64,000 bases of DNA, from positions 48,632 through 112,631 of the IMG/VR virus record IMGVR_UViG_3300045988_116681, one strand, 5' to 3'. Shown one piece after another: positions 1 through 64,000 of the stretch. Both the position numbers and the translations under genes were made by a program. Within the stretch, counting starts at the first letter, position 1, and each line of letters opens with the position of its first letter. The stretch comes from a virus. Under the pieces are notes generated by a model. That model had not been told where the DNA came from. It saw only the letters and a list, made by a program, of their open reading frames with translations, and searched no databases.

Positions 1-923
1 ACTGTTTTAAGCGGAACTTCATACTTTTTTGCAATTTCTGCTGGCATTAGCCCCTTGTTATGGTCGTAGCGAATAGCCAATCTGGTTTCAATATCAGTAG
101 TCATTGTGCGCTTCCAGTTGTCATAACCATTATACAAGAAACTGTCATCATACAATCCATCTTGAAAGCCTTTGCTAATGTTTTCTTCACGAGAACACCA
201 TTCAAGGTTTTCAATATTGTTTTGATGCTTTTTACCATTGATGTGATTTACGGTAAGGCTTTGCCAATTTTCTACTGGAATCCACACATAAGCCATAAGA
301 CGGTGTAACTGCCATTTTTCTGTTCCGCAACGTCCGCCAAGATTCAGTTCAAAATAACCTCGTGGATTTTTGTGTGGTTTTAATTCCTTTTCTGCAAAAT
401 GGCGAGTACGTCCGCTTTTATAATTATCATTTACTTCAAAAGCACAAGAGAACACTCTGCCATTTTTATATACTTTGTATTGTCTACCGTTTTCACAAGT
501 ATAGATTTTATACTCGTTGGTTTCATAAGGATATTCAATATCTTCCCATTCTTTGTTTCGATTAAGTAACTTTTGCACTTCTGGTGAAGTAGTAAAATCA
601 TCAATCGTAAACGGTTTCGCAAGACCTTTGTGCATGAAGCTACATGAGTTACGAGCAGTGGCGATTTTATAGGTGTCCTGTTCAAAAATAAAATAAGACG
701 GTGCTACAATATCCATCTGAACGTGAATAAAGCGTAGGAACTTACGGTGCTCTGTGCCAGCCTTTACAAGACGCTTTGCAAGGTTAAGGTCAGCTTCACC
801 AAGAGAGAATGTGCCGTCTGGGTAAAAGAAGCTATCTGACTTAGCCCATGAGTTTAGAGGATTTCGCATACCTCTAAAAGCGCCTTCCCAGCCGTAAGTT
901 TGGATGTTATCAATTTTAATCAT
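1..923 (-). CDS. ThyX-like (flavin-dependent thymidylate synthase superfamily) N-terminal region, continuing in frame into a NUMOD4/HNH_3 homing-endonuclease module; the 3' end lies outside the window
   Basis: ATG at 923 follows AAGGAGG. I checked every codon from 923 to 1 and found no stop; the ORF is missing from the track because it has no stop in the window. The N-terminus 'GTEHRKFLRFIHVQMDIVAP..TYKIATARNSCSFMH' fits the ThyX pattern. Later, 'HRLMAYVWIP..VNHINGKKHQNNIENLEWCSREEN' is an HNH_3 motif. Confidence 0.5.
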   Translation of the reverse strand, partial: MIKIDNIQTYGWEGAFRGMRNPLNSWAKSDSFFYPDGTFSLGEADLNLAKRLVKAGTEHRKFLRFIHVQMDIVAPSYFIFEQDTYKIATARNSCSFMHKGLAKPFTIDDFTTSPEVQKLLNRNKEWEDIEYPYETNEYKIYTCENGRQYKVYKNGRVFSCAFEVNDNYKSGRTRHFAEKELKPHKNPRGYFELNLGGRCGTEKWQLHRLMAYVWIPVENWQSLTVNHINGKKHQNNIENLEWCSREENISKGFQDGLYDDSFLYNGYDNWKRTMTTDIETRLAIRYDHNKGLMPAEIAKKYEVPLKT

Positions 924-936
924 TGGGGATTCCTCC

Positions 937-1251
937 TTATAAGTGTTGTACATAGTTTTCTTTATGAATAGTGCTGTGTTTGTCATTGTGACGATTAACC
1001 CAAACAGTGCGAACAACAGCAGTACCATCTGCGTTCAAAACGATAGCGGCACAGGTGTCTTTATCAGGGAACTTATTATTTTGCAAGCGAACAACAACCT
1101 TAGTTACGCTACCGAGTTCAAATTCGGCTTCAATTACTTCGCCGTGCAACATAGCTTTATAGCAATTATGAGGAAGGTGAAGTTCAGAAATGCGCTTGAA
1201 ATAATGCCGTGTAGGGATAATAGTGTATTTCTTTCTCAAGGCGTACTGCAC
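937..1251 (-). CDS. hypothetical protein
   Basis: 104-aa ORF in the track, inside a minus-strand operon. No family recognised. Confidence 0.5.
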   Translation of the reverse strand: MQYALRKKYTIIPTRHYFKRISELHLPHNCYKAMLHGEVIEAEFELGSVTKVVVRLQNNKFPDKDTCAAIVLNADGTAVVRTVWVNRHNDKHSTIHKENYVQHL

Positions 1252-1463
1252 GGCGTATTCAACTTCATCACACCAGAATACATTTTTATTAAATGTGCCG
1301 TTAAGAGAGTAAAGGAAAGTGCTAAAAAGATAACTTTCAAAAGATAACTTTCAAGAGAACGAGATAAACTACTCCAAGTATACTGACCATCTCGAATTTG
1401 ATGCTTCATGCCGTTAATTTCAACATAGTCATTGTGAATGTCCACATCAAAAGTAATCTTCAT
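1236..1463 (-). CDS. hypothetical small protein
   Basis: First ORF downstream of the promoter at 1505..1533. The C-terminal half looks low in complexity, so the true end is uncertain. Confidence 0.35.
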   Translation of the reverse strand: MKITFDVDIHNDYVEINGMKHQIRDGQYTWSSLSRSLESYLLKVIFLALSFTLLTAHLIKMYSGVMKLNTPCSTP

Positions 1464-1504
1464 TTTAATCTCTCAAAAAAACAATACTTCTTGTTCATAT
1501 AGAT

Positions 1505-1533
1505 AGTATATCACAAGAAGTATTGTAAGTCAA
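1505..1533 (-). promoter_or_regulatory. sigma-A-type promoter
   Basis: Minus strand reads TTGACT-17 nt-TATACT. Confidence 0.6.
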
Positions 1534-1553
1534 GGGTTATTTAGTTGTCAGAA

Positions 1554-1781
1554 TTAAAAAAGAGTAACGTTACAGTCAACCATAATAACGCGGTCACTTT
1601 CGCCATAAGTATAAGATACACTGTCTACACGAGCAGTTTCACAAGTGTTGGATGAAGTGTAAATATATTCGCCTACACGCGGAGTAGGTGAACCGAGTGG
1701 CATTTCCCATTGTGCGTATACATAGTCGTTATACTGACCTGATTCTGCGTCAAGGTCAAATAGTCTGATTAGTATGTTCAT
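1554..1781 (-). CDS. hypothetical protein
   Basis: ATG at 1781 (MNILIRL..) follows GGAGGG and overlaps the nrdG stop. The track ORF extends further upstream, inside nrdG. Confidence 0.55.
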   Translation of the reverse strand: MNILIRLFDLDAESGQYNDYVYAQWEMPLGSPTPRVGEYIYTSSNTCETARVDSVSYTYGESDRVIMVDCNVTLF

Positions 1782-2302
1782 TAAGTTCCCTCCATTAGAA
1801 TAGGTTCTTTTTGATTGATAGACATACGAGAAAGGATGACACGTTGGTTGCTTGAGCCACGCCATTTAAGTGTAAGGTCGCGCAGAGAATCAACATATTG
1901 TCCATCTACTACTACGTCACATAATGATATTAGGTTTTGGCGATAGATTCTCATGTCAGATTCATCGTTCCATATATCTTCCCACTTAAAGCCAGTCCAT
2001 AGCCATACTGTTTTGCCAAGGCTACGAGCGGTTAAAGCAAGTTGATTCATAATGTGAAAGCCTGTGTTGTCTTGACATAGTGGGTCGCCACCTGTGAATG
2101 TAATACCACTGCACCAAGGTTGACGAAGCGTGTCACAAACGAAATTAAATTGTTCTTCGCCAAATTCGTCACCATTGTGGCTATCCCATGTTTCTGGGTT
2201 AAAGCAGTTTTTGCAATGATGATTACAGCCAGATACCCAAACTACGCAACGTAAACCGCTACCATTATTCATGTTACAAGAGTCAATTTTAATATAGTTC
2301 AT
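1781..2302 (-). CDS. nrdG: anaerobic ribonucleoside-triphosphate reductase activating protein (radical SAM)
   Basis: CNHHCKNCFN (CxxxCxxC) near the N-terminus; typical size; sits immediately downstream of nrdD. Confidence 0.9.
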   Translation of the reverse strand: MNYIKIDSCNMNNGSGLRCVVWVSGCNHHCKNCFNPETWDSHNGDEFGEEQFNFVCDTLRQPWCSGITFTGGDPLCQDNTGFHIMNQLALTARSLGKTVWLWTGFKWEDIWNDESDMRIYRQNLISLCDVVVDGQYVDSLRDLTLKWRGSSNQRVILSRMSINQKEPILMEGT

Positions 2303-2311
2303 ACTGACACC

Positions 2312-3274
2312 TCACATTGATTTGCGGTCTTTGAACTCTGCGAGTTTGTGGTCTGCATACATGGTTCTGCCTTTGATTTTAGAATATCCCAAATATCCGT
2401 TCATTCTCTCAATACGAGTGATGTTTTTACTGCCACATTTAGGACATTCATCTTTATCAATGAAAGAAGCGCCACAATCTTCACAATAATCAAGCTGTAG
2501 ATTTACGCCTTCGTAGAAGCCCATATCCATTGCTCTACGAATAAGAGTTTTCATTGCTTCAATATTGTAGTCTGTAGTATAACGACAATATTGAATATTA
2601 CCACCATTGCATAGATGGAACATTGGATATTCAATATCTTGCTTTTGAATAGGTGAAATATCTTCCCATACACCACAATGGAATGAATTAGAAGTGTAAG
2701 GACGGTCAGATACGCCCTTAATAATGCCGTATTTCTTGCGGAACTGCTCGACTTGCAAACCGCAAAGGGATTCAGCAGGAGTTCCGTAAAGAGCGTATAG
2801 AATGTTGTCGATTTTCTTATACTTCTCAGCATAATCATTGATAAACTTCAAAACTTCAATGGCAAAAGTATTATCTTCAGCAATGGTTTTACCGTTATAC
2901 AGTACACTGGTTTCATTGAGTGCAGTAATACCAAAACTCATTGTCATAGGACGAAGGAAATCTTCGCCAATTTCTTCTTCTGGGTCAAAGTGACCGTTAA
3001 GGAAACCGCCTTGACAGAAAGCAAGTGGGTTAGTACCAGCTTTCTTGTGAGAAAGATAAGTAAATGTGCGCTTGTGAATAGCACGGCACATATCAAGATA
3101 ATAAGTTAGTACATCATAAAAATCCTTGTTTTCTTGCTTTGCTTTAGCAAGAATCATAGGAAAGTGAAGGGAAATTGCTCCGAGGTTACAACGCCCTTCA
3201 TATACAGGCTTGTCTTGGTCATCTGCGGGGTACATACCGCCACGCTCATACCAAGGTGAAAGATTTGCTCGACA
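2312..3274 (-). CDS. nrdD: anaerobic ribonucleotide reductase NrdD, 3' exon (C-terminal part with the glycyl-radical region)
   Basis: Begins CRANLSPW.., which completes the ..ISRMG|CR.. junction motif. Carries a C-terminal Cys4 cluster and the RMNGYLGY glycyl-radical motif. Confidence 0.85.
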   Translation of the reverse strand, partial: CRANLSPWYERGGMYPADDQDKPVYEGRCNLGAISLHFPMILAKAKQENKDFYDVLTYYLDMCRAIHKRTFTYLSHKKAGTNPLAFCQGGFLNGHFDPEEEIGEDFLRPMTMSFGITALNETSVLYNGKTIAEDNTFAIEVLKFINDYAEKYKKIDNILYALYGTPAESLCGLQVEQFRKKYGIIKGVSDRPYTSNSFHCGVWEDISPIQKQDIEYPMFHLCNGGNIQYCRYTTDYNIEAMKTLIRRAMDMGFYEGVNLQLDYCEDCGASFIDKDECPKCGSKNITRIERMNGYLGYSKIKGRTMYADHKLAEFKDRKSM

Positions 3275-4097
3275 CAAGGGAATTATATCCCTTAGACTAT
3301 ATCATAATTGTTTGGTCAATTCTTCGCGCTTCCATAGCAAGAATTGCACTTGCTATGTACTCTACTTGGTTACTTTCTGATACAACCCAAATTACATATC
3401 AGATACCCTTTTGATAGTCGTTTAACATACATATTCAAATTTGTAATTATCGAAGTAATTAGGACTTAGTTCGCCTTTTAGCACTCGCGCAATTTTGTGC
3501 CTATCCATATGTAAACATCTACCAGCTTCACGAATAGAAGTGAAATTTTGCACATTGCCTTCTTTGTTAATAGCGCGAATAGCCGTGTTGTTTTTGTGTG
3601 TTCTATTGCCACTATCCCAACCATGTTGTACATTATAAGCATTAGTACACCATTCAAGATTTTCAAGACGATTGTCTGTTTTATCAGAATTGATATGATT
3701 AACGTACTTATAATTGTTAGGATTTGGGATGAAACAATGTGCTAAGATAACATGAACTCGTTCATGTACAAAACTGTGGTCAGGTAAACTACGCATTACT
3801 TGCATATATCCATCACTGCCTTTATGTGGGGTGACTTGATTACCTGTGCGAGAGTTATAAAAGTTAAAATTTTCATCTACCAAAAATCCGTTGTATTCTT
3901 TATATTGCATTTTATCACCTTCTTTCATATAAAAAATCATTTGAATATGCTTAGCACAGCGATTATTTCATACTTTTGTATGAACCTTCCCTGTTAGCAG
4001 AGATATTAACAAACCATTTCCTGTTTGAACTTACGTTATCTCCACACCATATATTTATATGTTCACGAAGTTTTACATGGGCTATCGTGTCATTTCA
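3275..4097 (-). other. probable group I intron (823 nt) interrupting nrdD
   Basis: Exon 1 ends ..ATG GGT with T as its last base, followed directly by a stop. The insert ends in G just before TGT CGA (CR..). It carries a free-standing HNH ORF. The joined exons restore the conserved ..SRMGCRANL.. sequence. Confidence 0.65.
3422..3910 (-). CDS. NUMOD4/HNH_3 homing endonuclease (intron-encoded)
   Basis: YKEYNGFLVDENFNFYNSRTG (NUMOD4-like) and HVILAHCFIPNP..VNHINSDKTDNRLENLEWCT (HNH_3). ATG at 3910 follows AAGGTGA. Confidence 0.85.
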   Translation of the reverse strand: MQYKEYNGFLVDENFNFYNSRTGNQVTPHKGSDGYMQVMRSLPDHSFVHERVHVILAHCFIPNPNNYKYVNHINSDKTDNRLENLEWCTNAYNVQHGWDSGNRTHKNNTAIRAINKEGNVQNFTSIREAGRCLHMDRHKIARVLKGELSPNYFDNYKFEYVC

Positions 4098-5285
4098 ACC
4101 CATTCGGCTAATAGTTACACCATACTTTTTATAAATTTCTGGCGCATAACCGTCACCTGTACACGAGATAAAATCAGGGTACATACATTTGCTACTGCAA
4201 TCAATCGCTTCATCAAACAGCCATTCCAGTTCTTTACCTTCGCCGTGAAGTTCTTTATCATAAAGGAAACTTAGTTTAGGAAATAGTACAGGATGCTTGA
4301 AACCTTTCTTACCTTGTCCTTCCTTGCGTACCCTTAGGCAAACAGAAGATAGCATAGATTCCATACGGTCAGTGCCAAGACCAAAAGAAACAGCAGTAAA
4401 CGGATAATCGCCACGACTTGAAGCCACAGAATTAAACTTCATTTCCCATGCTTGGAAACCTTGCTCTGCTTCACGAGCAACTTTATTAAAAGCATAGGTA
4501 TCTGCCGCTTGTTCAAATGCCCTACTGTTTGTATTGCCTTGCCAATTATCTACGATTTCAAAATAATCTTGGTAATATTTTTCATAACTCTTTTGAGCGT
4601 AAGGAGCAAGTAGTTTATCAATTTCGCTGATTGTATAGCCACCATACTGAGCCGCCGCCATATTCATTGCAACATCAGCTACAAGGTCAAAAGCTACATC
4701 AAGGCTATGTGGTTCTTCATAATCGAGATTACCCATAGTAAAACCGCCAGTAAGGATTGACTTCATATCAGCAAGACAACAGTTTACGCTATCAAGTCTT
4801 GAGCCACGGTCGTGAATATAAATATAGCCTTCAGACATGGCTTGTTCTTCTTCGATAGTAAGGAAGAATTTCTTGTAAAGTTCGCTGTTTAATTCATTGT
4901 ACACAATAGCCTTTTGTGTGGTTACAAGAGCACTATCAGCATTAGCGTTGCTTCTATCTCCGATAAAAGATAGGGACAGCTTCTTGCTATATACCTTATC
5001 CAGCATTGAAGCAAAGGCACTCTTATTGTCACGATATTCACGATAAGATTTTGCTACTGCTGAATTAACCGAATCAAGAGCAACTTCTACCATATTGTGA
5101 ATAGTGCTGACAGGAACAGGAGTTTCATTGTACTGTAACTTGCCACGAACGGTTGATACAACCTTATCTTCATCATTCTTAGATAAAGGCATACATACAC
5201 GTTCTGCGCTTTTTTGGATAGCTTTGCGAATCTTGTTTCCGTCAAAATTTACGATAGCCCCATTCTTTTTAAGGACTTTAATCAT
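4098..5285 (-). CDS. nrdD: anaerobic ribonucleotide reductase NrdD, 5' exon (ATP-cone plus N-terminal barrel)
   Basis: MIKVLKKNGAIVNFDGNKIRKAIQ is an ATP-cone. The ORF stops one codon after ..ISRMG. Confidence 0.85.
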
Positions 5286-5339
5286 AAATTATCACACTCC
5301 CTTGTATATAAATTTTTATAACCTACAATATCTTGTAGA

Positions 5340-5373
5340 ATACCATAGTAACATAAAAATGTTACTATGGTAT
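5340..5373. repeat. perfect 15-bp inverted repeat (hairpin with an AAAA loop)
   Basis: ATACCATAGTAACAT-aaaa-ATGTTACTATGGTAT, between the 5405 gene and the nrdD start. Confidence 0.8.
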
Positions 5374-5404
5374 GAACAAATTGTAAACAAATTATGAACA
5401 ATTA

Positions 5405-5737
5405 TTACGATGCTCTACACTTTGCTTCACGTTCGATTTGTGCAATCTTCGGCAACAGAACTTCAAATAGAATATCAAGTTCTTCGGCATAACTGAAATT
5501 ACTGCCACGAGCAGGTGGTGCATCTATAATATCACGATAAGTCTGAATCAGCCAATGGTATAATAGTTTATCTCGTTCATAGAAGAATTGCGTATTAAAA
5601 TAGTTATTTACATCTTCAAAAGTATCAAAAGTGATAAGAAAACTTCTTTTTCCAAATTCATCAAAACTTTTTTCATCACCAAAATTGACTTCATCAAAGT
5701 TTACAAATCCTCTGGTTGTACGGTCATCAATATACAT
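5405..5737 (-). CDS. hypothetical protein
   Basis: 110-aa ORF with a TAATG overlap to the upstream gene. Confidence 0.6.
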   Translation of the reverse strand: MYIDDRTTRGFVNFDEVNFGDEKSFDEFGKRSFLITFDTFEDVNNYFNTQFFYERDKLLYHWLIQTYRDIIDAPPARGSNFSYAEELDILFEVLLPKIAQIEREAKCRAS

Positions 5738-5931
5738 TACTTTAAGTCCTCATCAAAACCGATAACGGTAACTTCTTCAGCCCTGACAAAGACATGACTG
5801 TTGTTGACTCTTTCGATAACCCAATAATCTCCATCATATGGTAGTCTAAATTCTACCACATCGTAAAGAAATAATGAACTACCATTCTTCATGATAATTC
5901 TAAGTTTTTGTGGCTTATCCATCATTTTCAC
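5737..5931 (-). CDS. hypothetical protein
   Basis: 64-aa ORF behind a GAGGTGA SD. Confidence 0.55.
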   Translation of the reverse strand: MKMMDKPQKLRIIMKNGSSLFLYDVVEFRLPYDGDYWVIERVNNSHVFVRAEEVTVIGFDEDLK

Positions 5932-5932
5932 C

Positions 5933-6421
5933 TCACTTCACGCTAATGCTCTTGTTCTCCACCAGCTTAACGCCATGTAGCGGAGTACCGCTCTGTACCA
6001 TCTTCTTGAGGTCAGTCTTACTATACTTATAGGTTTCAACCTTAGTACATAGGTCTTTGTGGAACTTGAAAAATTCTTCTTCGTTGACTTCGGTGCTTGT
6101 AGACTTACGGAAAGAAATCTTGCAACGTGCAGTTTCAAACTTGCTACCTTGCAGGTCATCAGACAGCATAACCTTTAGGCGATTGATAAGATTTTCCTTG
6201 ACCTTTCTACGCTTTGCAAGGTTGACTTCTTCCTTCTTGATAGCATCACACTCAGCTTCAACAGACTTGATGTAGCAAGCGATGTTTTCAATCTTTTCGT
6301 CATGCGCTACTTGAAGCTGGTCAAGTAGTGACATATCGGTAAGAATTTCGCCAGTTTCTTCGTCAATCTCGATGTTGTTCATAAAGTCAAGAATTTGAGA
6401 ATTAATATCATATAGTGTCAT
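5933..6421 (-). CDS. Gp157-family protein (Sipho_Gp157)
   Basis: MTLYDINSQ..IDEETGEI..NIACYIK..AIKKEE..LAKRRK..ENL..RLK matches the siphovirus Gp157 family pattern. Confidence 0.75.
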   Translation of the reverse strand: MTLYDINSQILDFMNNIEIDEETGEILTDMSLLDQLQVAHDEKIENIACYIKSVEAECDAIKKEEVNLAKRRKVKENLINRLKVMLSDDLQGSKFETARCKISFRKSTSTEVNEEEFFKFHKDLCTKVETYKYSKTDLKKMVQSGTPLHGVKLVENKSISVK

Positions 6422-6445
6422 TTTGATTCCTCCATTAAAAATGGT

Positions 6446-6904
6446 TTATAGTTCTACGTTTTCGATTTCAGCGCGTACTTCAAGGATATGCAGATACTCG
6501 CCCATTACGTTAGCTTGATGCTCAAGAAGTTCAATAGGACAAGTCGGCTCAAAGTCAAGTGTGCCAGCTTCATGCTTCACGAGCATACGATGTAGCTTGG
6601 TGTACTTATCCTTGAGTTCGTGATACTCGTTAATCATACGGTTTACATAAGCAGGAGCTTCTTCGGTGGGTTCATTTTCAGTAGACTCGTTCTTGCAATC
6701 ACAAGAGTTATCACAAGGAACAATCTCAAACCCAAAGTCGCCGTTTCCGTTTTCTGGGTAATCATCTGGCTTGAAGTTATACATAGTGAATTTCGGCATA
6801 CATACAATAATATTGTTAATCTTACCGCTGTATGGTATGTCACTTGCGTTGAGTCGTTCAATCAGGTCGTCAACATCAATTAGTTTCTTCATCTGTGCTT
6901 TCAT
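6446..6904 (-). CDS. hypothetical protein
   Basis: ATG at 6904 follows AAAGGAGAA. The C-terminal helical region is of a type common in phage proteins. Confidence 0.55.
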   Translation of the reverse strand: MKAQMKKLIDVDDLIERLNASDIPYSGKINNIIVCMPKFTMYNFKPDDYPENGNGDFGFEIVPCDNSCDCKNESTENEPTEEAPAYVNRMINEYHELKDKYTKLHRMLVKHEAGTLDFEPTCPIELLEHQANVMGEYLHILEVRAEIENVEL

Positions 6905-7091
6905 AGTGTTTTCTCCTTTTACTAATCTTAATACACTTGTGTCCACCATGTCGTGTGCCGTTGATTTTTACTTGCTTTTCAGTTACCTTTTCGATAACGC
7001 CTTCTTCAAAGTTGGCTGAAGTCTGAATCTCGCAAATATAAACAACGGTATCTCCGACACGAAGTTCCTTACCAAAGTAATCTCGTGCCAT
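6876..7091 (-). CDS. hypothetical protein
   Basis: 71-aa ORF within the operon. Confidence 0.45.
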   Translation of the reverse strand: MARDYFGKELRVGDTVVYICEIQTSANFEEGVIEKVTEKQVKINGTRHGGHKCIKISKRRKHYESTDEETN

Positions 7092-7096
7092 AAAAG

Positions 7097-7339
7097 TTAT
7101 ACCTTTTCGTATGTTTTCTCGAAAATGTCTGGCTTGCAGGGGTAGAACTCACCGTTTACACCCTTGATGATGTAGTCACCAACAGATGCCAGCATAGTTC
7201 CTTCAAGAGTTAAAACAAGGAACATTTTCTTGTTCTCACTCCACACGACATTCATTCCACAAAACTTGTCGATTTCCGTTTGGTTCTTGCTTGTCCATTG
7301 GACAGCTTCGATAACTACGGGTTTCTTACGATATTTCAT
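7097..7339 (-). CDS. hypothetical protein
   Basis: ATG at 7339 lies 8 nt after GGAGAG, just past the upstream TGA. Confidence 0.55.
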   Translation of the reverse strand: MKYRKKPVVIEAVQWTSKNQTEIDKFCGMNVVWSENKKMFLVLTLEGTMLASVGDYIIKGVNGEFYPCKPDIFEKTYEKV

Positions 7340-7344
7340 AATCT

Positions 7345-7542
7345 TCACTCTCCGAAAATCATAATATATTTAGTCCCGCTCTCAGGGTCATGCTTGCGTA
7401 ACCAATCCTTAAATTCCTTTTCAGTAGAACAGCGATATAGCATATTCTGCATTTCATTTAAGTTCTGACGAATAATTTCAAGGTCTTTACGAACACCGTT
7501 GATTGACTCGATAACATCTTGTCGTACTTCTTTACTAATCAT
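7345..7542 (-). CDS. hypothetical protein
   Basis: ATG at 7542 follows AAAGGAGAA. Confidence 0.5.
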   Translation of the reverse strand: MISKEVRQDVIESINGVRKDLEIIRQNLNEMQNMLYRCSTEKEFKDWLRKHDPESGTKYIMIFGE

Positions 7543-7771
7543 TGTAGTTCTCCTTTCTAATACCAACACCAGCAAATCTTAGAATATCATCCAATTCGTT
7601 GTTGAAATTGCCTACATAATCGCCATTTTCATCATAAAGACTGTATGCAACATAAGGCTTTGCTGTAATACCAGTAGCTTCATGCAGTTTGGTGAGAAAC
7701 TCTTCGTCAACGCCATCATATTCGAGATAGTCATTTAATTCATTGAATTGCTTTTGAGAGATTGTTCTCAT
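7535..7771 (-). CDS. hypothetical protein
   Basis: ATG at 7771 follows GGAGGAA. Confidence 0.5.
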   Translation of the reverse strand: MRTISQKQFNELNDYLEYDGVDEEFLTKLHEATGITAKPYVAYSLYDENGDYVGNFNNELDDILRFAGVGIRKENYND

Positions 7772-8013
7772 TCTAATTCCTCCTGCAAGTCCATATTCAC
7801 TGTTTCGGTACCACAAGCGTTCGGCTGTACCTTGTACTCAAAGCCATACTGCTTCTCATACCCTTGTAGCACACCTTCAATAGCTTCATAACCTGTGTCG
7901 AATCTATGGACATCATGATTTGCCTTGTCGATTAACTGCTCTGGGTCAATTTCATCTTCACATTCAATAATGTGATAGTGCTTGGTTAGTTCAACGATTA
8001 GGTACTTAGCCAT
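7768..8013 (-). CDS. hypothetical protein
   Basis: ATG at 8013 follows GAAGGTGA. Confidence 0.5.
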   Translation of the reverse strand: MAKYLIVELTKHYHIIECEDEIDPEQLIDKANHDVHRFDTGYEAIEGVLQGYEKQYGFEYKVQPNACGTETVNMDLQEELE

Positions 8014-8206
8014 TGGTTTCACCTTCATTTGAAGAATTTTGTAAGTCGTTAATAAACGTCATAATCTTATTATAGCACTCGTTACATACGCAACTGTACA
8101 CCTTGTCAACAAAACCTTCGTGTTTTTTCGTCATGATATTCCAACTCATGCACATCGTTCTCGCATTCATTTCCTTGCTACATACATCGCAAAATGTTTT
8201 AGTCAT
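8006..8206 (-). CDS. hypothetical zinc-ribbon protein
   Basis: ATG at 8206 follows AAAGGAGAA. Contains CDVC..CVCNEC. Confidence 0.5.
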   Translation of the reverse strand: MTKTFCDVCSKEMNARTMCMSWNIMTKKHEGFVDKVYSCVCNECYNKIMTFINDLQNSSNEGETNG

Positions 8207-8465
8207 TTTTATTCTCCTTTCCATCTTTAATTGGATATTTTCGGAACAACTTACTATATTGCCAAAACTCATGAACTGGGTACAGATACATTAGTGTTTT
8301 GAAGATATAATACATTTCACCAGTATTTTCATCTAAAGCAAAATGACTATGTCCATTCCAAATTAACTTAAATTGTTGACCGAATTGTTCTTTCAACCAT
8401 TCTTCTTTAATCTTATTTTCGCCACGATTTTCGCCTACTCGTGGTTGATATTTAAGCCTTTTCAT
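8199..8465 (-). CDS. hypothetical protein
   Basis: ATG at 8465 follows GGAGGAA. Confidence 0.5.
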   Translation of the reverse strand: MKRLKYQPRVGENRGENKIKEEWLKEQFGQQFKLIWNGHSHFALDENTGEMYYIFKTLMYLYPVHEFWQYSKLFRKYPIKDGKENKND

Positions 8466-8466
8466 T

Positions 8467-8718
8467 TTATTCCTCCATGCCACTATCCATCCGTTTGCAA
8501 TAGTTCTCGCAAAGGCGTGCAAGTTCTTCTATTGAATGCTTTTGCCAATCTATGTCAAGTTCGCACACCACGAATTTATCTTCTCTATCTTCCCCGATGA
8601 CATTATTGCCCGCTTCACATAGTTGTTTAATTTTCTCTCTTGTCCTCCATTGAGGAATGTCGAGTCCACAACAATAAACCATATTACAAACTTTACGAAA
8701 TAGGATAAGTGATTTCAT
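8467..8718 (-). CDS. hypothetical protein
   Basis: 83-aa ORF from the track. Confidence 0.45.
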   Translation of the reverse strand: MKSLILFRKVCNMVYCCGLDIPQWRTREKIKQLCEAGNNVIGEDREDKFVVCELDIDWQKHSIEELARLCENYCKRMDSGMEE

Positions 8719-8776
8719 TCTTTATAATACCTCATTTATTTATTGTAATATTGAGTCTACAATTTTTTCAATCGGC

Positions 8777-9025
8777 TTAAACCAATAAATCTTTTATTTC
8801 TTTGCCATCAATAGATTTAACAAAATAAAGCATAATATTAGACGAAGAAGGACTTCCCAGTAAAATTGAAGTTGTCATATTTGTGTTAGTGCAATATACT
8901 GTGATAACATCATTTTCGATAGATTTAACATACCCAGTTGTGTTATCTTTGAATAAAATAAGCATATTAGGTTCAATCCAGCCAAATACTTGTTTTAAGT
9001 ATGTGCTTGAAAATTTCGTTTTCAT
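8777..9025 (-). CDS. hypothetical protein
   Basis: 82-aa ORF from the track. Confidence 0.45.
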   Translation of the reverse strand: MKTKFSSTYLKQVFGWIEPNMLILFKDNTTGYVKSIENDVITVYCTNTNMTTSILLGSPSSSNIMLYFVKSIDGKEIKDLLV

Positions 9026-9081
9026 TGAACGCCAACCGCCTTTCTTAGCTTTTTATAATTGCTTATACACCACAAAATGTT

Positions 9082-9854
9082 TTAATCATTATTATATTTT
9101 CCTCTCCACCTAAACAACTTCTCTGTTTTCTTAGGCTGATTATTCTTATTATAGTCAAGCGTTCTTCTCAATTCCTTTTCCCAGACAACTTCAAAATCGT
9201 CTGGCGCTTCTTGCTCGGAAATAAATACAATACATCTCTTAGAAAGTTCACGCATATATTCCCAAAATTCTTCGTGGTTAAAATCGCCAGTTGTATAACC
9301 AGTGGTTTTAGCATAAGGCGGGTCACAATATACAACCGCTCCATCTGGAATATCGACTTCACGATAATCAAGACAAGTAAAGTTGGCGTTTTGCACACCT
9401 TGTAAGTCACGAAGTAAGCTACGTTCCGCTCGGGCACAATAATTGTCACCTCGTTTATTACTTGCCAATCCACCAAACCACTTACCACCAAACGAACAGC
9501 CAAAACCAACAAAACCAGCTAACGCCTTATTCTCGTCTTTGTGCTCTTTGACGTAATAGTATTCTTCTTTAGTGATAATAGAAGGTGGTGTCCAGCCAGA
9601 TTGTAAGCCTTTCCACATTTCAATCAAATATGGATGTTTGTCATTAAGAATTTTGGTTTCTGCTTTTACTTTCGCTTCAACTGCACAAGACCCACAAAAC
9701 AGACTTACGAATGTCTGCCCCCCCCAAGTTCAAGGTGTGGTTGATAACTTGTGCAATCTGAGTTGAGATACGAGATTTTCCGCCCATGTATTGCATTGTT
9801 AATTACCTCCGAAATTTGTTTAGAAATACGAGATTTACCGCCTAAGTAACGCAT
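9082..9854 (-). CDS. Dam-like (D12 class) N6-adenine DNA methyltransferase, out of frame at a G8 tract in this assembly (candidate phase-variable gene)
   Basis: The body 9082..9627 carries DPPY. Upstream there are two ATGs (9854 and 9796), each encoding M(R/Q)Y(L/M)GGKSRIS... Motif I (FVSLFCGSCAV) is reached only with G7/G10 from ATG2 or G9 from ATG1. With G8 both reading frames stop. Confidence 0.8.
9718..9725 (-). repeat. G8 homopolymer in the 5' coding region of the Dam-like methyltransferase
   Basis: Counted C8 on the plus strand. Flanks read AACTT-G8-CAGACA on the sense strand. Confidence 0.95.
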
Positions 9855-9885
9855 ATAATCATCCTTTCATGTTGATGATTATATC

Positions 9886-10605
9886 TTATCTCATTTTAGT
9901 CGCTTTGTCAATACGCTCTTTGGCGATTTCAAAATAATTTTCATCAAGTTCCATACCGATAAAATTACGATTTGTATTGGCGCAAGCTACGCCTGTACTG
10001 CCAGACCCCATACAGTTGTCGAGAACGGTCATTCCTTCATTGGTATAGGTCTTAATTAGCCATTCAAGTAGGGCTACTGGCTTCTGTGTAGGATGAACAC
10101 GACTTGCGTCACGATTGAAAGAAAGAATAGACAACGGATTTCTTTCGCCGTTCTTGCTTTCGCTCCATGCTTGTTTTCTATCACCATAATTATCTGATAG
10201 CGAACCGTTCTTTGTACGAGTATAAGGCGTACTATACCAGAATTGCTTATTATATACTGGCTTTTTCTTATAGAAGATTGCAATTTCTTCATGAGACTTT
10301 AGTGGTTTTACATTGGCGTTAAGAAAATCACAGCCACGATTTTTATTCCAGACAAGATTATAACGCCACATCTTTGTGTTAGACAGCATAAGATTAGCCA
10401 TAAACAAGCCATCACAGAATAGAGCAATTACGCCATTGTTGGTGATGATACGATTGTACTGTTCCCACAACTTATCAAATGGAACAATCGTATCCCACTT
10501 ATTTTTGGTCGAGCCATAAGGCAAATCACATAGAATCATATCCACCGACTGGGGGGGGATATGGGGCATAAGTTCAAGGCAATCGCCATTCTTAATATCA
10601 ATCAT
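9886..10605 (-). CDS. DNA methyltransferase (N6_N4_Mtase family, beta class)
   Basis: DLPY follows the N-terminal domain. The C-terminus has VLDNCMGSGSTGVA (FxGxG-like) and IGMELDENY. Confidence 0.85.
   Translation of the reverse strand: MIDIKNGDCLELMPHIPPQSVDMILCDLPYGSTKNKWDTIVPFDKLWEQYNRIITNNGVIALFCDGLFMANLMLSNTKMWRYNLVWNKNRGCDFLNANVKPLKSHEEIAIFYKKKPVYNKQFWYSTPYTRTKNGSLSDNYGDRKQAWSESKNGERNPLSILSFNRDASRVHPTQKPVALLEWLIKTYTNEGMTVLDNCMGSGSTGVACANTNRNFIGMELDENYFEIAKERIDKATKMR
10551..10558 (+). repeat. G8 (C8 on the coding strand) homopolymer in codons 15-18 of the methyltransferase
   Basis: The coding strand reads CAT ATC CCC CCC CAG. The gene is in frame (ON) as assembled. Confidence 0.95.
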
Positions 10606-10633
10606 TGTTTGTTCTCCTATTTAACTTAAATGT

Positions 10634-11155
10634 TTACTTCTTTTGAATTTCTTCAAAGACAATCTGCTTTGGTAGCATCTTATGGCATACATACACACTA
10701 CTGAAAGGTGGGTTAAGGCTGGGCTTCTGGTCTGCGTAGTCCTTGAAGTAAGCCACTCTGCGGTTAAGATACATGATTTCAAACTCATTGTTCTTAAACA
10801 TATCGAATCTTCGCTGAGATTCAAACAAGCCTACAACACCCACCAACATTGCGAACGGCTTGCCAATTTCAAACAGTCGTTCCAACACTTCTGTCTTGAC
10901 GCTATAAGGCGGATTGCTGATAATCATGTCGCACTGTGGTACTGGCGTTGTGAAAAAGTCCTGACCATTATCAATGTGCGTACAGATTACCTTGTTGCCC
11001 TGTGCTTTAAGCATTTTAACAAAGTGTGATTCTTCTGTGTCAAAAGGACACCATACTGTCAGTTGGGGGGGGGCGTAAACCAAGATAGGCTTGACCGCAT
11101 AGGGCGGTGTATAGAAGTTATCATTGCCAGAGCCAGCTACTTTATCCATTTTCAT
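10634..11155 (-). CDS. N6-adenine DNA methyltransferase (NPPY motif)
   Basis: Contains ISNPPYS and an N-terminal YTPP motif. ATG at 11155 follows GGAGAG. Confidence 0.75.
   Translation of the reverse strand: MKMDKVAGSGNDNFYTPPYAVKPILVYAPPQLTVWCPFDTEESHFVKMLKAQGNKVICTHIDNGQDFFTTPVPQCDMIISNPPYSVKTEVLERLFEIGKPFAMLVGVVGLFESQRRFDMFKNNEFEIMYLNRRVAYFKDYADQKPSLNPPFSSVYVCHKMLPKQIVFEEIQKK
11065..11073 (+). repeat. G9 (C9 on the coding strand) homopolymer in the 5' part of the NPPY methyltransferase
   Basis: The coding strand reads TAC GCC CCC CCC CAA. In frame as assembled. The plus-strand flanks GTCAGTT-G9-CGTAAAC resemble those of the tract at 25553. Confidence 0.95.
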
Positions 11156-11168
11156 GATTGCTCTCTCC

Positions 11169-11624
11169 TTACTTAATCTCAATAATTTTTTCTGCGTTCC
11201 CAATTATCATATCATTGGAAACGCTTTTAACATAAAAGAAATACTTCTTTACTCCGTCCCTTACTTTGTAGATGATAAAGATATAGTCTTGTCCAAGAAC
11301 AAATGGCTCATCGTCTGTGTATTGAATGGTTTGGCTAACAACTTGTTCGTCAATGATTTCAGCGTGAGCGTCTAACCACGCTGAATCAATTTCTTCTACG
11401 CAACAAGCGGGATAAGAAAAATTTTCTGTACCGTTATAATAAGTGGTATAGTAGTCAAATTTACCGTTATTGCTCTTCTTGGCTTCTACAATATGCCCCC
11501 AATCTCCACATCGAGGAAGGATACCGAAAATAAAATCAATGCCGTCTACAGTGTCTACGAGTCTTTCGTCAAATTCTTTAGCACTTTTCAGCGCTTCTTC
11601 CCAAGGCTTAATATAAACTTTCAT
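11169..11624 (-). CDS. hypothetical protein (tandem paralog 1)
   Basis: MKVYIKPWEEALKSAKEF..; a paralog of the next gene upstream. Confidence 0.6.
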   Translation of the reverse strand: MKVYIKPWEEALKSAKEFDERLVDTVDGIDFIFGILPRCGDWGHIVEAKKSNNGKFDYYTTYYNGTENFSYPACCVEEIDSAWLDAHAEIIDEQVVSQTIQYTDDEPFVLGQDYIFIIYKVRDGVKKYFFYVKSVSNDMIIGNAEKIIEIK

Positions 11625-11636
11625 AGCATTTTCTCC

Positions 11637-12095
11637 TTAGTTAATTTCTCTAAAATCTTCTACAGTTTCTTCGCAACCGTTATACGAAATACAATAAACA
11701 TAAAAGAAATAAGCGTGTCTTGCGTCCATAGCCTTGTAAATCGTGATGTGGTGGGTTTCGTAACTTTCAAAGTTATCGTCCCATGCATCTGTGGTGAATA
11801 CTTCTTCGCTAAACTTACTTGCGTGCTCTTCAAGCCAATTTGGTGTGATTTCTTCTACGCAACAAGCATCATAACTAAAACCTATATCTTTAGACCGAGA
11901 ATGCACTACGGTATAAGAAGTATGTTCATCATCACTGTTTTTCGTAACCGTGCAAATATATCCCCAATCGCCCATGCGGCGAGAAACGCCCAAAATTTCC
12001 GCACGGTCAGGAAAGAATTTTACAAACCCTTCATGCTTCTTGGCTTCTTTCAGTGCTTCAACCCACGGTTTGATGTATACTTTCATAGTTTCCAT
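11637..12095 (-). CDS. hypothetical protein (tandem paralog 2)
   Basis: ATG at 12095 follows AAGGAGG. METMKVYIKPWVEALKEAKKH.. parallels the 11169..11624 protein. Confidence 0.6.
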   Translation of the reverse strand: METMKVYIKPWVEALKEAKKHEGFVKFFPDRAEILGVSRRMGDWGYICTVTKNSDDEHTSYTVVHSRSKDIGFSYDACCVEEITPNWLEEHASKFSEEVFTTDAWDDNFESYETHHITIYKAMDARHAYFFYVYCISYNGCEETVEDFREIN

Positions 12096-12120
12096 AATAA
12101 AACCTCCTTGATTTGATACT

Positions 12121-12149
12121 ATTGTACCATTCTCAAGGAGGTCTGTCAA
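12121..12149 (-). promoter_or_regulatory. sigma-A-type promoter
   Basis: TTGACA-17-TACAAT on the minus strand. Confidence 0.7.
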
Positions 12150-12166
12150 GCATTTATTTTAAGTTT

Positions 12167-12523
12167 TTAGAGAGAATTATAGCCAGAATTTTGTTTAACT
12201 AAATCTTGGAGGCCTTCTGACAGCACTTTATACATCAACTCTGCGTCATCAGTTGTCCAATATTCATCACGAATCCTGTATTTAACTACACAATTTACGC
12301 CATAATTTGTTAGAGCATCTTTGAATAGCTTTGCTAATTCTCTACCATACACCACTGGTTCGCCCATAATGGTTTTCACGCCATCTTTAGGTACAGAAAC
12401 ATAGTATGTTCCAGACAGTGAAGCAGTATAGTTGCTGGGTTCTTGCTGTATATAAAGCCCCATTATATACGTTTTTACGATAGTGGAAATAAGTTCTAAA
12501 TCTTTTTGTTGCTTTTCGTTCAT
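12167..12523 (-). CDS. hypothetical protein
   Basis: 118-aa ORF behind GAAGGAGGG. Confidence 0.6.
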   Translation of the reverse strand: MNEKQQKDLELISTIVKTYIMGLYIQQEPSNYTASLSGTYYVSVPKDGVKTIMGEPVVYGRELAKLFKDALTNYGVNCVVKYRIRDEYWTTDDAELMYKVLSEGLQDLVKQNSGYNSL

Positions 12524-12526
12524 TGC

Positions 12527-14761
12527 TTAGCCCTCCTTCAGCATATCTTTCAGCCAAGTATCTCGTGTAGTTTCTTCTTGTACTTCTAACGCATCTCTCA
12601 ACACATCTACATTGCTAATAACAATTAACTTATCACGAGAACGTGTCATAGCTACATAGCATAAGTTGCGAGATAGTAGACGCTTATGTGCTTGGTCGGC
12701 AAGGAAAATTACCGCCTTTGCGCTCGACCCTTGGCTCTTATGTGTAGAAATACAATAGCCCAAAATCAAGTTTCTAAGGTCAGCACCTTCATATACACCG
12801 TAGCCATTCTCAAATTCAACAATAAGAGCATAACCCTTATCAGTTTCCATAACTTCGCGCACATAACCAATATCACCATTCATTACTTCGATAGGGAAAG
12901 AAGGGCTAAAAGAGCCTTCGTCATTCAACGCAACAGCAGTCATGCGATAATTGTTCTTGGTATTTAGTACCTTATCGCCCCACTTAAACTGAATCTTACC
13001 ACCCTTATTGTTATCTTCATATTCAACAGGCGTATAGTCTCTATCATTGAAATGCGTTTGGATAGCACGATTGATTGCCACTGAGCCAGCTTCACCCTTG
13101 TTAAACGGCGAAAGAATCATAATATCGTCCTTAGTATATCCTTCATCGAGCAAATGCTGATATTCTGTCATCACTTGCTTAATAGGATTTGAAATCGGCT
13201 CAAATTCATAATCGTCATACTTTTCTGCTATATGGTCAATATTACCGTTATGAGTATCAGTTGCAATCGTGATTAGACCGCTTGTAGAATAGCGAAAAAT
13301 CTTATTTAGACTTGCCACTGGCACAATTCCACTATTGATAACATCAACGATAAAATTGCCACATTGAATAGATGCTAACTGTGCAGGGTCGCATACAAAT
13401 ACAAGTTTGCATTTATAGCCGACCTTCTTGAGAAGTTGTGCCATAAGGTGTACGCTTACCATTGAACTCTCGTCCACAATAACAACACCACGATACTGCA
13501 TACATTGCCCTTCTTGCTCATCCATACTATGCTGTGCAAGAAAACGATGAATAGTAGAAGCCTTACGTCCTGTGCTATTAGCCAATACTTTACTTGCAAT
13601 ACCAGTAGGTGCTAATAACATATAGTCTACACACATATCTTCTAACATACGAACAAGCGCTTTGGTAGACGCTGACTTACCCGAACCACTATAACCACGA
13701 AGGACGCAAATATTCTGCTCCCAAGTATTATAAAGCACTTGCATCTGCTCATCGGTACACTTAAAGCCGTCAACTTCTCTGAACTTTTCAAAGTCTGGCT
13801 TGCTCATAGTGTATTCTGTTTCAAAGATATTACCTTGTAGTAGTCTATCCTTAATATGTTTTGCAATCGTTTCTTCGGCTTCATAAGTATCAATCAACGC
13901 CGAATAACCAGTAGTTTCATCGTGATGAATAAAACGGCAACCGTTTACTACTTCTGGAATGTACTCTTTGCACTCTGGAATCATTTCTTCTGCCATATAA
14001 CCGAGAACTTCTGCTTCAATGCGCGTATCGCCTTCAAGTTCGTTCTCATGTAGAATATTAACACAGCCATATTCACAGCGAAGTTTGCTGTTTTTTAGGT
14101 CAGGATAGCGCTTCAACACCTCTCTATCGCTCTTAGCAAACGACCAGTTAATAACATCGTGATAAATACGGTAAGGATTTTCTTCAAAGTCTTGCTGAAG
14201 CAGTTCTGGACTTGCGTATTTGTCCGAAAGTTTCTGTACATCTTTGTCTTGTGTGATACCCAATTCAGCGCAAACGGGGAAGAAAAGGATGGATTCAAGG
14301 TTCTTCTTAATTTTATCAATATACATTTCAACGCGAACCTTGCCTACGTTATAAATGTTATGATAATCAATATCTTCTTCTTCACCGCGCAACACCATCT
14401 GAACAAAGTGAGGATATGCTTCATGCACACGTTCGGCTTGAATATATTCCATCATCGTGCTAAGAATAGATATTTCTTTTTCTTCTTCGACTACAATCTC
14501 ATCTTTTTCCATCTTTAGACCCGGATAACCGACAAGAATATAACTTGCTGGACGTTTGGCGTTCTGATTAGGGCGAATAGTAATTTCAACTTCATCGCCT
14601 TCCTTAAAACCAAATAGATTGCTACCAGAGATAGAGAAACCACCCCACTTATCAAGTTCCATATTATAGTTTCCAATGGGTTTACAGCCCAAAATACGGA
14701 ACTCATCAAGATAATTGACGAATACTTGCTTTCTAATTTTGCATTTAACGTCTAATGCCAT
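12527..14761 (-). CDS. RecD-like SF1 DNA helicase
   Basis: GYSGSGKS (Walker A), VVIVDESSMV (Walker B) and ISTHKSQGS. ATG at 14761 follows GGAGGT, downstream of the promoter. Confidence 0.85.
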   Translation of the reverse strand: MALDVKCKIRKQVFVNYLDEFRILGCKPIGNYNMELDKWGGFSISGSNLFGFKEGDEVEITIRPNQNAKRPASYILVGYPGLKMEKDEIVVEEEKEISILSTMMEYIQAERVHEAYPHFVQMVLRGEEEDIDYHNIYNVGKVRVEMYIDKIKKNLESILFFPVCAELGITQDKDVQKLSDKYASPELLQQDFEENPYRIYHDVINWSFAKSDREVLKRYPDLKNSKLRCEYGCVNILHENELEGDTRIEAEVLGYMAEEMIPECKEYIPEVVNGCRFIHHDETTGYSALIDTYEAEETIAKHIKDRLLQGNIFETEYTMSKPDFEKFREVDGFKCTDEQMQVLYNTWEQNICVLRGYSGSGKSASTKALVRMLEDMCVDYMLLAPTGIASKVLANSTGRKASTIHRFLAQHSMDEQEGQCMQYRGVVIVDESSMVSVHLMAQLLKKVGYKCKLVFVCDPAQLASIQCGNFIVDVINSGIVPVASLNKIFRYSTSGLITIATDTHNGNIDHIAEKYDDYEFEPISNPIKQVMTEYQHLLDEGYTKDDIMILSPFNKGEAGSVAINRAIQTHFNDRDYTPVEYEDNNKGGKIQFKWGDKVLNTKNNYRMTAVALNDEGSFSPSFPIEVMNGDIGYVREVMETDKGYALIVEFENGYGVYEGADLRNLILGYCISTHKSQGSSAKAVIFLADQAHKRLLSRNLCYVAMTRSRDKLIVISNVDVLRDALEVQEETTRDTWLKDMLKEG

Positions 14762-14786
14762 AAGTAAGACCTCCGTTCTTGCGATT

Positions 14787-14815
14787 ATTGTACCACAGAA
14801 CGAAGGTCTTGTCAA
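14787..14815 (-). promoter_or_regulatory. sigma-A-type promoter
   Basis: TTGACA-17-TACAAT. Confidence 0.7.
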
Positions 14816-14830
14816 GCATTTTGTTTAATT

Positions 14831-15016
14831 TTATTCTTCTTCTCGTCTAAATTGTTCAATCCAATCAATGTAATTCTTCCAGCCACACCGAGGGCAATAA
14901 ACTACACGATAATCTATAAGAGAGAACCAGTTATCTTTAACCTTCCAATCAATCATATCATCATCGACTTCAAAGGTTTTATGACAACCTTGACAGTTTA
15001 CCTTTAGAATAGCCAT
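14831..15016 (-). CDS. hypothetical zinc-ribbon protein
   Basis: CQGC..CPRC in 61 aa. Confidence 0.5.
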   Translation of the reverse strand: MAILKVNCQGCHKTFEVDDDMIDWKVKDNWFSLIDYRVVYCPRCGWKNYIDWIEQFRREEE

Positions 15017-15018
15017 AA

Positions 15019-15342
15019 TTATACCTCTTGGTCTACAATCTCGACAATCTCTTGCAAAGCGTCTAAAGCAGTTTGAGATTGACGTACTCTCCCCAGTCCA
15101 GAAATACGCTGAACAATTTCCTTAATGTCCATAAGAGCACGTTGAGCCGATTCAAGGGTTGCTTCATAGGATTCAAGTTCATACTTGGTAGCGTCTAAAT
15201 CGTCTTGAACGTTAATAGGTTCTATGTAATTCTTGAGTTCTCTAAGAAAATCGCCACCCATATATTGATGGATATAATAGTAGCAATCTTCAAGGTCGTC
15301 AATAATTGCTTGACCACCATTCTTAATTGGCGTTACTGTCAT
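15019..15342 (-). CDS. hypothetical protein
   Basis: ATG at 15342 follows GGAGGTGA. Confidence 0.5.
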   Translation of the reverse strand: MTVTPIKNGGQAIIDDLEDCYYYIHQYMGGDFLRELKNYIEPINVQDDLDATKYELESYEATLESAQRALMDIKEIVQRISGLGRVRQSQTALDALQEIVEIVDQEV

Positions 15343-15527
15343 TCTTTCACCTCCGCTCTCCTGTTCCATGCTTCAATCACTTTTTCAACAGCCATAGTTT
15401 CGTAACATTCACTGTCTACCAAAATCTTTGAAGAAGCGCGACATTTAGTACAAAGCACTCTTACGCCGTCATCTACAAACAACCTCGCTTCTCCACCGCA
15501 GAAGGGACACGGTTTCAGTTCAGTCAT
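15339..15527 (-). CDS. Lar-family restriction alleviation protein
   Basis: MTELKPCPFCGGEARLF..VLCTKCRAS is the Lar-type zinc ribbon. ATG at 15527 follows GGAGGTGA. Confidence 0.7.
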   Translation of the reverse strand: MTELKPCPFCGGEARLFVDDGVRVLCTKCRASSKILVDSECYETMAVEKVIEAWNRRAEVKE

Positions 15528-15891
15528 TGTCTTCACCTCCGTCCATCTTCGCGCCGCATCGCCAGCAATAATAACCTTTAATTGCTGTATGTTTGTTTTC
15601 GTGTGCGCCACAATTAGAGCATTCAAAATATCTACACCCTTCAGGAACGGTTTTCTCAATCCACCGCCCATGTGCCACCGGAGCAACATCAGAAACATTT
15701 TGGCATTCCTCCAAACACTTCAAAGCCTTACGAATACCTCCACGCATCGCCATACCCTGTGTATATGGTTTTTCGCGCATAAGTTCATACGTTGCGGCAG
15801 GAACAGTCAGTGGAATGCTATTTCTGACTTCCAGTAACTTGTTCTTATATTCCTCGTAGTTAATCAATCTCAATATCCGCACCTCCGTCAT
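15520..15891 (-). CDS. hypothetical zinc-finger protein
   Basis: C-terminal CSNCG..CWRCG. The start is uncertain: ATG 15891 or TTG 15873. Confidence 0.45.
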   Translation of the reverse strand: MTEVRILRLINYEEYKNKLLEVRNSIPLTVPAATYELMREKPYTQGMAMRGGIRKALKCLEECQNVSDVAPVAHGRWIEKTVPEGCRYFECSNCGAHENKHTAIKGYYCWRCGAKMDGGEDND

Positions 15892-16147
15892 TTCTGTCAC
15901 CAGCGTCACAAAAACCATCTTGCTTCTTCATCTGCATACTTACAGAACAAAGTATAGCACCTGATGGGTTAATATATGCGTACTTGCAATCCTTGCATCG
16001 TATTACAGGTGTAACATCAGCGGTAGGAATTTTCTTCAACGCTCTCGCTGATTTCCATATAGCTTCATAAGCCGAGCGTGTCGGGGCTTTCCCTGCAAGG
16101 TCGGTTATAGTATCAAACGCAACTGCACGCTCAATGTATTCAGGCAT
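15860..16147 (-). CDS. hypothetical protein
   Basis: 95-aa ORF behind an AGGAGGAA SD. Confidence 0.5.
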   Translation of the reverse strand: MPEYIERAVAFDTITDLAGKAPTRSAYEAIWKSARALKKIPTADVTPVIRCKDCKYAYINPSGAILCSVSMQMKKQDGFCDAGDRNDGGADIEID

Positions 16148-16149
16148 AC

Positions 16150-19100
16150 TTATTCCTCCTTCGGCTCATAACCATATCTGTAACTTTGTAACTCCATTGT
16201 ACCATCATCTTCATTGATTGTCAAGATTTTTTGTAGCTTGTGTGGGAAGATACTATTCTTATAAGACTTAACGCGGAATGTATCTTCACTACGATAACCA
16301 GTAAGAACAAGACCTTGACCGCGAGTAAACCAGCTTGTGTCCATTACAGTTTTTGTGCCGTCTGCGTGTTGTTCGCTAATCTGTTGCTTGTAAAATGGAT
16401 AAGAGTGATTGTCGAAACGAGCTTGTACTACATTGTTATTAGAATCAAGCACAGTAATAGTTGAATGAGCGTCATTTCTTGCTATCACCGTACCCATAAT
16501 TCGACTAAGCTGATACTGTCGCCATTCACGCTTGCCGTACTTCTTAGTAACAAATACTGGTTCAGTAGGCAACTTATCAAACGTAGTAACATTGTATCTA
16601 TCAGCGTCAATGCAAGCCAATTCATGCTCATTAGAATAATAGGATAGTGCTTCAAAACTCCAATGATTGACGTTCATGTTAGGCAACTTATCACGCATAC
16701 GAGCCTTGATAGATTGTTCGTTATACATCTTTAGGAACTCTGGCTGGTTAATATAAGCCTTTAGTTCTTCAGTAACGTTCTTGAATAGTTTCTCAAGCGA
16801 CTTATCAACAACAAGCGTTCTGCCTTCCTCATCATACCACCAATCTACGTTCTCTTCAAGTTGACTACGGCACATTGAATCGAAGAAAACTAATGCTCGT
16901 TCGTCAAGCCAATAGATTTTCTTTGACTTGAACTTGGGGTGTGTGCCATAGAGGAATTGCTTTGAGCAAACGTATTTTTTGAAGGCGAGTGGCATGGTAA
17001 GGGTGTTGGGTAGCTTACAGCCAATGCGTTGTAATTCAGCCAAATTAGCAGTGGTAAGCGTTTGTTTGCGAGGTGTAGAAAGAGCGAAGTACGCTTGCAT
17101 GACGCGCATACGGTCAGGACAGAACTCATCAAAACAGCCAGCCTTGATTAGTTGGATAAACTTGGATGGTGTGATAAGTGTGCCTTGATATGAGTTGCGT
17201 GAATAGAAGTCGCGGAAAGAAGAGTAGGGGCGGTTAGTGATAATTTGTTGAGCAATTTCTGCGTTAATGGAAGAGATGCCACCTAAACCGAAAAGAATAG
17301 TGTTATTTGCTTCATCAACGCCAAAAGACATTTCTGCATGATTAGCTGGTGGTGGGGCAACGGAAATACCATTTTCTTTAGCCTTATATACAGAGCCAGC
17401 AATCTTACCGTAGTCCGTAGTATTAGCCACGTTATCACGTTCATCTTCTACGCCAGCTTGGGTAATTACGACAGCGGCGTTCCAATAAATCTTAGGGAAC
17501 TTGTAGTAAAGATTTAGTTCTTGCAGACATTCAGTGCTGTACTCGTTAGAGTGGCTAAAGTCGAAGGCGTAAGATTTGGACATTTCAATTTGTACTTTCC
17601 ATAGATAGTCAAGAAAAGCCTTAGTTCTACCACATTCTGCGCCCTTACGGTACAATCTTTCTTCGGTTTCTGCAAGTGCTTCGGCGTTTTTCTTTGCAAC
17701 CGCCTTCCTCGCCTTATCCGATTCCTTTAGATTGAAGTTGCACACACGCTCATCCATTAGCACGCTCATCATGGTACTTTGAGCAATCATAAGACCACAA
17801 TAGTTGCCAAGTAGTTCTTTAAGGATTTCTTGCTCTTCTTGTGGAATGCCATAATTGGTCATATCTTGATACCATTCATTGATATTCTTACGATAGCGAA
17901 CATACATATCCATAGGTTGTTCACCATCAGCAACAGCAAGACGCATTAGACCATTGGCAAGCGTAAGTTCGGTAAGATTCTGAGCGCCGATTTTACGCAA
18001 TGCTTCTTTACCCGCCTTAGAATCATACTGAAACGCAGAAGCCATAGTAGGTAACAAGTCCCACATTTCTTTTGTTGTCTTATCAAGTTTGTCGTAAGAC
18101 AAGTAATAATTGTAAGTATCTCTGAGCGAACCCTTATCTTCAATTTTACCGTTCTTTAATAGTAGTTCCATGCATGTTCTAATGGTTTGTAGACAGTCGA
18201 TAGACAACAGGTCGAACTTGAGGTCGCCCGCATATTCAGCGTCATGCAAGTTAAATTGACTGCATACAGCACCATTAGAAGATACCATGTAACTACCTGT
18301 TTCTGTGTAATCGCCTTGAAGCACGTTAAGTGCGCCAGCGTGAACGCCAGAAGAAACAATCATACCTTCAAAAGCAAGTGCAGTTTCAAGCAAGTCGCCA
18401 TACTTTTTTACTTCTGCGACAAATTCTGGCACGGGTGCTCTGCCCTTCTTTTCATTACCATACAAGCAATCTTTAAGAGAATAGATAGAGCCACGGACAG
18501 TAGGAATCAAAGACTTGATATATCCCACAGTATCAGAAGAGATACCCAGTCCAGTTGCGGCACGTTCAAGTGCTGTCTTTGCAGACAACCTGCCCCATGT
18601 TACGCATTGACAAGTTCTGCGCCAACCAAAATAGTCTTTAATAGCTTGAATAATTCGCTCTTTCTTAAAACTTTGAATATCAATATCACAATCGAAAATG
18701 CTTTCCGAACGAGCAATAGAACAGAAACGCCACCAAGGGTAAAATTCTTTCGTTTCTGGGAGCATAGGGTCAATACCAGTGATGTTCAATAACTTATTAG
18801 TAAGATAGCAACCAGCCGAACCACGACCAATGCCAACATAGCTATCGCCTTCAGTCCAAATAAGGTCTACTACCTTTTGCACAACAGTAAAATAATCTGC
18901 CATACATTCACCATCAAATGCTTCACCCAATCCTTTAACTTGCTCCATTTCAATGTTAATCTGAGCAAGATATTCTTCAATATTCACTGGATGAATATTA
19001 TTGTATTCGTATAGTCCTTTTTCTACTTGATAATAGTAGTACCGTTCATTAAGCGTACCTTCAGTAGCATAATATTTTACAAAAGGAAATTTATCATAAT

Positions 19101-20079
19101 AGTCCTTATAGTAATGCTTAATTTCAAATTCTGGAATCTTAGGCAATGCGGGTACACGAGTGGTCTTTTTAATGGTAATAGGCTGAACCTTGTCAGCAAT
19201 CTGATTAGTCGTGTCAAATAATACGTCAATCATTTCGTCATTAAAGCCACTTACATACATTTGTTCTCTAAGTTCTTGCGGAGTAAACAGATAGGTGGTC
19301 TGATAGAACTTCTCAGGTTCACGAGAATCACCGCCGTCTTTAGACTTTAGAAAAGCTGTATGAATCTTTCTATCTTCTGGACGCATGAAATGAGAATCAG
19401 TAGTAACAATAATAGGAATGTTTAACTGTTCATGCAACTTCCACAATGAATTGTTGACCTTAATCTGTTCTTCGTTATCTTCCCAGCAAGGCTGACATTC
19501 AAGATAGAAATTATCCTTGCCAAACGTTCGCCAATTCCACTGAATAAATTCTTTGGCTTTAGCCGTATCGCCAGTAAGAATGCACTTAGGCAAGAACCCG
19601 CCGATACATCCTGTGCTAACCGCCAAATGACCCTTGTCTTTACCTACGACTTCTTCAAAGTCTGAATAAAAACTTGGTCTGCGCAACTGACCTTTGTAAG
19701 TATAGCTTCTAAGCCATGCTCTTGCGGATAATTCATACATTTGCTTTAGACCAATCTCATCCAATACAATTACCAAATAATGCCAATAGTATGGACGGTC
19801 GTTTTCGCTAAAGCGCAGATTATCTTCTTCTTCTGACAGCAAATAAAACTCATTGGCAAAGATATGTTGGAACGGACGCTGTTTGTCCAAAGCATTGTAT
19901 GCTTTTTCAAGTTCTACATATCCGCTTACAGTTTGGTGGTCTGAAATAGCATAACCTCTCAGACCATTTTCATAGCACCAGTTTACACATTTAGGGATAT
20001 TGCAAATAGCGTCAGCAAAACGAAGAACAGCGGAACTGTATTCACTGTGATTGTGTAGTGAAGTATATGTGTTAATCAT
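16150..20079 (-). CDS. dnaE: DNA polymerase III alpha subunit (DnaE-type, PHP domain)
   Basis: 1309 aa. N-terminal PHP motif HNHSEYS, then polymerase core motifs. Confidence 0.9.
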   Translation of the reverse strand: MINTYTSLHNHSEYSSAVLRFADAICNIPKCVNWCYENGLRGYAISDHQTVSGYVELEKAYNALDKQRPFQHIFANEFYLLSEEEDNLRFSENDRPYYWHYLVIVLDEIGLKQMYELSARAWLRSYTYKGQLRRPSFYSDFEEVVGKDKGHLAVSTGCIGGFLPKCILTGDTAKAKEFIQWNWRTFGKDNFYLECQPCWEDNEEQIKVNNSLWKLHEQLNIPIIVTTDSHFMRPEDRKIHTAFLKSKDGGDSREPEKFYQTTYLFTPQELREQMYVSGFNDEMIDVLFDTTNQIADKVQPITIKKTTRVPALPKIPEFEIKHYYKDYYDKFPFVKYYATEGTLNERYYYYQVEKGLYEYNNIHPVNIEEYLAQINIEMEQVKGLGEAFDGECMADYFTVVQKVVDLIWTEGDSYVGIGRGSAGCYLTNKLLNITGIDPMLPETKEFYPWWRFCSIARSESIFDCDIDIQSFKKERIIQAIKDYFGWRRTCQCVTWGRLSAKTALERAATGLGISSDTVGYIKSLIPTVRGSIYSLKDCLYGNEKKGRAPVPEFVAEVKKYGDLLETALAFEGMIVSSGVHAGALNVLQGDYTETGSYMVSSNGAVCSQFNLHDAEYAGDLKFDLLSIDCLQTIRTCMELLLKNGKIEDKGSLRDTYNYYLSYDKLDKTTKEMWDLLPTMASAFQYDSKAGKEALRKIGAQNLTELTLANGLMRLAVADGEQPMDMYVRYRKNINEWYQDMTNYGIPQEEQEILKELLGNYCGLMIAQSTMMSVLMDERVCNFNLKESDKARKAVAKKNAEALAETEERLYRKGAECGRTKAFLDYLWKVQIEMSKSYAFDFSHSNEYSTECLQELNLYYKFPKIYWNAAVVITQAGVEDERDNVANTTDYGKIAGSVYKAKENGISVAPPPANHAEMSFGVDEANNTILFGLGGISSINAEIAQQIITNRPYSSFRDFYSRNSYQGTLITPSKFIQLIKAGCFDEFCPDRMRVMQAYFALSTPRKQTLTTANLAELQRIGCKLPNTLTMPLAFKKYVCSKQFLYGTHPKFKSKKIYWLDERALVFFDSMCRSQLEENVDWWYDEEGRTLVVDKSLEKLFKNVTEELKAYINQPEFLKMYNEQSIKARMRDKLPNMNVNHWSFEALSYYSNEHELACIDADRYNVTTFDKLPTEPVFVTKKYGKREWRQYQLSRIMGTVIARNDAHSTITVLDSNNNVVQARFDNHSYPFYKQQISEQHADGTKTVMDTSWFTRGQGLVLTGYRSEDTFRVKSYKNSIFPHKLQKILTINEDDGTMELQSYRYGYEPKEE

Positions 20080-20596
20080 AATATTTTAGTCCTCTTTCTT
20101 GCCATTCTTTAGGCATTTTAGTAACCCTGTTAAGCCAACGCCAAACTGTTGGTGGATTCATATTGTTGTGTTGTTGACAAAATTCTGGCAGTGAATGATA
20201 AATTATACCGTCACAAACAATGGATTTTTGAACATGAGTTGTTTTAACGTTCTTTCGACCTTTTGCGATACGATGGCAATGCTGTGGTGTATTGTTATTT
20301 TCTGTGCTGGTTGTCCAATACAAATTATCAGCACGATTGTTTGTCCTTATTTCGTCTTTATGCCCTACCTGTGGAAGATGGTCAGGGTTAGGGATAAACG
20401 CTTCAGCAACAATACGATGCAACAAACAAAGTTTCGTTTTTCCGTAATTGCAACGTGCCAATCTTAAACTTACATACTGATTATTTCCAATATAGGTAGA
20501 CATAATTTTGTTTGTAAATAAACTTTTAACTCTACCAAGATTGCTCACTTGATAGAATCCTTCATAACCTACAACGTCTTTCCAAATTTCTTCCAA
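20072..20596 (-). CDS. NUMOD4/HNH_3 homing endonuclease (free-standing; overlaps the dnaE start)
   Basis: EEIWKDVVGYEGFYQVSNLGRVKS (NUMOD4) and HRIVAEAFIPNP..VGHKDEIRTNNRADNLYW (HNH_3). Probable TTG start at 20596, 8 nt after AAGGAGG. Confidence 0.8.
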   Translation of the reverse strand: MEEIWKDVVGYEGFYQVSNLGRVKSLFTNKIMSTYIGNNQYVSLRLARCNYGKTKLCLLHRIVAEAFIPNPDHLPQVGHKDEIRTNNRADNLYWTTSTENNNTPQHCHRIAKGRKNVKTTHVQKSIVCDGIIYHSLPEFCQQHNNMNPPTVWRWLNRVTKMPKEWQERGLKYYD

Positions 20597-20645
20597 TATC
20601 AACCCCTCCTTAAAACAAAAATGGGAATAGCTTTTCACTACTCCC

Positions 20646-20674
20646 ATTCTATCACATATCTATTTACTTGTCAA
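20646..20674 (-). promoter_or_regulatory. sigma-A-type promoter
   Basis: TTGACA-17-TAGAAT with TGTGA upstream of the -10. Confidence 0.6.
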
Positions 20675-21053
20675 GAAGTTCTAACATCATTTTTCTAAGT
20701 TTTCTGAGTTCGTCACCGCAAGCGTTCAATGCACAAAAAGCACTGTTAACTTTACGAGCAACTTTTTCATACTGCTCCAACATAGCGCTCTTGTCTGGAT
20801 TCAATGTATTCTCTCCAATCTTATCAAAAGTTTTGTTTAGATTGTCAATCTGTCCCACCCACGCATAATCGGTATATGAATAAATAGTTTCAGAATCATT
20901 TTTATTTGCAACATTAACAGTAAAATCAAGGGGCTGTAAATCAAGCCGAATTTCTCCAAATTTTCTATAAGTGTAATAAAAATTTACAATTCTATATCTA
21001 ACGCCTTCTTTAGTAACAACAATATCACCAACGTGAATATCATTAAGATTCAT
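20664..21053 (-). CDS. hypothetical protein
   Basis: ATG at 21053 follows AAGGAGAA. Confidence 0.55.
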   Translation of the reverse strand: MNLNDIHVGDIVVTKEGVRYRIVNFYYTYRKFGEIRLDLQPLDFTVNVANKNDSETIYSYTDYAWVGQIDNLNKTFDKIGENTLNPDKSAMLEQYEKVARKVNSAFCALNACGDELRKLRKMMLELLDK

Positions 21054-21066
21054 TATAATATTCTCC

Positions 21067-21411
21067 TTAAAATTTACTGTGCGCCATGTTATAAGCATTT
21101 ACTTGTCTTTCCAAGTAATTAACACATTCAGTTAAATTAGCGACTTGTTCCTGCAAAGCCTTGAAATCGCTCATACTAACCGTCTGTAGATTTTCGCCAC
21201 CAACAGACTCAAAATACTTATACATATCTTTTTCAAGACCGTGCCATTCAATGCGCTTGCCAATATAATCACCAAATCTATCGCCAGTATCGTCTGGCTT
21301 AATACGAAGGTCGTACCAAACTTCACCGTGATGACTCTGCATCTCAACCTTGGTAACTGTTCCTTTTGCGCCTTCGATAGTCTTAATTCCCATGCCTTCA
21401 CGAATATTCAT
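21067..21411 (-). CDS. hypothetical protein
   Basis: 114-aa ORF behind GGAGGC. Confidence 0.55.
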   Translation of the reverse strand: MNIREGMGIKTIEGAKGTVTKVEMQSHHGEVWYDLRIKPDDTGDRFGDYIGKRIEWHGLEKDMYKYFESVGGENLQTVSMSDFKALQEQVANLTECVNYLERQVNAYNMAHSKF

Positions 21412-21414
21412 TGA

Positions 21415-22284
21415 TTATGCCTCCAACAGCTTATGTGTTAACGTCCAATTATAACGTCTTACTTCAGCACACTTCTTGTTATATTCTTCTCGCGCTTTCT
21501 TGCTACGAGCATAATTGTCTGGATATTTAGGTCTGTCCATCAGCATTTTCTTATTACAGCACTCGCTATCTACATATACCTTGCCGTCACGCACCCACAA
21601 TTCCTTATCAGCAATGTTATCTACCTCTTTGAAAGCGTCCAGATACTTCTTTCTATCTATTGCACTAAAACCTTTACACTTCAAATATTGACACGCTTCA
21701 CACACAGAATATTCTTCATCGGACAGTGCTAACCTTTGTTCAGCGCAAAACTGCCTATAAGCAATATACTTTTCACACGCTTCATAGGTAGAGAACATCT
21801 CGTTCTCATAGCATTTAATGCTATCAGCAAGGCTCTTGCCAAAGAATCCAGTATCATGTGCTTGAAACTTCTCAGTGAGGATATAACCATTACCGTCTTT
21901 TTTAGCGTCATGGTCAACATAGAATACGTTCTTATAAGAAATCGGCACAAGCCAACCTTTAACAAGATACTGATATACAGCTTCTTCGTCACGCCAATAA
22001 ATGACAATTTTCATGCTCTCAGGGTAAGCCCAATGCTCTTCGCGCTCATAGGGACAATGCGACTTGTAGGTAAATTCCTTTGCACTGACCTTACAAGATA
22101 CTTGTCCAATTTCATACCAAGGCTTACCATTGATGTAAGTTTCGATGTTAGGCACAATACGCTTTAGACCTTCGTCAGTTAAGTAAACGCACATTGGTTT
22201 AACATTGCCACGAATATAACTGTAATTCATTGCATCATTACAAATATTAGGGATATAATAGATGTTCTTTTTTACGATTTCCAT
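21415..22284 (-). CDS. hypothetical protein
   Basis: ATG at 22284 lies 8 nt after AAGGAGAG and is the first gene after the promoter. Confidence 0.6.
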   Translation of the reverse strand: MEIVKKNIYYIPNICNDAMNYSYIRGNVKPMCVYLTDEGLKRIVPNIETYINGKPWYEIGQVSCKVSAKEFTYKSHCPYEREEHWAYPESMKIVIYWRDEEAVYQYLVKGWLVPISYKNVFYVDHDAKKDGNGYILTEKFQAHDTGFFGKSLADSIKCYENEMFSTYEACEKYIAYRQFCAEQRLALSDEEYSVCEACQYLKCKGFSAIDRKKYLDAFKEVDNIADKELWVRDGKVYVDSECCNKKMLMDRPKYPDNYARSKKAREEYNKKCAEVRRYNWTLTHKLLEA

Positions 22285-22308
22285 AGTTTTCACTCTCCTT
22301 GTGTGATT

Positions 22309-22337
22309 ATTGTATCACATAGCGTGCACGGTGTCAA
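22309..22337 (-). promoter_or_regulatory. sigma-A-type promoter
   Basis: TTGACA-17-TACAAT. Confidence 0.7.
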
Positions 22338-22345
22338 GACTTTTC

Positions 22346-22555
22346 TTAGTCAATATAAATTTTGAAAATAGGTCGAGTCCACCAATCTGTATTTAGACCC
22401 ACACGTTCTACAAAATGGTTGGCAAACAATGCTCGGTAGTCTACACTCTCAAGAATTTTTTCTTTTGTACCGTCAAATAAAAGTCCACTTTCCCCGTAAA
22501 TTTCAATATTGTGAATATCTTCGGACAATGCAAGCAATTCACTTAATCTAAGCAT
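22346..22555 (-). CDS. hypothetical protein
   Basis: ATG at 22555 lies 2 nt after the deaminase TGA. Confidence 0.45.
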   Translation of the reverse strand: MLRLSELLALSEDIHNIEIYGESGLLFDGTKEKILESVDYRALFANHFVERVGLNTDWWTRPIFKIYID

Positions 22556-22556
22556 A

Positions 22557-22979
22557 TCAATCAATCCTTTCTTCAGCCGTGCCAAAGTTAGTAGTATAAA
22601 CTACTCTTTTAACACCTAAACTCTTAATCATCTTCATACACCCAGCACACGGTCTTGCCATGCCATTCTCACCATCACATTTTCTCTTACGAGCAATGTA
22701 GACCGTTACTTTAGACCATTCAATTTCTTCGTTAAGCAGTGGGGCGAGTGCGTGTATCTCTGCGTGAAGATAATGCGGTTTATCATCTTCTGGGAAACGC
22801 TCTCTATTATATTTCTTCTGCAAGGGGTGTGTCTTGCAAGTATTGAACGCTGTGTTAAGCACTGTGTTCTTCTGTGCCACTACACATCCCATATGGTATC
22901 TGCCATAGTCACTGCATTCAGCAATAGACAAGGCATGAGCCAGCATTTTCTTATCGTTCTTGTTCATAAAATTAGCCAC
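22557..22979 (-). CDS. dCMP deaminase (ComEB/cytidine-deaminase fold)
   Basis: Zinc motifs HAEIHAL and PCAGCMKMI. Confidence 0.85.
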   Translation of the reverse strand: MANFMNKNDKKMLAHALSIAECSDYGRYHMGCVVAQKNTVLNTAFNTCKTHPLQKKYNRERFPEDDKPHYLHAEIHALAPLLNEEIEWSKVTVYIARKRKCDGENGMARPCAGCMKMIKSLGVKRVVYTTNFGTAEERID

Positions 22980-23155
22980 TTAATTATACTACACCAATAA
23001 AAAATCCAGAGAATGATGATAGATAAAGAAGCAAAGATAATAATACTCCAACTTCTATCACGGCAATAATACTCCCATTCATCACGGATTGTCCATATTG
23101 CATTTACAGTCATAAAAATCAATGCAAATAAAGGGAAAGAAAAAAGAACAAACAT
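22964..23155 (-). CDS. small membrane protein
   Basis: 63 aa with two hydrophobic helices, behind GAGGTGA. Confidence 0.5.
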   Translation of the reverse strand: MFVLFSFPLFALIFMTVNAIWTIRDEWEYYCRDRSWSIIIFASLSIIILWIFYWCSIIKWLIL

Positions 23156-23174
23156 TTATAATTTCACCTCACAA

Positions 23175-23387
23175 TTAACATACCCAAAGAATAACCCATG
23201 CAACCATGCACAACAGAACAATATACCATTCAATCCAATTTCCCCAGAACAGTACGGGTGTTTGGTGCTTTCTAAGCCAATACTTCATATCTTTCCATAC
23301 ATTATATGAACTAAGACCAAAAGCAAGCAAGAGAATTGGAACAACAGCCCAACGAATAAACTCTACAAAAATACCATCATTCATCAT
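23175..23387 (-). CDS. small membrane protein
   Basis: Hydrophobic. ATG at 23387 directly follows the upstream TGA. Confidence 0.5.
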   Translation of the reverse strand: MMNDGIFVEFIRWAVVPILLLAFGLSSYNVWKDMKYWLRKHQTPVLFWGNWIEWYIVLLCMVAWVILWVC

Positions 23388-23389
23388 TA

Positions 23390-23734
23390 TCACTCCCAAT
23401 CAATCAGCACTTCGATATATCTCATTCTACACTGGTCATTCGGCACATCACCAGACACGACCCTATATCCCTTTTGCTCAAGCGCTCTCATAAGCCGCTG
23501 TTCAGCCAGTACAGAAATGAGGTTAGCATTGTACACGATACGAGGATTGACCGCTTGAGCATCGTTAATGCGCTTCATCATTTCAATGTGCATAGTGCTC
23601 TTGAGATAAGAATAACCGCTTACATCCTTAAAGCCCTGCTTACCCTTAGATAGATTGTTAAAGATACCGATATTCTTACGAATCATCTTCATATATTCTT
23701 CCTTAGTTGGAAGTACGTTATAACTGTTTGCCAT
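23390..23734 (-). CDS. hypothetical protein
   Basis: 114-aa ORF behind GGAGAT. Confidence 0.55.
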   Translation of the reverse strand: MANSYNVLPTKEEYMKMIRKNIGIFNNLSKGKQGFKDVSGYSYLKSTMHIEMMKRINDAQAVNPRIVYNANLISVLAEQRLMRALEQKGYRVVSGDVPNDQCRMRYIEVLIDWE

Positions 23735-23744
23735 GATTATCTCC

Positions 23745-23909
23745 TTATCCCTTAAAATAAATAAATGTAAATACCATACCTAAGAATGAAATAGCAAAAG
23801 GAACAACGCATACTGCAACTTCTTCACGGCTGAGTCCTACCGCTTTAAGTATGGTCATATAAACAAAGATAACGCCCATAGCCATCATTCCAATAATCAC
23901 ATTTGCCAT
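23745..23909 (-). CDS. small membrane protein (54 aa; below the track cutoff)
   Basis: My own translation gives MANVIIGMMAMGVIFVYMTILK.. behind GGAGGAA. Its stop lies inside the next gene's SD. Confidence 0.45.
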   Translation of the reverse strand: MANVIIGMMAMGVIFVYMTILKAVGLSREEVAVCVVPFAISFLGMVFTFIYFKG

Positions 23910-23911
23910 GT

Positions 23912-24130
23912 TTATTCCTCCGCCTTTACAATAAAACTTTTCTCAACAAGCCATGTATGATTATCCGAAGTGCCGCTATCTTCACCCCAATTTACGAGAA
24001 CCATTTTTTTATCCACCGTTGTCACTACCTTACCAATTACTGTACAATCGGGATAGAACTCAGGAAAAGCAATGTGCGCTACATCGTCCTTCATACGCAC
24101 TTTATCGCCAACACAAAACCAAGTTTCCAT
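23912..24130 (-). CDS. hypothetical protein (SH3-like DUF4314-type fold suspected)
   Basis: The GDKVRMKDD..GKVV..VNWGEDSG pattern is repeated in the 28244 protein. Confidence 0.5.
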   Translation of the reverse strand: METWFCVGDKVRMKDDVAHIAFPEFYPDCTVIGKVVTTVDKKMVLVNWGEDSGTSDNHTWLVEKSFIVKAEE

Positions 24131-24142
24131 ATTTATTCTCCT

Positions 24143-24469
24143 TTATTCACGTTCAACATGATAGTTCATACCTGCTCTAAAAGATTCAATCAACAAATCC
24201 TTAATGATTTCTTGTTCTTTTGCGCTGAAATTCTTTAGGACATTATCGTTAATGTTCTTTTCAATATAGTCCCATGACTCTGCTTTAGGTAATAAAACAT
24301 AAGGCTTTAATTTCTCTTCATCACACCAATGATTAAACTTTTCTCCTGTGACGAAATAATCATATCCACGACCATCATAGCTTACTTGGGTAACAATTCC
24401 CAGCGGAATTTTTGAGCGTTCTGACACTTCTTTGGTTACTTTATCGCCAATCTTAAACTTCGCTTTCAT
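24143..24469 (-). CDS. hypothetical protein
   Basis: 108-aa ORF behind GGAGGTTG. Confidence 0.55.
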   Translation of the reverse strand: MKAKFKIGDKVTKEVSERSKIPLGIVTQVSYDGRGYDYFVTGEKFNHWCDEEKLKPYVLLPKAESWDYIEKNINDNVLKNFSAKEQEIIKDLLIESFRAGMNYHVERE

Positions 24470-24487
24470 AAAAACAACCTCCTTAAA

Positions 24488-24655
24488 TTAACCAAAAAGA
24501 TAGTACACAGTAACAAGAGAAGTTACAAAATACATAATTAAAACACATCCAAAAATAAGTGCGTATTCTGAAGTAATAGCTAAATATAACAGCACTGCAA
24601 AAATAATAGTCCACAGCGAAATACCTAACGAAACCATAATAATTGTACCTACCAT
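24488..24655 (-). CDS. small membrane protein (55 aa)
   Basis: GGAGG, then 8 nt, then ATG 24655. It translates to MVGTIIMVSLGISLWTIIFAVLLYL... I prefer it over the overlapping Y/F/C-rich track ORF 24483..24695, which begins inside the promoter. Confidence 0.45.
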   Translation of the reverse strand: MVGTIIMVSLGISLWTIIFAVLLYLAITSEYALIFGCVLIMYFVTSLVTVYYLFG

Positions 24656-24685
24656 AAAAAAATAACCTCCTTTGTTTATGTATCA

Positions 24686-24714
24686 ATGATACCACAAAGG
24701 AAGTTGTCTGTCAA
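24686..24714 (-). promoter_or_regulatory. sigma-A-type promoter with a conserved upstream A/T module
   Basis: TTGACA-17-TATCAT, preceded by ATAAAATTTCATAAAA. The same module occurs at 29856 and 40471. Confidence 0.6.
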
Positions 24715-24730
24715 GGGATTTTATGAAATT

Positions 24731-25216
24731 TTATCTCAATCCGTAGATTGTTTGAATTACTGGTGCGGGGAAATGCTCTGTATCATATTGGGATAAATAT
24801 ACTTCGTCAAGTTTAACTGAAGAATCAAGCCTTGAAGTCGAATCACTGTAAATATTTCCTTGAGCATCATAAGCAAGACCTTGAATCACTGTGTTCCACC
24901 ATCTCCAAGAGGTCGTTCCAACACATTGTGTACATCTATTAAATGTCATACAAAAACTATTATCTTCAGTAAACAAATGATTGCCACGATACGAGTAAAT
25001 AAACAAATAATATGAGTTTGAAGTAAGAGCGACATATTGTAAAGCCACGCCCTTAGGTACAGTAACAACATTCATTACAGAAGCGTAAGAATCATAGTCA
25101 ACAAAATGTGAATAAGTGCCTGTGCTTGTGATTTCTCGCTGACCAATAATATTCCAACCCAATCCATTAGAAGCGGGTGGAGTATAAGCATCTGAAAGCA
25201 TTACTTTTGCGTTCAT
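24731..25216 (-). CDS. hypothetical 161-aa protein, downstream partner of B4
   Basis: ATG at 25216 (MNAKVML..) sits in an ATGA context. It is the end point of the stop-free -1 frame that runs across B4. Confidence 0.6.
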   Translation of the reverse strand: MNAKVMLSDAYTPPASNGLGWNIIGQREITSTGTYSHFVDYDSYASVMNVVTVPKGVALQYVALTSNSYYLFIYSYRGNHLFTEDNSFCMTFNRCTQCVGTTSWRWWNTVIQGLAYDAQGNIYSDSTSRLDSSVKLDEVYLSQYDTEHFPAPVIQTIYGLR

Positions 25217-25238
25217 GCTACCACCCCGCTTTCGGAGT

Positions 25239-25544
25239 TTAGTGGAATAATAGCACTTGGATTCCATACCAATTTGTGAGACAATTCAAAGTAATATCGT
25301 GTTCTGTTATGCTGACAACCATCCGATTTGCGTTTTGAGTATAAAAATAGCCTGATTGCACAAAGGTTTCTGCAACGTATTCTGTTGATAAAGAAGGATA
25401 CAAACTTCCGCTTACCACAATCATTTTCACAGGAGCGTTGAGAGGAATCACTTTGTTGATACCCTGCTCTAATTCCCCTATTTCGACTGTTGTTACTTGA
25501 AGTGCTGTACCTTCCAACATTTCCTTCATTACTTTTGCATCCAT
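25239..25544 (-). CDS. family B small protein (B4)
   Basis: MDAKVMKEMLEG... It is a paralog of the proteins at 32610, 34998 and 40870. Confidence 0.6.
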   Translation of the reverse strand: MDAKVMKEMLEGTALQVTTVEIGELEQGINKVIPLNAPVKMIVVSGSLYPSLSTEYVAETFVQSGYFYTQNANRMVVSITEHDITLNCLTNWYGIQVLLFH

Positions 25545-25552
25545 TACTTACG

Positions 25553-25559
25553 CCCCCCC
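25553..25559 (-). repeat. G7 homopolymer 8 nt upstream of the B4 ATG
   Basis: Sense strand reads TTCAGTT-G7-CGTAAGTA-ATG. Confidence 0.95.
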
Positions 25560-25611
25560 AACTGAACGAGAAGTTTGTAAGTTGTGAGCGTCAGGAGGAT
25601 TGCTTACGCGC

Positions 25612-25656
25612 TCAACGTAAGCCCCCCCCCAGTGAAACAATGGTTTGGTTCTTCAT
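25612..25656 (-). CDS. leader ORF L6 (14 aa as assembled) containing a G9 tract
   Basis: AAGGAGG, 9 nt, then ATG. It translates to MKNQTIVSLGGGLR*, and the stop lies inside the hairpin GCTTACG-ttgagcg-CGTAAGC. Confidence 0.45.
   Translation of the reverse strand: MKNQTIVSLGGGLR
25622..25630 (-). repeat. G9 homopolymer in leader ORF L6
   Basis: Counted C9 on the plus strand. Confidence 0.95.
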
Positions 25657-25689
25657 AGACCAAATCCTCCTTTATAAAATATATTAACC

Positions 25690-26547
25690 TCACATAAAAG
25701 CAGAGGTTTGAATCTTAGTAACCATGTTGCTTAGAGCAACAGCAAGTTCTTGCCTTGTTACTTGCTTAGTAGGATTGAACTTACCGTGATTATCGCCCTG
25801 CATAACGCCATACTTTGTTACGATTTCAACAGCGTCACGCGCCCAATCGTCAACATTATCCTTATCTTCGTACATCGCCAAAGGGTCTTTCTTTAGGTAA
25901 ACGCAAAATGCGCTATCAACCTTGCGATTCTCAGAAGGATTGTTTACAACCTTGCCGTTGTGTAGCTTTCTTACGCTACCACCGCCATCAAGGTTCATAG
26001 CATAAACTGCATGATATTGTAGAAAAATTGCAGTCATTTGCTCAAAAGTCATACCGGGCTTATCTACGGTCAGCACAAGAACATTACCAGTCTCAGTAAT
26101 GCCAATAGCGGTACGAGCCGTTCTGTAATTCAGTGTCTTAGCATTGCCATATTCCTTGTTTGCCTTGCCGTCAATAACCAGCATAGGATAAGCGGTCATA
26201 AAGTCGCGCCATTCCTTTTCGTTATCCTTGCCATACTGTAGCGTCTGCGCCTTATAGCAAGTAGTACCCATGCCTACAAAGCCGTTCTTATAGTTTTGCT
26301 CAGTGTACATAGACACGAACGACATGACATTGTGCCCTGTTTTCATATCAAACAAACCGCCATTTACCATGATGTTCGGCTTGTTCTCGGCACGATTATA
26401 GTAATGCTCAAGCATCTCTGTCGGCTCTGCCAACTTACAGAACCTTACTTCTTGAATGCTGTCAAAAGGGATAATATCAAGCTGTGTGTATTCATTTACA
26501 CGCACAGTCTGAAAAGACATATATTCATTCAAAACAAATCTCTCCAA
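25690..26547 (-). CDS. phosphodiester glycosidase (NAGPA-like) with a C-terminal SLH domain
   Basis: AMNLDGGGS is the phosphodiester glycosidase signature. The C-terminal DDWARDAVEIVTKYGVMQG..FNPTKQVTRQELAVAL is SLH-like. The start is uncertain: TTG 26547 or 26532. Confidence 0.65.
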   Translation of the reverse strand: MERFVLNEYMSFQTVRVNEYTQLDIIPFDSIQEVRFCKLAEPTEMLEHYYNRAENKPNIMVNGGLFDMKTGHNVMSFVSMYTEQNYKNGFVGMGTTCYKAQTLQYGKDNEKEWRDFMTAYPMLVIDGKANKEYGNAKTLNYRTARTAIGITETGNVLVLTVDKPGMTFEQMTAIFLQYHAVYAMNLDGGGSVRKLHNGKVVNNPSENRKVDSAFCVYLKKDPLAMYEDKDNVDDWARDAVEIVTKYGVMQGDNHGKFNPTKQVTRQELAVALSNMVTKIQTSAFM

Positions 26548-28247
26548 TCGTCATCGTCAGCAAGCGACTTAACCTTGCTCTTAGGCGCAATCTCGTACTG
26601 TTGAATCATAGCTTGAGGATAGTAGCGACCGTTCCATTCGTTTGTGCAAAGGGTTACTATTGCTTCAAACGTGAATTTGTCATACTTTTCCCATTCAGCG
26701 GATTGTTCTTCGCTTAATCTAAACTTGATAAAATCTACGCCGTAAGCACTGATTTTACCTGTTGTTGTTTTCTTTCTGAATAAACGAACCCAGTTTTGAT
26801 AGCAAGTAAACTTGACATAAAACGTAGGTTCAACAACACCGCTACCTGCGCTACCCCACATATCTTTGTATTCTTCACAGTTCATACAGAGTGGAAGATT
26901 GATTTGCTGTGGAGTCAACCTTGCTGTAACATCTATTGTATCACAAATTACATCATTTGTCAAGTGCGAATCAAGATATTTTAGAAGTTTTTTTAGATTG
27001 GCTTTAGGCATGATTAAGCCAGAAGCACACTCGTGACCTTCAGCCTTGGCAAGTCGTGATTCATTGATGATACTTGCAATGGGGAAAGGTGAGCGCATAC
27101 TACCAGAGTATTGTGTTGGATTGACTGGACGCAGGATGAAAGACGGCTTATTCACAAGTGATAACATCTTATTCGCTACCAGTCCAGTATAGTTAGCTTG
27201 CTCATTCTCGATAAATCCAACAGCGGCTTTATGCTCGTTATCCATATCTTCTGTAATTGTAGACATAATCTCGTCTACAGTTTTGCGTTGTTCGTTTACA
27301 GCCTTGCGAAGAACGGCAATACCACCTGCCATATCACATTTGCCAACAAGCGACTCAAAGAAAATCCGCTTGCCTTCTTGGTCATTACTGCGACATAGAG
27401 CGTTGATTGGTGGAATACAACCAAAGGAAAAGCCGTGTGGGTCTGTTTCACCCTTGTAATTTAACGTCTGCACAAGTTCATTTAGTTCTGGCGCGTAGGC
27501 AAGATTCTTAATTCCGTCTATAAAATATGTTCGGTTTTCAAGACTTGTCATATCACATACATCGCTAATTAGACTAACGGCGATAAAAGGGGTATATTCT
27601 TGATAATTTCTAATCTCGGTAATTGGGTCTAAATAAAGTTCGCCATATCGCTCAATCAGCTTAAAGGTAACACCTGTACCTGACAAAGCTGTATTTAGTC
27701 CATTACCAAGATGATGATTGACCACTGTGGCATAGTTATTGCTTGTGGGCGTGGTTTCATGGTGGTCACATACGATGGTCTGCACGCCATTTTCCTTCAG
27801 CGTCATACAAGGTTCATTGTCGGAACTGCCAGCGTCAGGAATGATTAGTAGCTTTGCACCAGAATCAATGACTTGTTGTACCATATTTTCTTCTGGTGCT
27901 CTCAAGCCATGTTGCTTCGCGGTATGGAATAGAACTTGAATTTTGTCTTGAGGAACGTCAAGATACTCTTTTAGAAATTTGTACATGATTGCGCTTGAAA
28001 GATTGCCGTCAGTATCGCTGTCAACGCAAATCGCAACTTTTTCGCCCTTTTCAACCGCTGTCTTAATCTCAGCACAAGCATCATCAATGTTAGGATAATC
28101 GCCAGCGTAATCATAGCAATAAGCCACATCGCCATTGCCAGAGAGGTCGATATAACGCTCGACCTCATCTGCCTTCACGCCACAAGCTACCAGATATTCA
28201 CGAATGAAATCTCCTGTGACTTTATTTAAGAGTGGGCGTACCTTCAT
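26529..28247 (-). CDS. DHH-family phosphoesterase (RecJ-like ssDNA exonuclease)
   Basis: VDSDTDGNLS, IIPDAGSSD and VCDHH (DHH motifs I-III). Confidence 0.75.
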   Translation of the reverse strand: MKVRPLLNKVTGDFIREYLVACGVKADEVERYIDLSGNGDVAYCYDYAGDYPNIDDACAEIKTAVEKGEKVAICVDSDTDGNLSSAIMYKFLKEYLDVPQDKIQVLFHTAKQHGLRAPEENMVQQVIDSGAKLLIIPDAGSSDNEPCMTLKENGVQTIVCDHHETTPTSNNYATVVNHHLGNGLNTALSGTGVTFKLIERYGELYLDPITEIRNYQEYTPFIAVSLISDVCDMTSLENRTYFIDGIKNLAYAPELNELVQTLNYKGETDPHGFSFGCIPPINALCRSNDQEGKRIFFESLVGKCDMAGGIAVLRKAVNEQRKTVDEIMSTITEDMDNEHKAAVGFIENEQANYTGLVANKMLSLVNKPSFILRPVNPTQYSGSMRSPFPIASIINESRLAKAEGHECASGLIMPKANLKKLLKYLDSHLTNDVICDTIDVTARLTPQQINLPLCMNCEEYKDMWGSAGSGVVEPTFYVKFTCYQNWVRLFRKKTTTGKISAYGVDFIKFRLSEEQSAEWEKYDKFTFEAIVTLCTNEWNGRYYPQAMIQQYEIAPKSKVKSLADDDDWRDLF

Positions 28248-29398
28248 ACGTTCACACCTTCGTGTTTGAGATAATCACAAATTGGGACAAGAGCCTTGAA
28301 GTCGGGGCTGTGAATTGCTGGATAGCACTCTGGCATACCCCATTCGGGCTTGAACGTCAGAGACACACACGTTTGATTACCAAAGTGCGTCATTTTATTA
28401 TACTCACCAATCGCCCACTGTTTAATATGGCACAGACCCACTGGCTTGTTTCCACAATATAGTGCCTTAATAGACTTACTGTCAAACTGCTCTACCGCTT
28501 CGTTAAACGGAATAGCTACATACATTTCACAATCTGGGTTATTGAGAACGTCAAATCCAAAAGACCATGAATCACCTGCGGAACTGTAAGCAATATCAGC
28601 ATAAATTTCTGTCTTTCTACCGTTTTCACGAGAATAGGCGAAATTAGCTACATTATAGCTATTGTCATCCTTGTAGAAAGTGACAATCGTCTTACCGCCA
28701 AGCACATCATCAATCGACTTTTTGCTCGGCTTCTTGCTTACCTTCGGCTTAATCATAAAGCTACGACCCTTGGTAGCACGACCATAACCAGAGCGATATG
28801 CGGCGACAACCATCTTCTTGACAACAGAAGAATACATATCAATATCTCCAACACGGATTGGAACAAACTGGTTTAGTTTTGGCTTCAGCATTTCCCATAC
28901 TTCGTCATCGGTGTAATCATATTCTTCGCAAGTGAACGACGGCTTAACATCGTCCTCACTGCACCACCATGACATTGTGGCATCTCCCCAATCAACTAAT
29001 AGGGTATTCTCGCCAAGCGCTCCCGTGCCAATCGTTTTTACAGTACCAACAGTGCCAACTGCGGGATAGAATCGACTTATCGTTTCATGCTTTTGTGAAT
29101 TAGTGAAAACAACCTTATCGCCAACCTTAAACTTGCTCATATTACAAACTTCCTTTTGTGTATTTACTTGCGTATTTGCGTTGACTTTTGCCAATCTCTT
29201 CTCGCTACACCACCAAGCATATTCACCATGAAGATTAGGGTCTACTCCCGAATCTTGACCCCAATCAACAAGAGCATTTTCATCACGGAGTGAATACTTA
29301 ACTACAACACCAATACTACCCTTCATAGGATAATACTCTGGATTGTACGCATGAGGTTCTTTTTCCATCATCATTACTTCATCGCCAACATTAAACAT
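28244..29398 (-). CDS. hypothetical protein with two SH3-like repeats
   Basis: ATG at 29398 in a TAATG overlap. The module GD.V....YP..G..G.V..LVDWG...WWCSE occurs twice. Confidence 0.6.
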   Translation of the reverse strand: MFNVGDEVMMMEKEPHAYNPEYYPMKGSIGVVVKYSLRDENALVDWGQDSGVDPNLHGEYAWWCSEKRLAKVNANTQVNTQKEVCNMSKFKVGDKVVFTNSQKHETISRFYPAVGTVGTVKTIGTGALGENTLLVDWGDATMSWWCSEDDVKPSFTCEEYDYTDDEVWEMLKPKLNQFVPIRVGDIDMYSSVVKKMVVAAYRSGYGRATKGRSFMIKPKVSKKPSKKSIDDVLGGKTIVTFYKDDNSYNVANFAYSRENGRKTEIYADIAYSSAGDSWSFGFDVLNNPDCEMYVAIPFNEAVEQFDSKSIKALYCGNKPVGLCHIKQWAIGEYNKMTHFGNQTCVSLTFKPEWGMPECYPAIHSPDFKALVPICDYLKHEGVNV

Positions 29399-29793
29399 TA
29401 TCTTACACGCTCCTTCATCTTGTTGCAAAAGCCCTGAAAACTATCGTGAACATAGTCCTTAACGAGACACATAACAGGATGGTCTACATCATTAATCGCA
29501 ATCCATGACTCGCACTCGTCATCTTCAAATGGACACCAATACTTGTCCTTGGTGTAAATTTTAAGAATCATATCTTCTTCGTCATACTCAATGTAATCGA
29601 AGCGAGATTCACTACTATGTTCACGAAACTTTTTGCTTGTGTCCTTCTCACGGCGGAACAGTGACGCTTCTTTAAGCATCTCACTCGCAAACAGAATGAA
29701 ATTGTCAACAGGAATAAATGATTCTGTTCCGTCAATCATGCCGACATACACCAGTGGCTCACCTTCGTGCTTCAACACTTTACCAAAAAACAT
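29398..29793 (-). CDS. hypothetical protein
   Basis: 131-aa ORF, the first gene after the promoter at 29827. Confidence 0.6.
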   Translation of the reverse strand: MFFGKVLKHEGEPLVYVGMIDGTESFIPVDNFILFASEMLKEASLFRREKDTSKKFREHSSESRFDYIEYDEEDMILKIYTKDKYWCPFEDDECESWIAINDVDHPVMCLVKDYVHDSFQGFCNKMKERVR

Positions 29794-29826
29794 ATTAAAT
29801 AACCTCCTTGGTTTGTTTGTGAGTAC

Positions 29827-29855
29827 ATTGTATCACATACCAAGGAGGTTGTCAA
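29827..29855 (-). promoter_or_regulatory. sigma-A-type promoter with a conserved upstream A/T module
   Basis: TTGACA-17-TACAAT, preceded by ATAAAATTTCATAAT. Confidence 0.7.
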
Positions 29856-29874
29856 TAGAAATTATGAAATTTTA

Positions 29875-30144
29875 TTAGTCTTTCTTTGGAACAGTATAAG
29901 ACTTAGCATTAGTGCTATCGCCCAACCCTGCTGTGGTAGGGTCATTGAGCGCGTTCCAAATATTTGATGCAACAAGGAATAGGCAGTAAGGATTTGATAC
30001 AGTGCCCTTAATCACGTTCCATACGCCCATCCAAGTTGTGAGGTCTGCCGCTGTCAGACCTGCATAAGCAAGTGCAGTGGCAAAAGCACCAATAATGATT
30101 TGTACCCAAAAGGTCGGGTTCTTAATTCTCACTTTTAGATTCAT
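29875..30144 (-). CDS. holin (Phage_holin_1 / LL-H type)
   Basis: KNPTFWVQIIIG..TWMGVWNV..NPYCL..DPTTAGLGDS pattern, directly downstream of the endolysin. Confidence 0.8.
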   Translation of the reverse strand: MNLKVRIKNPTFWVQIIIGAFATALAYAGLTAADLTTWMGVWNVIKGTVSNPYCLFLVASNIWNALNDPTTAGLGDSTNAKSYTVPKKD

Positions 30145-30147
30145 ACT

Positions 30148-31878
30148 TTATTCCTCCCCATACATACCCGCTCTATCGTTAATAACAAGAACTCGTAGCA
30201 AATCTTCACTCAAGTCAAGACCCTTGCCATTGCCCTTGAGATAGCCCTTGTCTACCAACTTCTTAATAGTTGCCTTGCCCCAGTCTGGAACTTCAGCAAC
30301 ACTATTATATACCTTATTATACTTGTCGTATACTTGTTCAGCAATCTTACCAGCCACTTGATTAGCAATCTTCTTTGCTTCGGACTGAGCAATAGCTGTA
30401 GTTTCTGCCTTAGTCATGTCATCAACCTTTCTAACCATTTGTAAAAATTCTGTCCATTGTTCATAGTGTTTTACAAAAGGTTCAGGACAGTTACCAACAA
30501 TAAAAGTTCTTCCCTTTTGACGAATAAGAATATATCCTGTTGGCACACTTACACACGAAACTCGTGCATTTCTTTTTTCAACACTATATTGTTTATCACC
30601 TATTGTATAATTACAAGTGGCAATATCTACACTATCATAATGATATTTTTTATAATGATTTTTAGCATGAAGAGCCTTTTTTGCCCTCATTCCATGCGTA
30701 GCACAAATAGCTTGAACAACGTCTAAATTTTTTTCAATAACGGAGCAATAATTATTTTTTGCTACGCATCCATCAACTTGTAACAATTCTTCCCAAAAAA
30801 CTTCAAATTGATTTTGTGTCATTTCAATCCAATCATAGGTAAATTGTTTATCAGATAACCATTTGCAACACCAATCATAAGTAATTTTGTCAAATTTTAC
30901 ATAAATTAGAGTACTTCCATCATTTTTATAAGAAATCTGAGGAACAATTTCCATTTCATTTAACAAAGACAGTAATCTATCAATTTTTCTTTGTCTTTTA
31001 AAATGGAACTCGATACCATAAATTGAATTAGAAGGTTTCCATCTTCTATAATGACCATCACCTTGAAGCCATACTAAAAAACGAATTTCATTGTCTGAAA
31101 GAGGTAGACCTTTATTTTCATAAAAACCGTTGGTTTTTATCATGGTTGTTCTGCCTTTGTCAAGAATCTCTTGATAAGATTTTTCTTCCCATCTCTCGTT
31201 AGCGTGATAAAAACGCGCCCACATACGGTGATTAGCAGTAGCTTCAAAATTATGGTTCTTTAGAACTTCAGCTTCGTAAGGCTCAACCACGCTACTAACA
31301 GCGCCAAAAGATAGTCTATCAGTATTAGTGTCATACTGCATAACTTCTTCTCCAACCTTAATATCTCCAAGAGCCTTCCAACCTTCTCGTGTTAGAAGTT
31401 CGGTTGAATCCAAAGGTAAACAATACTTATGCGTAACATGATAGTGCATACACACATGGTTAATATCAATACCATACTGTTCCATTAGCCACTGTACCAG
31501 CTTTACAGTGCGCTTCTGGGTTTCCATAGTAATTACATATTCACCGTTCTTCCAGTCGCTACACATTTCAATACCAATGGAATTAACGTTGCGACAGCTA
31601 TTGTAATAATAGCCTGTTTCACTACCACAATGCCATGCTGTGTTAGCAAGGTTTACAGTCTGCCAAATTTCATTCTCGTCAACAAAGAAATGTGCGCTTG
31701 CATTAAGCCCACCGCAACGAGCAAAATAATCTGCATTGTTCTTTGCAGTATCGCCCTTGCCAGCAGTAAAGTGAATAACAATCCATTGAATCTTATGCTT
31801 TACGCCATTCTTAGTTCGACCATACATGAAATTAGATTCATTACATTGCTTAAATTGAAAATAAGGTTTTTCTGCCAT
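30148..31878 (-). CDS. N-acetylmuramoyl-L-alanine amidase endolysin (Amidase_2) interrupted by an intein
   Basis: The exteins join as ..HVTHKY|CPEPF.., restoring the K.CP zinc-ligand motif. The N-extein carries the AHFFVD and GIEMC motifs. The C-terminal tail is a putative wall-binding region. Confidence 0.85.
   Translation of the reverse strand: MAEKPYFQFKQCNESNFMYGRTKNGVKHKIQWIVIHFTAGKGDTAKNNADYFARCGGLNASAHFFVDENEIWQTVNLANTAWHCGSETGYYYNSCRNVNSIGIEMCSDWKNGEYVITMETQKRTVKLVQWLMEQYGIDINHVCMHYHVTHKYCLPLDSTELLTREGWKALGDIKVGEEVMQYDTNTDRLSFGAVSSVVEPYEAEVLKNHNFEATANHRMWARFYHANERWEEKSYQEILDKGRTTMIKTNGFYENKGLPLSDNEIRFLVWLQGDGHYRRWKPSNSIYGIEFHFKRQRKIDRLLSLLNEMEIVPQISYKNDGSTLIYVKFDKITYDWCCKWLSDKQFTYDWIEMTQNQFEVFWEELLQVDGCVAKNNYCSVIEKNLDVVQAICATHGMRAKKALHAKNHYKKYHYDSVDIATCNYTIGDKQYSVEKRNARVSCVSVPTGYILIRQKGRTFIVGNCPEPFVKHYEQWTEFLQMVRKVDDMTKAETTAIAQSEAKKIANQVAGKIAEQVYDKYNKVYNSVAEVPDWGKATIKKLVDKGYLKGNGKGLDLSEDLLRVLVINDRAGMYGEE
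30490..31422 (-). mobile_element. intein (311 aa) with a LAGLIDADG homing endonuclease, inside the endolysin
   Basis: Starts CLPLDSTELLT..GDIKVGEEV (Hint N-terminus) and ends ..ILIRQKGRTFIVGN|C (Asn plus Cys+1). Two LAGLIDADG-like motifs: LVWLQGDGH and LLQVDGCV. Confidence 0.8.
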
Positions 31879-31892
31879 TATATCACTTCCTT

Positions 31893-31921
31893 TAGAGAAA
31901 GGGGAGAGACGAACTCTCCCC
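31893..31921 (-). terminator. candidate intrinsic terminator upstream of the endolysin
   Basis: GGGGAGAG-ttcgt-CTCTCCCC followed by TTTCTCT on the minus strand. Confidence 0.45.
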
Positions 31922-31928
31922 TTGATAA

Positions 31929-32144
31929 TTACTTATGAAGCAGACCGTTTTCTTCCAGTAGCTTACGATAAGGAATGCTTAGAAGTTCTGGTACACCAGT
32001 CTTTTCAGCACGCCACTGAATGTAAACAGCACGAGCGAGGTCGTCATGCTCGATGTTGTGAGCGTTATCCCACTTATCAAGTTGAACCCCAATATCTCCT
32101 TCAAGTTTTGCAATGTGTCGATGTTGTAGTTTGTAGTTGTACAT
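31929..32144 (-). CDS. hypothetical protein
   Basis: ATG at 32144 (MYNYKLQHRH..). Confidence 0.5.
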   Translation of the reverse strand: MYNYKLQHRHIAKLEGDIGVQLDKWDNAHNIEHDDLARAVYIQWRAEKTGVPELLSIPYRKLLEENGLLHK

Positions 32145-32167
32145 AATTTTTTCTTCCTTTCTTTTTG

Positions 32168-32590
32168 TTATGCGACTTTTATCCATTCTGTAGGATAACC
32201 AATAATTATTTTTGCAGTCGAAGAAGCAAAATAATCTTTTGCGATTTCTCCTTGCTTTTTAACATATATAATTTTATATTTAATTGTAAAATTATATGTT
32301 CGAGTAAGCGGAGTGCGAGAATAAATTTGTATACCAAATCCAACTTCTTTAGAATTGAGATATAGAGAATTATCGTCAGTAGTATAATAACCCGGTGGTT
32401 CTACATCTACTGTACCGCTTACCCACTGTAAGCCCACAGCAGTGTCTATTCCTAATAATTGAAGTGAAGCAGACGTACCATTTATGAAAGTATTGTTTAT
32501 TGCTAATTCAAAAGTTCCTTCATATACGCCCAACTCCGCAATGCCAGTATCAATTCCTTTACTTCCAAGGTGATTGACGATACTATTCAT
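32168..32590 (-). CDS. family A small protein (A, partner of B1)
   Basis: MNSIVNHLG... Own SD GAGGTGA. The start sits in an ATGA context. Confidence 0.65.
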   Translation of the reverse strand: MNSIVNHLGSKGIDTGIAELGVYEGTFELAINNTFINGTSASLQLLGIDTAVGLQWVSGTVDVEPPGYYTTDDNSLYLNSKEVGFGIQIYSRTPLTRTYNFTIKYKIIYVKKQGEIAKDYFASSTAKIIIGYPTEWIKVA

Positions 32591-32976
32591 GCAATCACCT
32601 CGTTTCTATTTAATAGAACGCTACTGCATAAGCCGAGTCTTTCCCTTGTAAATGGTCTATGGTCATTGTTTTGCCAGCGAATGTTACATCTATATAATCG
32701 TTTTCTGAGTTGGAGTCGGCATAATGGTAAGTTGTTGTTTGTTCGGAATAATAAATGCTTACTGAATATCCGTAATTGTATCCACTGGCAGAATAATACA
32801 TACTTAAAGAAACAAATTTCGGGACGTGAGAGAAAGTAAATTTTATTTCTTCGTTGTAGGCTTCTGCTTCTTTGTATTCCGCAGTTAAGCCTTGCACTTG
32901 TAAAGGCTCTCCCATAATCTTTCCGTTCATCTACTCTGCCCCCCCCAAGTCTCATTGAGGTTTGCATATTATACAT
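32587..32976 (-). CDS. leader ORF L2, which as assembled (G8) continues through all of B1 in the -1 frame and stops on the start codon of the A gene
   Basis: This is the same frame as track ORF 32587..33030. ATG at 32976 follows AAAGGA. Its TGA (32587-32589) overlaps ATG 32588-32590. Confidence 0.4.
   Translation of the reverse strand: MYNMQTSMRLGGGRVDERKDYGRAFTSARLNCGIQRSRSLQRRNKIYFLSRPEICFFKYVLFCQWIQLRIFSKHLLFRTNNNLPLCRLQLRKRLYRCNIRWQNNDHRPFTRERLGLCSSVLLNRNEVIA
32610..32930 (-). CDS. family B small protein (B1)
   Basis: MNGKIMGEPLQVQGLTAEYKE... A paralog of the 40870 protein (shared ..GLTAEY.. and ..VTF(A/S)GK.. segments). Confidence 0.65.
   Translation of the reverse strand: MNGKIMGEPLQVQGLTAEYKEAEAYNEEIKFTFSHVPKFVSLSMYYSASGYNYGYSVSIYYSEQTTTYHYADSNSENDYIDVTFAGKTMTIDHLQGKDSAYAVAFY
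32939..32946 (-). repeat. G8 homopolymer 8 nt upstream of the B1 ATG
   Basis: Sense strand reads GAGACTT-G8-CAGAGTAG-ATG. Confidence 0.95.
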
Positions 32977-33002
32977 ATTGCTCAAATTCCTTTCTGAGCA
33001 AT
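32977..33002. repeat. inverted repeat ATTGCTCA-10 nt-TGAGCAAT
   Basis: The TTGAGCAA motif in both orientations. The loop contains the leader SD. Confidence 0.8.
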
Positions 33003-33026
33003 GAGAAGGAGATGAAGGATAAAAAG

Positions 33027-33356
33027 TCAAGACAAAGTGCCTAATTCAAGATACTTAAAATAGGGTGAAATTGAATTATTATAATAGTTTTCAACCTTGA
33101 AATGCCCCTCCCCGAAATAGAACCACACCGCAGGACTATTTTCGCCAAAGGCACCATACGAGAACTCTATTACTTCCTTAAAAACACTCACTTTACCAAT
33201 CATTACGCTGTTGTCGGTCATCATCAACTTAAAATATAAACTCGCATCTGTTGTTGCAATTTTTACAACTGAGCTACCTTCTGCTACATCTTGATGAATA
33301 GCACTCTTAAAATGAATTGTTCCTTCTACACCCTTACCTGTTACAATCCCATCCAT
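33027..33356 (-). CDS. family A small protein
   Basis: MDGIVTGKG....LELGTLS. Confidence 0.65.
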   Translation of the reverse strand: MDGIVTGKGVEGTIHFKSAIHQDVAEGSSVVKIATTDASLYFKLMMTDNSVMIGKVSVFKEVIEFSYGAFGENSPAVWFYFGEGHFKVENYYNNSISPYFKYLELGTLS

Positions 33357-33406
33357 CAGCCGACACTTCCCTTCATGCCAGCCATCTCATTGCTCATATT
33401 AAATTT

Positions 33407-33469
33407 TAGGAGAATGCTAACGCATTGCCCCCCCCAACCGAAGTCAGGGTTGACTGAATGTTAAACATA
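33407..33469 (-). CDS. leader ORF L1 (20 aa as assembled)
   Basis: AAGGAGAA, 4 nt, then ATG. It translates to MFNIQSTLTSVGGGNALAFS*. Confidence 0.45.
33429..33436 (-). repeat. G8 homopolymer in L1
   Basis: Counted C8 on the plus strand. Confidence 0.95.
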
Positions 33470-33514
33470 ATGTTCTCCTTTTTGTGTAGTTATATTTGAG
33501 CAATGAGTAGAGGG

Positions 33515-33859
33515 TTATTCTAACAACCCAAAATCCACCGAGGAAATATACAAAGACAAATTATTATTGTTAAAACCAAAACCAACATATTCTATTCCTT
33601 CAGTATTAGTATAATCTATGCTAAACGAAGGAGAGTAGTCGCCTGAACTATTTCTAAAAGTAAAATAATTAGTACCTCTTAAAGTTTCATACTTAAAAAT
33701 GCTAATTTGTCCATATAAATCAACGATTTTAACATATGGCGCAATTCTGTCTACAAGAAAGTTAATATGGAACGTATTTAACGCATCGTCTTTATATGAT
33801 TTTTTACTCATGAATGTCAAAGCATTAGCAGTAAATGGCTTATTAACAATCCCATTCAT
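33515..33859 (-). CDS. family A small protein
   Basis: MNGIVNKPF....VDFGLLE. Confidence 0.65.
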   Translation of the reverse strand: MNGIVNKPFTANALTFMSKKSYKDDALNTFHINFLVDRIAPYVKIVDLYGQISIFKYETLRGTNYFTFRNSSGDYSPSFSIDYTNTEGIEYVGFGFNNNNLSLYISSVDFGLLE

Positions 33860-33969
33860 ACAGTCACCTGCTTTCGGTGACTCACATTGCTCAAATATTC
33901 AGTTGTTAGGGAGTTATTGCCCCCCCCCAAGTGAAGCATAAGTTCACTCAGAGAAAACTTGATACGCAT
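33856..33969 (-). CDS. leader ORF L3 (37 aa), terminating in ATGA on the start of the A gene
   Basis: AAGGAGTG SD. It translates to MRIKFSLSELMLHLGGGNNSLTTEYLSNVSHRKQVTV*. Its TGA overlaps ATG 33859. Confidence 0.5.
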   Translation of the reverse strand: MRIKFSLSELMLHLGGGNNSLTTEYLSNVSHRKQVTV

Positions 33970-34003
33970 GGTATCACTCCTTGTTGTTTAATTGAGCAAC
34001 GTG
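33883..34003. repeat. 12-bp inverted repeats (1 mismatch) CACATTGCTCAA / TTGAGCAACGTG flanking leader L3
   Basis: Arms at 33883-33894 and 33992-34003. Confidence 0.8.
33920..33928 (-). repeat. G9 homopolymer in L3
   Basis: Counted C9 on the plus strand. Confidence 0.95.
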
Positions 34004-34013
34004 TGTGATGTGA

Positions 34014-34415
34014 TTAGGATTTTAAGGCAAGCGCTAAATAGAAGCGAGTACCATCTTGGACATTATTTTTGAACAATCGGCATATTATACCAGTATTGAT
34101 AATGTTAAAATCACAATAATAAATATCGCTTGTTCCATTTGTAGTACCCGTTTTATATATTTTAGAACTTAATAAAACATGATTGCTTGTACTGCCACCT
34201 ATAACATCAGCCTTATACTCATATATAGATAGACACGGTGAAGCATAGTACCACGCATTGTCACAACCAATAAGCAAAAGCTTGCAACTATTGTGCGATT
34301 CTTCGTACCAATATAGTATCTGAAATTGTTCACTGGTAGCTTCTGCGGTGATAATATCATCAACATTGATACTTATGTCAGCCAGTTCAGCCAGCTTATT
34401 CACAATCCCATTCAT
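34014..34415 (-). CDS. family A small protein
   Basis: MNGIVNKLAEL... ATG at 34415; the track ORF begins at the GTG one codon earlier. Confidence 0.65.
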   Translation of the reverse strand: MNGIVNKLAELADISINVDDIITAEATSEQFQILYWYEESHNSCKLLLIGCDNAWYYASPCLSIYEYKADVIGGSTSNHVLLSSKIYKTGTTNGTSDIYYCDFNIINTGIICRLFKNNVQDGTRFYLALALKS

Positions 34416-34493
34416 CACATGACCCCCTTACTTGCGTATAGGAGGTTGCCAATCCTGTTGCTCAAAGGAAAGGCGTTAATGACCATTAGAAGG

Positions 34494-34532
34494 TCAGAAG
34501 AACGCCCCCCCCAAGTTAAAGCGAAGGTTCAT
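34494..34532 (-). CDS. leader ORF L4 (12 aa as assembled)
   Basis: AAAGGAGAA SD. It translates to MNLRFNLGGAFF*. Confidence 0.4.
   Translation of the reverse strand: MNLRFNLGGAFF
34505..34512 (-). repeat. G8 homopolymer in L4
   Basis: Counted C8 on the plus strand. Confidence 0.95.
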
Positions 34533-34588
34533 AATTTTGTTCTCCTTTGTTTAATTTTGAGCAACATTAGATGGGTGGTTAGATTGAT

Positions 34589-34978
34589 TTATCCAAACAC
34601 ATAATAATGAACGTTTTTTATTTTGCCACTTTGATTATTCAAATGAAAAGTTATTTTATTGTTTGAATAATCATAGTTCAAATTTTCTATGTCTATAGAA
34701 GAATATCGCACATAAGTTGGGTTGTCACCATCATATTCATAAAGTCTATATGAAAACCCCGAAGTTGAGTTGAGTGGAATCATTTGAACAAATTGCGCTC
34801 TAATTAACATAGATGACGGATTTGGAATAACCACTACTGCCATCGCTTGTGCGTCTATTGGCAATGATTGAAAATCAAAAATAGGAAGTGATACTTCATG
34901 AATGTTACTTGAATAACTACCTTCAAATGAAAAACACTTGTTTTGATTTACAAGTACAGGATTCACGATACCATTCAT
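34589..34978 (-). CDS. family A small protein (partner of B3)
   Basis: MNGIVNPVL... ATG at 34978 in a TGATG context. Confidence 0.65.
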   Translation of the reverse strand: MNGIVNPVLVNQNKCFSFEGSYSSNIHEVSLPIFDFQSLPIDAQAMAVVVIPNPSSMLIRAQFVQMIPLNSTSGFSYRLYEYDGDNPTYVRYSSIDIENLNYDYSNNKITFHLNNQSGKIKNVHYYVFG

Positions 34979-34997
34979 CAAGCCACCCCCTTGAGGG

Positions 34998-35309
34998 TCA
35001 GCCTAAGAATGTCACCAATAAGGGGTCGCTTACGTTGTTGTATTCTATCCGAACAGTGCCAACAGAATAACGAACTATCTGCACTCTTGCTGAAGTAACA
35101 CTTTGGTCTATTAAATATAATTTGTCTGCCGAAAGTAAAGGTAAATAAATCATTGCACCTATCAACGCACTTATGTTGTCTACACTTATTGTGCAAAATA
35201 AAGGTGTTACATCGAAGCCAAAAGTTAGCCCTCTGGTAATGGATTTTGCTTGCAATACTTTTAACCCGCTCATGGATTTTTCTACTTCTTGAATAATCTT
35301 TCCATCCAT
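34998..35309 (-). CDS. family B small protein (B3)
   Basis: MDGKIIQEVEKSM... ATG at 35309 in a TAATG overlap with leader L5. Confidence 0.6.
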   Translation of the reverse strand: MDGKIIQEVEKSMSGLKVLQAKSITRGLTFGFDVTPLFCTISVDNISALIGAMIYLPLLSADKLYLIDQSVTSARVQIVRYSVGTVRIEYNNVSDPLLVTFLG

Positions 35310-35410
35310 TAGTACGCCCACCTCTCTTGTTGCTCAACCGAGAGGTAATCATCGGTGGGCTTACTTGGCGTATGCCCCCCCCAGTGACGGGGAGTTTTAG
35401 TCTTAATCAT
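35309..35410 (-). CDS. leader ORF L5 (33 aa), terminating TAATG on the B3 start
   Basis: GGAGAA SD. It translates to MIKTKTPRHWGGHTPSKPTDDYLSVEQQERWAY*. Confidence 0.45.
   Translation of the reverse strand: MIKTKTPRHWGGHTPSKPTDDYLSVEQQERWAY
35375..35382 (-). repeat. G8 homopolymer in L5
   Basis: Counted C8 on the plus strand. Confidence 0.95.
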
Positions 35411-35422
35411 ATGTATTTCTCC

Positions 35423-35830
35423 TTACATATTGTCTACAATTTCATGCATCTTATCTTCTAAATGAATTGCAATGAACGATAGTAACGCCCATGCAAAGCA
35501 GAAGAATAGATTGCACTGTCCAAAAAAGAAGGTAAATGGTAAGTGGCTGTAGTCCCACACACCCATGTGTAAGATATTATTCAGCACTACACCAGTCAAT
35601 CCTTCAAGAACCGTGATAACCACAGTTCCAATTACTACTTGTTGCCATTGCTTGTATTGGTGTTTTCCTTCATTTAGCAATCCTACAATGACGAAACATA
35701 AGCCGCCGAGAACTGCCATAGTCCAGTTGGTTGGTTTACCCTTCCAAATGGTTTCGATGGCGAAGTAAATCCCGCCACCCATCACACCAAATAGCGCATG
35801 AACAAGTATTGAATTTAGTTTATGCTTCAT
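35423..35830 (-). CDS. polytopic membrane protein
   Basis: Four or more hydrophobic helices. ATG at 35830 lies just after the upstream stop. Confidence 0.55.
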   Translation of the reverse strand: MKHKLNSILVHALFGVMGGGIYFAIETIWKGKPTNWTMAVLGGLCFVIVGLLNEGKHQYKQWQQVVIGTVVITVLEGLTGVVLNNILHMGVWDYSHLPFTFFFGQCNLFFCFAWALLSFIAIHLEDKMHEIVDNM

Positions 35831-35834
35831 AGCT

Positions 35835-36521
35835 TTAAGCCAACTTAGCAAGCATAGCGTCCATCTGAGCCTTTGCAGAAGCCAATACCTTAACTTCTTG
35901 CTCTGCTAACTTACCAGTTAGTTCAGTTGCAAGGGTAATCGCTTTAACAGTTTCCTTATCCTCACAGCTATTAGCAAACTGCCGCAAAAGATTGCAATGT
36001 GTGGTCAGTTTAGTAATGAGCGTTTGCATTGCTACATACAAACTAACAATATCAGCCTTTGGATAAATCACACATTCCTTGCCGTCAGCGTGATAAGGAA
36101 ATTCCTCAACGCCCATAACAACTGCATTGAAGATGTTGCCAATGTTGGCTTGGTCGTTTGCTGTTAGGCTGAAATGTTCATCGCCGTAAGAAGTCTTAAC
36201 GTCAACGCCAGCGTAAATAGTCTGCTCAGTAGTATCATTGAGTGACTTAATAGCTTCTGCACGAACTTCTTCAATGGTCGGCTCGTATGGTGTCGGCTTA
36301 ACTTCTTCGTCTACATTGATATGAACAGCATTACCAGTACACTTCCATACCTTGTAATCAGCCTTTTCGTATGCTACCAGTAGCTTGCCATCATCAGAAG
36401 TGAACATTAGTTCATCGCCAAGTTCAATATCGTGATTGCCGTTAAGATACATAGTACATACCTTATCGTTCAGCATACCAGTAACATTGTTATATGTCTT
36501 GCCATTAGTTAGTAGTTTCAT
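35835..36521 (-). CDS. hypothetical protein (tail-fibre-associated, DUF4376-like)
   Basis: 228 aa, coupled by ATGA to the tail-fibre-like gene. The family call comes from recalled sequence patterns only. Confidence 0.5.
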   Translation of the reverse strand: MKLLTNGKTYNNVTGMLNDKVCTMYLNGNHDIELGDELMFTSDDGKLLVAYEKADYKVWKCTGNAVHINVDEEVKPTPYEPTIEEVRAEAIKSLNDTTEQTIYAGVDVKTSYGDEHFSLTANDQANIGNIFNAVVMGVEEFPYHADGKECVIYPKADIVSLYVAMQTLITKLTTHCNLLRQFANSCEDKETVKAITLATELTGKLAEQEVKVLASAKAQMDAMLAKLA

Positions 36522-36919
36522 TACTGCACCTCACCTACAACTTGAACAACAAACCCTGATTGTGGAGCAGAATTACCGCTTGTAGTAAGAGTTAGTGTGT
36601 TATTACCTGTCTGACCATAGTCTGCAAGCAGAGCGAACGCAGCTTTTTCATTTGCCGCTGTTGCCGAGTCAGAAGATGGTAGAAGATAAATGATTGGCTG
36701 ATAGCGCATTGTTTCAGCAAGACCTTGAATAGTCTGTGTCTGCTTGTAAACGCCGCCCTGTAGTGTCCAGCCAGCTTTCGTAAAGGTTGCAGTACCGAAC
36801 ACTGTTTTGCCAACTTCAAGGTTGGTTCGTGCTCCCAGCGCCGTAGTAGCGCCAGTACCGCCATCGGGGATTGAAACTGGGGTGGAAATACCCTGTCCCA
36901 GTATACCGCCAAAACCCAT
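36521..36919 (-). CDS. tail-fibre-like protein
   Basis: VSIPDGGTGATTALGARTNL matches the GGTGATTAxxAR.NLG motif that recurs at the N-termini of phage tail-fibre proteins. Confidence 0.6.
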   Translation of the reverse strand: MGFGGILGQGISTPVSIPDGGTGATTALGARTNLEVGKTVFGTATFTKAGWTLQGGVYKQTQTIQGLAETMRYQPIIYLLPSSDSATAANEKAAFALLADYGQTGNNTLTLTTSGNSAPQSGFVVQVVGEVQ

Positions 36920-36975
36920 ACTTTGTCACTTCCTTTTCTATAAATTTAGGCGAATCTCTCGCCTTTGATATTAGC

Positions 36976-37004
36976 ATTATACCACATCCTTATACACTTG
37001 TCAA
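36976..37004 (-). promoter_or_regulatory. sigma-A-type promoter
   Basis: TTGACA-17-TATAAT. Confidence 0.7.
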
Positions 37005-37026
37005 GGGGTAAATTGTAAATAATTTG

Positions 37027-38118
37027 TTAATTATTCAGAATATCAATCGTCCGCGCTTCATACAGCTTTTGCCATGTCTGAAAGTCGCGGTCTACTGCAT
37101 TTTCTTTACGCTCAAGTAGACCCAAGCTATCCCACACAACATCAACTTGTGCAAGACCAGACCATAGTTCAGCTTGCTTCATAATCTTGTTGTTCCATTG
37201 CTCAAACTCTGCGTCTGTACCGCCAGTAGCATCATTATCTACAATAAGGACAACATGGTTAACGCCCAACTTCAGCAGTTGATTCCTGCGCTGTAAGCCA
37301 AGCTGTGAGCCAAACATAGCGACTGCCGTTGATTGTGAGCCAAGAAAACTATGCAATTTGAGCACCGCTTTCTCGCTTTCGGCAATCATTACAGTACCAG
37401 TACGCTCTATTTCATATTGATTCTGCGCCAATCCGTATAGAACTGCATTAGTAGGGAACTTATAGATAGTGCCATCCAACAGTTGCAAAGGTCGATATTT
37501 ACCATTTATTGCATTTTCACCCCAATACCTACAGCGAATCCCTACCAAGTCATAATTTTCATTAAACACAGGAATGGTCGTTCCCCATTCTCGCCCATAC
37601 CAACCGATACGAAACAAGGCTTGCGTTTCTTCGCTTATACCTTCATTTACCCATGCTTGACACGGCATATTGGGTATAGTGTCAAGAATAGATGCGTCAT
37701 AAGTCGGCAATAAGCTACCGCCATTTCGTACTGTAATGAACTTCTCAAGTCCAGACCAATCCGTAATATTGGGGTTGGCTACACGCTGAACTTGAGAAGA
37801 TTCAATACCAGTAACATCAAGAATGTAATTTACCGCGTCTATGAAAGAGCAAGGTTGCTTTAGTAGAGATAATCGTGTTTGTGTTAGTGAGATAATGTCG
37901 TATGAACGCCCAGCGGTTAGACCAAGGTAAACGCTTGTGTCTGGATAAAATAGTAATTTTGCTGAACCATCTAAAGCATTAACATTCTTATCGCCAGTAA
38001 AATAAATAATTTCATTTGGGCGTTCCATAAAGATAGGAATACCCAACGACTTCATTATCTTCTTGTGGTCATCAATAGTTAATCGGGCTTTCAGAGCCTT
38101 AGTATTTATCTTAGCCAT
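37027..38118 (-). CDS. DNA primase (Toprim domain)
   Basis: MIAESEKAV (Toprim Glu) and LIVDNDATGG (DxD). Confidence 0.65.
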   Translation of the reverse strand: MAKINTKALKARLTIDDHKKIMKSLGIPIFMERPNEIIYFTGDKNVNALDGSAKLLFYPDTSVYLGLTAGRSYDIISLTQTRLSLLKQPCSFIDAVNYILDVTGIESSQVQRVANPNITDWSGLEKFITVRNGGSLLPTYDASILDTIPNMPCQAWVNEGISEETQALFRIGWYGREWGTTIPVFNENYDLVGIRCRYWGENAINGKYRPLQLLDGTIYKFPTNAVLYGLAQNQYEIERTGTVMIAESEKAVLKLHSFLGSQSTAVAMFGSQLGLQRRNQLLKLGVNHVVLIVDNDATGGTDAEFEQWNNKIMKQAELWSGLAQVDVVWDSLGLLERKENAVDRDFQTWQKLYEARTIDILNN

Positions 38119-38136
38119 TTCCAGCCCGTCCTTTAC

Positions 38137-38553
38137 TTACTCAATATCTGCTACATAATATCCTTTAGCTACATAAAGATGAACCCCATCGTCCGCGTTA
38201 AGCGCAAACAAAATAGAATTGCCACAAGCGACAAACTTTAGCGATTCATCTGGGTGAGCAAGGAAATAATCAATGGCTTCACGAATCCAATCGTTAATCT
38301 CTTGGTCACTCTGCTGAACACCGCCATTAAAATCATAAAAATCTTCTGGAAAACGCGGTGGGTTGCTTAGTGAGAATGTTTCTGCACAAAAACCATTACA
38401 TTCAGGGCAAATCACATATGCGTTATTGTGAATATCGCGCTGTACGTCATCACTATCGTACTCAAATTCACAACCACAAATAGGGCAAGTTACACGCTTT
38501 GTTACAATTTCGCGTGCGGTACTCTTAGTATCACCGTGCTTAATTACCTTCAT
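38137..38553 (-). CDS. hypothetical zinc-ribbon protein
   Basis: CPICG..CPECNG. ATG at 38553 lies 6 nt after AGGAGG. Confidence 0.5.
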   Translation of the reverse strand: MKVIKHGDTKSTAREIVTKRVTCPICGCEFEYDSDDVQRDIHNNAYVICPECNGFCAETFSLSNPPRFPEDFYDFNGGVQQSDQEINDWIREAIDYFLAHPDESLKFVACGNSILFALNADDGVHLYVAKGYYVADIE

Positions 38554-39667
38554 TTTCATCCTCCTGCTCTTCTTGTGAAATGCCATAAGTTACAATAAAT
38601 TCCTTTACTGCCTTGGCAAATTCATCAATTTCGGCTTGTGTGGTGGGAGTAACACCGCCGTCAAAACTTAGCCGAATACATTCGCTTGCTTCTTTTTCGG
38701 AATAACCAGCGTGCATTAGTACGCGATAACGCTCCTTACCATCTTCACATGAACTGTGCCCTACGCCAATGTAAATCTTCTTACTTGCGAGGAAAACCTG
38801 CAATGCGTCAGCGTACACACCATTGATACGAAGGCACACAATATCAGTGATGTAATCTTCTGCGCCAGATAGAGCCATTGTACTGTACTTAACGCCTTGC
38901 TCAAACAGCGCATTTCTAACAGCATTATCCCATTCTTCTGTACAGCGATGATTATAATGCACTACACTACGCATAAGCGCATAAGCTGTACTTGTTGCAC
39001 TGTCAACGTCAGGTGTACCGATATAATCAATACCATTCAGCCATTCATTAAATCGGTCGCTTACCCAAATAAAGCCTTGACCCTTTTCACCGTGGAATTT
39101 ATGAGCACTGGCAATAACGCAATCACAGAAATCTTCAAGGTGCTCTGGAATATCATACTTGCCAATGCTTGCGGTCATGTCACACACAAAAAAGCCGTTA
39201 AGTTCTCGCGTCACAGTGCCAATGTCAACAACAGGGAAAACTTCACCAGTGATATTGGAAACAAGCTGACAAAATGTAATAGGTGTCCTATTAAGACAGC
39301 AGTCTTTTACCACTTTTTTATCGCATAGTTCTTCAATATTATAAGCAAACACTGGATTGCTGGCAATACATTCATGCTCATAGGGTGAACTCATCATACG
39401 ATAATTCTTGTCTGGAACATCGTCATCGTCAAAGGCTTCAACCCATGCTTCACTGATTTTGTTAAACAAATAGTCAAACATCTTGCTTGCTGTACCGCCA
39501 AACACAACCTTGCCAGAACTTACGCCAAGCGAATGCTTTACGCTGTTTTCTGCATTAAATAGTGCTTCACGGCTCTCAGCACCATAAGGCGTGTTAGCGT
39601 TCAACCAAGTACAACTATAAGACGTGTACTTAGGGAAAGTGGTAGCCGCACTATCAAGATAAATCAT
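38540..39667 (-). CDS. class V aminotransferase / cysteine desulfurase-like (NifS/IscS/DndA-type)
   Basis: MIYLDSAATT at the N-terminus and SAHKFHG (the PLP-binding lysine). Confidence 0.7.
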   Translation of the reverse strand: MIYLDSAATTFPKYTSYSCTWLNANTPYGAESREALFNAENSVKHSLGVSSGKVVFGGTASKMFDYLFNKISEAWVEAFDDDDVPDKNYRMMSSPYEHECIASNPVFAYNIEELCDKKVVKDCCLNRTPITFCQLVSNITGEVFPVVDIGTVTRELNGFFVCDMTASIGKYDIPEHLEDFCDCVIASAHKFHGEKGQGFIWVSDRFNEWLNGIDYIGTPDVDSATSTAYALMRSVVHYNHRCTEEWDNAVRNALFEQGVKYSTMALSGAEDYITDIVCLRINGVYADALQVFLASKKIYIGVGHSSCEDGKERYRVLMHAGYSEKEASECIRLSFDGGVTPTTQAEIDEFAKAVKEFIVTYGISQEEQEDENEGN

Positions 39668-39873
39668 TCATTATCACCCCATGTATTCAGTTCAATAAAC
39701 AAATCAGCAAGAACCATAACTACAATGTTAACGCCCCAGAAAATAACGCTGAAGCCCATTTCTATGGAAGAAATATTAACAGACAAACTTTCTGTTTGCA
39801 TTGCCATATCAGCCAATTGGTACGCTGTTCTAATACAGCCTATAAGCAGATAAATTAAAACAAAAAACCACAT
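39664..39873 (-). CDS. small membrane protein
   Basis: 69 aa with two helices and ATGA coupling. Confidence 0.5.
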   Translation of the reverse strand: MWFFVLIYLLIGCIRTAYQLADMAMQTESLSVNISSIEMGFSVIFWGVNIVVMVLADLFIELNTWGDNE

Positions 39874-40229
39874 TATTCGTTTTCTCCTAAATCCTTAATC
39901 ATGCAAAGTTGCTTGATATGCTTTACACCATGTCCATCAATAAAATAAGAATAGAACCAAATCTGGTGATTGTATTCGTAAGTGTACAAGAAGTGAATAC
40001 TACCGTTTGCGGCAGTTACGCTTTCACTTGCCAGTAGCTTGCCGTTTCTATCCAGAACTTCGGGTGGCATGATAAGGTGAATCTGCTGTTCAGTGTAAAC
40101 ACGAGTTTCGCCATTATCATATGCAATGGTATACTTAATAACAGGCGAACTCATGTAATCAATATCAACAACCTTGCCGATACCGCGTGGCGTAGCTACA
40201 CTACAATAATTCTCATAACGAACGTTCAT
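39873..40229 (-). CDS. hypothetical protein
   Basis: 118-aa ORF. Confidence 0.55.
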   Translation of the reverse strand: MNVRYENYCSVATPRGIGKVVDIDYMSSPVIKYTIAYDNGETRVYTEQQIHLIMPPEVLDRNGKLLASESVTAANGSIHFLYTYEYNHQIWFYSYFIDGHGVKHIKQLCMIKDLGENE

Positions 40230-40230
40230 A

Positions 40231-40395
40231 TTACTGCTCCTTTCTCCAATTAAACCAAGTTACATATCCCCAGCCACACGTTGCAATACCCCATAGAGCA
40301 CCAAGTAGAATTTGGTTTAGTTGAAACTTCATGATTGCTTCTAACAGTGTGGCAATGAAGCCAGCTAATGATAGAACTCTTAGTGCGATTTTCAT
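40231..40395 (-). CDS. small membrane protein (54 aa; below the track cutoff)
   Basis: GGAGGT, 6 nt, then ATG. It translates to MKIALRVLSLAGFIATLLEAIM... Confidence 0.45.
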   Translation of the reverse strand: MKIALRVLSLAGFIATLLEAIMKFQLNQILLGALWGIATCGWGYVTWFNWRKEQ

Positions 40396-40441
40396 AATTA
40401 GACCTCCTTAATATAATAGGAAACGCTGTTCCTTTGTGATT

Positions 40442-40470
40442 ATTGTATCACAGGAACAGCGTTTTGTCAA
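40442..40470 (-). promoter_or_regulatory. sigma-A-type promoter embedded in a 13-bp inverted repeat
   Basis: TTGACA-17-TACAAT. The arms AAACGCTGTTCCT..AGGAACAGCGTTT enclose the -10. The upstream ATAAAATTTCATAAT module is present. Confidence 0.7.
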
Positions 40471-40487
40471 TAAGGAATTATGAAATT

Positions 40488-40847
40488 TTATTGTAAAGTT
40501 CCAACTGCGATTTTGGAAAGTATACTATTTATTTGTATATTGGCATTGATTTGTACAAAATTAGCATTTATATAATATTGTGTGCCTACATAAATTTCTG
40601 CTATACCTCCCCAATTATCACTGTAAAAACGAATTGTGGTATAATTTGAAGATTGCAGTGTGCTAAGTTGTAACATAACACTACTATCATAAATTCCATA
40701 AATTATTATATATTTTTCTTTATGGTTTTCTTCTTGCATAATAGAAGTGGTATAACGACTTGAAGTTACTTCAGACAAATCATAATATTCTTCAGCCACA
40801 AAAGAAACATCAGACAGAACAGGCGATTGCGCGATAATTGCATTCAT
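40488..40847 (-). CDS. family A small protein (partner of B2)
   Basis: MNAIIAQSP....IAVGTLQ. SD GAGGTGA. ATGA context. Confidence 0.65.
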   Translation of the reverse strand: MNAIIAQSPVLSDVSFVAEEYYDLSEVTSSRYTTSIMQEENHKEKYIIIYGIYDSSVMLQLSTLQSSNYTTIRFYSDNWGGIAEIYVGTQYYINANFVQINANIQINSILSKIAVGTLQ

Positions 40848-40869
40848 GCAATCACCTCATTTCTGGCGG

Positions 40870-41193
40870 TTAGAAGAAGCCTACTGCAAAAACCTTGCTT
40901 GCACTGACTGAAGATAATTCTATATTTTTCCCAGAAAATGTTACATAAAATGAATTGGTTTGTGAACCTTCCAAAGCGTAATACACATAGCAATTGTCTG
41001 GAAACCATGCTATATTCACGCTGTATGCTGCGTTTGAAGTGTACCTTTGAGGACTCCAAAGTGTTAGGCTTACAAAACTCGGCGCTTGGGAAAAAGAAAG
41101 CGTGACTTCTTGTTGATGGACTTCTTCTTCGAGATACTCTGCCGTCAGCCCGTTTTCCTGCTCCACAAATTCCTTCATTACTTTTGCGTTCAT
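40870..41193 (-). CDS. family B small protein (B2)
   Basis: MNAKVMKEFVEQENGLTAEY... Confidence 0.65.
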   Translation of the reverse strand: MNAKVMKEFVEQENGLTAEYLEEEVHQQEVTLSFSQAPSFVSLTLWSPQRYTSNAAYSVNIAWFPDNCYVYYALEGSQTNSFYVTFSGKNIELSSVSASKVFAVGFF

Positions 41194-41201
41194 TTAATCT
41201 G

Positions 41202-41209
41202 CCCCCCCC
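41202..41209 (-). repeat. G8 homopolymer 8 nt upstream of the B2 ATG
   Basis: Sense strand reads GCGAGTT-G8-CAGATTAA-ATG. Confidence 0.95.
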
Positions 41210-41243
41210 AACTCGCGCCAAGGTTGACAGATTACAGCTTACA

Positions 41244-41294
41244 TCACCGTGTAAGCCCCCCCCAAGTGAAACGGAGGTTTGGTAAATTGAACAT
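41244..41294 (-). CDS. leader ORF L7 (16 aa as assembled)
   Basis: AAAGGAGGA SD. It translates to MFNLPNLRFTWGGLTR*. Confidence 0.45.
   Translation of the reverse strand: MFNLPNLRFTWGGLTR
41256..41263 (-). repeat. G8 homopolymer in L7
   Basis: Counted C8. Followed by the hairpin GCTTAC-acggtgat-GTAAGC. Confidence 0.95.
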
Positions 41295-41332
41295 AAAAAT
41301 GTCCTCCTTTAATTATATTATGAGGAAAATCC

Positions 41333-42856
41333 TCACTTTAACTTAGGTTTTGGAATTGATACAAATTTATTGTAAGAATCGCATACAAAAAAATCAGTAT
41401 TACGCATAGTACCCATGTCAAAATAATGGAATATTTTGAGTTTACGGTCTTGATATTCGCCAAATCGTGACTTGTGAATATATGTAATACGGTTAGGAAC
41501 AAGCGTGTTATTTAGCCCCTTTTCTCTTTGGTGCTTAATAAACGGCTCTACCAGCTTCATTTCTTTCGGTCTGTCTTTAGCGGCTAATACAACACAGCCA
41601 AAGTCAACCTTGGTTCGTGAAGCCTTAGAGGAAGAAATACAGCTTTCGTCAGGGAAGTCTAATTGCTTCTCATTACCGTTGGTCTGCGTCATTGTAAGCA
41701 AGCCAACATTATACTTCTCTGCATATGCTTTAAGGTCTGTTGCCAGTCCTCTTAAAGCCATATCTTCACGCGCTTGTACGCCTGTATTGGCACGATACTC
41801 CATAGACAATGCGCTGTTAAGCATCATATAGTCGAAACAGCCGTACACTGCGCCATAGCCTTCTACACATTCCTTAATCTTACGGTCGATATTAGCTGAA
41901 GTAAAATCAGGCATATCAATCAATCTAAGGTTGCAGTTCTTAATAATCTCTGCGGCTTTGATAACTCGCTTGCGTTCTTCGTCAGTACAGTTACCCATAG
42001 TAATTGTATTTGATGGCACATTGGCTATGCAAGCAAGAAACATAGGTTGCATCTCTGTACGCTGTGCCAACTCAGTATGGATAAAGAATCCTGCGCCTTG
42101 ATAATTGGGATTGGGGATAAAATCTTGCGCTTCATCGTCCCAATATTGGTCTACACAAAGACCACAAATATCAGCTACAGCCATACGAGTTTTACCCACG
42201 GAACTCGGGCAAGACCGCATAAACAAGTGTCCACGGTTAAATCCATGCGCTAATTCTGTTTGATAAGGTGAATACAAGAACGCGCCATAAGACGGCTTCT
42301 CGTCAAATTCAGCAAGCAATCCTTCAATATCTTCGCCTACCGTCATTTCTTCACGCACATACTTACTATCGTACTTTGTTCTTAGGCTGTTCGCCTTATA
42401 CTCAACAGCATTAAGAATCTGCTCAATAGTCAGCTTTTCCAGCTTTGCGCGTTCATCGGATTCATTGCCAAGCGTATCATAAAATTCTTTAATATCCACA
42501 CCTTGCTCGTCAAGTTCTCTTAACAGAGCAAACTTGCGGATAACAGAATAATAATATTCGTAGTTATCTGGGTTCGCCAATTCCTTTACTGTGTAAATAA
42601 AGTCAAGGTAATTGTTATCTCGGCAAACTTCCATTTGTGGAACATGATTCTGAAGCACAGATTCAATTTCAACTTCTGTAACTTCGCCTACACCACTTCT
42701 TGCCAGCTTTGCAATACATACAAAGATAACTTGATGAAAGTTTGAAGGAGCAAATGTGGCTTTATCCAATGGATATTCTGGTAATGATAGCAACTGTGGT
42801 CGTTTCATTAAACTGCCAAGCATCAGTGATGCAAGGTTTACATCATAAAGTTCCAT
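41333..42856 (-). CDS. DnaB-like replicative helicase
   Basis: DnaB-type N-terminal domain (ELYDVNLASLMLGSLM) and a RecA-like core (SCPSSVGKTRMAV). Confidence 0.75.
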   Translation of the reverse strand: MELYDVNLASLMLGSLMKRPQLLSLPEYPLDKATFAPSNFHQVIFVCIAKLARSGVGEVTEVEIESVLQNHVPQMEVCRDNNYLDFIYTVKELANPDNYEYYYSVIRKFALLRELDEQGVDIKEFYDTLGNESDERAKLEKLTIEQILNAVEYKANSLRTKYDSKYVREEMTVGEDIEGLLAEFDEKPSYGAFLYSPYQTELAHGFNRGHLFMRSCPSSVGKTRMAVADICGLCVDQYWDDEAQDFIPNPNYQGAGFFIHTELAQRTEMQPMFLACIANVPSNTITMGNCTDEERKRVIKAAEIIKNCNLRLIDMPDFTSANIDRKIKECVEGYGAVYGCFDYMMLNSALSMEYRANTGVQAREDMALRGLATDLKAYAEKYNVGLLTMTQTNGNEKQLDFPDESCISSSKASRTKVDFGCVVLAAKDRPKEMKLVEPFIKHQREKGLNNTLVPNRITYIHKSRFGEYQDRKLKIFHYFDMGTMRNTDFFVCDSYNKFVSIPKPKLK

Positions 42857-42944
42857 CGGAATCAACCCCAATCTGCTTTGTCATTTACTGCTATCAAAAA
42901 AGCAATAGCAATGATTAAAATAAACCATTTTGCCATTTCTGTCA

Positions 42945-43514
42945 TTAAAAATCAACTGCCTTCACATTGTAGTTAGTTCGGTTTCCATCTCGCTCGATTT
43001 CTACAGTTTCTTCTTCGGGTAGAACAAACGTCTTATTTGCCTTTAGCTTTTCCATGAACTGATAAAACGGCTCAATATATCGAGGAAAAAACTGTGTTAA
43101 GCTAATCTTCGGGTCGAACTGGTGATTATCATACATCAGTGCATATACTATTATACCACGAAGCTGAGAATAGTCAAGACCAAATTTCTCCATATAGTTG
43201 CTGGCTTGGCGTTGCCACAATGGGAAGTTACGGCAATCTTCTGGATATGTTACGTTAAGCAAATCCAAGAACTTGCGATATTCGCCATCACCATTATCTC
43301 GCATATCTTTTTGGCGTTGCTTTTCTTCACGCTTTTGTCGTGCTTTTCCTTCACGCGCTCTTGCTTTGGTTTCGTCTTGAATTTGACGTTCTTCTGCCTT
43401 GGCAAGTAAGTATGCGTCATAGCAATCTTGACTGCAAAAATGGTTCGTTTTATAACGCTTACCATTATATCGCTGACCTCTGGGGATGTCTGCCCCACAT
43501 ACGTCACAAGTCAT
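42945..43514 (-). CDS. hypothetical zinc-finger protein
   Basis: ATG at 43514 follows GGAGGTGA. Contains CDVCG..HFCSQDC. Confidence 0.55.
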   Translation of the reverse strand: MTCDVCGADIPRGQRYNGKRYKTNHFCSQDCYDAYLLAKAEERQIQDETKARAREGKARQKREEKQRQKDMRDNGDGEYRKFLDLLNVTYPEDCRNFPLWQRQASNYMEKFGLDYSQLRGIIVYALMYDNHQFDPKISLTQFFPRYIEPFYQFMEKLKANKTFVLPEEETVEIERDGNRTNYNVKAVDF

Positions 43515-43562
43515 TTGTTCACCTCCAATACAAAGACCGCAGTTATTTCTAACCACGGTCTA

Positions 43563-43591
43563 ATTGTATCACATATTTATTGGTTTGTCAA
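43563..43591 (-). promoter_or_regulatory. sigma-A-type promoter
   Basis: TTGACA-17-TACAAT. Confidence 0.7.
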
Positions 43592-43600
43592 GAAAAATTT

Positions 43601-44629
43601 TTAATCTTCTACAACAATTCCTCGGTCACAACAGAAAGATGTGAAATCAGAATAGATGTTCGCCAGTTCTTGAATCTCATCATCAGTAGCGGTAGATACC
43701 TTACGACCTTCGCCCAGATTATCGGCTACAACCTGCTGAACATAATCAGGATATAGCTTGTGTAGCTTGATAAAATATGGCTGAATCATAGAGATATAAT
43801 CTTCCTTGGTGAAGTTGAAGTCTACATTCTTGTAATCTACCAGACCAGCGCCTTCGTTCTCTGCTTCCTTCTTGATAGCGGTTTCAATCGCTTCAATTAG
43901 ATTTTCCGCAGTGAACTTTTCAATATAAGTCTGCATCTGCGTAAAGCGAGAACGTGCAAATACTGTGTGCGTTTCCTTACAGATTGCCTTAGAGTAAATG
44001 GTCTTTTGCGTTTCTGGGTCAACACCCATTGGCACAGTAGTCACAACAAAGTCACACAAATTGATAACAAAACGTGTACTGCCCTTTTCCTTAGAATAGT
44101 TATAAGGATAAGTCTTAGTATACTTTTCGCCAGTAAAGGGGTCGGTAACTTCCACCTGCTCAACGTGAGTAATGAAAATAACCGTTAGACCAATAGAAGT
44201 CAGTAGGTTAATCTGTTGCTTAAACATTGCACGAGCGACAGAATAACCATTTGGGTTGTTCTTTGGGTCGGCAGACTGTACCATACCAACCTCGGTAACG
44301 CCAAAACGTCTTGCTACGGCTTCTTCAGCGCGTGCTACAAGTTCTTCAGTGGTGTCAATGATAATAGTCTGGTAAACTTCCAGTGTCTTAGCTGGGTCTG
44401 CTACCAGTTGCTTGACAATAGTGGTAAACGTCTGCCAATCTGGAACAGGGAACTTCGGCACAGGACGAGCCGCACCGCCTGATTCAGCCATTAGTAGCAG
44501 TGGCTTTGGGAAACGTGTTGCTTGGAACGTCTTACCGCCATCGCTACTACCTGCAATAGTAATCTTAACACCAGCAAGAGAAGAAACCATGCTCTTCTCT
44601 TGTGGCGCGAAAATGTCAATCTTAGCCAT
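43601..44629 (-). CDS. Sak4-like AAA_24 ATPase (recombination mediator)
   Basis: IAGSSDGGKT (Walker A) and IIIDTTEE (Walker B), positioned next to an SSB-like gene. Confidence 0.6.
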   Translation of the reverse strand: MAKIDIFAPQEKSMVSSLAGVKITIAGSSDGGKTFQATRFPKPLLLMAESGGAARPVPKFPVPDWQTFTTIVKQLVADPAKTLEVYQTIIIDTTEELVARAEEAVARRFGVTEVGMVQSADPKNNPNGYSVARAMFKQQINLLTSIGLTVIFITHVEQVEVTDPFTGEKYTKTYPYNYSKEKGSTRFVINLCDFVVTTVPMGVDPETQKTIYSKAICKETHTVFARSRFTQMQTYIEKFTAENLIEAIETAIKKEAENEGAGLVDYKNVDFNFTKEDYISMIQPYFIKLHKLYPDYVQQVVADNLGEGRKVSTATDDEIQELANIYSDFTSFCCDRGIVVED

Positions 44630-44646
44630 TGGATTTCACCCCTTGA

Positions 44647-45762
44647 TTAAAAGTCAATGTTGTCAATATCGTATGGGTCGCCATCTGGTACTGGGTCAGC
44701 AATCGGCTTCTTCTTCTGAGCGGACGCAGTTGCCTTTGCCTTGGCACGAGCCTTGTTACTGTTGAATGCAGAGTTACCAGAGGTAGGTGCGCTATTCTGC
44801 TGTGGCTTACCCTTAATTGCTTCAGCTTCAAGTGCTTCAACCTTTTCCTTACGAACCTTTAGAGCCGCCTTAATGGTTTCTGGGTCAAGCCACATGGTAT
44901 CAATAGCGACTTCATTGCCCTCTTCATCAGTATAGGTCTTTTCTTCTGGTTCTTCGACCTGCATTGGGTCAATCTCACGCAGAACCATAATGCTACGATA
45001 CATAGAGTTATTGTTCTCGGACGGGTCATCGCCAGTACGAGCCTTCTTACCAATAACACGACCCTTAGTAGGCTTCTTAACTTCGACCTGCTGACCCATA
45101 GCATTAACAAGTTCCATCTTTAGATTAGAACGAGTCTGCGCTGGCTCAAAAGCATCAAAATCGCTGTCGCCTTCAAGGATAAGTTCACCAGCGTCTTCAT
45201 CGGTGGTAATCTCAATCGGGAATACTTCACCATTGTAGGTAACGCCAAGCATCTTAATCAGTGCACGACCAGTTTCTTCATCGTTTACAATCTCAGGAGC
45301 AACCTTAGTTACAAAACCGTTCTTTAGATTGATATTGAAGAAATCTTCTACATCGTCTGGTACGTTAGTAGATGCAGAACGAATGCTGTAACGCAGAGAA
45401 TAACCTGCCTTCTTTTCCTTGTAAGAAGGATAATCGTTCGGCTGAATCTCGCCCTTAATACGGACACGAGTAGCAGGAATGTTGGAATTGCCGTTAATCA
45501 TCGGATTCCACTCAAGCATAGACTGTGCCATGCTCCACTGACGCGCTTCACCACCATCGTAACCAACAGAAGGGAAGTATGCGCGAAGGGTGGTAATCAG
45601 ATTATTGGTCTTAATTGCTACAGTGCCACGGACTACCTGACATGGTACGGTTTCCTGACCGTGGTTAATCTTCTGCTGACCATCGACCAGTTCAAGTTTT
45701 AACTCGCTTACAGTTCCCACACAAGCAAATACAAAATCGGTCTTATTTAGTGTCGTTTCCAT
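44647..45762 (-). CDS. putative ssDNA-binding protein
   Basis: Acidic C-terminal tip ..DPYDIDNIDF resembles SSB tails, preceded by a low-complexity linker. The gene context is replication. Confidence 0.45.
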   Translation of the reverse strand: METTLNKTDFVFACVGTVSELKLELVDGQQKINHGQETVPCQVVRGTVAIKTNNLITTLRAYFPSVGYDGGEARQWSMAQSMLEWNPMINGNSNIPATRVRIKGEIQPNDYPSYKEKKAGYSLRYSIRSASTNVPDDVEDFFNINLKNGFVTKVAPEIVNDEETGRALIKMLGVTYNGEVFPIEITTDEDAGELILEGDSDFDAFEPAQTRSNLKMELVNAMGQQVEVKKPTKGRVIGKKARTGDDPSENNNSMYRSIMVLREIDPMQVEEPEEKTYTDEEGNEVAIDTMWLDPETIKAALKVRKEKVEALEAEAIKGKPQQNSAPTSGNSAFNSNKARAKAKATASAQKKKPIADPVPDGDPYDIDNIDF

Positions 45763-45819
45763 AAATAAATCTCCTTATTAAATAAATGAAAATAAATATT
45801 ATAAGCGGGTTAAACCCGA

Positions 45820-46071
45820 TTATTTCTTGTTTGCGATAATATCTTCAATAGAATCCATCGCTTCAAGCGTCTTGCTATCCATGCTTAGCTTCTTCTGAAT
45901 ACGTTCAGCTTCAACGTTGAAATACTCAATAGCGTCCTTCTTATTCATCTTGTTGGCGATGCGCTTAGAAGCAATCATCGCCGCACAATAGCCAATAAGA
46001 ATACCAATGTTACGGTGTTCGGTGAAACGCTTGGTCAGTTCTTCCTTTAGTACGGTCTGAAAATCGTCCAT
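45820..46071 (-). CDS. hypothetical protein
   Basis: 83-aa ORF. Confidence 0.5.
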   Translation of the reverse strand: MDDFQTVLKEELTKRFTEHRNIGILIGYCAAMIASKRIANKMNKKDAIEYFNVEAERIQKKLSMDSKTLEAMDSIEDIIANKK

Positions 46072-46568
46072 TACTGCACCTTCTTTAGACCCTTTCGGTC
46101 AATAAGAAAATACTTCTTGTTCTGTTCATTAACAATTAGATAGACTTCCTTAGTCTGTTCAAAAACAGCGGAATCAACAACACGAAATGTGCCAGAATCA
46201 TAATTTGACAGTCTCCTGCCCCAGTCAAGAAGAATATCATTTGCCAACTTTGTATTACCTAAGTCGCGCTGTGCATTGGCAAACGTAACAATCCAATCAC
46301 AAGCCGTTGGGTAACACCAACCGTGGTCTGCTACTGTTACCTCATCAGTAACCAGAATTTCATCCTTATGCTCAAGATAATTGTTCAGTACCCAACCAGC
46401 GTCAAACTTATCGTCTGGATGGCACTTGTAACTCTTAGTCTTATCGCGGTTTTTCCCATAGAAATGCACTGCATCTTCAAAACCAACAGGAGTGATAGCG
46501 GTTTCATTGCCGTTAATCATCACCATGTAAGTGCCTTCAATTTCACAAGGTGCTTTGTTCTTGTCCAT
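46071..46568 (-). CDS. hypothetical protein
   Basis: ATG at 46568 follows GGAGGT. The track ORF extends up to 46682. Confidence 0.55.
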   Translation of the reverse strand: MDKNKAPCEIEGTYMVMINGNETAITPVGFEDAVHFYGKNRDKTKSYKCHPDDKFDAGWVLNNYLEHKDEILVTDEVTVADHGWCYPTACDWIVTFANAQRDLGNTKLANDILLDWGRRLSNYDSGTFRVVDSAVFEQTKEVYLIVNEQNKKYFLIDRKGLKKVQ

Positions 46569-46681
46569 TGTTTTTACCTCCGTTTTGTTGTTTGTGTTAT
46601 TTTTGCGTGGATAAACTCTAAGCAACGTATCGTCACACCATGATTCACACCATTCTTCGTAAAGTTTCATCCATTCTTTCA

Positions 46682-47518
46682 TTAGAACACCAGTCCCTTC
46701 ATAGCTTCGTTAATCTGAGCCTGTTCATGCTTAATGTAACGAGTGGTAGTAGCGATAGAATTATGCCCCAACATTGCACTAATAGTTGCTACACCTACGC
46801 CATTAGCATTAGCAATAGTAGCCGCTCCCGCTCTAAGCGCATGATTAGTAATTTCATTCCAGAACGGAATGCCAGCACGCTTTGCAGTCAACTTCAGCAT
46901 CTTGTTAAGATTGCTATTATCAAGATGTTCACCACGTTCAGAAGTGAACAAATACTCACCATCTGCACGCTCAAACTTGATGTAGTTATCAATGCTTTCC
47001 TTTGCCTGTTCATTGACATAAATCGTGCGTTCCTTCGCGCCCTTGCCGAGAATAACAATCTGATTATCAATCATGTTATTGTAGTCCTCAAAAGTGATGG
47101 AAGTTAACTCGCTGAAACGAAGTCCAGTAGAGCAATACAGAGCAATAACTGCAATATCTCTGAACTTTTTGCAGTTGTGAAGCATCTTGCGTACATCTTC
47201 TGCGGAGATATAATGCTTTTCCTTGTTCTTAATCTTAGGAGAAGTAAGGTCAAGAGCAGGATTCTCATTGATAACCTTGGCAGAAGTCAGAAACTTGAAG
47301 TAATTCCTAACTGCACTAATCTGGATGTTCATGGATGCGGTAGACAGATTGCTGATAGACGCTTTCCACGCGGTCAAGTCGAGGAAAGAAATTTCTTCGA
47401 CAGGCTTATTAACGAATGCCAGCATCTTATCTACATAAAGCAAATAGTTCTTGATGGTGTTTTCGGACTTCTTATCTGCTACCAGAGAAGCCTTGTAATA
47501 CTCGTTAATGTTAGTCAT
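46682..47518 (-). CDS. tyrosine recombinase (phage integrase / XerC-D family)
   Basis: ..TGLRFSEL.., HALRAGAAT, LGHNSIATTTRYIK (R..H.R..Y). ATG at 47518 follows AAGGAGAG. Confidence 0.85.
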   Translation of the reverse strand: MTNINEYYKASLVADKKSENTIKNYLLYVDKMLAFVNKPVEEISFLDLTAWKASISNLSTASMNIQISAVRNYFKFLTSAKVINENPALDLTSPKIKNKEKHYISAEDVRKMLHNCKKFRDIAVIALYCSTGLRFSELTSITFEDYNNMIDNQIVILGKGAKERTIYVNEQAKESIDNYIKFERADGEYLFTSERGEHLDNSNLNKMLKLTAKRAGIPFWNEITNHALRAGAATIANANGVGVATISAMLGHNSIATTTRYIKHEQAQINEAMKGLVF

Positions 47519-47549
47519 TGAAATCTCTCCTTCGTTTCTTGATGTGCTT

Positions 47550-47578
47550 ATTGTAACATGGCACAAGCCAAAAGTCAA
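47550..47578 (-). promoter_or_regulatory. sigma-A-type promoter
   Basis: TTGACT-17-TACAAT. Confidence 0.65.
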
Positions 47579-47584
47579 TAGGTT

Positions 47585-47638
47585 TTTTCAAAAAATCAGA
47601 AAAGAATTTCCCACCCTCGGCAGGTATGAGGGTGGGAA
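47585..47638 (-). terminator. intrinsic terminator / right-end hairpin of the IscB element
   Basis: TTCCCACCCTC-atacctgcc-GAGGGTGGGAA followed by a T-rich run on the minus strand. Confidence 0.6.
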
Positions 47639-47652
47639 TTAAAATGGAGGTT

Positions 47653-48912
47653 TTACATTTTTATTGTTTGAATCATTTGCGTAGTTCTTGCTGTAATTCT
47701 TTTACATCTTTGGAGTTTTGGTGTTTTATATCCTCTTGGCAAATAAGAAAAATTAAGACGGTTTCCTTCAAAATCCATTAAAACGACTTGCCCTTGTATA
47801 CCTCTACCTTTAATATAACATTCTACTCCAAAATATCTGACTTTATCAAATTTTCTGAACCCGTTAATTTTTGTTGTGGTTATACGCCTTTCAGACCGAA
47901 CACCTTTTGTTTGCTGAAAGTCGCCTTCGGGAACACATTTCTTTTTATAAAGATTGGTATTTATTGTAAAATTTTTACCTTGTGTCGCTATTACGCAAGC
48001 ATCATAATAATGTTCTTTATCCACTTTTAATTGCAAACGATTAAACTTAGTAATATATCCATAAGTCTCTATTGCTTGCGGATATAATCTAAAAAGCTGT
48101 GTTCGTATACTATTCATTTGAGTGGCAAATTTGAGAACACCTTTCGCTTTTCCTTCTTGCTTGAGAATTATTTTCCCATTGTGTAATTTTTTATGACAAG
48201 TATGACAGAGAGTTATCAGATTGTTTTCTTCGTCAGACCCACCTTGGCTACGAAAAATTATATGATGAACTTCCAATCTTTTATCTTTATGTTTATTTTT
48301 ACAATATTGACAAGTATAGTTATCACGATTAAGCACCTTTGCTTTTGTGTTTTCAAACCCATAATTGACTCCTTTTTGATACCCCCAATGTCGAATTTCA
48401 GCGTTAGCAAGCAAAGGGTTTTTCAACAAATGAGTATCAAATTGGCTTGTTTCAAATACTATTTCAGAAATAGGCAAAATACTTTTAATAAATTCTATTT
48501 CTTTCACATGACTATACAATTTACTTACCATTGTTGGGCTAAACCGATTTTTTCTAAAAGAGTTAGCACGATTTAACCATCTTGGTTTTCTATAACGAGT
48601 TTTACGACTTCTTCTGTTTCTACGATAAGAAGCTCTACGAGTCATTTTATTAGTAATATTATTTCTTACTATTACTTCTGACATATATACTATCTTTCCC
48701 TTATCCGTAGCCACAGCCGTACCAAAAGTTCCGCTTCCAGTATCAACACCCAAAGTCAATTTTTGAATATAATTTGTAGAATCGTTAAGCAGTTTAATCG
48801 TAAAAGGTTCACGCCTTTTTACTTTTGCTTTACCTTGTTTAAGTAATAATCTTGCAATTACATTTGTGCAAGGCATTAAGGGCTTGTTGTTTTTAGAAAC
48901 TACATAAACCAT
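47653..48912 (-). CDS. iscB: IscB RNA-guided nuclease (PLMP, split RuvC, HNH)
   Basis: KPLMPC (PLMP), LGVDTGSGTFG (RuvC-I), Arg-rich bridge helix RRASYRRNRRSRKTRYRKPRW, EIVFETSQFD (RuvC-II), CQYC..HHIIFRSQGGSDEENNLITLCHTCH (HNH), HYYDACVIA (RuvC-III). Confidence 0.9.
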   Translation of the reverse strand: MVYVVSKNNKPLMPCTNVIARLLLKQGKAKVKRREPFTIKLLNDSTNYIQKLTLGVDTGSGTFGTAVATDKGKIVYMSEVIVRNNITNKMTRRASYRRNRRSRKTRYRKPRWLNRANSFRKNRFSPTMVSKLYSHVKEIEFIKSILPISEIVFETSQFDTHLLKNPLLANAEIRHWGYQKGVNYGFENTKAKVLNRDNYTCQYCKNKHKDKRLEVHHIIFRSQGGSDEENNLITLCHTCHKKLHNGKIILKQEGKAKGVLKFATQMNSIRTQLFRLYPQAIETYGYITKFNRLQLKVDKEHYYDACVIATQGKNFTINTNLYKKKCVPEGDFQQTKGVRSERRITTTKINGFRKFDKVRYFGVECYIKGRGIQGQVVLMDFEGNRLNFSYLPRGYKTPKLQRCKRITARTTQMIQTIKM

Positions 48913-49169
48913 GATAAGTCTCCTTATAAATACTCTGTCTTATGACAGGTGATGCGTACTTTGTCTCACTATTACCATGAGATTGTTCCGACTTCAACTC
49001 GACAATGATATAAAGGCTTTTAAGTATATATCACAAGGCTATGCTTACTCTGACCTAACTTAAATATATACGATAGAGCGATGGTCTGTTGCGTCAACCA
49101 AAGGTATCATGACCTAAATATCGTAGCTATTATTTCTAATAACTAAGTCTGGCAGACTGTTTAACAGAA
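48913..49169 (-). ncRNA. candidate omegaRNA of IscB
   Basis: A structured non-coding stretch lying directly upstream of iscB, the position where omegaRNAs are encoded. I cannot confirm the fold by eye. Confidence 0.45.
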
Positions 49170-49254
49170 GCCCACCACTCTTAATTGAGAGGTGGGCGGT
49201 CTGCGGAGGTGAAAACCATGAAAAGCAAACGCCTTTCTTATGGCACGATATGGG

Positions 49255-49329
49255 TGGAGCGCTATGGCGTAATCGAAACGCCATCTTCAGTTTGGAAAAC
49301 TGAGGTTCTTACCATTAAACTAATAGCGC
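49255..49329 (-). tRNA. tRNA-Gly(UCC)
   Basis: Manual fold: acceptor GCGCTAT/ATAGCGC, anticodon arm TCAGT-ttTCCaa-ACTGA, T arm GGCGT-ttcgatt-ACGCC, discriminator U, encoded CCA. Confidence 0.8.
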
Positions 49330-49445
49330 AAATCGCCCCGCGACCTAAAGGTACATCATGCGCGCTTGACTTGTTTTCCACTGGGAATCGCAGTACAGTC
49401 ATGGGCTAAACCGCAATAAGCGTGAACTTAACAAACGGGGAACAC

Positions 49446-49519
49446 TGGTGGGAACGGAAAGAATCGAACTTTCAATTTCTGAGTCAAAGTCAGAAGTTAT
49501 ACCATTTAACTACGCTCCT
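49446..49519 (-). tRNA. tRNA-Gln(UUG)
   Basis: Anticodon arm TCTGA-ctTTGac-TCAGA, T arm GAAAG-ttcgatt-CTTTC, 1:72 mismatch, encoded CCA. Confidence 0.75.
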
Positions 49520-49675
49520 ATATTTCTCCTACGATGACGGGTCGCAGGAGAGAAATTAAATTGTATGCCGACACGTTTGAGCGTGTCTATTAAATTGTTT
49601 GTCTGCCGTACCAGACGATGTGTGTGAGTGGAGTTTTTGCTCACGGACATAAAATTTACCTTGTACGGAAGGCAT

Positions 49676-49751
49676 TGGTCTACCATCGCAGGCTCGAACT
49701 GCGGACTTCTTGATTAAAAGTCAAGTGCTCTACCAACTGAGCTAATGGTAG
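49676..49751 (-). tRNA. tRNA-Lys(UUU)
   Basis: Acceptor CTACCAT/ATGGTAG, D arm GCTC..GAGC, anticodon arm CTTGA-ctTTTaa-TCAAG, T arm CGCAG-ttcgagc-CTGCG, encoded CCA. Confidence 0.85.
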
Positions 49752-49778
49752 ATTTGATTGGGGCATATGCCCCATCAT

Positions 49779-49883
49779 TTATCGCAGATTGTAACGGTCT
49801 ACACCGCGCATATTCTTCTGCATCTCAAGGTTTGCTTCATACAAACCTCTGAAAAAATGCTTGATATTGTTCTTAACGCCCAT
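49779..49883 (-). CDS. small ORF (34 aa) at the head of the tRNA operon
   Basis: AAAGGAAGTGA SD. It translates to MGVKNNIKHFFRGLYEANLEMQKNMRGVDRYNLR*, followed by the hairpin GGGGCATATGCCCC. Confidence 0.35.
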   Translation of the reverse strand: MGVKNNIKHFFRGLYEANLEMQKNMRGVDRYNLR

Positions 49884-49913
49884 TGGTTTCACTTCCTTTC
49901 TGATTACTTTAGT

Positions 49914-49942
49914 ATTATATCACATAACAACTAAGTTGTCAA
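49914..49942 (-). promoter_or_regulatory. sigma-A-type promoter (tRNA operon)
   Basis: TTGACA-17-TATAAT. Confidence 0.7.
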
Positions 49943-50549
49943 GTGCTTTTTTAACTTTATTTTTCATTTCTTCTCGCTCTTTCTTGGAGTCATATCTCAT
50001 ACGACAATAAGGGCGAGTGCCTTCTCTGTAGTGTTTCTGCAAAATTCGTATTTGCTTATTTACCATTTCTTTAGAAACATCTAACTTATCAGCCACTTCT
50101 TGACACGTTTTACATTCTGTCAGCTTTGCGTATATGACTTTAAGCATAGCAGTTGAAGCGTACTCAATAAACCAATAAGCCCAATCTTTGCCAACGATAT
50201 ATTCTTCATTCTTTGCGCCACTGTCAATAACAGCTTCAAGCGGTACATCTTCATTATAGACGGTTTTAACTTCGCTGTTCAATGAAATAACACGACTGTC
50301 ATTGCGCTTCTTTGCTGATTGAGTTCGTTTTGCTTTTTTTACTTCATTGTGCATACAGTAATAAGCAAATGTACTAAAGCGGTTACTGCCATCATAAGCC
50401 ATACCAGCCTTGCACAAACCAATAGCACAAACATCATACCATGTGCTGAAGTCAAGTTTATACTTTGTCAAGAAGCCGTAGATTAAATCGTGATTATCTT
50501 CGACTAATTTCTTCTGCTCAGTATTTAATTTGATAATTGGCTTGCTCAT
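49920..50549 (-). CDS. phage-encoded sigma-70-family sigma factor
   Basis: Region 2-like LVEDNHDLIYGFL..FSTFAYYCMHNEV and a region 4 HTH, CQEVADKLDVSKEMVNKQI. ATG at 50549 lies below the tRNA gene. Confidence 0.75.
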   Translation of the reverse strand: MSKPIIKLNTEQKKLVEDNHDLIYGFLTKYKLDFSTWYDVCAIGLCKAGMAYDGSNRFSTFAYYCMHNEVKKAKRTQSAKKRNDSRVISLNSEVKTVYNEDVPLEAVIDSGAKNEEYIVGKDWAYWFIEYASTAMLKVIYAKLTECKTCQEVADKLDVSKEMVNKQIRILQKHYREGTRPYCRMRYDSKKEREEMKNKVKKALDNLVVM

Positions 50550-50577
50550 AACAGTTGTTTCCTTTAGTTTGAAATAA

Positions 50578-50652
50578 TGGAGCGCCACATCAGAATCGAA
50601 CTGACGTTTCCAGTTTGGGAAACTGGTGTACTAACCACTGTACGAGTGGCGC
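50578..50652 (-). tRNA. tRNA-Gly(CCC)
   Basis: Acceptor GCGCCAC/GTGGCGC, anticodon arm CCAGT-ttCCCaa-ACTGG, T arm GTCAG-ttcgatt-CTGAT, discriminator U, encoded CCA. Confidence 0.8.
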
Positions 50653-50657
50653 ATATG

Positions 50658-50723
50658 ATAACAGGGAATGAGTTAGAAAGAAGGTATGTCAAAAGAAGGA
50701 GAAAAAATCTCATTCCCTGTTAT
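50658..50723. repeat. perfect 15-bp inverted repeat with a 36-nt loop, abutting the 5' end of the tRNA
   Basis: ATAACAGGGAATGAG...CTCATTCCCTGTTAT. Confidence 0.8.
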
Positions 50724-50749
50724 TTACTTATGTTTATTATGCTTAGAAG

Positions 50750-50887
50750 TTATCGCTTAAACTTCGGCAGAAGATTATGATTTGCGTCCTCAAGCATATT
50801 CTGCACTGCAAGGTCGTACTTCTGCTTCTCGGTCATAGGCTTGTTCTTCTTTTCATTTTCCTTTGCTCGGCGGTTATTCTTTGCCAT
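50750..50887 (-). CDS. small basic protein (45 aa)
   Basis: My own translation gives MAKNNRRAKENEKKNKPMTEKQKYDL.., directly downstream of the 3D-domain gene. Confidence 0.4.
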   Translation of the reverse strand: MAKNNRRAKENEKKNKPMTEKQKYDLAVQNMLEDANHNLLPKFKR

Positions 50888-50909
50888 TTTCGTTTCGTTC
50901 CTTTCAAAA

Positions 50910-51563
50910 TCAGTTTACAAGGTATACATTTCTATATTGAACTCCCCAACTATCTGCTTGACCATAGCCAACCAGTAAGTCGAAGCGATTCGACCCTTTA
51001 ATTGCCCCTCCACAATCCTGCGCCGACACATATCCTACACCTTCGATATAGAACTTTGTGCCATATCGCCAATAGGATGGGTCAATAGCTACAATAGACC
51101 ACTCATTACCAGCAAGGCTACGACCTGTTGCTGTCAATGTGCTACCGCCATTCTCTGACGGACTTGGCGTATATGCAGTAATTTTGAACTTCCCAAGTGG
51201 AGTCATAGACGGCTTTTGAGCCTTCTTCTTAGCTTCTTCTTCAGCCTTACGCTTTGCTTCAGCTTCGCGTTCAGCCTTGAGAGCCTTGTTATAATCTTCT
51301 GTTAGTGCTACTACGGTTTCATTATGTTCATCCCACTTATCCTTGGCATGAAGAATAATGTAATCGTCCTCTTCTGCTCCCAAAGTTCTTGCACATTCAG
51401 CAAGCTGGTGAGCAGTGTTTCGCATTGTGATTGCTTCATCGAGATTGGATTTAATCTCCGCACTTGTTTGCGTCTGGCTTGAAGCAAAAGCCGATGTAGA
51501 AAGACATACACCAACCATCACTACGGTAGCGAAACTTTTTGTTAGTTTGTTTCCAAACTGCAT
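50910..51563 (-). CDS. secreted 3D-domain (RlpA-like double-psi barrel) cell-wall hydrolase
   Basis: Signal peptide, a coiled linker, and a C-terminal ITAYTPSPSENGG..TATG..VAIDP..GTKFYIEGVGY..AQDCGGAIKG 3D-domain pattern. Confidence 0.75.
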   Translation of the reverse strand: MQFGNKLTKSFATVVMVGVCLSTSAFASSQTQTSAEIKSNLDEAITMRNTAHQLAECARTLGAEEDDYIILHAKDKWDEHNETVVALTEDYNKALKAEREAEAKRKAEEEAKKKAQKPSMTPLGKFKITAYTPSPSENGGSTLTATGRSLAGNEWSIVAIDPSYWRYGTKFYIEGVGYVSAQDCGGAIKGSNRFDLLVGYGQADSWGVQYRNVYLVN

Positions 51564-51718
51564 TGGTATCGCGTCCTTTCGCTTATTTTGGTTTTTGTTT
51601 TAGCCCTTTTGGGCTGGTGGTTCGGGTGAATCCTGACATCACAATCTGCGGTTATGAGCCGCATCGTTTTCCTTTAGCGTACCGAACCATATATCGAGGG
51701 CGTATTGCCCTCAGTATT
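51564..51718 (-). promoter_or_regulatory. structured 5' leader; candidate (variant) c-di-AMP ydaO-type riboswitch
   Basis: Long-range stem GGUUCGG..CCGAACC. GGUACG and AUUCACCCGAACCACCAGC...CUAA..AAUAAGCG resemble the conserved 3' half of ydaO. The downstream gene class fits the known ydaO regulon. The 5'-half motifs were not found. Confidence 0.3.
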
Positions 51719-51796
51719 TTACTTGGTGCTGTGACGCTTGGTGCAGTCACCATAGCACCATTCTTCAAAGTCTACTGACTTATCATACTGATACAT
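51719..51796 (-). CDS. upstream small ORF (25 aa) in the leader
   Basis: GAAGGAGGT, 6 nt, then ATG. It translates to MYQYDKSVDFEEWCYGDCTKRHSTK*. Confidence 0.4.
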   Translation of the reverse strand: MYQYDKSVDFEEWCYGDCTKRHSTK

Positions 51797-51824
51797 AACC
51801 TTACCTCCTTCGTTTCACTTAAAC

Positions 51825-51853
51825 ATTGTATCGCAACCTTTCGCCGTTGTCAA
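51825..51853 (-). promoter_or_regulatory. sigma-A-type promoter
   Basis: TTGACA-17-TACAAT. Confidence 0.7.
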
Positions 51854-52129
51854 GTATGATTTTTAATTTGATATTGCGTACTACTGCAAGAAGCGAAACG
51901 AAATTTGTTCTTGTCTCTGTTTATACGCCGCCCATTTCATACGCTATATCATTAACGTGCCCTAAAACCGTATCACTCAGGCACTTTGAATTTCCCCACA
52001 CATCCGTTCACGCACTCTGGCGTTACAGAACTTACCATTGCACCTCGGATAGTACAACTACGACTATCAGTTCCGATGCTGACAGTATGAAATTCGTTAC
52101 CGTTTTTTTCTGCGAGTAAATCGCTGTGT

Positions 52130-52201
52130 TTGACTTCGCAGGACTCGAACCTGTAATTCACTTGCTTTCGCAAAGCGTGTTCCCTATTACACCATCAGTC
52201 A
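52130..52201 (-). ncRNA. tRNA-like element without a canonical anticodon loop
   Basis: It has a T arm (ACAGG-ttcgagt-CCTGC), a D arm (GTGT..ACAC with GG) and a 5-bp acceptor plus tandem G.A pairs. The anticodon position is an extended hairpin with a 3-4 nt loop (GCUUU-gcg-AAAGC). No CCA is encoded. Confidence 0.4.
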
Positions 52202-52321
52202 ATATAAACCGTCTTTATTCATCAAACCTGAAGCCACAGGTAACGGTTATGATGATTATTTTTGAAAGGAGTCGTGCTTCTGGTAGTAATAGAAGCACAT
52301 GAAAAATGAAAAAGATGTGGT

Positions 52322-52407
52322 TGGTCGCCCAACTGGGGGTCGAACCCAGACGCTTTTCAGCAACGGATTTTGAATCCGCATCGTATACCAAATTCCGGCA
52401 TTGGGCG
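52322..52407 (-). tRNA. tRNA-Leu(CAA), type II with a long variable arm
   Basis: Acceptor CGCCCAA/TTGGGCG, anticodon arm GCGGA-ttCAAaa-TCCGT, variable arm GCTGAAAAGC, T arm CTGGG-ttcgacc-CCCAG, encoded CCA. Confidence 0.75.
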
Positions 52408-52630
52408 TTATATTTTCCACGGCATAGCCCATCACCGTGGTAGGGGTCTATTGGCTATCAAAATACCCTTTGTGTAATTCTCTTGATTACCAGTCATCCC
52501 AATTCTTCATCTCAAAGAGAGTCAAGCATTATGGGATTAGCTTGATTTAATTTCAAATTCTTATTTTTTGAAGAGTACGCTGACCAACTAACAAAGAACT
52601 TGAAGTGCTGTTCATCTCTGAACTGTTTAT

Positions 52631-52659
52631 ATTGTACCACACATTTTACTGTGTGTCAA
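52631..52659 (-). promoter_or_regulatory. sigma-A-type promoter (tRNA-Leu operon, proximal)
   Basis: TTGACA-17-TACAAT. Confidence 0.7.
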
Positions 52660-52735
52660 TACCTTTTTGAAAAATTTCTTTTTCAATTTTCCAGACGATG
52701 TGTCCAGACCTATATGTTCGACAATCATATCATAT

Positions 52736-52764
52736 ATTATACCATACAATTATCAATTTGTCAA
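52736..52764 (-). promoter_or_regulatory. sigma-A-type promoter (distal, in tandem)
   Basis: TTGACA-17-TATAAT. Confidence 0.7.
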
Positions 52765-53029
52765 CCCTAAATTTGAATTTTGGATGAAAAATTTTGAATT
52801 TGAATTTTCCTGCTCGTTTTTCGATTTCGATTATCTAATTCATTTCTGCAATAAGAATCTCGATTTTGATTTTCCAAACACAAATTTCAATTTGAAATCT
52901 AAAACTCAAATCTCGATTTCAATTTTGCAATTATTTGTTTTTTGAAACAGAACCAAATAGCGTAAATAGTGATAACCATGCAAGTAATAAAACAAGCAAA
53001 ACACAGTCCTTTAAGAAACATTAACTCCG

Positions 53030-53368
53030 TCATGTTGCTTCCTCCTCTGGAAAGATGACTTGAACCGTGACGTAAGAATCCAAAACTTTGAGCGTTGTTG
53101 ATTCAACGACATGGCGTTCCTCCAAATCGTTTATGGTTTCAACTATTTTATAAAACTCATGTACAATATCTTGTTCTTTAGAAATTGCAAAAGGAATTAT
53201 TCCTTCACGATATTGCGCGATACTTCCTGCTAACCAACGCTGAATCCATTCAGTTGCTTCTTCAGCGGTCATGCCATCGTATCGTTTAATAAACAAATTG
53301 TGGACGTTAGTTGCGTCTGTGTTTTGCCCTACAAGGAATCTTCTCACCGTAATATCGTATTCAGCCAT
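53030..53368 (-). CDS. hypothetical protein
   Basis: 112-aa ORF behind GGAGGTGA. Confidence 0.6.
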   Translation of the reverse strand: MAEYDITVRRFLVGQNTDATNVHNLFIKRYDGMTAEEATEWIQRWLAGSIAQYREGIIPFAISKEQDIVHEFYKIVETINDLEERHVVESTTLKVLDSYVTVQVIFPEEEAT

Positions 53369-53392
53369 CTCGTCACCTCCTTGACTGTGACT

Positions 53393-53421
53393 ATTGTATC
53401 ACGCTGTCACCAGTTTGTCAA
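53393..53421 (-). promoter_or_regulatory. sigma-A-type promoter
   Basis: TTGACA-17-TACAAT. Confidence 0.7.
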
Positions 53422-53430
53422 CAACTTTTT

Positions 53431-53580
53431 TCAAAAGAAAACAATCTTCAGCCACATCACTTTATCCACAACATTAGCTATCGCCAGTATCAGCATAGAC
53501 GCTACAATAAACGATGATACAATCAGTCGTGCTACGTCCGTAGTATACATATCTTTCAGCGTTCTTAACTTTCTTCTCAT
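53431..53580 (-). CDS. small membrane protein (49 aa)
   Basis: AAAGGAGAA SD. It translates to MRRKLRTLKDMYTTDVARLIVSSFIVASMLILAIANVV... Confidence 0.35.
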   Translation of the reverse strand: MRRKLRTLKDMYTTDVARLIVSSFIVASMLILAIANVVDKVMWLKIVFF

Positions 53581-53966
53581 GCGCTACATTCTCCTTTCAT
53601 TCTATCCTATCAGCCGTGAAATTGCTAACCATCCCACACGCGATTCTGCCGTCTATCACACAAGGAATAACCGTAGTGCGAATCGAAGTATCGACTATTA
53701 TACGAATAATATATATAATCGGAATTAAATTACTAATTAACTGGTAACAATACCATCTATTATTCATATGTATAACGGGGGATTTTTCGCGTTCGCATAA
53801 TGCGCGTGACCGCCACCATATATAGGTGTGTATATGTGGGGAAAATTTTAATCTCGCGTAATGCGCGAAGGCTCTCCCCACCTTGCGGGAAAATTCCAAA
53901 TCCTGTAAACTCTGGGGATTTTTGGAAAAACTTTAGCAATTTAACGCTTTAACACGTTAAAACCCT

Positions 53967-54049
53967 GTATTCCTATCGGAATTTCCTCAATCCCCTGCAC
54001 TCCTATAGGAATTATCGGAAAACTTTAATTTCCTGTATTCCTATAGGAA
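53967..54049. repeat. cluster of palindromic boxes (GTA)TTCCTATMGGAA(T)
   Basis: Copies at 53967-53982, 54001-54013 and 54035-54049. The same box recurs at 59281, 59351, 61668 and 61710. Confidence 0.8.
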
Positions 54050-54070
54050 ACGCACCATACAGAACCAGCG

Positions 54071-54193
54071 ACAAAAAGAAAAAGCGCAAAACCTAAACAC
54101 TGAATAATCAGTGAATAAAGTTTTGCGCTTGCTGTCTCTTTTCCCTTGCGGGCAAGTGTTGCTTGTGCTGGGATTTAACCTTGTTTAATTTAC
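54071..54193 (-). ncRNA. candidate small non-coding RNA (about 120 nt) bounded by a consensus promoter and a strong terminator
   Basis: Promoter at 54200..54229. Terminator GCGCAAAAC..GTTTTGCGC plus TTTTTCTTTTT. There is no ATG anywhere in the transcript. Confidence 0.5.
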
Positions 54194-54199
54194 TTGTCT

Positions 54200-54229
54200 A
54201 TTGTACCACAAAAAAAGAGCGCTTGTCAA
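54200..54229 (-). promoter_or_regulatory. sigma-A-type promoter overlapping a terminator hairpin
   Basis: TTGACA-18-TACAAT. The -35 lies in the loop and stem of AGAGCGCTTG-a-CAAGCGCTCT. Confidence 0.65.
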
Positions 54230-54236
54230 GCGCTCT
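54209..54236 (-). terminator. intrinsic terminator of the 54247 gene
   Basis: 10-bp perfect stem followed by T7 on the minus strand. Confidence 0.7.
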
Positions 54237-54246
54237 CTTTGAATTT

Positions 54247-54414
54247 TTATCGGTATTCAATAACGAGTGTTTCGCCGTTATCTTCTACCAATAACACCGG
54301 AAGATTTTCCAGTGCTTGCACTTGCGATTTTGCCATATAACGCAAATCGCTTTTCAGAATCGCCCTATCTTCAAAAATAAGGCGTTTCCAATTCGGGAAA
54401 TCTTTTACTTTCAT
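54247..54414 (-). CDS. small protein (55 aa)
   Basis: GGAGGTGA SD. It translates to MKVKDFPNWKRLIFEDRAILKSDLRYMAK... Confidence 0.5.
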   Translation of the reverse strand: MKVKDFPNWKRLIFEDRAILKSDLRYMAKSQVQALENLPVLLVEDNGETLVIEYR

Positions 54415-54435
54415 TTTGTTTCACCTCCTATATAT

Positions 54436-54464
54436 AATATATCACACTCAATAACATTTGTCAA
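54436..54464 (-). promoter_or_regulatory. sigma-A-type promoter
   Basis: TTGACA-17-TATATT. Confidence 0.6.
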
Positions 54465-55079
54465 AACATTTATTAAAATATATTGCACAAAAACTTTTTC
54501 AAATTTTGTTCATTTTACCATTGACTTTTTCATACTTTAGCAGACTAAAGCAAAATGAGTATCCTCCCCCTCCTCTCACTTTAGCTTTCTCGGTACTACT
54601 TTGTCACTTCATATTCTTTATTGTACTTATATTATAGCACTTTCACAAGGTTTTGCAATAGGCAAACTGCACAAATTATTGTTTTCTTTTTGTGCGTTTT
54701 CCGTCCGTTCCTTTTCCTGCTCATGTTCCTATTCCGCTATACATCCATAACATAACGATAAGCGCACGAGAACGCGCCTAAAATCGTTTTTCGTCTGTTA
54801 GCCGTATAACTTGACCTTATACACCTAAAACGCAATACAGCGCATTTTCAGCCGATTGCACTATATACTCCTATAATCGGCTCAGAACGCGCCGCAAGCG
54901 CACGAGCAAACAAAACCTATAAACATACGTCAGACCAACTAAAAACGATTATAGCGCATCCTCGCGCTAAAGAAAGCAATAAACAGCAGACCACACGACC
55001 ACACGGACAGACCAGACCAGCAGAAACAGAGAAGCGGACAAAAAGAAAGAGCCGTTTAATAACGACTCTTTTTCTTTGC

Positions 55080-55283
55080 TTATTTGGTTTTAGCCTCTTT
55101 AAATGCGTAATGCTCCGCGTTTACTATCATTTCCATCGCTTCATCTATTGTTATAAATCCCTCTTCACACTTTTCAACTGCTTTATTTATGCGATAGATA
55201 TAAAGCTGATTCTTAACATTATCATAATAAAACGGATTGCGCGAAAGTTTATAGTTCGCGTATTCCTTTATAAATCTTTTCAT
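55080..55283 (-). CDS. hypothetical protein
   Basis: 67-aa ORF behind GAGGAGGT. Confidence 0.55.
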   Translation of the reverse strand: MKRFIKEYANYKLSRNPFYYDNVKNQLYIYRINKAVEKCEEGFITIDEAMEMIVNAEHYAFKEAKTK

Positions 55284-55286
55284 TTT

Positions 55287-55415
55287 TCAAACCTCCTCGA
55301 CAAGTAAAATCGTGATTTCGGGATTCCAAACAAAATCAAAGTATTCTTCCCACGAATTAAAAAAACCGTTACCAAAAACGCCTTTCTTAGTCCATTCCGC
55401 ATAAACTTTATTCAT
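55287..55415 (-). CDS. small protein (42 aa)
   Basis: GGGAGA SD. It translates to MNKVYAEWTKKGVFGNGFFNSWEEYFDFVWNPEITILLVEEV*. Confidence 0.4.
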   Translation of the reverse strand: MNKVYAEWTKKGVFGNGFFNSWEEYFDFVWNPEITILLVEEV

Positions 55416-55462
55416 CTTGAAAATCTCCCTTCAAAAGTGGCTTGCTTTTGTTTACGTCTATA

Positions 55463-55490
55463 ATTATATCACCTGTCCGCATAAAGTCAA
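55463..55490 (-). promoter_or_regulatory. sigma-A-type promoter
   Basis: TTGACT-16-TATAAT. Confidence 0.55.
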
Positions 55491-55624
55491 GAATTATTTA
55501 CTAAAAATCTTCCGTCAAATTACACAAATAAAAACTTTAATTTTGTTTATTTTGACGTTGAATTTTCTTGACTTTAGCGTTATAATTATGTTAGTCTGGA
55601 AGAGCACTATATAAAAAAAGAAAA

Positions 55625-55666
55625 CAGAAATAGAAAAAGCTGGAAGTCATGCGCTCCCAGCTTTTT
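55625..55666 (-). terminator. intrinsic (bidirectional) terminator
   Basis: AAAAGCTGG..CCAGCTTTT with T runs on both strands. Confidence 0.65.
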
Positions 55667-55669
55667 TAT

Positions 55670-56224
55670 TTACTTGTTCATAAGTCTTGCCAACTTTGTA
55701 AACTGTTCGTGATTAGTATTAGGCAAAATTGCGATAGAAACATCTAAATTCATATAAACACACATTGTAAAAATAGTGTTTCTTAAATACGCTTTGCCGA
55801 ACGTACACCAGCGAATAGGCTTAATGTATTTTTCATCATATGCAAATAATTGTTCGCCGTCCGTAAATGCGTAAACCGTGCGCCATGTATCTTCTGCACT
55901 AACGCCTGTATAGTGCAGTAAGCCACTTTCTAACGTTGTCGGCATAAATGCCGCTATTGTCTGGTCACTCTTAACGCAATAATCGCCCAAACACCTAACA
56001 CAAAAATTACCGCCAGCCGTAAAATTGAATGTTTCTTGTAGAAAATCAATCATATTTTCGCGGACAGCGGCGAAACTTGCAATAAATTCCCCATTGGAAA
56101 AATAAACAGTTGCATCTTTCCGCTGAATATATACTTTTCTAACCTTTGTCTCCTTCTTCGCCAGCTTGATATAATATTCAAGCACTTTTTCAGCACTCAT
56201 CTTTTTCATTTTCAACAACTCCAT
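55670..56224 (-). CDS. hypothetical protein
   Basis: 184-aa ORF. Confidence 0.6.
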   Translation of the reverse strand: MELLKMKKMSAEKVLEYYIKLAKKETKVRKVYIQRKDATVYFSNGEFIASFAAVRENMIDFLQETFNFTAGGNFCVRCLGDYCVKSDQTIAAFMPTTLESGLLHYTGVSAEDTWRTVYAFTDGEQLFAYDEKYIKPIRWCTFGKAYLRNTIFTMCVYMNLDVSIAILPNTNHEQFTKLARLMNK

Positions 56225-56247
56225 TTCAAATTTGTTCCCGTGTCGGG

Positions 56248-56283
56248 ATGGTGGAAGGCTTTAGGGGTAAACCTTCCAGAACC
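56248..56283 (-). repeat. 36-nt intergenic hairpin repeat, copy 1
   Basis: ATGGTGGAAGGCTTTAGGGGTAAACCTTCCAGAACC; differs from copy 2 at one base. Confidence 0.85.
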
Positions 56284-56286
56284 TTT

Positions 56287-56634
56287 TCACAGTGCGTCAA
56301 CCTCTGCCAGCATTTCACAAATTAACTTGTAGTTTCTGCGCTTTACGGTTTCCCACTTTTTAATTTTATTTTTTTGAAATGCAATATAATTTTTTTCCGC
56401 TTTGTTGTCATATTTTTTGATAACTTCATACGGAACAGCCTTACCGATAGGCGCATAACCTGTACTAATGCAAGTTACGCCACAATCGTAAAAATCAGCC
56501 TTCCAGCCTTCACGCCCGCAAGTGTAAGCAAACGGATTTTCGCAGATTAAAAGATTTTGTGCATTGCAATATCCAATTCTTACCACATCGGAAAAGCTGT
56601 TGCGGATTTCCTTTTCAGTTACACGACATTTCAT
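56287..56634 (-). CDS. hypothetical protein
   Basis: 115-aa ORF behind GGAGGT. Confidence 0.6.
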   Translation of the reverse strand: MKCRVTEKEIRNSFSDVVRIGYCNAQNLLICENPFAYTCGREGWKADFYDCGVTCISTGYAPIGKAVPYEVIKKYDNKAEKNYIAFQKNKIKKWETVKRRNYKLICEMLAEVDAL

Positions 56635-56680
56635 TTTTCATACCTCCAAAATTCAAAGCCTTAACGCTTTCGACAATACT

Positions 56681-56709
56681 AATATATCATATCCGCGTTA
56701 TCTTGTCAA
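56681..56709 (-). promoter_or_regulatory. sigma-A-type promoter
   Basis: TTGACA-17-TATATT. Confidence 0.6.
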
Positions 56710-56851
56710 GCTAAAACTTCAACAATTTAAATATTTTTTTCGATGGTTTCCGCGCCATCGAAAAAATCAAAATAAACCGTATCGTCCAGCACTTGAAAAT
56801 GCTTCACACCTTCAAGTTGAACCGAGCCGAGCGCATCCCGAAAAATAACAG

Positions 56852-57091
56852 TCATTCTTCTACTACCTCCATTTTATCTACCTGTTTCTCTGTCCATAGC
56901 CAGCAACTAACTAAACCGTTGCGCGTCCATAACTTGCAATTATGCTTTGCTGGTTCGCCCTTGCGCGGTCTGTAGCCTGTAGCAATCCAATATCCATAAG
57001 TTCCCAATTTGAGGGAAGAGGGAATTTTGTTTTCCCTCTTGTACTCCTCAAGCAAAAGCGTGTTTAACATTGTTTTCGTTTGTCTTGTCAT
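56852..57091 (-). CDS. hypothetical protein
   Basis: ATG at 57091 lies 8 nt after AGAGG, just past the upstream TAA. Confidence 0.5.
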   Translation of the reverse strand: MTRQTKTMLNTLLLEEYKRENKIPSSLKLGTYGYWIATGYRPRKGEPAKHNCKLWTRNGLVSCWLWTEKQVDKMEVVEE

Positions 57092-57102
57092 GTCGATACC
57101 TC

Positions 57103-57540
57103 TTAACCGTAGCATTCGACAAGATAAATCTTTGCGCCCTCAGGCTTGAGATATTCGCCAGCGACAAGCAAACAATCGCGCATCGCGCTTTCACCCATGC
57201 CCGAACATCCAATACTAAAACGCATACCAGCACGGCAAAAAGCACTTTCAAGCGCGGCGCTCGCTCTATGGTATCCCCATCCGCCAGCCTTGCCAGCGCC
57301 ACAAGCAGAACCACAAGTATTATAATAATCATTATCATAATATCTCATGTTCAGCCAAACCGAAGCATAATGGCAACTATCCGTTACACCAAGTCGAGCA
57401 TCTACCAACTCGACCATCTCACCATTCACAATGGTTACGACCTTGTAACCGTTGTAAAAGTGCTTTGCTTGTCTCTCTCTGTAGCTTGCGGGCATATCCT
57501 GCGCGGGATTGAATGCAATAACCTTGTTTTCCATTTCCAT
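57103..57540 (-). CDS. hypothetical protein
   Basis: 145-aa ORF. Confidence 0.6.
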   Translation of the reverse strand: MEMENKVIAFNPAQDMPASYRERQAKHFYNGYKVVTIVNGEMVELVDARLGVTDSCHYASVWLNMRYYDNDYYNTCGSACGAGKAGGWGYHRASAALESAFCRAGMRFSIGCSGMGESAMRDCLLVAGEYLKPEGAKIYLVECYG

Positions 57541-57586
57541 TTTTCAACACTCCATTTTTCAAAATTTTTATTTACGCTTTGCGCGT

Positions 57587-57622
57587 ATGGTGGAAGGCTT
57601 TAGGGGCAAACCTTCCAGAACC
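57587..57622 (-). repeat. 36-nt intergenic hairpin repeat, copy 2
   Basis: ATGGTGGAAGGCTTTAGGGGCAAACCTTCCAGAACC. Confidence 0.85.
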
Positions 57623-57626
57623 GAAT

Positions 57627-57869
57627 TTATAATGCGGAATATTCTTTTTTATTCATCCCGCAAAACGCTTTAATATGTCTGCCTGTTGTAGCTGTCCAGC
57701 CGTTTCAATGCTTTACAAGTTCGCCGTTTGGCTTTCTCGAAACGATTTTCGTATTGTACGAAAACAGCGTTTCCGTGCCGTCATCGCTAACTTCGACTAC
57801 AGCTTTACAGCCGAAAGACTTTTGATTCTGTTTTTCTGTTGGCATAAGATAATATTTTTTCATTTTCAT
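57627..57869 (-). pseudogene. small gene with an in-frame TGA (57705-57707) at a position where Trp is expected
   Basis: AAAGGAGCA SD. It translates to MKMKKYYLMPTEKQNQKSFGCKAV..NGELVKH[TGA]NGWTATTGRHIKAFCGMNKKEYSAL*. As I recall them, homologous small proteins read ..W.G.SATT.RH..AF at this point. Confidence 0.45.
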
Positions 57870-57908
57870 TTGCTCCTTTCAAAAGCGCGTTGTTTTGTTT
57901 GTGTAACT

Positions 57909-57937
57909 AATATATCATACCAGAAACACAAAGTCAA
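57909..57937 (-). promoter_or_regulatory. sigma-A-type promoter
   Basis: TTGACT-17-TATATT. Confidence 0.55.
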
Positions 57938-57953
57938 GCATTGTTTTTATTTT

Positions 57954-58223
57954 TTATTCGCTGATTGAATAATCATCAATTATTTTGTAGAAAAATTTTT
58001 CATCCTTCAATAGTTTTAGTATATCGGAATATGCAATTTCTTTTCCCTTAAATTTCATCATTGCTTCATGTATAAATAAATCTCCGTAATTGTTTTTTAT
58101 CATTTCGCGCGTTGCTTTAGCATTTGTTTCTGCGTTTTTGCGCAAGACTTCTAACAATTTAATTTGTATATATTGTTTAATTTTCGATTTCAATTTTCCA
58201 GATGGTATATACATATTGCACAA
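57954..58223 (-). CDS. hypothetical protein (start uncertain)
   Basis: 89-aa track ORF with a TTG start. Its 5' part overlaps an A/T repeat block. Confidence 0.35.
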   Translation of the reverse strand: MCNMYIPSGKLKSKIKQYIQIKLLEVLRKNAETNAKATREMIKNNYGDLFIHEAMMKFKGKEIAYSDILKLLKDEKFFYKIIDDYSISE

Positions 58224-58339
58224 TACAAGCGTGATTTTGGATTTCGATTTTCTAAATCGTTTTGTATATATCCATACAAAAAAATTCTGTTTTCCGTTGA
58301 TTTCTGCATATATACAGCGTTTAGGCGTGAAAATTGTTT

Positions 58340-59260
58340 AATTTTTGGATGTGGCATTTCATCCGATAGATACACACAAGCGCAAAACACAAGCAGAACC
58401 ACCATTATATATATCTATCCATATACGCGCAAGCAGACCACCACCACCACCATACAAGCCACAAGCGCATTATATAGATACATATATACACCACCACACC
58501 AACACCACACGACACGGAATAAACCTTGATACATCCATACACAAGCAAACCACCAGCCAGCGCCACAACCACCACACAAGCACGAGAACGCGCCACAATC
58601 ACGCGCCACATCATCAGTATATAAATTATATATCTATAGCACTAAAGCCAGTACGCGCCATCCTCACGTCAAAAGCAGATAACAGCGCAAACCAGCACGG
58701 CACAAGCCACACCAACACCAACACCAACAGCACGACACGAACGCGCAAACCGTCCTATCATCAGCCGACAACATGGTAAACACTTATAAAACGCGCCACA
58801 ATCGCACGATAACGCACAAGGTAAAACTACACTACCGAGCACGGAAAAGCGATTACAGCGCATTGTAACACGAGTACACCATATATCAACAGACAACAGC
58901 GCACAACACAACACAAACGACACGAGCAGACCGAACCGAAAGCAGACCGACAAGCAGACCGAACCAACAGCACGAGAACGCCACAAGCCAACACAGCACA
59001 AGCCACAAGCGGAACACAATATCTATATATCTATATACATACAATAGCGCACGCACGACAAGCCAGCACGCGCCAGCACAAGCGCATTATCGCGGGGAAA
59101 ATGCGCCACACTAACGCGCACGCAATATATACATATATATAATAGCTATCGCCCGCGCTCCGTCCGTCCGTCTGCGTTTCGTCCGTCCGCGCCCGCCCGC
59201 GCAAGTGTATGTATATGATATTACGGGGAATTTTTGATGCGCTAATACGCGCACGCTACA
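58340..59260. repeat. A+C-rich, strand-asymmetric degenerate repeat island punctuated by (TA)n blocks
   Basis: The plus strand is almost free of G and T outside its TATATA islands. Recurring units include CACGAGAACGCGCC, ACAAGCGCATTAT and CCACCACC. The only ORFs are low-complexity artefacts. Confidence 0.8.
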
Positions 59261-59280
59261 CGCGCACGCCCATATAATGA

Positions 59281-59366
59281 GTATTCCTATCGGAATAGTA
59301 GGAATTTAACGCTTTATCACTTTAGCACGATAAAACGATGAAATAACCCAGTATTCATATAGGAAT
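59281..59366. repeat. palindromic boxes GTATTCCTATCGGAAT / GTATTCATATAGGAAT, each followed by AGTAGGAATT
   Basis: Two copies 70 bp apart; homologous to the module at 53940-54050. Confidence 0.8.
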
Positions 59367-59704
59367 AGTAGGAATTGAAGTTAGTCGCTGTTAACTCCTA
59401 CCTGTTCACTATGAGTTACCTCTTACTAACTCCCACCTTCACAATAGGAATTAAAATCATACTAAACCAATAGGAATACAGGGCAAAAAGCAATCCCTAT
59501 AAACACAATAGGAATATAGAGATATACAAGCGATTGCATAAAGTTAAACCGTCTTGTGATACCAGACAACAACGGCATAGCAAGACGGCGTAAACAGCGC
59601 GTGAGAATACGCTATAATCGCGTTTTATGGGTATGGGTATATAACTATATACCCACAAGCTAAAATGCAGTACGGCGCATCCTGACGCGAAATAGCGATA
59701 GACA

Positions 59705-59732
59705 CGAAAAAAAGAGGGCTTTAGCGCCCTCT
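59705..59732 (-). terminator. intrinsic terminator
   Basis: AGAGGGC-gctaaa-GCCCTCT followed by T7 on the minus strand. Confidence 0.65.
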
Positions 59733-59897
59733 TCTCCCATTGTATCGTGCTCGCGCTTTGCGGACTCTTGCCAGCCTTGCGTGCTCCTCTGCCTTGCACA
59801 TCAACAGTACGCAAGCAATCACTCCCAACATAACGGGCGCGCCTACAATGAGTCTGTCAGCCAAATTAAACCAGTCAAACACTGTAAATCCCTCCCA

Positions 59898-60185
59898 TCA
59901 GTCCATAGCGACAGCGAGTAAAACGCGGTCATCCTCGATGTTATCCGTGCCGTTAGTGTCAAATACGACAGCATACAGCCGCGATGCATCCAGAGCGCCA
60001 TACACGCCCCAGATATTACCATCTTCAGTCTGAATGTACATCAGGCCGCGGTCACTGGAAACGATTTCGGCGGCGTGCGATACTCGGATGCAGTCATCAC
60101 TCCACACAACGGGAGCGGTAGAAGCTGGAATATTGCCAGCCAAAAGAGCGGATACGATAGATGCACAGATACCAAAATTTAACAT
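59898..60185 (-). CDS. hypothetical secreted or membrane-anchored protein
   Basis: N-terminal hydrophobic segment, GAGGAGGT SD, and locally elevated GC. Confidence 0.55.
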   Translation of the reverse strand: MLNFGICASIVSALLAGNIPASTAPVVWSDDCIRVSHAAEIVSSDRGLMYIQTEDGNIWGVYGALDASRLYAVVFDTNGTDNIEDDRVLLAVAMD

Positions 60186-60188
60186 TTT

Positions 60189-60404
60189 TCAGACCTCCTC
60201 AGAATTGACCATTTCAGCGACTTCTTCGAGCGCGCCGATTGCTCCGCTTGCGCGTGTAATCTGGTCACGCCAGTAATCGGCGTTCGCACTGTTATCCATT
60301 GCAATAGCCGCATCAAGTTCACAATTTGCCAGTGCCAGCCATTCGCGCTTTTCTCCCAGCACATAACCGAGCGCATATACTGCATTTTTTTCCATTTTAG
60401 TCAT
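60189..60404 (-). CDS. hypothetical protein
   Basis: ATG at 60404 follows GAAGGGAG. Confidence 0.5.
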   Translation of the reverse strand: MTKMEKNAVYALGYVLGEKREWLALANCELDAAIAMDNSANADYWRDQITRASGAIGALEEVAEMVNSEEV

Positions 60405-60453
60405 TTCAAAAACTCCCTTCAAAATTTCGGTATTGTTTTCTTTCGATGTTTTA

Positions 60454-60482
60454 ATTATAGCGACTCATTGCTATAATTGCAA
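60454..60482 (-). promoter_or_regulatory. sigma-A-type promoter (leftward member of a divergent pair)
   Basis: TTGCAA-17-TATAAT. Confidence 0.6.
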
Positions 60483-60551
60483 GACTTTTTTATTCGTCAA
60501 TTTATACAAAAAGACTTCATATATTTTTACACTTATAAATATAACTTTATC

Positions 60552-60580
60552 TTGACTTTTATTATAAACTATGATATAAT
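60552..60580 (+). promoter_or_regulatory. sigma-A-type promoter on the plus strand
   Basis: TTGACT-17-TATAAT. It is the only strong plus-strand promoter I found. Confidence 0.6.
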
Positions 60581-61402
60581 CGCGCGCGCCCGTTTCCATA
60601 TCATTACAAGAAGTTATTATTGATACTTTATATCAATAGGTATTCCAATTCCTGTAAATAACTTGTCAATAGCAATTCTACACAATATCACGTCATCAAT
60701 CTTGTGTACTTTACCTATTGACGGAAAATTACTGATAACTCATATCATTAAGAGTATAGATAGCCGTATTTGGCGCGAGAATCACTCAGAATCGTTTCTA
60801 AACCTCAAACGTGAAATTATATTCGGATTTTCTGAAAAGCGACCGTGACGCGATTCGTCAAAATCAGCGCTTCATTTTTGTATACTTTGCCTATTGAATG
60901 TGCAAATTCCGTGCTATTTAGTAATGTTATACAAAAGCAGGACTTTATATTTGTTACTATTGCACAAGCAACTGAAGATAAAGAACATCATGAATGATAA
61001 TAAACATTTGAATATATGAATGTACAATATGATATTCGATATTCAATATCATACACGATATGCAATAACTACAGGAAAGCAATAGATACTAAATGGATAC
61101 ACTTTATCAAACTAAAACATACAATTAAAGTATACAATTCTAATAATGAATACTGTTTTAGTATATGATTATTGTATGTTATGCAGTGATGGTATATGTT
61201 TACTGATATAGTATATGTTGCTTTACTATGATACTATGCTATTGCTATACTTAACTAAAGTATACTATAGTTGTATACGTTCATATGCTGACGCTATACT
61301 ATACTATATCAGTACACATTAAACATATACTAAATGAGTATACAATGAATGAATACTATCATAGTACACATTCATTAAACGTATACAATATAAGTACACA
61401 TT

Positions 61403-61995
61403 GAAGGGAGGAAGGGAGGCGATGGATATATATACAATATGATGAATAAAGAGAAGGTGACAAGGTGATAGAAGGGAAGGATGGTTGAAGGTGGTTTGCG
61501 ATGTGATGAGATGTAGAGATGGAAGCTATATAACAGGGAGAAGATGATACACACGGGTACGTTGTTAGGTGAAAAGTGAGGGATTTATACCAGAAAAGAA
61601 AAAAATCGTAATATACACGCGCGAGAAGTTGCAAAACACGACATTTTCAACAGTTACCATATTCCTTGTATTCCGATAGGTTTAGTAGGAATTGCTTTAT
61701 ATCCCAGCTTTCCGATAGGAATATAGGGGGAGGGTATTAGATTTACCATATAATCACAATTAGTCGGTGCTGATTGGTAACATTTTCCATTCTGTAGAGG
61801 GGGTAAATTCTGGATGAAGAACCATTTTTTGGAACTTTTTTCGGCATTAGTCCTCACCATCACACCACCCCTAATCACTCCCATTTCCACCATATTTTAC
61901 CACCCCTTTCCCTCCTCTTTCCCCTTCCATTCATCCCTCTTCCTCACCCATTCCCACACCCATCCACCAGCCTTCCCTTTCTCTATCCCAATCGG
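61403..61995. repeat. purine-rich arm (61403-61590) and pyrimidine-rich arm (61851-61995) forming a long imperfect inverted repeat around a box-containing core
   Basis: For example, GATAGAAGGGAAGGATGG.. compared with the reverse complement GATAGAGAAAGGGAAGGCTGG... The core carries TTCCGATAGGAAT boxes. Confidence 0.6.
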
Positions 61996-62292
61996 TCATT
62001 TTCGCCATTTTTAACCCTTCAAATTTCCCCTTAAAATTCCGTCACATTTTTATAGGGAGTTTTCACCTATATTCACACATTTTTATAGCGACTTTCAAAA
62101 AGTTAATAAAATGTTTACAATTTATTCATATTGTTATAATAAGTTTGTGATAGTGTTATAATGTGCGTCAAAGTATACCAAAATAGTATATATTCAGATT
62201 ACGTTAATTTGCGTTGTTCAGACAACAAAAATATACCTAAAATTATCCGTGGTTTTCCGTGAGTTTTAAGGAGTGGTAGAACCGTTAAGAAT

Positions 62293-62413
62293 TTTTGGAC
62301 AAAAAATGTATATATAACAAGGGCTATGATATATATACAAAAAATGTCCAAAAATTAAAATGGCTTTAGCCAGTATAGGTAATACGACATATTTTGTCTT
62401 ATGTCCAAAAATT
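62293..62413 (+). promoter_or_regulatory. three copies of TGTCCAAAAA(TT) (one inverted) around the start of the plus-strand gene; candidate operator sites
   Basis: Copies at 62293-62302 (inverted), 62345-62356 and 62402-62413. Confidence 0.5.
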
Positions 62414-63528
62414 TAGAAGGGGGTTTCTATGTGAGAGAACCAAAAAAGAATCCAATAGAAAGTATGAAAGGAGAAGAATTAGAAAAGTTTATTAGTAACT
62501 TGAGAAAGATACAAGGTCAGCCGTTATCTTATTCTAAACTATGTGAAGCATTGAATTTGCCGAAGAAGTCCAGTAATTCTAAAACAGCGCAATTAAATGA
62601 CCTAAAGGTTATCTGTAATTTTGATATTAGTTCCAGCCCAACTCGATATACTATTACAGAAGTATTTAGCTATTTGCAACCGTGTATGGATTTCTTAAAT
62701 TCTAATGTCATGCGGATTCAGTTGTCTATGGAATCAGCGCTCTTTCAAGCGTTCTTAAATAACAATGGTAAGAGTTTGTATCTATCTAACATGGAATTGC
62801 TAAAGACTGTTGGAGCAGTTAATGAGAATTTCGCTTACTGTATTGATTATAAGGCATTAAACAAAATTGATAAGAACCTGCTTTATATGTCAGATATGGT
62901 TATGCCAGTTTATCGTTTGCTATCGGTTTGGGTTAAAAGAAAGATTGAAAAGATGGTTATTCGTGGAACGTTCCATACAGGGTTCGGCTTTAGGTTATAT
63001 CGTTATCATAGAGGACAGTATGGTATGTATATAACCAAACATGATGTGCCGAGAGAAACCGAACTAAATAAAGAATGTATGGCGCTGTTCAATCAAGCTG
63101 TTAATCATTGTTTGCCAAGAAGCTGGGGAGGAGAATGGGTTTCAATCAAGACCTGGGAGAACTTTGAAAAGTACCTTGATGAAATTACCAGTGAATATTT
63201 TGAAGGTAAGGGCGATTATTATAAACTTCGGCGCATCACTATCTATGAACCATCTAAAGATGAATGGATTCTACAACAACTAAAGAATGTAAATGAGCAA
63301 CTTAATGCCTTACAAGAAGTTAATAGCAAGTCTAAGTCGAAAATTCTTACAGGTAAACATATTGGTATTACTTATGATAAGCAAGGTGACGAAGTTATTG
63401 ATAGCGACTTTACTATTATGCAACGTGATAAATTTGTAGATTATAATATTGATTTGCACCCACCAGTTATTTTCAAAGAAGTGTTAAAGCAAATTAACTA
63501 TTTAGAGTCGCTAAAAGAAAAGGAATAA
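62401..63528 (+). CDS. hypothetical protein (the only plus-strand gene)
   Basis: 375-aa ORF. An alternative GTG start at 62431 lies 7 nt after GAAGGGGG. No family recognised. Confidence 0.65.
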   Translation: MSKNLEGGFYVREPKKNPIESMKGEELEKFISNLRKIQGQPLSYSKLCEALNLPKKSSNSKTAQLNDLKVICNFDISSSPTRYTITEVFSYLQPCMDFLNSNVMRIQLSMESALFQAFLNNNGKSLYLSNMELLKTVGAVNENFAYCIDYKALNKIDKNLLYMSDMVMPVYRLLSVWVKRKIEKMVIRGTFHTGFGFRLYRYHRGQYGMYITKHDVPRETELNKECMALFNQAVNHCLPRSWGGEWVSIKTWENFEKYLDEITSEYFEGKGDYYKLRRITIYEPSKDEWILQQLKNVNEQLNALQEVNSKSKSKILTGKHIGITYDKQGDEVIDSDFTIMQRDKFVDYNIDLHPPVIFKEVLKQINYLESLKEKE

Positions 63529-63535
63529 GCAAAAG

Positions 63536-63568
63536 AAAAAGACCTTGAATAATATCAAGGTCTTTAAC
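63536..63568. terminator. bidirectional intrinsic terminator between convergent genes
   Basis: AGACCTTGA-ataata-TCAAGGTCT flanked by an A run and a T run. Confidence 0.7.
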
Positions 63569-63591
63569 ATTAGTCCGTCATCGTTATTTAT

Positions 63592-63951
63592 TTATTCGAG
63601 CGTTCCTATTTCAATAGATGTATAATAATCATTTAGATTTAAGCGATTTTGGTCATTATCGTACATTGTTATATTTACATAACTATTATCGGTAGATCTC
63701 TTGAATCGCGTCCAAACCGTATTATTATAAGGCTCTGGATAGAAGCAAAACCAATACTTATTAGCAGTTGGGTCAGTACAGAAAGCGCAAATAATAGAAA
63801 TTAAATTGTTTTTTGTCACAACTTTAATATACTTATTAATTATGTTTGTATAAAAAGTATAATCTGTATTATATAAATCTGCTGTTTGTTCAGTCTTAAA
63901 CACCAAACTTCCCTCTGGCTTTTCAATCTTACCAACAACAATAGCATTCAT
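63592..63951 (-). CDS. family A small protein
   Basis: MNAIVVGKIEKPEG....IEIGTLE. ATG at 63951 in a TGATG context. Confidence 0.65.
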   Translation of the reverse strand: MNAIVVGKIEKPEGSLVFKTEQTADLYNTDYTFYTNIINKYIKVVTKNNLISIICAFCTDPTANKYWFCFYPEPYNNTVWTRFKRSTDNSYVNITMYDNDQNRLNLNDYYTSIEIGTLE

Positions 63952-63992
63952 CAATAATCACCACCTTTCGGCAGTTGATTACTTAACCAATG

Positions 63993-64000
63993 CCCCCCCC
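63993..64000 (-). repeat. G homopolymer of at least 8 nt, cut by the window edge
   Basis: The plus strand ends ..AATGCCCCCCCC. Confidence 0.9.

Follow-up and report, generated by a model that had tools for sequence, protein, structure and literature searches.

A probable three-state contingency switch with a duplicated, out-of-frame N-terminus in a phage methylase of the T4 Dam family

An orphan N6-adenine methylase gene of the T4 Dam family, encoded on the minus strand of a 64,000-nucleotide stretch of viral DNA (the whole of which was analyzed and is referred to here as the window), is probably an SSR contingency locus with three states, of which the switching and the activity of the isoforms are inferred. 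The N-terminal motif of the enzyme is coded twice in two frames, each copy with its own putative ribosome-binding site, ahead of a homopolymeric G tract whose length determines which of the two starts is joined to the body of the gene. This reading, put forward in an initial annotation of the sequence, is supported by length variants of the tract, by selection on both copies and by the conservation of the design, while reversible switching at high frequency remains an inference. The window is the region of a ~113-kb phage of gut or rumen Clostridia in which its replication and early genes lie, encoding a DNA polymerase, RecJ, primase, DnaB, Sak4 and a RecD-like helicase. Bacteria are known to use phase-variable methylases as tools, and the recognition of contingency loci in phages is recent; the design described here is conserved, and evidently selected, in uncultured phages and prophages of gut and rumen Clostridia.

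The tandem duplication at the 5' end of the gene, with its two start codons (ATG1 and ATG2) and with the SD of ATG2 inside the first copy, had been described in the initial annotation, and every element was found at the position given for it (Table 1). ATG1 and ATG2 are 58 nt apart and, since 58 is 1 mod 3, copy 1 and copy 2 lie in different frames, as had been claimed. In the window the two copies are identical at 41 of 58 nt and 14 of 19 aa, and M-x-Y-x-GGKSRI, the N-terminal motif of the Dam family, opens both. When copy 2 is translated in the frame of ATG1, its DNA yields the linker NAIHGRKISYLNSDCTSYQPHLEL. The G8 tract begins 71 nt past ATG2, codes for Gly-Gly(-Gly) and falls in the loop ahead of strand beta-1. 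The assembled G8 is indeed an OFF state: the ATG1 ORF (MRYLGGKSRISKQISEVINNAIHGRKISYLNSDCTSYQPHLELGGGRHS) ends at a TAA and the ATG2 ORF (MQYMGGKSRISTQIAQVINHTLNLGGADIRKSVLWVLCS) at a TGA, and the TGA that had been reported for the body frame, directly 5' of the tract, could be located, so that no upstream start can feed the body frame at G8. When the frames are joined in silico, a full-length protein of 237–257 aa results from ATG2 at G7 or G10 and from ATG1 at G6 or G9, and natural alleles agree with the annotated pairing of G7/G10 with ATG2 and of G9 with ATG1.

Table 1. Positions of the elements of the dual-start methylase locus and of the two neighbouring methylase genes in the window.
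Feature	Position	Strand	Basis
Third methylase, NPPY, weak match to the EcoRI-methylase family; C9 tract 11073-11065, in frame as assembled	10634..11155	-	
N6/N4 methylase PF01555; 5' C8 tract 10558-10551, second ATG in another frame at 10589	9886..10605	-	Profile match
SD-like AAAGGA, 7 nt 5' of ATG1	9862..9867	-	Sequence reading
Copy 1 of the N-terminal module; ATG1 9854-9852; product MRYLGGKSRISKQISEVIN	9797..9854	-	ORF list and in silico translation
GGAGG, SD of ATG2, inside copy 1 (Glu-Val codons), 9 nt before ATG2	9806..9810	-	Sequence reading
Copy 2 of the N-terminal module; ATG2 9796-9794; product MQYMGGKSRISTQIAQVIN	9739..9796	-	ORF list and in silico translation
TGA in the body frame, directly 5' of the G8 tract	9730..9732	-	Sequence reading
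G8 homopolymer, presumed hypermutable tract	9718..9725	-	Sequence; length variants with the same flanks elsewhere
TAA closing the ATG1 frame at G8	9705..9707	-	ORF 9705..9854
TGA closing the ATG2 frame at G8	9677..9679	-	ORF 9677..9796
Methylase body including the stop codon; motif I FVSLFCGSC 9711-9685, DPPY 9324-9313	9082..9717	-	PF02086

The length of the tract modulo 3 selects the start, a remainder of 0 pairing the body with ATG1, 1 with ATG2 and 2 with neither. In the proposed mechanism, slipped-strand mispairing at the G tract during DNA replication would shift its length by one base. At G6 or G9, initiation at ATG1 would produce a long isoform, with its motif taken from copy 1 and with copy 2 translated out of frame as a loop of ~20 residues, whereas G7 or G10 would allow ATG2 to give the canonical short enzyme, and at G8 neither start would be joined and no enzyme with motif I would be possible. 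Because the start is chosen modulo 3, an enzyme is regained from the OFF state whichever way the tract slips, while it is lost from an ON state by slippage in one direction only; the same geometry doubles the number of productive frames and makes reactivation independent of the direction of the slip. The duplicated and frame-shifted N-terminus can be regarded as a compact answer to the difficulty of a frameshifting switch that lies downstream of residues the enzyme needs, and it predicts two isoforms. The purpose may be to hedge bets between two kinds of host, those that restrict unmethylated DNA and those that restrict methylated DNA, with mixed progeny bearing different methylation coats from three adjacent methylases; if the inferred switching occurs, the phage would randomise its own epigenetic coat in this way. 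Both the high-frequency, reversible nature of the switching within a population and the activity of the two isoforms are inferred.

Direct evidence for a variable tract comes from other assemblies of the same gene, which together with the window show five lengths between identical flanks, namely G6 (L118) and G9 (L115), which join ATG1, G7 (L117) and G10 (L116), which join ATG2, and G8, which joins neither. Seven assemblies that were made independently, from different samples and pipelines, have G8 (the window, L001, L002 and L111–L114), and the consensus reads OFF for 7 of the 11 close assemblies. By exact-sequence look-up, the public protein P0121 (257 aa) is the precise product of the window's ATG1 with G9, and its 90% cluster comprises ATG1-type proteins of 253–257 aa, ATG2-type proteins of 233 and 236 aa and truncated forms of 174–180 aa, the last of which correspond to OFF alleles. 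The condition that the initial annotation named as its refutation, a tract of G7 or G10 in all accurate reads without heterogeneity, is not borne out by these assemblies, and G8 is not an assembly error. All of the length variation lies between assemblies, as no read-level data were available, and the OFF state as a common consensus could equally mean that the gene is usually dispensable. Two properties expected of an SSR contingency locus are present: the repeat length is polymorphic and toggles the frame among otherwise identical alleles (G6–G10, with products that fit the predicted frames), and the gene carries a 5' repeat of a hypermutable kind (G8) in a window of 38.8% G+C where G/C runs of at least 8 number 12, against 0.135 expected in Markov-1 simulations.

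Recoding at the RNA level is the alternative that survives best, although it is unlikely as the principal explanation. Transcriptional slippage or ribosomal frameshifting on G8 would then yield the enzyme, with the tract tuning expression and the two starts acting as a buffer, which fits G8 as the common consensus; long homopolymers are generally known to make both polymerase and ribosome slip, and the phage encodes a tRNA-Gly(CCC) that reads GGG. However, the length variants exist in the DNA and follow the frame model, and some relatives carry at the same site (GA)n or (AT)n repeats, which are not ribosomal slippery sites; neither fact can be explained by slippage on RNA. For the same reasons, that the site is length-polymorphic in DNA and is occupied by (GA)n or (AT)n in homologues, the locus does not qualify as a site of programmed ribosomal frameshifting (a downstream stimulator was not assessed). 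Leaky expression from G8 by RNA slippage is not excluded and is compatible with a DNA-level contingency switch.

The arrangement on which this three-state switch would rest is not peculiar to the window. A search of 5.8 billion proteins returned 2,767 relatives of the methylase, which fall in two length classes of ~231 aa and ~250–256 aa, the long class consisting of genes that are read from the upstream copy of the N-terminus across the out-of-frame second copy. DNA was obtained for 80 loci from IMG/VR (the best 80 of 240 by tblastn score, a ranking that favours unbroken genes) and for 30 from bacterial genomes, and the dual design was identified in 65 related phage and prophage loci at 50–93% protein identity. 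Among the best 80 of 240 IMG/VR loci and the window, 45 of 81 have two copies, and a repeat tract just before motif I accompanies 43 of these 45 dual loci but only 12 of the 36 single-copy loci (Fisher p 1e-9; the loci are phylogenetically related, and the Fisher tests, which are uncorrected for this, overstate their independence). In the same set, 24 of the 36 single-copy loci encode an intact enzyme with neither tract nor duplication. At this site the tract is mostly polyG (G7–G13), in several cases (GA)n and in one (AT)8, and the repeat units code for different residues (GG, RERE, YIYI). The spacing of the starts is 55, 58 or 67 nt, all 1 mod 3, in 42 of 42 unique single-tract loci. An SD-like motif precedes ATG1 in 26 of 33 unique dual loci, and GGAGG, GGAG or GGGG precedes ATG2 in 24 of 33; a recognisable SD before ATG2 is missing in 8 of the 33. 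Comparison of the two copies, within single loci as well as from one locus to another, gave identities of 0.70, 0.69, 0.65 and 0.63, the peptide being too constrained for the duplication to be dated.

All three states are represented among these loci. The dual, tract-bearing loci from IMG/VR (best 80 of 240) comprise 27 with ATG2 in frame, 9 with ATG1 in frame, 6 that are OFF and 1 with both in frame, so that 6 of 43 are OFF, compared with 11 of 20 in genome assemblies, where ATG1 is in frame in 4 and ATG2 in 2. Near-identical loci differ in the start used by tract length alone: ATG2 is in frame in L062, L065 and L066 (G8+G8), and ATG1 in L070 (G8+G7), L074 (G8+G10) and L079 (G11+G7). The same holds for a dinucleotide tract, L008 with (GA)8 being ON and L020 with (GA)7 OFF. 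Relatives of the methylase occur in the genomes of Ruminococcus, Oscillospiraceae and other Clostridia, and prophages with the design are carried by Ruminococcus sp. YE282, Flintibacter muris and Acutalibacter caecimuris; the isolate genomes that have it, together with the G6–G10 alleles from metagenomes, offer handles on hedging between restriction types.

Selection acts on the two copies to the same degree. Measured in its own frame, copy 1 has a pN/pS of 0.27 (36 unique sequences) and copy 2, likewise in its own, one of 0.28 (39 unique sequences), compared with 1.25–2.2 in the other frames (1.25–2.1 for copy 1), and in the same sequences Y3, G5, G6, K7 and I10 are invariant in both copies, in each of which entropy is highest at third codon positions. 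Across 42 unique single-tract loci, the ATG1 and ATG2 frames are each open up to the tract in 41, while the third frame is open in none. The ATG1 frame is moreover open across copy 2 in 29 of 30 unique dual genes, whereas the same frame is open in 8 of 31 single-start genes (p 5e-9), where the equivalent alternative frame over the first 19 codons served as control and the proportion approximates the chance level of 0.27. On account of these selection tests, and without protein data, copy 1 is regarded as part of a working methylase rather than as a scar. Disuse of ATG1 would have counted against the initial annotation; purifying selection on copy 1 equal to that on copy 2, a frame that is kept open and natural alleles with ATG1 in frame all speak for its use. 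Evidence that both starts are used is indirect but strong, being drawn from sequences and not from proteins. Modelled with AlphaFold2, the natural long isoform P0001 reaches a pTM of 0.83, with a confident copy-1 helix at residues 7–22 (pLDDT ~92), an out-of-frame linker at residues 28–44 with pLDDT <50, and strand beta-1 from residue 47. As the model is alignment-driven, it lends the long isoform plausibility and not proof; the loop position before beta-1 likely tolerates changes in length.

The linker, an insertion of ~20 residues between helix and beta-1 that is modelled as disordered, would also suit a simpler two-state gene, in which only the ATG2 enzyme is active, G6 and G9 are functionally OFF, and ATG1 with copy 1 is an upstream ORF or leader or gives an inactive or interfering product. 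The SD of ATG2 in the window is the stronger of the two (GGAGG as against AAAGGA), and the excess of ATG2-in-frame over ATG1-in-frame alleles in the IMG/VR set (best 80 of 240) points the same way. A leader, however, would have no need of a methylase motif, let alone of one with the same five invariant residues and equal pN/pS, and selection holds the ATG1 frame open exactly up to the tract. In the lineage of the window, products of the ATG1 type are no rarer than those of the ATG2 type, and the order of the two alleles is reversed in genome assemblies. A gene with only two functional states is quite improbable on this evidence.

The gene that is here taken to have three states is one of three orphan methylases in a row, each with a 5' G/C tract that varies among relatives. 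For the adjacent PF01555 methylase, the window has C8 and L002 has C9, a length that brings the frame of the gene's second ATG (10589) into phase; the public products of this gene, of 239, 238/234 and 217 aa represent different tract states. In the third methylase the tract is C9 in the window and in L111–L114 and C8 in L001. Methylases that are called "frameshifted" or "truncated" in viromes (174–180 aa for the dual-start gene, 217 aa for its neighbour) can hence be switch states and not errors or pseudogenes. In all, 13 G/C tracts were counted, including those of both neighbouring methylases and of seven leader-ORF units. The lengths of G/C runs in the window are bimodal, with 10 runs of 5, none of 6, 1 of 7, 9 of 8 and 3 of 9, while A/T runs of at least 8 are absent from the window, where 13.9 were expected, and the longest is 7. 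From the excess of the former and the absence of the latter it follows that the genome purges accidental slippery runs and keeps G/C runs of 8–9 at particular places. No Rfam family was matched at any tract. T-Gn-C flanks were considered as a DNA or RNA signal at the methylase and rejected, as the flanks differ in relatives.

The same tracts could in principle be a liability that the gene merely tolerates: if a tract were kept for a glycine-rich loop or as a DNA signal, the duplicated start would do no more than lessen the damage from slippage. Two starts would logically raise the in-frame fraction from 1/3 to 2/3, and the tracts of the window have their T-Gn-C flanks in common. Against such mutational buffering, the flanks vary in relatives, repeat units at the same site code for GG, RERE or YIYI, and the single-copy loci without tract or duplication (24 of 36 among the best 80 of 240 IMG/VR loci and the window) are intact, while dual starts are tightly tied to repeat tracts; in addition, A/T runs of at least 8 are purged genome-wide and G/C runs of 8–9 are kept at the 5' ends of genes. 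Buffering as the sole role of the second start is very improbable. Least tenable of all, and already contradicted by the data, is a homopolymer error of assembly or sequencing (with a true tract of G7 or G10) or a one-off inactivation of a dead gene whose copy 1 is a decaying recombination scar. It could be argued from the proneness of homopolymers to error, from the break that G8 makes in both frames and from OFF being the commonest state in the closest lineage. Yet G8 is found between the same flanks in seven assemblies that differ in sample and pipeline, alleles with G6, G7, G9 and G10 exist, copy 1 is under purifying selection as strong as that on copy 2 with its frame open across copy 2, and the design is kept at 50–93% identity.

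The contingency switch would act on an enzyme whose family is clear and whose target is not. The repaired protein matches the Pfam profile PF02086 (MethyltransfD12) with an E-value of 2.8e-20 and 73.6 bits (cut-off 22), and motif I (FVSLFCGSC) is followed by DPPY in the order of the alpha class, both being invariant across 21–68 homologues; as judged from profile and motifs, assignment of the predicted product to the D12-class (Dam family) N6-adenine DNA methyltransferases is secure. T4 Dam is the closest solved relative (E 5.9e-6), and E. coli Dam is also among the closest. The window methylase has the fold family of these enzymes (PDB 1yf3, 1q0s, 2g1p) and, like them, an N-terminal Y-x-G-x-K motif, a motif I of the form FxGxG and DPPY; its sequence identity to them is low and, unlike the classical T4 and E. 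coli enzymes, which have neither, it has a repeat tract and a second start. The description "Dam-like" in the initial annotation therefore stands for the fold family but not for specificity, as a GATC-type target is doubtful. GATC was considered as the likely target, but the site is nearly missing from the window, where it occurs once (63695) against 168 expected, and, with no methylome data available, its methylation is judged to be nearly irrelevant to the DNA of the phage; the GATC assay suggested in the initial annotation would probably tell little about phage DNA. With the target unknown and GATC virtually absent, the benefit of methylation to the phage is unclear. The window is also extremely depleted in CTAG, GGCC, CCGG and GCAGC.

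The nearest functional precedent is licA (lic1) of Haemophilus influenzae, a translational switch with a (CAAT)n repeat and initiation codons in two of the three frames (PMC2212159); the initial annotation had remarked that multiple starts in different frames are known from some bacterial contingency genes. Both genes have a repeat in the 5' coding region and starts in two frames, the repeat number picks the start, and one frame in three is OFF; the window gene has the feature that defines the licA type, two frames leading into the same body (58 nt, 1 mod 3, with in silico joins). In licA, however, what precedes the repeat is no functional motif in duplicate, whereas the window methylase codes an essential motif twice, so that each frame delivers it, and its second copy doubles as an out-of-frame linker. 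It further differs from licA in having homopolymer or dinucleotide repeats, in being a DNA methylase gene and in residing on a phage replicon.

Phasevarions have been reported for Type III mod genes of Haemophilus, Neisseria, Moraxella, Streptococcus suis and Actinobacillus (PMC2667262, PMC5909438, PMC10123105); they share with the window gene an N6-adenine methylase that is switched by slippage of a repeat within the frame, but these mod genes are chromosomal, are paired with res and are simply turned ON or OFF. The window gene, in contrast, is a phage-borne orphan of the D12/T4-Dam family that lacks a nearby nuclease partner and has two starts out of frame with each other and three states. 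It does not qualify as a Type III phasevarion, the enzyme being of the D12 class and its neighbours two more methylases and small ORFs, and a profile search found no res or nuclease domain among the proteins scanned; it acts like a phase-variable methylase, yet stands outside the Type III mod/res family. Contingency loci of phages include polyG tracts in receptor-binding genes of Campylobacter Fletchervirus (Sorensen 2021, cited in bioRxiv 10.1101/2025.10.21.683753), repeat tracts of T2 and T4, and, as one earlier note of its kind in a phage methylase gene, a polyG of Bordetella phage BPP-1 (both cited in bioRxiv 10.1101/2025.10.21.683753); they resemble the loci of the window in that hypermutable homopolymers would lead to mixed progeny. 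There is no annotated reference for the locus, because megablast with it gave no match among GenBank phages and a protein search found no cultured phage with more than 47% identity to the methylase. Phase-variable methylases and phage contingency loci are thus already known, while duplication of an essential N-terminal motif in a second frame appears undescribed. No description of duplicated out-of-frame N-termini, of three switched methylases side by side or of such a design across a family was found in the literature, which was covered incompletely, and this is weak evidence of novelty.

Beyond the methylases, another seven tracts, of G8 or G9, are found within short leader ORFs whose ribosome-binding sites are strong. 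One or two of the three length classes place the stop codon of the leader so that it overlaps or abuts the ATG of the next gene, a small early gene that belongs to a set of paralogues; in three of the units another class is read for 130–150 codons across that gene in an alternative frame and ends on the ATG of the gene after it. This looks like phase-variable translational coupling, the coupling being inferred from geometry, and no description of a link between upstream ORFs and polyG of this kind was found in the incompletely covered literature. More tentatively, and as a possibility that falls short of being probable, the virus may possess a genome-wide "phasome" of at least 13 tracts in 64 kb, in which the dual N-terminus gives two isoforms that may differ in activity and the leader units are a new switch that chooses which paralogues are expressed. 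The small paralogues downstream of the tracts have no Pfam match and homologues only in this phage lineage; their AlphaFold2 model is a confident all-beta fold (pLDDT 86), without a significant match in the PDB (best E 0.03). The geometry of the leader units is kept in relatives with different tract lengths, and the ribosome-binding zones of the genes in these units are more base-paired than those of control genes (0.69 vs 0.50, p 0.01).

In some relatives (L021, L062, L065-L068, L070, L071, L074, L075, L079, L083, L086-L088, L093, L100, L102 and L103), the Dam-family (PF02086) methylase gene has an additional polyG between its two N-terminal copies, approximately 75-190 nt upstream of the codons for motif I (FVSLFCG). 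In these loci the frame of one start relative to the other also varies, and in some alleles with the second polyG both N-terminal copies are in frame and are read in tandem. Like its Dam-family neighbor, the adjacent PF01555 methylase combines a homopolymer in the 5′ part of the gene with an additional start in a different frame. In the C8 state, ATG 10605 is used and a protein of 239 aa results, while the C9 state, found in the related locus L002, selects the other frame, whose products in the public collection are 238 and 234 aa long and begin with MILRMAIALNLCPISPPQSVDM...; public products of 217 aa begin at the internal Met23 codon, 3′ of the tract. The tract of a third methylase is an in-frame C9 in the window and in L111-L114, and an out-of-frame C8 in the relative L001.

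Coordinates of methylases, leader units and other features (window positions)
Feature	Position	Strand	Remarks
N6/N4 methylase next to Dam-family gene	9886-10605	minus	PF01555
C8 tract of PF01555 methylase	10551-10558	minus	5′ part of gene
Starts of PF01555 methylase	10605 (ATG), 10601 (TTG), 10589 (ATG)	minus	
Third methylase	10634-11155	minus	NPPY; weak match to EcoRI-methylase family
C9 tract of third methylase	11065-11073	minus	~28 codons 3′ of its ATG
Small paralogous genes	24731-25544, 32610-35309, 40488-41193, 63592-63951	minus	
G tracts of leader units	25553-25559, 25622-25630, 32939-32946, 33428-33435, 33920-33928, 34505-34512, 35375-35382, 41202-41209, 41256-41263	minus	
Leader ATGs, seven units	25656, 32976, 33468, 33969, 34532, 35410, 41294	minus	
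RRXRR + HNH protein	47653-48912	minus	419 aa; adjoins HEARO RNA
HEARO RNA	48987-49204	minus	Rfam RF02033, 86.8 bits
tRNA cluster	49255-52407	minus	Gly(TCC), Gln(TTG), Lys(TTT), Gly(CCC), Leu(CAA)

G tracts also occur in seven leader units, each of which consists of a strong SD, a leader ORF of 7-14 codons and a G8/G9 tract. For one or two tract-length classes, the stop codon of the leader overlaps or directly adjoins the start codon (ATG) of the small paralogous gene that comes next (junctions TGATG, ATGA, TAGATG and TAATG). In three of the seven units, another length class opens an alternative frame of ~130-150 codons across that gene, which ends on the ATG of the gene that follows (32590, 34978 and 40847). 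This geometry is kept in the related loci L119-L122 although the tract lengths differ, and the SD zones are more paired than controls. The leader units may serve phase-variable translational coupling. The small paralogues themselves, eleven proteins of 101-161 aa with the common N-terminus M-(N/D)-(G/A)-(I/K)-(V/I), had no match in a Pfam search, and their homologues are confined to this phage lineage. For the paralogue at 32610-32930, AlphaFold2 confidently predicted an all-beta fold of eight strands, for which comparison with the PDB gave no significant match.

Homopolymer lengths have a sharply structured distribution across the window. No G/C run has a length of 6, while length 7 occurs once, length 8 nine times and length 9 three times, although only 0.135 runs of at least 8 are expected. 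Conversely, the longest A/T run is 7, with none of at least 8 vs 13.9 expected. The pattern suggests that replication is prone to slippage and that selection disfavors accidental tracts but favors placed ones.

The avoidance of restriction sites in the window is extreme (observed/expected): GATC 1/168, with the sole site at 63695, CTAG 0/110, GGCC 2/89, CCGG 6/55, GCAGC 1/41, GGACC 0/18, CCAGG 0/19 and CGACG 0/20; many 6-bp palindromes do not occur at all.

The HEARO RNA and the adjoining RRXRR/HNH protein are an IscB/omega-RNA (OMEGA) element within the phage genome. GGG is the codon produced by every polyG tract, and is read by the phage's own tRNA-Gly(CCC).

Follow-up and report, generated by a model that had tools for sequence, protein, structure and literature searches.

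A poly-C run in a methyltransferase gene of a gut phage as a likely phase-variable contingency locus

Bacteria carry phase-variable DNA methyltransferases, or phasevarions, such as the Type III mod genes and the Type IIG gene cj0031 of Campylobacter jejuni (PMC5149525, PMC4889913). In phages, hypermutable polyG tracts have been described in the receptor-binding protein genes of the Campylobacter Fletchervirus phages (Sorensen et al. 2021, Cell Rep 35:109214, as cited in PMC12823448, PMC12633550), and contingency loci have been reported for the coliphages T2 and T4 (Gomez, Barrick and Waters 2025, PMC12633550). Bordetella phage BPP-1 has a polyG tract in a methylase gene (Liu et al. 2004) that, according to PMC12633550, has not been studied further. 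In the pil1 locus of Streptococcus gallolyticus, GCAGA repeats alter the length of a leader, and ribosomes destabilise a transcription terminator (Danne et al. 2014, PMC3894217). The lic loci of Haemophilus influenzae are reported to have multiple start codons in different frames (Weiser, Love and Moxon 1989).

Phage methyltransferases are usually seen as fixed anti-restriction equipment. Here, we analyse a stretch of 64,000 nucleotides (the window) from a widespread gut phage that appears to randomise which of three methyltransferases it expresses. A run of eight C's (C8) in one of these genes, M2, is likely to be a hypermutable contingency locus that acts as an ON/OFF switch, with a multi-methyltransferase mixture as the outcome. 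This is a known type of switch in a new and unusually elaborate phage setting. We class M2 as a phase-variable methyltransferase gene and not as a phasevarion, data on methylome and regulon effects being absent. A blastn search among GenBank phages found no close relatives, only distant methyltransferase matches, so that there is no annotated reference. A Gram-positive-type host is hinted at by strong ribosome-binding sites of the AGGAGG type, by an SLH-domain protein and by Phage_holin_1; a host search in GTDB genomes via the NAGPA-SLH protein was uninformative (a match of only 27%, to Clostridium celatum).

Three adjacent methyltransferase genes and their homopolymers

The methyltransferase block consists of the following features.

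9886..10605, minus strand: M2, beta-class N6-adenine-type DNA methyltransferase of 239 aa, ON as assembled (Pfam, NCBIfam, PDB relatives)
10551..10558, minus strand: poly-C run C8 of M2, the switch under review, read from the sequence; natural lengths C6, C7, C8 and C9 plus interrupted alleles
10613..10618, minus strand: Shine-Dalgarno sequence of M2, AGGAGA, seen in the sequence itself
10587..10589, minus strand: ATG in the +1 frame of M2, read from the sequence; C9 opens a 234-aa ORF here (MAIALNLCPISPPQSVD...)
10634..11155, minus strand: M1, small putative N6-adenine methyltransferase of 173 aa, ON as assembled, its NPPY motif visible in the translation
11065..11073, minus strand: poly-C run C9 of M1 in codons 28-31, in frame (sequence)
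9082..9854, minus strand: M3, D12-class (Dam-like) methyltransferase, frameshifted as assembled (Pfam PF02086)
9718..9725, minus strand: poly-G run G8 of M3 (sequence); G8 is out of frame (OFF)

The assignment of M2 rests on a match to Pfam PF01555 N6_N4_Mtase of 114.7 bits (cut-off 26.7) that joins residues 21-230 to positions 1-221 of the 221 in the profile, and on the PDB relatives M.RsrI, CcrM, DpnA and MboIIA (E 1e-19 to 5e-10); the NCBIfam matches are to CcrM-like and adenine-specific models, every one below cut-off. Motif IV reads DLPY (CDLPYG), compared with (D/S/N)PP(Y/F), and nearly all of the approximately 78 listed homologs have DLPY or DLPF. A Gly-rich stretch, NCMGSGSTG, is a possible counterpart of the AdoMet motif FxGxG.

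On the minus (coding) strand the region of the run reads ATG CCC CAT ATC CCC CCC CAG, in which the eight C's occupy 10558..10551; the + strand at 10551-10558 reads G8. The initial annotation had placed a C8 run inside an N6_N4 methyltransferase at 9886..10605, ON as assembled, which held when the sequence was re-read, with M2 in frame. Its placement of the run in codons 15-18 failed, since the run extends from the third base of codon 16 (Ile) to the first base of codon 19 (Gln), i.e., codons 16-19. The further claim that a change of one nucleotide truncates the protein after about 20 aa held in substance, the exact stubs being 22 aa after loss and 26 aa after gain of one nucleotide. By run length, C8 gives 239 aa, C7 22 aa (MIDIKNGDCLELMPHIPPSRWI, then a stop), C9 26 aa and C6 25 aa, and only C8 keeps the frame. 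The 234-aa ORF opened by C9 is predicted to consist of the M2 body behind a scrambled N-terminus, and the M2 cluster contains members of 234 and 238 aa as reported by gene callers. The OFF state of M2 is perhaps not fully off, as this in-frame ATG could yield an N-terminally altered enzyme; the product with the exact sequence of the window was not found in the protein collection by exact look-up.

The approximately 78 IMG/VR homologs of M2 read IPDKS(V/I)D at the position of the run and have no homopolymer, so that the Pro-Pro encoded there is not needed by the protein. Interrupted, locked-ON versions of M2 occur in other contigs (CCCCTCCC, CCCTTCTC), with the sister-phage alleles ATC CCC TCC CAG and ATC CCT TCT CAG both encoding IPSQ. 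A 77%-identical homolog in another phage (contig L011) has a poly-G run, G9, at the same protein position, which we interpret as convergence, and runs of G7-G13 are also found in other gut-phage methyltransferases, some inside catalytic motifs.

For M1, no methyltransferase model of Pfam or NCBIfam matched above cut-off; the Pfam matches to EcoRI_methylase and Dam are weak and below it. M3 has two starts in different frames, start 1 with the ATG at 9854 (MRYLGGKSRIS...) and start 2 with the ATG at 9796 (MQYMGGKSRIS...). Start 2 is predicted to be joined to the body by G7 or G10 and start 1 by G9, the two N-terminal versions of M3 being 237 and 257 aa long. At the G8 of the window the GGK-motif N-terminus and the body (FCGSCAV...DPPY) lie in separate frames, and the D12-class criterion is therefore unmet in the window itself. 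The two parts are joined in the natural variants L105 (G9), which encodes the predicted 257-aa product from start 1, L087 and L112. Contig L009 has an M3 homolog whose start is doubled in the same way, and there a G7 run keeps start 2 in frame. TIGR00571 dam matches the repaired M3 sequence below cut-off, and exact look-up in the protein collection did not find the products predicted for G7 and G10 from start 2. We infer, from sequence alone, that the M3 of the window is the OFF allele of a member of the D12-class Dam-like (PF02086) family.

The initial annotation had stated that all three methyltransferases have homopolymers of 8-9 nt near their 5' ends, which held (M1 C9, M2 C8, M3 G8), although its account of the block needed amending in that M3 is OFF as assembled. 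Its proposal of eight methylation states held in part: all three genes switch, yet two of three M3 run lengths give a full-length ORF via the two starts, so that the states are not equally likely, and methylation itself is inferred.

Length variation of the runs in metagenome contigs

Run lengths were taken from assemblies, without reads, and represent a consensus per sample only. An absence of length variation would have refuted the initial annotation; variation was found in public contigs (designated by L numbers), and the annotation is not refuted. Samples that yielded variants are ERR4794239, ERR4794206, ERR748085, ERR748086, SRR23364228, ERZ1310447 and, from HILD21-1, SAMEA7519349, SAMEA7519355, SAMEA7519361 and SAMEA7519376. 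Contig L098 has 0 mismatches to the window in 7,456 nt (100.00% identical), yet carries M1 at C8 and M2 at C7; L107, with 2 mismatches in 5,383 nt (99.96% identical), likewise has C8 and C7, and L105 has M3 at G9 with 1 mismatch in 4,471 nt. Overall, the M2 run is C8 in the window, L001-L006, L099, L114 and L115, C9 in L019, L087 and L109-L112, and C6 in L108, while M1 is at C8 (OFF) in L098, L106-L108 and L110-L115. M3 is at G8 in almost every contig, with a 39-aa G8-specific product on 30 contigs. The flanks of the M2 run never change among relatives of 92-95% identity, in which its length is C6, C8 or C9. A scan of JGI metagenomes for the M2 flanks gave three matches, each with 8 nt between the flanks (one TC7 in-frame allele and two interrupted alleles), and no new lengths.

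Exact look-up of the products found M2 ON on 16 contigs and OFF on 6, M1 ON on 18 and as OFF fragment on 32, and M3 as OFF fragment on 18, with the predicted G9 (ON) product on 1. The contigs that are at least 99.9% identical to the window (~131 kb aligned) contain 14 run-length changes vs 8 mismatches, and no indels outside the runs. This ratio, the occurrence of changes in both directions and the contig breaks at runs are indirect support for frequent switching. The M1 and M3 runs are identical across eight 100%-identical contigs, so the methyltransferase runs may switch less, or face stronger selection, than the leader runs described below.

The C8 run of M2 thus exists, is non-random and is polymorphic in otherwise identical genomes, and the frame consequence of each length is as given above. 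M2 meets three criteria of a simple-sequence-repeat contingency locus: a repeat exceeding what composition predicts, a polymorphic length and a frame switch between full-length and truncated products. A fourth, frequent and reversible switching in a clonal population, has only the indirect support given above.

Further G/C runs and leader ORFs in the window

The window contains 13 G/C runs of at least 7 nt, where 200 first-order Markov simulations of 64 kb gave a mean of 0.78 and a maximum of 3, an approximately 17-fold over-representation. Run lengths are bimodal, with 5 nt occurring ten times, 7-9 nt 13 times and 6 nt not at all, and the runs use the rarest Pro codon (CCC, 10.7%) and the rarest Gly codon (GGG, 5.3%) in the long ORFs of the window. 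The initial annotation was limited to the methyltransferases and has been amended accordingly: the block belongs to a system of at least 13 runs. The remaining ten lie in short leader ORFs upstream of hypervariable small genes, as follows.

41202..41294, minus strand: leader ORF (ATG 41294) with poly-G runs 41256-41263 and 41202-41209, upstream of A41 (40870..41193) and B41 (40488..40847)
35375..35410, minus strand: leader start (ATG 35410) to poly-G run 35375-35382, upstream of A35 (34998..35309) and B35 (34589..34978)
34505..34532, minus strand: leader start (ATG 34532) to poly-G run 34505-34512, upstream of a gene at 34014..34415
33920..33969, minus strand: leader start (ATG 33969) to poly-G run 33920-33928 (G9), upstream of a gene at 33515..33859
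33428..33468, minus strand: leader start (ATG 33468) to poly-G run 33428-33435, upstream of a gene at 33027..33356
32939..32976, minus strand: leader start (ATG 32976) to poly-G run 32939-32946, upstream of A32 (32610..32930) and B32 (32168..32590)
25553..25656, minus strand: leader ORF (ATG 25656) with poly-G runs 25622-25630 (G9) and 25553-25559 (G7), upstream of A25 (25239..25544) and B25 (ATG 25216)
63993..64000, minus strand: poly-G run (C8 on the + strand) at the window end, upstream of a small MNAIV... gene; leader outside the window

A Shine-Dalgarno sequence with an ATG precedes the run by 6-13 codons in all seven leader units. One frame per unit, or two in the case of 32939, terminates at or across the ATG of the main gene, the stop lying at offsets of -6 to +1. 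Frames other than these terminate 47-81 nt ahead of it or, where the unit is one of the four with an A/B pair, stay open as far as gene B. In the 33920 unit as assembled the leader stop overlaps the main ATG (ATGA), and with G8 at 35375 it falls on the ATG of A35 (TAATG). The leader of the 32939 unit at its assembled G8 crosses A32 in a stop-free alternative frame and stops on the ATG of B32. We infer from these arrangements that the length of the run determines whether or not the leader stop coincides with the start codon of the gene that follows. Predicted hairpins cover SD-like sequences (in the 34505 unit, CCUCCU...AGGGGG covers such a stretch of the main gene), and an effect on translation and expression is inferred only. 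It is also possible, and not excluded, that the poly-G itself, 8-9 nt before the ATGs of A32, A41 and A25, serves as a ribosome-binding site.

Length differences at the DNA level have been seen directly in all three methyltransferase genes and in seven leader runs. Run 41202 is G9 in L097 and L104; run 34505 is G9 in L096; run 33920 is G8 in L093, L096, L103 and L104 and G7 in L102; run 32939 is G9 in L095 and L102-L104 and G6 in L096. The natural lengths at 35375 are G8, G9, G11 and G12, the 25553..25656 leader has altered run lengths in L102-L104, and run 33428 is G8 in all contigs seen.

Ten small proteins compared with PHROGs have no family there, and Rfam over the whole window found nothing at the leaders, only 4 tRNAs and a HEARO RNA. 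A fold search with a model of A32 gave no significant match in the PDB, and in BFVD only entries from gut viromes that bear the name tail fiber protein matched, weakly (E 3e-4 to 1e-2), so that a receptor-binding role of the downstream genes is a hint only. An invertible DNA segment, suggested by 10-nt inverted repeats around the leaders, was set aside; the opposite orientation occurs in no contig.

A bolder reading, which we consider slightly more likely to fail than to stand, is that of a modular, genome-wide contingency system composed of ORF runs in the three methyltransferases and of portable leader cassettes. Such a cassette would comprise, in order, a promoter-proximal inverted repeat, a Shine-Dalgarno sequence, a leader of approximately ten codons, a run of G8-9 and a hairpin over the SD-like stretch of the next gene, and would put any downstream gene under phase control with its coding sequence untouched. 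The downstream genes would be hypervariable beta-sandwich genes, maybe receptor-binding modules. Each of the four A/B pairs would have three outputs, chosen by run length modulo 3: a leader stop on the ATG of A would allow A and probably B to be made, a leader that crosses a stop-free frame of A kept by selection and stops on the ATG of B would give only B, and an early leader stop would give neither. To our knowledge, no three-state translational switch that uses the alternative frame of a whole gene as a ribosome bridge has been described.

Proposed switching, alternatives and comparison with known systems

In the mechanism we propose, slipped-strand mispairing during replication of the phage genome would add or remove one C in the M2 run; C8 keeps M2 in frame and gives the 239-aa enzyme, and C7 or C9 leaves only the 22- or 26-aa stub, with loss of the enzyme. 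M1 (C9) and M3 (G8) would switch by their own runs. Since each methyltransferase has its own run, the population of this ~113-kb gut phage would be a mixture of genotypes with varying subsets of three orphan adenine-type methyltransferases, and the progeny of separate infected cells would bear different methylation patterns. Virion DNA would be marked by the enzymes of the genome replicating in the producing cell, and the phenotype would consequently trail the genotype by one infection cycle. Such a mixture may be a hedge between hosts with restriction that is blocked by methylation and hosts with defences that are triggered by it. A hedge against host restriction-modification or methylation-dependent defences was already suggested in the initial annotation and, in the absence of methylation data, remains inferred, as do the slippage mechanism, its reversibility, the activity and specificity of the enzymes, methylation and the selective benefit. 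Reversibility is deduced from the existence of both +1 and -1 variants, no switch followed by its reversal having been observed.

The alternative that survives best, and that we nevertheless consider unlikely, is a non-adaptive hotspot in which the C7 and C9 alleles are drifting mutants that have lost the function of accessory genes the phage can do without, and bet-hedging is not under selection. In its favour, accessory methyltransferases are gained and lost in this phage group (L015 is without M1 and M3, L106 without M2 and M3, L113 without M2), OFF alleles are frequent, as for M1 (32 contigs OFF vs 18 ON), and phenotype data are absent. Against it, runs made of the rarest codons are kept at the same sites in relatives of 90-95% identity and have arisen convergently in other phages, and alleles in which one synonymous change removes the run do occur but have not displaced it. 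Moreover, the excess of runs (13 vs ~0.8 expected, zero of 6 nt), the codon choice, the conserved M3 double start that exploits two of three frames, and the leader units with their stop/start overlaps and stop-free frame are design features that neutral drift does not predict.

A second alternative, which is very unlikely, is that the runs work mainly through expression: with the DNA length fixed, slipping RNA polymerase or frameshifting ribosomes would generate in-frame and out-of-frame products alike. Transcriptional slippage is known to occur at homopolymers of 8-9 nt (a subject reviewed in PMC5009743), and this alternative would account for M3 being nearly always at the 'OFF' length G8. 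However, the length differences are seen directly in the DNA of the three methyltransferase genes and seven leader runs, and slippage is documented best for A/T runs. The two levels are not exclusive, and recoding could add leakiness to a switch in the DNA. Finally, homopolymer sequencing or assembly errors can be all but excluded, for although homopolymers are error-prone, some contigs have low coverage and contigs break at runs (L105 begins directly after the M2 run and that of L094 ends inside run 33920), identical variant products were retrieved independently from separate studies, on 6 to 32 contigs, the runs both gain and lose nucleotides, with gains as large as +3 and +4 (G11, G12), some runs of sample ERR4794239 differ from the reference while others equal it, there is no indel outside runs in ~131 kb, and breaks at runs are expected from mixed lengths within one sample.

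We therefore retain the contingency locus as the preferred reading, under which public metagenomes already display this mixture of states. If so, a natural phage population would by design be mixed in its epigenetic state, and hence in host range and in sensitivity to defences, which bears on the reading of phage-host matching by methylation motifs in metagenomes, and automatic annotation as pseudogenes or fragments (calls of 39, 126, 178 and 217 aa) conceals functional switches. The leader-ORF runs would extend the contingency logic of phages from frameshifts in coding sequences to translational control of exchangeable gene cassettes, and their seven units, for which natural alleles of every frame exist, form a concrete system open to experiment.

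Like the phasevarions, the M2 locus has a repeat within a methyltransferase ORF, in which gain or loss of a unit shifts the frame, which would switch expression ON or OFF stochastically and make methylation vary between subpopulations. Unlike them, this phage has three adjacent orphan Type II-like methyltransferases. Methylation here presumably matters for the phage's own DNA, as a means of evading defences, and not for a host regulon; no regulatory effect is implied. The lic loci are the nearest match to M3, with two starts in different frames upstream of the repeat and more than one productive repeat length, but M3 duplicates a whole N-terminal motif (xYxGGKSRIS), one copy per start, and its start-1 product has an insert of ~20 aa from the other frame.

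For the ten runs outside the methyltransferases pil1 is the nearest match, with a repeat in a short upstream leader ORF where ribosome travel controls downstream expression (an effect inferred from sequence alone in this phage). In contrast to pil1, the G run here alters the frame of the leader, the presumed ON frame having a stop that overlaps the main ATG (ATGA, TGATG or TAATG), the predicted hairpins lie over SD-like sequences and not terminators, and in four units the third frame crosses the whole gene stop-free to the ATG of the next. The leader units have no terminator-like U tract, and the attenuation mechanism of pil1 itself is therefore not indicated.

Among phages, the Fletchervirus genomes likewise have multiple G runs of ~7-11 nt and virion subpopulations of differing phenotype (the latter being inferred here), whereas the runs of this 39%-GC gut phage sit in three methyltransferase ORFs and in leader ORFs before small genes. 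T2 and T4 share homopolymers in phage genes that mutate reversibly by slippage as a bet-hedge against host defence (slippage and benefit being inferred here), and in BPP-1 a phage methylase with a G run is already known. The genome scan of the T2/T4 study took homopolymers of at least 6 nt; here the runs are of G/C and 7-9 nt long, in a low-GC genome and at a ~17-fold excess. What sets the present phage apart from T2, T4 and BPP-1 is the triple methyltransferase block together with a dedicated leader architecture.

Frameshift runs in three methyltransferase genes

The homopolymer runs in the three adjacent methyltransferase genes of the window, M1, M2 and M3, constitute a frameshift switch at the level of the DNA, with the enzyme in frame (ON) or frameshifted (OFF) depending on run length.

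10634..11155, minus strand: M1, 173 aa, NPPY motif; C9 in codons 28-31, in frame
9886..10605, minus strand: M2, 239 aa, N-terminus MIDIKNGDCLELMPHIPPQSVD; C8 at 10558..10551
9718-9725, minus strand: G8 run of M3, Dam-like, D12 class; frameshifted as assembled

The initial annotation had claimed an in-frame C8 run in M2 and runs in all three genes, and both claims held (C9, C8 and G8), with M3 OFF as assembled. Its placement of the M2 run in codons 15-18 failed: the coding DNA reads ...ATG CCC CAT ATC CCC CCC CAG..., and the run starts at the third position of codon 16 and finishes at the first position of codon 19. M2 matches Pfam N6_N4_Mtase at 114.7 bits (cut-off 26.7) and, below cut-off, CcrM-like and adenine-specific NCBIfam models, and has M.RsrI, CcrM, DpnA and MboIIA as relatives in the PDB; from sequence alone it is inferred to be a beta-class amino-methyltransferase, its base specificity likewise being an inference. 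M1 gives only sub-threshold Pfam matches and no NCBIfam match.

Two copies of an N-terminal Dam motif, MRYLGGKSRIS (ATG 9854) and MQYMGGKSRIS (ATG 9796), lie 5' of the M3 run in different frames, and the body of the enzyme (..TFVSLFCGSCAVE...DPPY) occupies the third frame. By prediction, the body is in frame with start 2 at G7 or G10 and with start 1 at G9; the predicted 257-aa start-1 product is present in the protein collection, and its source contig, L105, has G9. A distant M3 homolog in L009, a 31%-GC phage, also has both starts, and its G7 run puts start 2 in frame; intact enzymes are encoded in the related contigs L087, where loss of the C after the run restores the frame, and L112, where the run is lost. 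From this layout and its variants it follows that two of three lengths yield a full-length ORF and that the common G8 is the sole OFF length. The product read from start 1 gains about 20 residues, and its full length does not imply activity.

Run counts, codon rarity and homologs without a homopolymer show that the M2 C8 and its fellow G/C runs are not due to chance. In the window, at 38.8% GC, ten G/C runs are 5 nt long and 13 are 7-9 nt long, with no run of 6 nt in between; for runs of at least 7 nt the expected number is 0.78, and none of 200 first-order Markov simulations produced more than 3; CCC is the rarest Pro codon (10.7%) and GGG the rarest Gly codon (5.3%). About 78 IMG/VR homologs of M2 have IPDKS(V/I)D at the run position, all without a homopolymer, and Pro-Pro is therefore not demanded by the protein.

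The runs also have a T/C flank motif, independent of coding strand. In poly-G orientation, T precedes each of the 12 runs for which the window includes the 5' flank (usually ACTT, AGTT or ACT) and C follows 12 of 13 (e.g. 9714-9727, 11061-11076, 25549-25562); in background flanks of G3 and G4 runs, T stands at about 58% and C at about 30%. TCAGTT-Gn-CGTAA is common to the M1 run (antisense) and the leader run at 25553.

Length variation and methyltransferase states

Contigs retrieved by an exact match to the M2 protein were 100% identical to the window, runs included, which is uninformative on length because the query itself demanded the ON state. Variation surfaced when proteins of neighbouring genes were queried instead.

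Runs in near-identical public contigs, compared with the window
L098 (ERR4794239): 0 mismatches in 7,456 nt; M1 C8, M2 C7, M3 G8
L107: 2 mismatches in 5,383 nt; M1 C8, M2 C7, M3 G8
L105: 1 mismatch in 4,471 nt; M1 not covered, contig begins right after the M2 run (window 10551), M3 G9

An absence of length variation would have refuted the initial reading; the M2 run varies in near-identical contigs (C7 vs C8), and the reading is not refuted. Among relatives of 92-95% identity the run is C6 (L108), C8 (L114, L115) or C9 (L019, L087, L109-L112), of which only C8 is in frame; its flanks show little or no difference, L109 departing upstream of the run. Sister phages have M2 alleles in which the long run is missing: ATC CCC TCC CAG (L015, L119) and ATC CCT TCT CAG (L118), both IPSQ, and ATT CCC CCC CAG (L117), a C7 run still in frame. 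Together these look like successive allelic stages between a gene with no run and one with the complete run.

Across all contigs with 99.9% or greater identity to the window, about 131 kb aligned, there were 14 run-length changes vs 8 substitutions and no indels outside runs. Some public contigs break exactly at runs, namely L105 at its start and a 112.6-kb contig (behind L094) that ends inside run 33920, at window 33921; such breaks are the effect expected of mixed within-sample lengths on the assembly graph. State-specific products were also predicted and their exact sequences looked up among public contigs.

Public contigs with state-specific products
M1 ON product, 173 aa: 18 contigs
M1 OFF fragment, 126 aa: 32 contigs
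M2 ON product, 239 aa: 16 contigs
M2 OFF call, 217 aa: 6 contigs
M3 OFF fragment, 178 aa: 18 contigs
M3 G8-specific product, 39 aa: 30 contigs

States in the window and related contigs
Window: M1 ON, M2 ON, M3 OFF
L098, L107: M1 OFF, M2 OFF, M3 OFF
L019: M1 ON, M2 OFF, M3 OFF
L087: M1 ON, M2 OFF, M3 ON
L114, L115: M1 OFF, M2 ON, M3 absent

By analogy with what is established for bacterial contingency loci and phage anti-restriction methylation, slipped-strand mispairing would change run length reversibly, and enzymatic specificity and benefit are inferred on the same grounds: the ON state may permit escape from restriction, and the OFF state escape from methyl-dependent defence. The eight methylation states originally claimed are reasonable as an upper number, with unequal likelihoods. 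Overall, the observation of the runs is confirmed and phase variation is supported as their interpretation, benefit and enzyme activity remaining inferences.

Leader-ORF runs and the surrounding phage genome

None of the ten non-methyltransferase runs lies inside a main ORF; all are in short leader ORFs 5' of hypervariable small genes.

25553-25656: leader region, runs 25553 and 25622
32939-32976: leader region, run 32939
33428-33468: leader region, run 33428
33920-33969: leader region, run 33920
34505-34532: leader region, run 34505
35375-35410: leader region, run 35375
41202-41294: leader region, runs 41202 and 41256
63993-64000: leader region, run 63993, leader outside the window
25239-25544, minus strand: gene A25
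32610-32930, minus strand: gene A32
34998-35309, minus strand: gene A35
40870-41193, minus strand: gene A41

In each of the seven complete units the G run comes 6-13 codons after an ATG, which is itself preceded by a purine-rich, SD-like stretch; this stretch is strong in every unit but 32939, where it is weaker. The downstream genes, of about 100-148 aa, begin MNGIV, MDGKI or MNAKVM and gave no family in a PHROG search. Near-identical contigs show G8, G9, G11 or G12 at run 35375, G6, G8 or G9 at 32939, G7, G8 or G9 at 33920, and G8 or G9 at both 34505 and 41202. When run length was varied by script, one frame per unit (two in the 32939 unit) put the leader stop on or beside the main ATG, as ATGA, TGATG, TAATG, or with 0-3 nt between the stop and the ATG after it; other frames stop 47-81 nt upstream or, in units with paired small genes A and B, read through to B. 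In minimum-free-energy folds (z-scores -1.5 to -3.6) the SD-like stretch 5' of the main ATG is paired with an upstream complement, predicted examples being CCUCCU/AGGGGG, GUCACC/GGUGAC and GCCCACC/GGUGGGC. In the proposed mechanism, run length would set the leader frame, and only ribosomes arriving at the main ATG would open the hairpin and pass on to the main gene. Where A and B are paired, a third frame would skip A and bring ribosomes to B.

In all four A genes the -1 frame continuing from the leader contains no stop in its 102-108 codons and terminates at the ATG of B; the same frame in the 33 longest ORFs of the window has 0.123 stops per codon, with none of 7,242 sixty-codon windows open. 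It is open in 10 of 11 A orthologs from three diverged relatives, and the A proteins diverge after about 9 residues. By eye only, the alternative-frame peptide appears non-conserved. A model of A32 (pLDDT 83) predicts an eight-strand beta-sandwich; its only matches, all weak, are gut-virome entries labelled tail fiber protein.

A 10-nt inverted repeat, ATTGCTCAAA...TTTGAGCAAT, flanks leader ORF and G run in several units (32977-33002, 33389-33504, 33886-33895, 34457-34565), the leader SD of the 32939 unit sitting in its loop. It could be an RNA structure, a recombination site or a processing site; no opposite orientation of the segments was seen in relatives.

The source of the window is a human-gut-metagenome phage of roughly 113 kb, with related contigs spanning 111-114 kb; its genes include those for helicases, DnaB, DNA polymerase III alpha, NrdD, a holin and an amidase.

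47653-49204, minus strand: HEARO RNA, Rfam RF02033, 86.8 bits vs gathering score 83
30148-31878, minus strand: Amidase_2 endolysin, 576 aa vs 266-267 aa in the related loci L102-L104
about 2300-5300: NrdD, anaerobic ribonucleotide reductase, two pieces of 396 + 307 aa (gene calls of the related locus L003)

The HEARO RNA immediately precedes an HNH-motif ORF of 419 aa, and the pair looks like an IscB-type OMEGA element; adjoining are a 298-aa ORF (46682..47578) that by eye looks like a tyrosine recombinase, and four clustered tRNA genes. The longer endolysin suggests that the window's strain has acquired an intein or a homing-endonuclease-like segment by insertion, and the divided NrdD, whose pieces are separated by an HNH_3 endonuclease gene in the L003 calls, suggests an intron or split gene.

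Comparison with known systems

Repeat-driven phase variation of methyltransferases is well established in bacteria (PMC5149525, PMC4889913). In phages, G tracts are known in receptor-binding proteins of Campylobacter Fletchervirus, homopolymer contingency loci are known in T2 and T4, and a G tract in the BPP-1 methylase was noted and not studied further, according to PMC12633550. In the literature searched, neither multiple phase-variable methyltransferases in one phage nor leader-ORF G-run switches in phages were described, which is not proof of absence. For the leader runs the nearest precedent comes from Streptococcus gallolyticus, whose pil1 leader-peptide switch acts via a transcription terminator (PMC3894217), whereas the hairpin proposed here covers an SD-like stretch.

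Methyltransferase genes with G7-G13 or C8 runs also occur in other gut-phage contigs, namely L009 (IMGVR_UViG_3300045988_154461), L011, L016, L036 and L106. In L011 a poly-G matches the protein position of the M2 poly-C, and in L106 a G8 lies near the start of another gene; several gut-phage methyltransferase runs are in or beside catalytic motifs, FGGGG (Dam-like) or AGGGG and GGSPC (C5 methyltransferases). Run-bearing methyltransferases reach beyond this phage species. The switch in the window is of a familiar type, in a configuration that is new and richer.

Follow-up and report, generated by a model that had tools for sequence, protein, structure and literature searches.

The DNA analysed here, referred to below as the window, is a stretch of 64,000 nucleotides from a ~110-kb phage of gut Clostridia (IMG/VR record IMGVR_UViG_3300045988_116681, positions 48,632 to 112,631), whose relatives are found within Oscillospiraceae and Lachnospiraceae genomes. 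On its minus strand we found a group of methyltransferase genes that contain long homopolymeric runs:

10634-11155, minus strand: MT3, putative N6-adenine DNA methyltransferase (PF13651-like), 173 aa, with NPPY at residues 81-84
11065-11073, minus strand: MT3 switch, a C9 run; C9 is ON, C8 and C10 are OFF
9886-10605, minus strand: MT2, N6_N4_Mtase (DPPY-type, CcrM-like), 239 aa, E = 8e-33
10551-10558, minus strand: MT2 switch, a C8 run at about codon 17; ON as assembled, OFF with the C9 of assemblies L001 and L203
9082-9854, minus strand: MT1, Dam-family (D12 class) methyltransferase, TIGR00571 dam, 4e-18
9718-9725, minus strand: MT1 switch, a G8 run in this Dam-like gene; OFF as assembled

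The MT3 ORF extends from the ATG at 11155, preceded by the Shine-Dalgarno sequence AAGGAGAG, to the stop at 10634. The C9 homopolymer occupies codons 28-31 in frame, where the coding strand reads TTG GTT TAC GCC CCC CCC CAA CTG ACA GTA TGG (LVYAPPQLTVW); on the plus strand, 11058-11080 reads GTCAGTT-G9-CGTAAAC. Both the sequence and the intact frame of 173 aa agree with an earlier note on this DNA, which had described an NPPY gene with a C9 run, ON as assembled. In a simulation of the frame, C9 gives 173 aa, C8 31 aa, C7 37 aa and C10 38 aa; hence, a change of a single unit toggles between a full-length and a truncated product. The run lies within an ORF, and its length is sufficient for slippage, which for G/C takes about 7 units or more.

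The catalytic motif (D/N)PP(Y/F/W) is present in MT3 as NPPY, and the protein resembles the EcoRI_methylase family PF13651 (21.5 bits, E = 1.6e-4, below the gathering cut-off of 26.4). Its homologs number more than 4000; many of them, named 'hypothetical', have a precomputed match to PF13651, and one has a match to PF05869. Searches with MT3 gave no match in NCBIfam and no significant match among PDB sequences (best E = 0.31). MT3 is probably a small orphan NPPY methyltransferase, and methyl transfer is its presumed activity. Around it lie other methyltransferases, small ORFs without annotation, and a RecD-like helicase, and no restriction-enzyme domain was found in the scanned ORFs. As these ORFs thus offered no cognate restriction subunit of a restriction-modification system, we did not classify the gene as a phasevarion.

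The N terminus of MT1 consists of two tandem YxGGKSRIS modules in different frames, an arrangement kept in assemblies L169, L170, L201, and L202. G7 gives an isoform of 237 aa starting at ATG 9796, and G9 one of 257 aa starting at ATG 9854. A fourth methyltransferase with a run (MT4) is present in relatives only. On same-clade backbones, MT1 (G7, G8, or G9), MT2 (C8 or C9), and MT4 (G7 or G8) vary independently of MT3.

The window contains exactly 13 G/C runs of at least 7, the number given in the earlier note, with lengths of 7-9 and no runs of 6. Compared with 200 first-order Markov simulations, runs of 8-9 are in ~70-fold excess (12 observed versus ~0.17 expected; 9 versus 0.13 for length 8 and 3 versus 0.04 for length 9), and shorter runs are depleted (0 versus 3.7 for length 6, 10 versus 18.7 for length 5). 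The spectrum is thus bimodal, with a surplus at 8-9 and a shortage at 5-6. No A/T run in the window is longer than 7; G/C runs, in contrast, concentrate at 8-9. Ten of the tracts are found in leaders located upstream of small paralogous genes:

25553-25559, minus strand: leader-proximal G7 tract; the ATG of paralog 25239-25544 follows 8 nt downstream; G8 in the L081/L084 ortholog
25622-25630, minus strand: G9 tract in leader ORF MKNQTIVSLGGGLR (ending in a stop), with a strong Shine-Dalgarno sequence (AAGGAGG)
32939-32946, minus strand: G8 leader tract; the ATG of paralog 32610-32930 follows 8 nt downstream
33428-33435, minus strand: G8 leader tract; G9 would overlap the leader stop with the next ATG (TGATG at 33356); G9 in the L082 ortholog
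33920-33928, minus strand: G9 leader tract, leader end ATGA on the start of gene 33515-33859 and therefore coupled as assembled; G8 in the L082 ortholog
34505-34512, minus strand: G8 leader tract; G7 would overlap the leader stop with the GTG at 34418
35375-35382, minus strand: G8 leader tract; with G7 the leader enters a stop-free +2 frame across paralog 34998-35321
41202-41209, minus strand: G8 tract; the ATG of paralog 40870-41193 follows 8 nt downstream
41256-41263, minus strand: G8 tract in leader ORF MFNLPNLRFTWGGLTR (ending in a stop)
63993-64000, minus strand: G8 tract truncated at the edge of the window, with a further paralog (MNAIVVGKI...) downstream

These ten tracts are copies of one regulatory cassette, in which TTGCTCAA is followed by a Shine-Dalgarno sequence, an ATG, and a short ORF with TCACTT-Gn-CA, then by TTGAGCAA and by the ATG of a member of the paralog family. 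The leader tracts share this cassette among themselves, and they share their flanks because the cassettes were duplicated; common origin is, as judged from the sequence, the right explanation for all ten. The paralog family had no match in PHROGs, Pfam, or NCBIfam, and a homology search retrieved only relatives at 87-92% identity. In predicted folds, the leader G runs pair with CCUCC-like stretches. The inverted repeats TTGCTCAA and TTGAGCAA were also considered as an invertible switch of a XerC/D-like recombinase. However, no inverted copies were found among relatives, and for this reason an RNA stem is the more likely role.

The length of the MT3 run is polymorphic. Across the seven same-clade assemblies it is C9 in the window, L001, and L203 and C8 in L002, L200, L201, and L202, with the ORF outside the run intact in all of them, i.e., length differs among near-identical genomes in which the gene is otherwise preserved. 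The same site varies from C7 to C10 in other clades, and in the near-identical L017 and L018 the run lengths are unlike at five of seven sites. The tract-bearing homologs that were checked comprise 8 ON and 15 OFF alleles, close to the one-third expected of a free-running phase. In relatives from cultured hosts, the tracts are once more located within DNA-modification genes.

It is likely, in our view, that the MT3 C9 run is a hypermutable homopolymer contingency locus in a permissive loop, that it originated in place, and that its leader-like flanks come from a clade-level context. Slipped-strand mispairing during replication would add or remove a C, with C9 keeping the MT3 frame and C8 or C10 ending it early (31 and 38 aa), and MT1, MT2, and, in relatives, MT4 would flip by their own runs, independently of MT3. 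Since neighboring methyltransferases would switch independently, a phage population would be a mix of methylation states. Slippage is the presumed mechanism, and the differences between these consensus assemblies are the basis on which switching within one population, and its rate, are presumed as well. The function may be bet-hedging between hosts that attack unmethylated DNA and hosts whose restriction is directed at methylated DNA, variable self-methylation most plausibly hedging methylation-requiring against methylation-dependent host defenses. Phages of the SPbeta group encode DNA methyltransferases as a protection from restriction by the host. By DnaE, the nearest cultured relatives of our phage are SPbeta-like Bacillus phages and Enterocloster phage PMBT24 (33-39% DnaE identity), likewise large Firmicute phages with a DnaE-type polymerase. 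A megablast search of cultured phages with the methyltransferase region gave no match; the only relatives are distant ones, at the protein level.

The same run lengths could be read in other ways. Long G/C runs are able to support slippage of RNA polymerase or the ribosome, and programmed frameshifting or transcriptional slippage on C8-C10 might yield a full-length enzyme at any DNA length, as could be suspected from the fact that the assembled alleles are mostly OFF though the ORFs remain intact. However, recoding sites have a constant length and sequence, and here lengths of 7-10 are found among near-identical genomes; the fixed length, conservation in relatives, and permanently closed zero frame of such a site are not what we observed. 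In addition, about a third of the alleles are in frame, as a free-running DNA switch would give, the type of repeat differs by lineage or the repeat is absent, and a conserved downstream stimulator was not seen in the MT3 coding sequence, so that recoding seems very unlikely. Another reading is that the lengths are assembly or sequencing errors, the gene being uniformly intact or uniformly broken in all phages. Homopolymers are indeed error-prone and the evidence comes wholly from assemblies, but runs of 7-10 appear at the same sites in dozens of independent assemblies, cultured isolates included, and the same OFF length recurs in several independent contigs (e.g., L077, L079, and L080). The limit of 7 for A/T runs, as opposed to G/C runs at 8-9, is a property of the genome, and because such G/C-specific clustering would not arise from sequencing error, we consider an artifact extremely improbable.

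Phase-variable methyltransferases are textbook knowledge in bacterial pathogens, while hypermutable switches in phages have only just been recognized. Among the former are the phasevarion Mod genes of Haemophilus, Neisseria, Helicobacter, and Moraxella and the polyG Type IIG gene cj0031 of Campylobacter jejuni (PMC4889913; PMC4209511). As in these systems, a 5' simple sequence repeat would toggle the frame of a methyltransferase and create methylation heterogeneity in a clonal population. Unlike them, the orphan methyltransferases described here are encoded by a phage and lack a restriction partner in their vicinity, three or four classes stand side by side with a run in each, the same loops have repeatedly gained different types of repeat, and MT1 has two productive phases by means of its duplicated N termini. 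In Fletchervirus phages, the tracts reportedly concern receptor-binding genes, and the host itself uses polyG; the tracts in our phages of gut Clostridia are found in DNA-modification genes and leader ORFs. Hypermutable polyG tracts in these Campylobacter phages are a precedent (Sorensen et al. 2021, Cell Rep 35:109214, as cited in PMC12823448), and there too poly-G/C runs in the phage genome reportedly lead to phenotypic diversity among the progeny. A further precedent are the contingency loci of coliphages T2, T4, and other phages (Gomez, Barrick and Waters 2025, bioRxiv 10.1101/2025.10.21.683753), in which homopolymers of phage genes likewise act as reversible frameshift switches for bet-hedging against host defense. 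That study counts all homopolymers of at least 6, which are near the compositional expectation in AT-rich phages, and a search of its text turned up neither methyltransferases nor flanks nor leaders. Our phage differs in its distinct G/C class of 8-9, the depletion of shorter runs, and the lineage-specific flanks. What we describe is a set of three adjacent methyltransferases of different classes (plus a fourth in relatives), each with what would be its own slippage switch, in a phage of a gut anaerobe. The recurrence of poly-C, poly-G, and GA repeats in the same loops is strong comparative evidence of selection for variable phage self-methylation, and many of the apparently frameshifted genes in gut virome assemblies may be OFF phases.

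As regards the origin of the MT3 tract, tract-less homologs have an equally long loop (KY[IL]KPNSx[IV]W versus VYAPPQLTVW), which indicates that nothing was inserted. Tract-bearing homologs form at least 4 or 5 separate lineages with unrelated flanks in a neighbor-joining tree; one of them has poly-G on the coding strand in place of poly-C, and the equivalent loop in MT1 homologs of other phages contains poly-G or (GA)n. Given these separate lineages and the repeats of the MT1 loop, independent expansion is recurrent. The MT3 tract, to judge from these alignments, grew in place in a hypervariable N-terminal loop in which several lineages gained repeats separately; the run would have been produced there by substitution and expansion, without the acquisition of a cassette. 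Relative to tract-less homologs, whose loop is equally long, the tract is not an insertion, and likeness to any leader stops within ~8 nt. This equal loop length and the lack of motif enrichment around short runs led us to reject the idea that a G run was inserted at a target word. Gene conversion of MT3 by the 25553 leader was not supported either: six of the seven clade members read CATAAGC next to the run, and the similarity ends within the same ~8 nt. The window has two private substitutions beside the MT3 run, one of which raises the match to that leader while the other lowers it. The earlier note had favored a common origin of the tracts, or a sequence-specific process, over thirteen independent expansions. 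Common origin holds for the ten leaders, as a duplicated cassette, but not for MT3, and the same-length tract-less loop and the several independent lineages speak against a common origin of the MT3 tract with those of the leaders.

The likeness of the flanks that had suggested this origin is nevertheless real. The minus strand at 25553-25559 reads TTCAGTT-G7-CGTAAGT, and the flanks quoted in the earlier note for this leader and for MT3 both agree with the sequence, as do the words AACTT (9718 and 34505), CACTT (33920 and 41256), GACTT (32939), and GAGTT (41202). MT3 and the 25553 leader share 11 contiguous flank matches, compared with a maximum of 8 among 569 short-G-run sites and 65 controls sharing the T..C neighbors. 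Their likeness is confined to approximately -8 to +6 (14 of 24 positions over ±12, p = 0.025-0.046), and CGTAA, the 3' half of the exact match, is private to the window. We then scored sites with a position weight matrix made from the leader flanks only. MT3, MT1, and the MT4 of a relative outscore every control, or almost every one, both in a set of 1304 and in a set of 142 that are T..C-conditioned (p <0.001 to 0.014, varying with tract and null), and the result stands with the 25553 leader left out of the matrix. The clade consensus of MT3 outscores the MT3 of the window, and MT2 flanks do not fit the clade motif (p ~0.2-0.6). The similarity is significant against the controls, antisense MT3 included, and it is found in close relatives. 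The clade-level context is approximately TTCASTT-Gn-CAYA, inherited by cassette duplication among the leaders and convergent in three of the four methyltransferase tracts.

At seven of nine sites, in non-homologous genes and with antisense MT3 included (p = 0.008), another low-GC lineage (Flintibacter muris L089 and L061) follows a consensus of its own. The motif is absent from a sister lineage of ~50% GC with orthologous tracts, short runs show no excess of it, and 34 independent sites of other clades follow no flank rule except avoidance of A, which is next to long runs in only 4/34 cases at -1 and 6/34 at +1. These three observations give no support to a general sequence-specific generating process, the other explanation offered earlier, and no sign of a tract-seeding process was found. 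The lineage-specific convergence, seen in two low-GC lineages and in both orientations, is a testable handle on whether sequence context tunes homopolymer switching.

One possible, if unlikely, cause is a lineage-specific process at the DNA level that shapes or homogenizes the ~20 bp surrounding each run, whatever its orientation; the runs would still be slippage switches, and their flanks would not be independent. The process might be short-patch ectopic conversion or template switching, with a nascent G/C run re-annealing at another run, or a phage or host factor that recognizes TTCASTT-Gn-CAYA and tunes slippage. It would account for the rank of MT3 (antisense), MT1, and MT4 at or near the top of both control sets, for the higher score of the MT3 clade consensus, and for the separate consensus of the F. 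muris lineage beside a ~50% GC lineage with no motif. In relatives, the orthologous leaders have altered flank bases that nevertheless remain inside the motif, and the phage encodes a protein with an AAA_24 domain, a family that includes Sak4-type phage annealing proteins. A cause at the RNA or peptide level was rejected for MT3 because the tract is antisense, and the folds of the leader runs do not apply to it. On the other hand, the likeness does not extend past approximately -8 to +6, the two private substitutions are unlike conversion from the 25553 leader, MT2 does not conform, short runs lack the motif, conserved codons dictate part of the MT1 and MT3 flanks, and no candidate factor was identified. 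That low-GC gut-Clostridia phages in general have a ~20-bp lineage context imposed at the DNA level, in either orientation, by template switching or conversion or by a slippage-setting factor seems rather improbable to us. If true, the switches would be a coordinated, actively maintained system and not independent accidents kept only by selection.

The likeness of the methyltransferase tracts may instead be chance combined with ordinary constraints, such as avoidance of A, AT-rich composition, codon choice, and a conserved Tyr. The base before short G runs is already T in 52-65% of cases, A is shunned next to long runs in all clades, the GTA of CGTAA is the conserved Tyr codon beside the MT3 run, and the AAC and GTAAG of the MT1 flank are conserved Asn and Val-Ser codons. 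Furthermore, coding-strand tracts read (W/L/R)GGQ, which reflects codon choices for Leu/Trp-Gly-Gly-Gln, the 5-mer ASTTC is over-represented genome-wide (z = 6.9), and the comparison was made post hoc. However, the nulls already allow for T..C or Y..Y neighbors and real k-mer usage, and even so three of the four tracts outrank every control or almost every one; a second lineage shows the same independently, and the codon arguments differ between sense and antisense tracts, while the DNA motif is identical. Coincidence is therefore also unlikely.

Other roles for these sequences were considered and rejected by eye. A leader-like small ORF through the G9 on the plus strand would have only a GTG with no Shine-Dalgarno sequence (VSKGHHTVSWGGA, ending in a stop), and TTCACT-(run)-N8-TAAG, taken as a sigma-70 promoter with the run in its spacer, matches the -10 element at only 2-3 of 6 positions. 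TAAG itself occurs within 20 nt 3' of 7 of the 13 runs, against a background of 9% (P = 6e-5, post hoc). We did not adopt it as part of the DNA motif, since these are mostly TAA stops that close OFF frames or Val-Ser codons of MT1.

The C9 run in MT3, the NPPY gene among the window's three adjoining methyltransferase genes, is a probable slippage switch on a putative phage methyltransferase; the mechanism is ordinary, while the setting and the comparative pattern are unusual. The plus strand at 11058-11080 reads GTCAGTT-G9-CGTAAAC and the coding (minus) strand TTG GTT TAC GCC CCC CCC CAA CTG ACA GTA TGG (LVYAPPQLTVW). The run occupies codons 28-31 of a 173-aa ORF (ATG at 11155, stop at 10634) with a ribosome-binding site, AAGGAGAG, upstream of the ATG and NPPY at residues 81-84. 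The frame is intact with C9 and meets a stop after 31 aa with C8 and after 38 aa with C10. On re-reading, the site and the flank words quoted in the earlier note for the other tracts were right in every detail, including TTCAGTT-G7-CGTAAGT at the leader tract 25553-25559 (minus strand). The three genes, ON or OFF according to whether the frame is intact or broken, are:

9082-9854, minus strand: MT1, Dam family, G8, OFF as assembled
9886-10605: MT2, DPPY-type N6_N4_Mtase, C8, ON as assembled
10634-11155, minus strand: MT3, NPPY, C9, ON as assembled

MT3 is a putative enzyme: its Pfam match to EcoRI_methylase is below threshold, and no match was found in NCBIfam or among PDB sequences. Its family is very large and highly conserved (about 172 aa), and many members hit PF13651.

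MT3 alleles came from the IMG/VR relatives and from a scan of a metagenome collection with fixed anchors flanking the site. Three of the seven window-clade assemblies carry C9 (the window, L001 and L203) and four carry C8 (L002, L200, L201 and L202), the ORF apart from the run being intact in all seven. On window-clade backbones MT1 has G7, G8 or G9 and MT2 has C8 or C9; in other clades the run orthologous to the MT3 tract ranges from C7 to C10, and two near-identical contigs, L017 and L018, differ in run length at five of seven tracts. Among the tract-bearing MT3 homologs checked for frame, 8 were ON and 15 OFF, close to the one third expected for a free-running switch. Judged from these sequences, the length variation is the signature of slipped-strand mispairing at a putative contingency locus. 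A fixed recoding site is unlikely, as neither the length variation nor the ON/OFF share is what such a site would show.

MT1 is a predicted switch with three states, two of them productive. Its N-terminus has two tandem YxGGKSRIS modules in different frames (9718-9854, minus strand): G7 gives a 237-aa isoform from the ATG at 9796, G8 is OFF and G9 gives a 257-aa isoform from the ATG at 9854. This arrangement is conserved in five genomes (window, L169, L170, L201 and L202), and L202 has G9, in frame from the upstream start. Relatives also carry a fourth methyltransferase-like gene that the window does not have, MT4 (MNILIACEESQTVCKAFRELGG|RCFSCD...; L084 at 24582, L002 at 13889, and L201), with a run of G8 (OFF) or G7 flanked as GAGTT-Gn-CGTT.

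The comparison indicates that the MT3 tract originated in situ, and did so repeatedly. Homologs without a tract read KY[IL]KPNSx[IV]WCPFD at the site, and since their loop is as long as the window's VYAPPQLTVWCPFD, the run is not an insertion. Tract-bearing homologs fall into at least four or five lineages in a tree built on the protein downstream of the loop and have unrelated flanks (CCA-C9-GTG, ACA-C8-GCC, GTA-C10-GCA, CTG-C7-GAA), and one clade (L003/L004/L057) has a coding-strand G6-G7 in the loop instead. MT1 tells the same story. Across phages, its loop between YxGGKSRI and FVSLFCG holds nothing, poly-G of 7-12 or (GA)n, and the AAC and GTAAG that flank the MT1 run in the window correspond to conserved Asn and Val-Ser codons, which tract-less homologs have as well. 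The N-terminal loop carries (GA)n or G7-G12 in L174, L176, L178 and L192, and in L179-L191 and L193; L180 and L183-L187 have, in addition, a G8-G11 run some 10 nt before the start codon.

Tracts are also found in DNA-modification genes of elements in cultured hosts. In Flintibacter the genes affected include a C5 methyltransferase, a DPPY N4/N6 methyltransferase and a fragment with NPPY; in Dysosmobacter they include a PP-loop/PAPS-reductase-like ORF and a C5-methyltransferase region in which five G runs lie. That region (L095, Dysosmobacter segnis BX15, 10.8-12.4 kb; C5-cytosine methyltransferase, GSPCQDFSIAGK) has five separate runs, several needing +/-1 for an open frame, and there may be multiple switches inside one multi-domain enzyme.

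The earlier note had proposed that shared flanks on both strands reflect a common origin or a sequence-specific process. Common origin is right for the leader tracts, ten G runs in or just after very short ORFs with a strong Shine-Dalgarno (for example MKNQTIVSLGGGLR and stop), which are duplicated copies of one cassette, as their shared architecture and the flanks kept in relatives indicate. Each cassette runs from the octamer TTGCTCAA through an SD-ATG-leader ending in TCACTT-Gn-CA to TTGAGCAA, the reverse complement of the octamer, and then to the ATG of a paralog; relatives hold further copies with the same flanks.

For MT3, the flank likeness is real but short-range and clade-specific. 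It shares 11 contiguous flank matches with the 25553 leader, against a maximum of 8 among 569 controls, and over +/-12 nt its best match is 14/24 (p = 0.025-0.046). A weight matrix derived solely from leader flanks was used to score the methyltransferase tracts alongside 1304 short-run controls. It gave MT3 11.3 in the window and 14.2 as the clade consensus, MT4 9.4 and MT1 8.6. Both MT3 versions and MT4 lie above all controls, including 142 with T before and C after the run, and for MT1 p is 0.0008 with all controls and 0.007 with the T..C set. When the 25553 leader is dropped from the matrix, no control scores as high as MT1 or either MT3 version, and p for MT4 is 0.0015 to 0.014. Significance against background thus stood for MT3, MT1 and MT4, at or near the top of the controls, but not for MT2, whose flanks do not match the leader matrix with or without that leader. 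The exact CGTAA match rests on two private window substitutions, because six of the seven clade members read CATAAGC 3' of the run where the window reads CGTAAAC; one of these substitutions raises the leader match and the other lowers it.

A sequence-specific process as a general rule is not evidenced. At 34 independent tract sites in other clades the sole regularity is avoidance of A beside the run (-1: T 15, C 15, A 4; +1: T 16, C 12, A 6; P ~0.015 for each). Orthologous tracts in the ~50% G+C Dysosmobacter-type lineage gave no flank motif (leave-one-out p all >0.07), and short G runs carry the motif no more often than expected (7 observed, 6.9 expected). The flank word without the run, A[CG]TTC, occurs genome-wide on both strands 366 times against 258 expected (z = 6.9).

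In a second low-GC lineage (Flintibacter muris L089 and L061), seven of nine sites, lying in non-homologous genes, follow a separate consensus, TT-Gn-CA[AG]; the lineage's antisense MT3 tract is one of them (p = 0.008). Flanks thus converge within low-GC lineages in both orientations, and the convergence is real. Coincidence together with codon and composition constraints is a possible explanation; the GTA inside CGTAA is the conserved Tyr codon of MT3, and coding-strand runs in these lineages read (W/L/R)GGQ, although the codon-level cause this hints at cannot hold for antisense runs. The convergence could possibly also stem from short-patch conversion or template switching from one run to another, or from selection on a DNA-level context that tunes slippage.

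The genes behind the leaders form a divergent, fast-evolving family of 100-180 aa with a conserved N-terminus (MNGIVN, MNAKVM, MDGKII):

24731-25544, 32168-35352, 40488-41193 and 63592-63954, minus strand: paralog family, genes under leader-tract control

They match nothing in Pfam or PHROGs, and a search of 5.8 billion proteins returned only relatives at 87-92% identity. Just four of 65 ORFs of at least 100 aa have a stop-free +2 frame (40870-41193, 32610-32930, 25239-25544 and 34998-35321, minus strand; genome mean, 11.8 stops per 100 codons), and these are exactly the paralogs directly behind a G run. In three of the four, the open frame ends in ATGA/TGATG on the next paralog start (40847, 32590, 34978); for 25239-25544 this is seen in orthologs only. 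This arrangement persists in relatives (L081/L084, L083), including those whose protein has diverged. It resembles a bypass lane, by which, in one tract phase, leader ribosomes would translate one gene in a junk frame and stop at the start of the next. At 33340-34560 and 35300-35440 (minus strand) the leader stop falls on the next gene start (ATGA, GTGA, TGATG) at particular run lengths only: 33920 is coupled as assembled (G9), and coupling would take G9 at 33428 and G7 at 34505. The Shine-Dalgarno sequences downstream sit in hairpins (CCTCTC..GAGAGG; GTCACC..GGTGAC). These features suggest that translational coupling of the leader to the next gene is governed by run length. TTGCTCAA and TTGAGCAA bracket each leader ORF (33990/33880, 33500/33400, 34565/34450, 33005/32990, minus strand), extend to 10-11 bp in some cassettes, and pair as a long-range stem in the only fold to span both arms (33852-33998). 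Invertible DNA was discarded, as relatives showed no inverted copies.

In the window, 13 G/C runs reach 7-9 and no run has a length of 6; a similar bimodal spectrum is found in a subset of related phages of 38-50% G+C. The depletion of runs of 5-6 with an excess of 8-9 is consistent with selection against accidental switches. A/T runs reach a maximum length of 7.

Table. G/C runs in the window, observed and expected from 200 Markov simulations.
Length 5: observed 10, expected 18.7
Length 6: observed 0, expected 3.7
Length 8: observed 9, expected 0.13
Length 9: observed 3, expected 0.04

Repeat-controlled methyltransferases are well known in bacteria, as in phasevarions and cj0031 of Campylobacter jejuni (PMC4209511, PMC4889913); the phasevarion label does not fit the MT3 array, where no restriction partner was found in the ORFs scanned. 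Hypermutable tracts have been reported in Campylobacter phages (Sorensen 2021, as cited in PMC12823448) and, very recently, in T-even and other phages (bioRxiv 10.1101/2025.10.21.683753), a text search of the latter turning up no mention of methyltransferases, flanks or leaders. Four features set the present case apart: an array in which every orphan phage methyltransferase has a run to itself, the convergent and repeated acquisition of different repeat types in the same loops, runs that form a sharply separate length class, and lineage-specific flank contexts.

The window (38.8% G+C, nearly all genes on the minus strand) is the replication and early region of a large phage. Its other genes include:

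DnaE-type polymerase, RecD-like helicase, RecJ, DnaB and Toprim primase
2312-5285, minus strand: NrdD (anaerobic ribonucleotide reductase), split
amidase and SLH-domain protein
HNH endonucleases
AAA_24-domain protein
46682-47578, minus strand: XerC/D-like tyrosine recombinase, weakly matched by DNA invertases

The recombinase might serve a temperate phage as its integrase. Among cultured phages, those of Enterocloster are closest (DnaE identity 39%), and IMG/VR contigs of about 114 kb encode proteins 91-99% identical to the window's. MT3 relatives occur in Oscillospiraceae and Lachnospiraceae genomes, including Flintibacter muris, Dysosmobacter segnis, Hominicoprocola fusiformis and Acutalibacter caecimuris. 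NrdD consists of two ORFs with a 172-aa ORF in between, possibly an intron or homing endonuclease. A NUMOD4-HNH endonuclease (20072-20647) abuts DnaE, and in the relative L084 (10001-15606) the DnaE match covers 5.6 kb versus 3.9 kb, which suggests an insertion.
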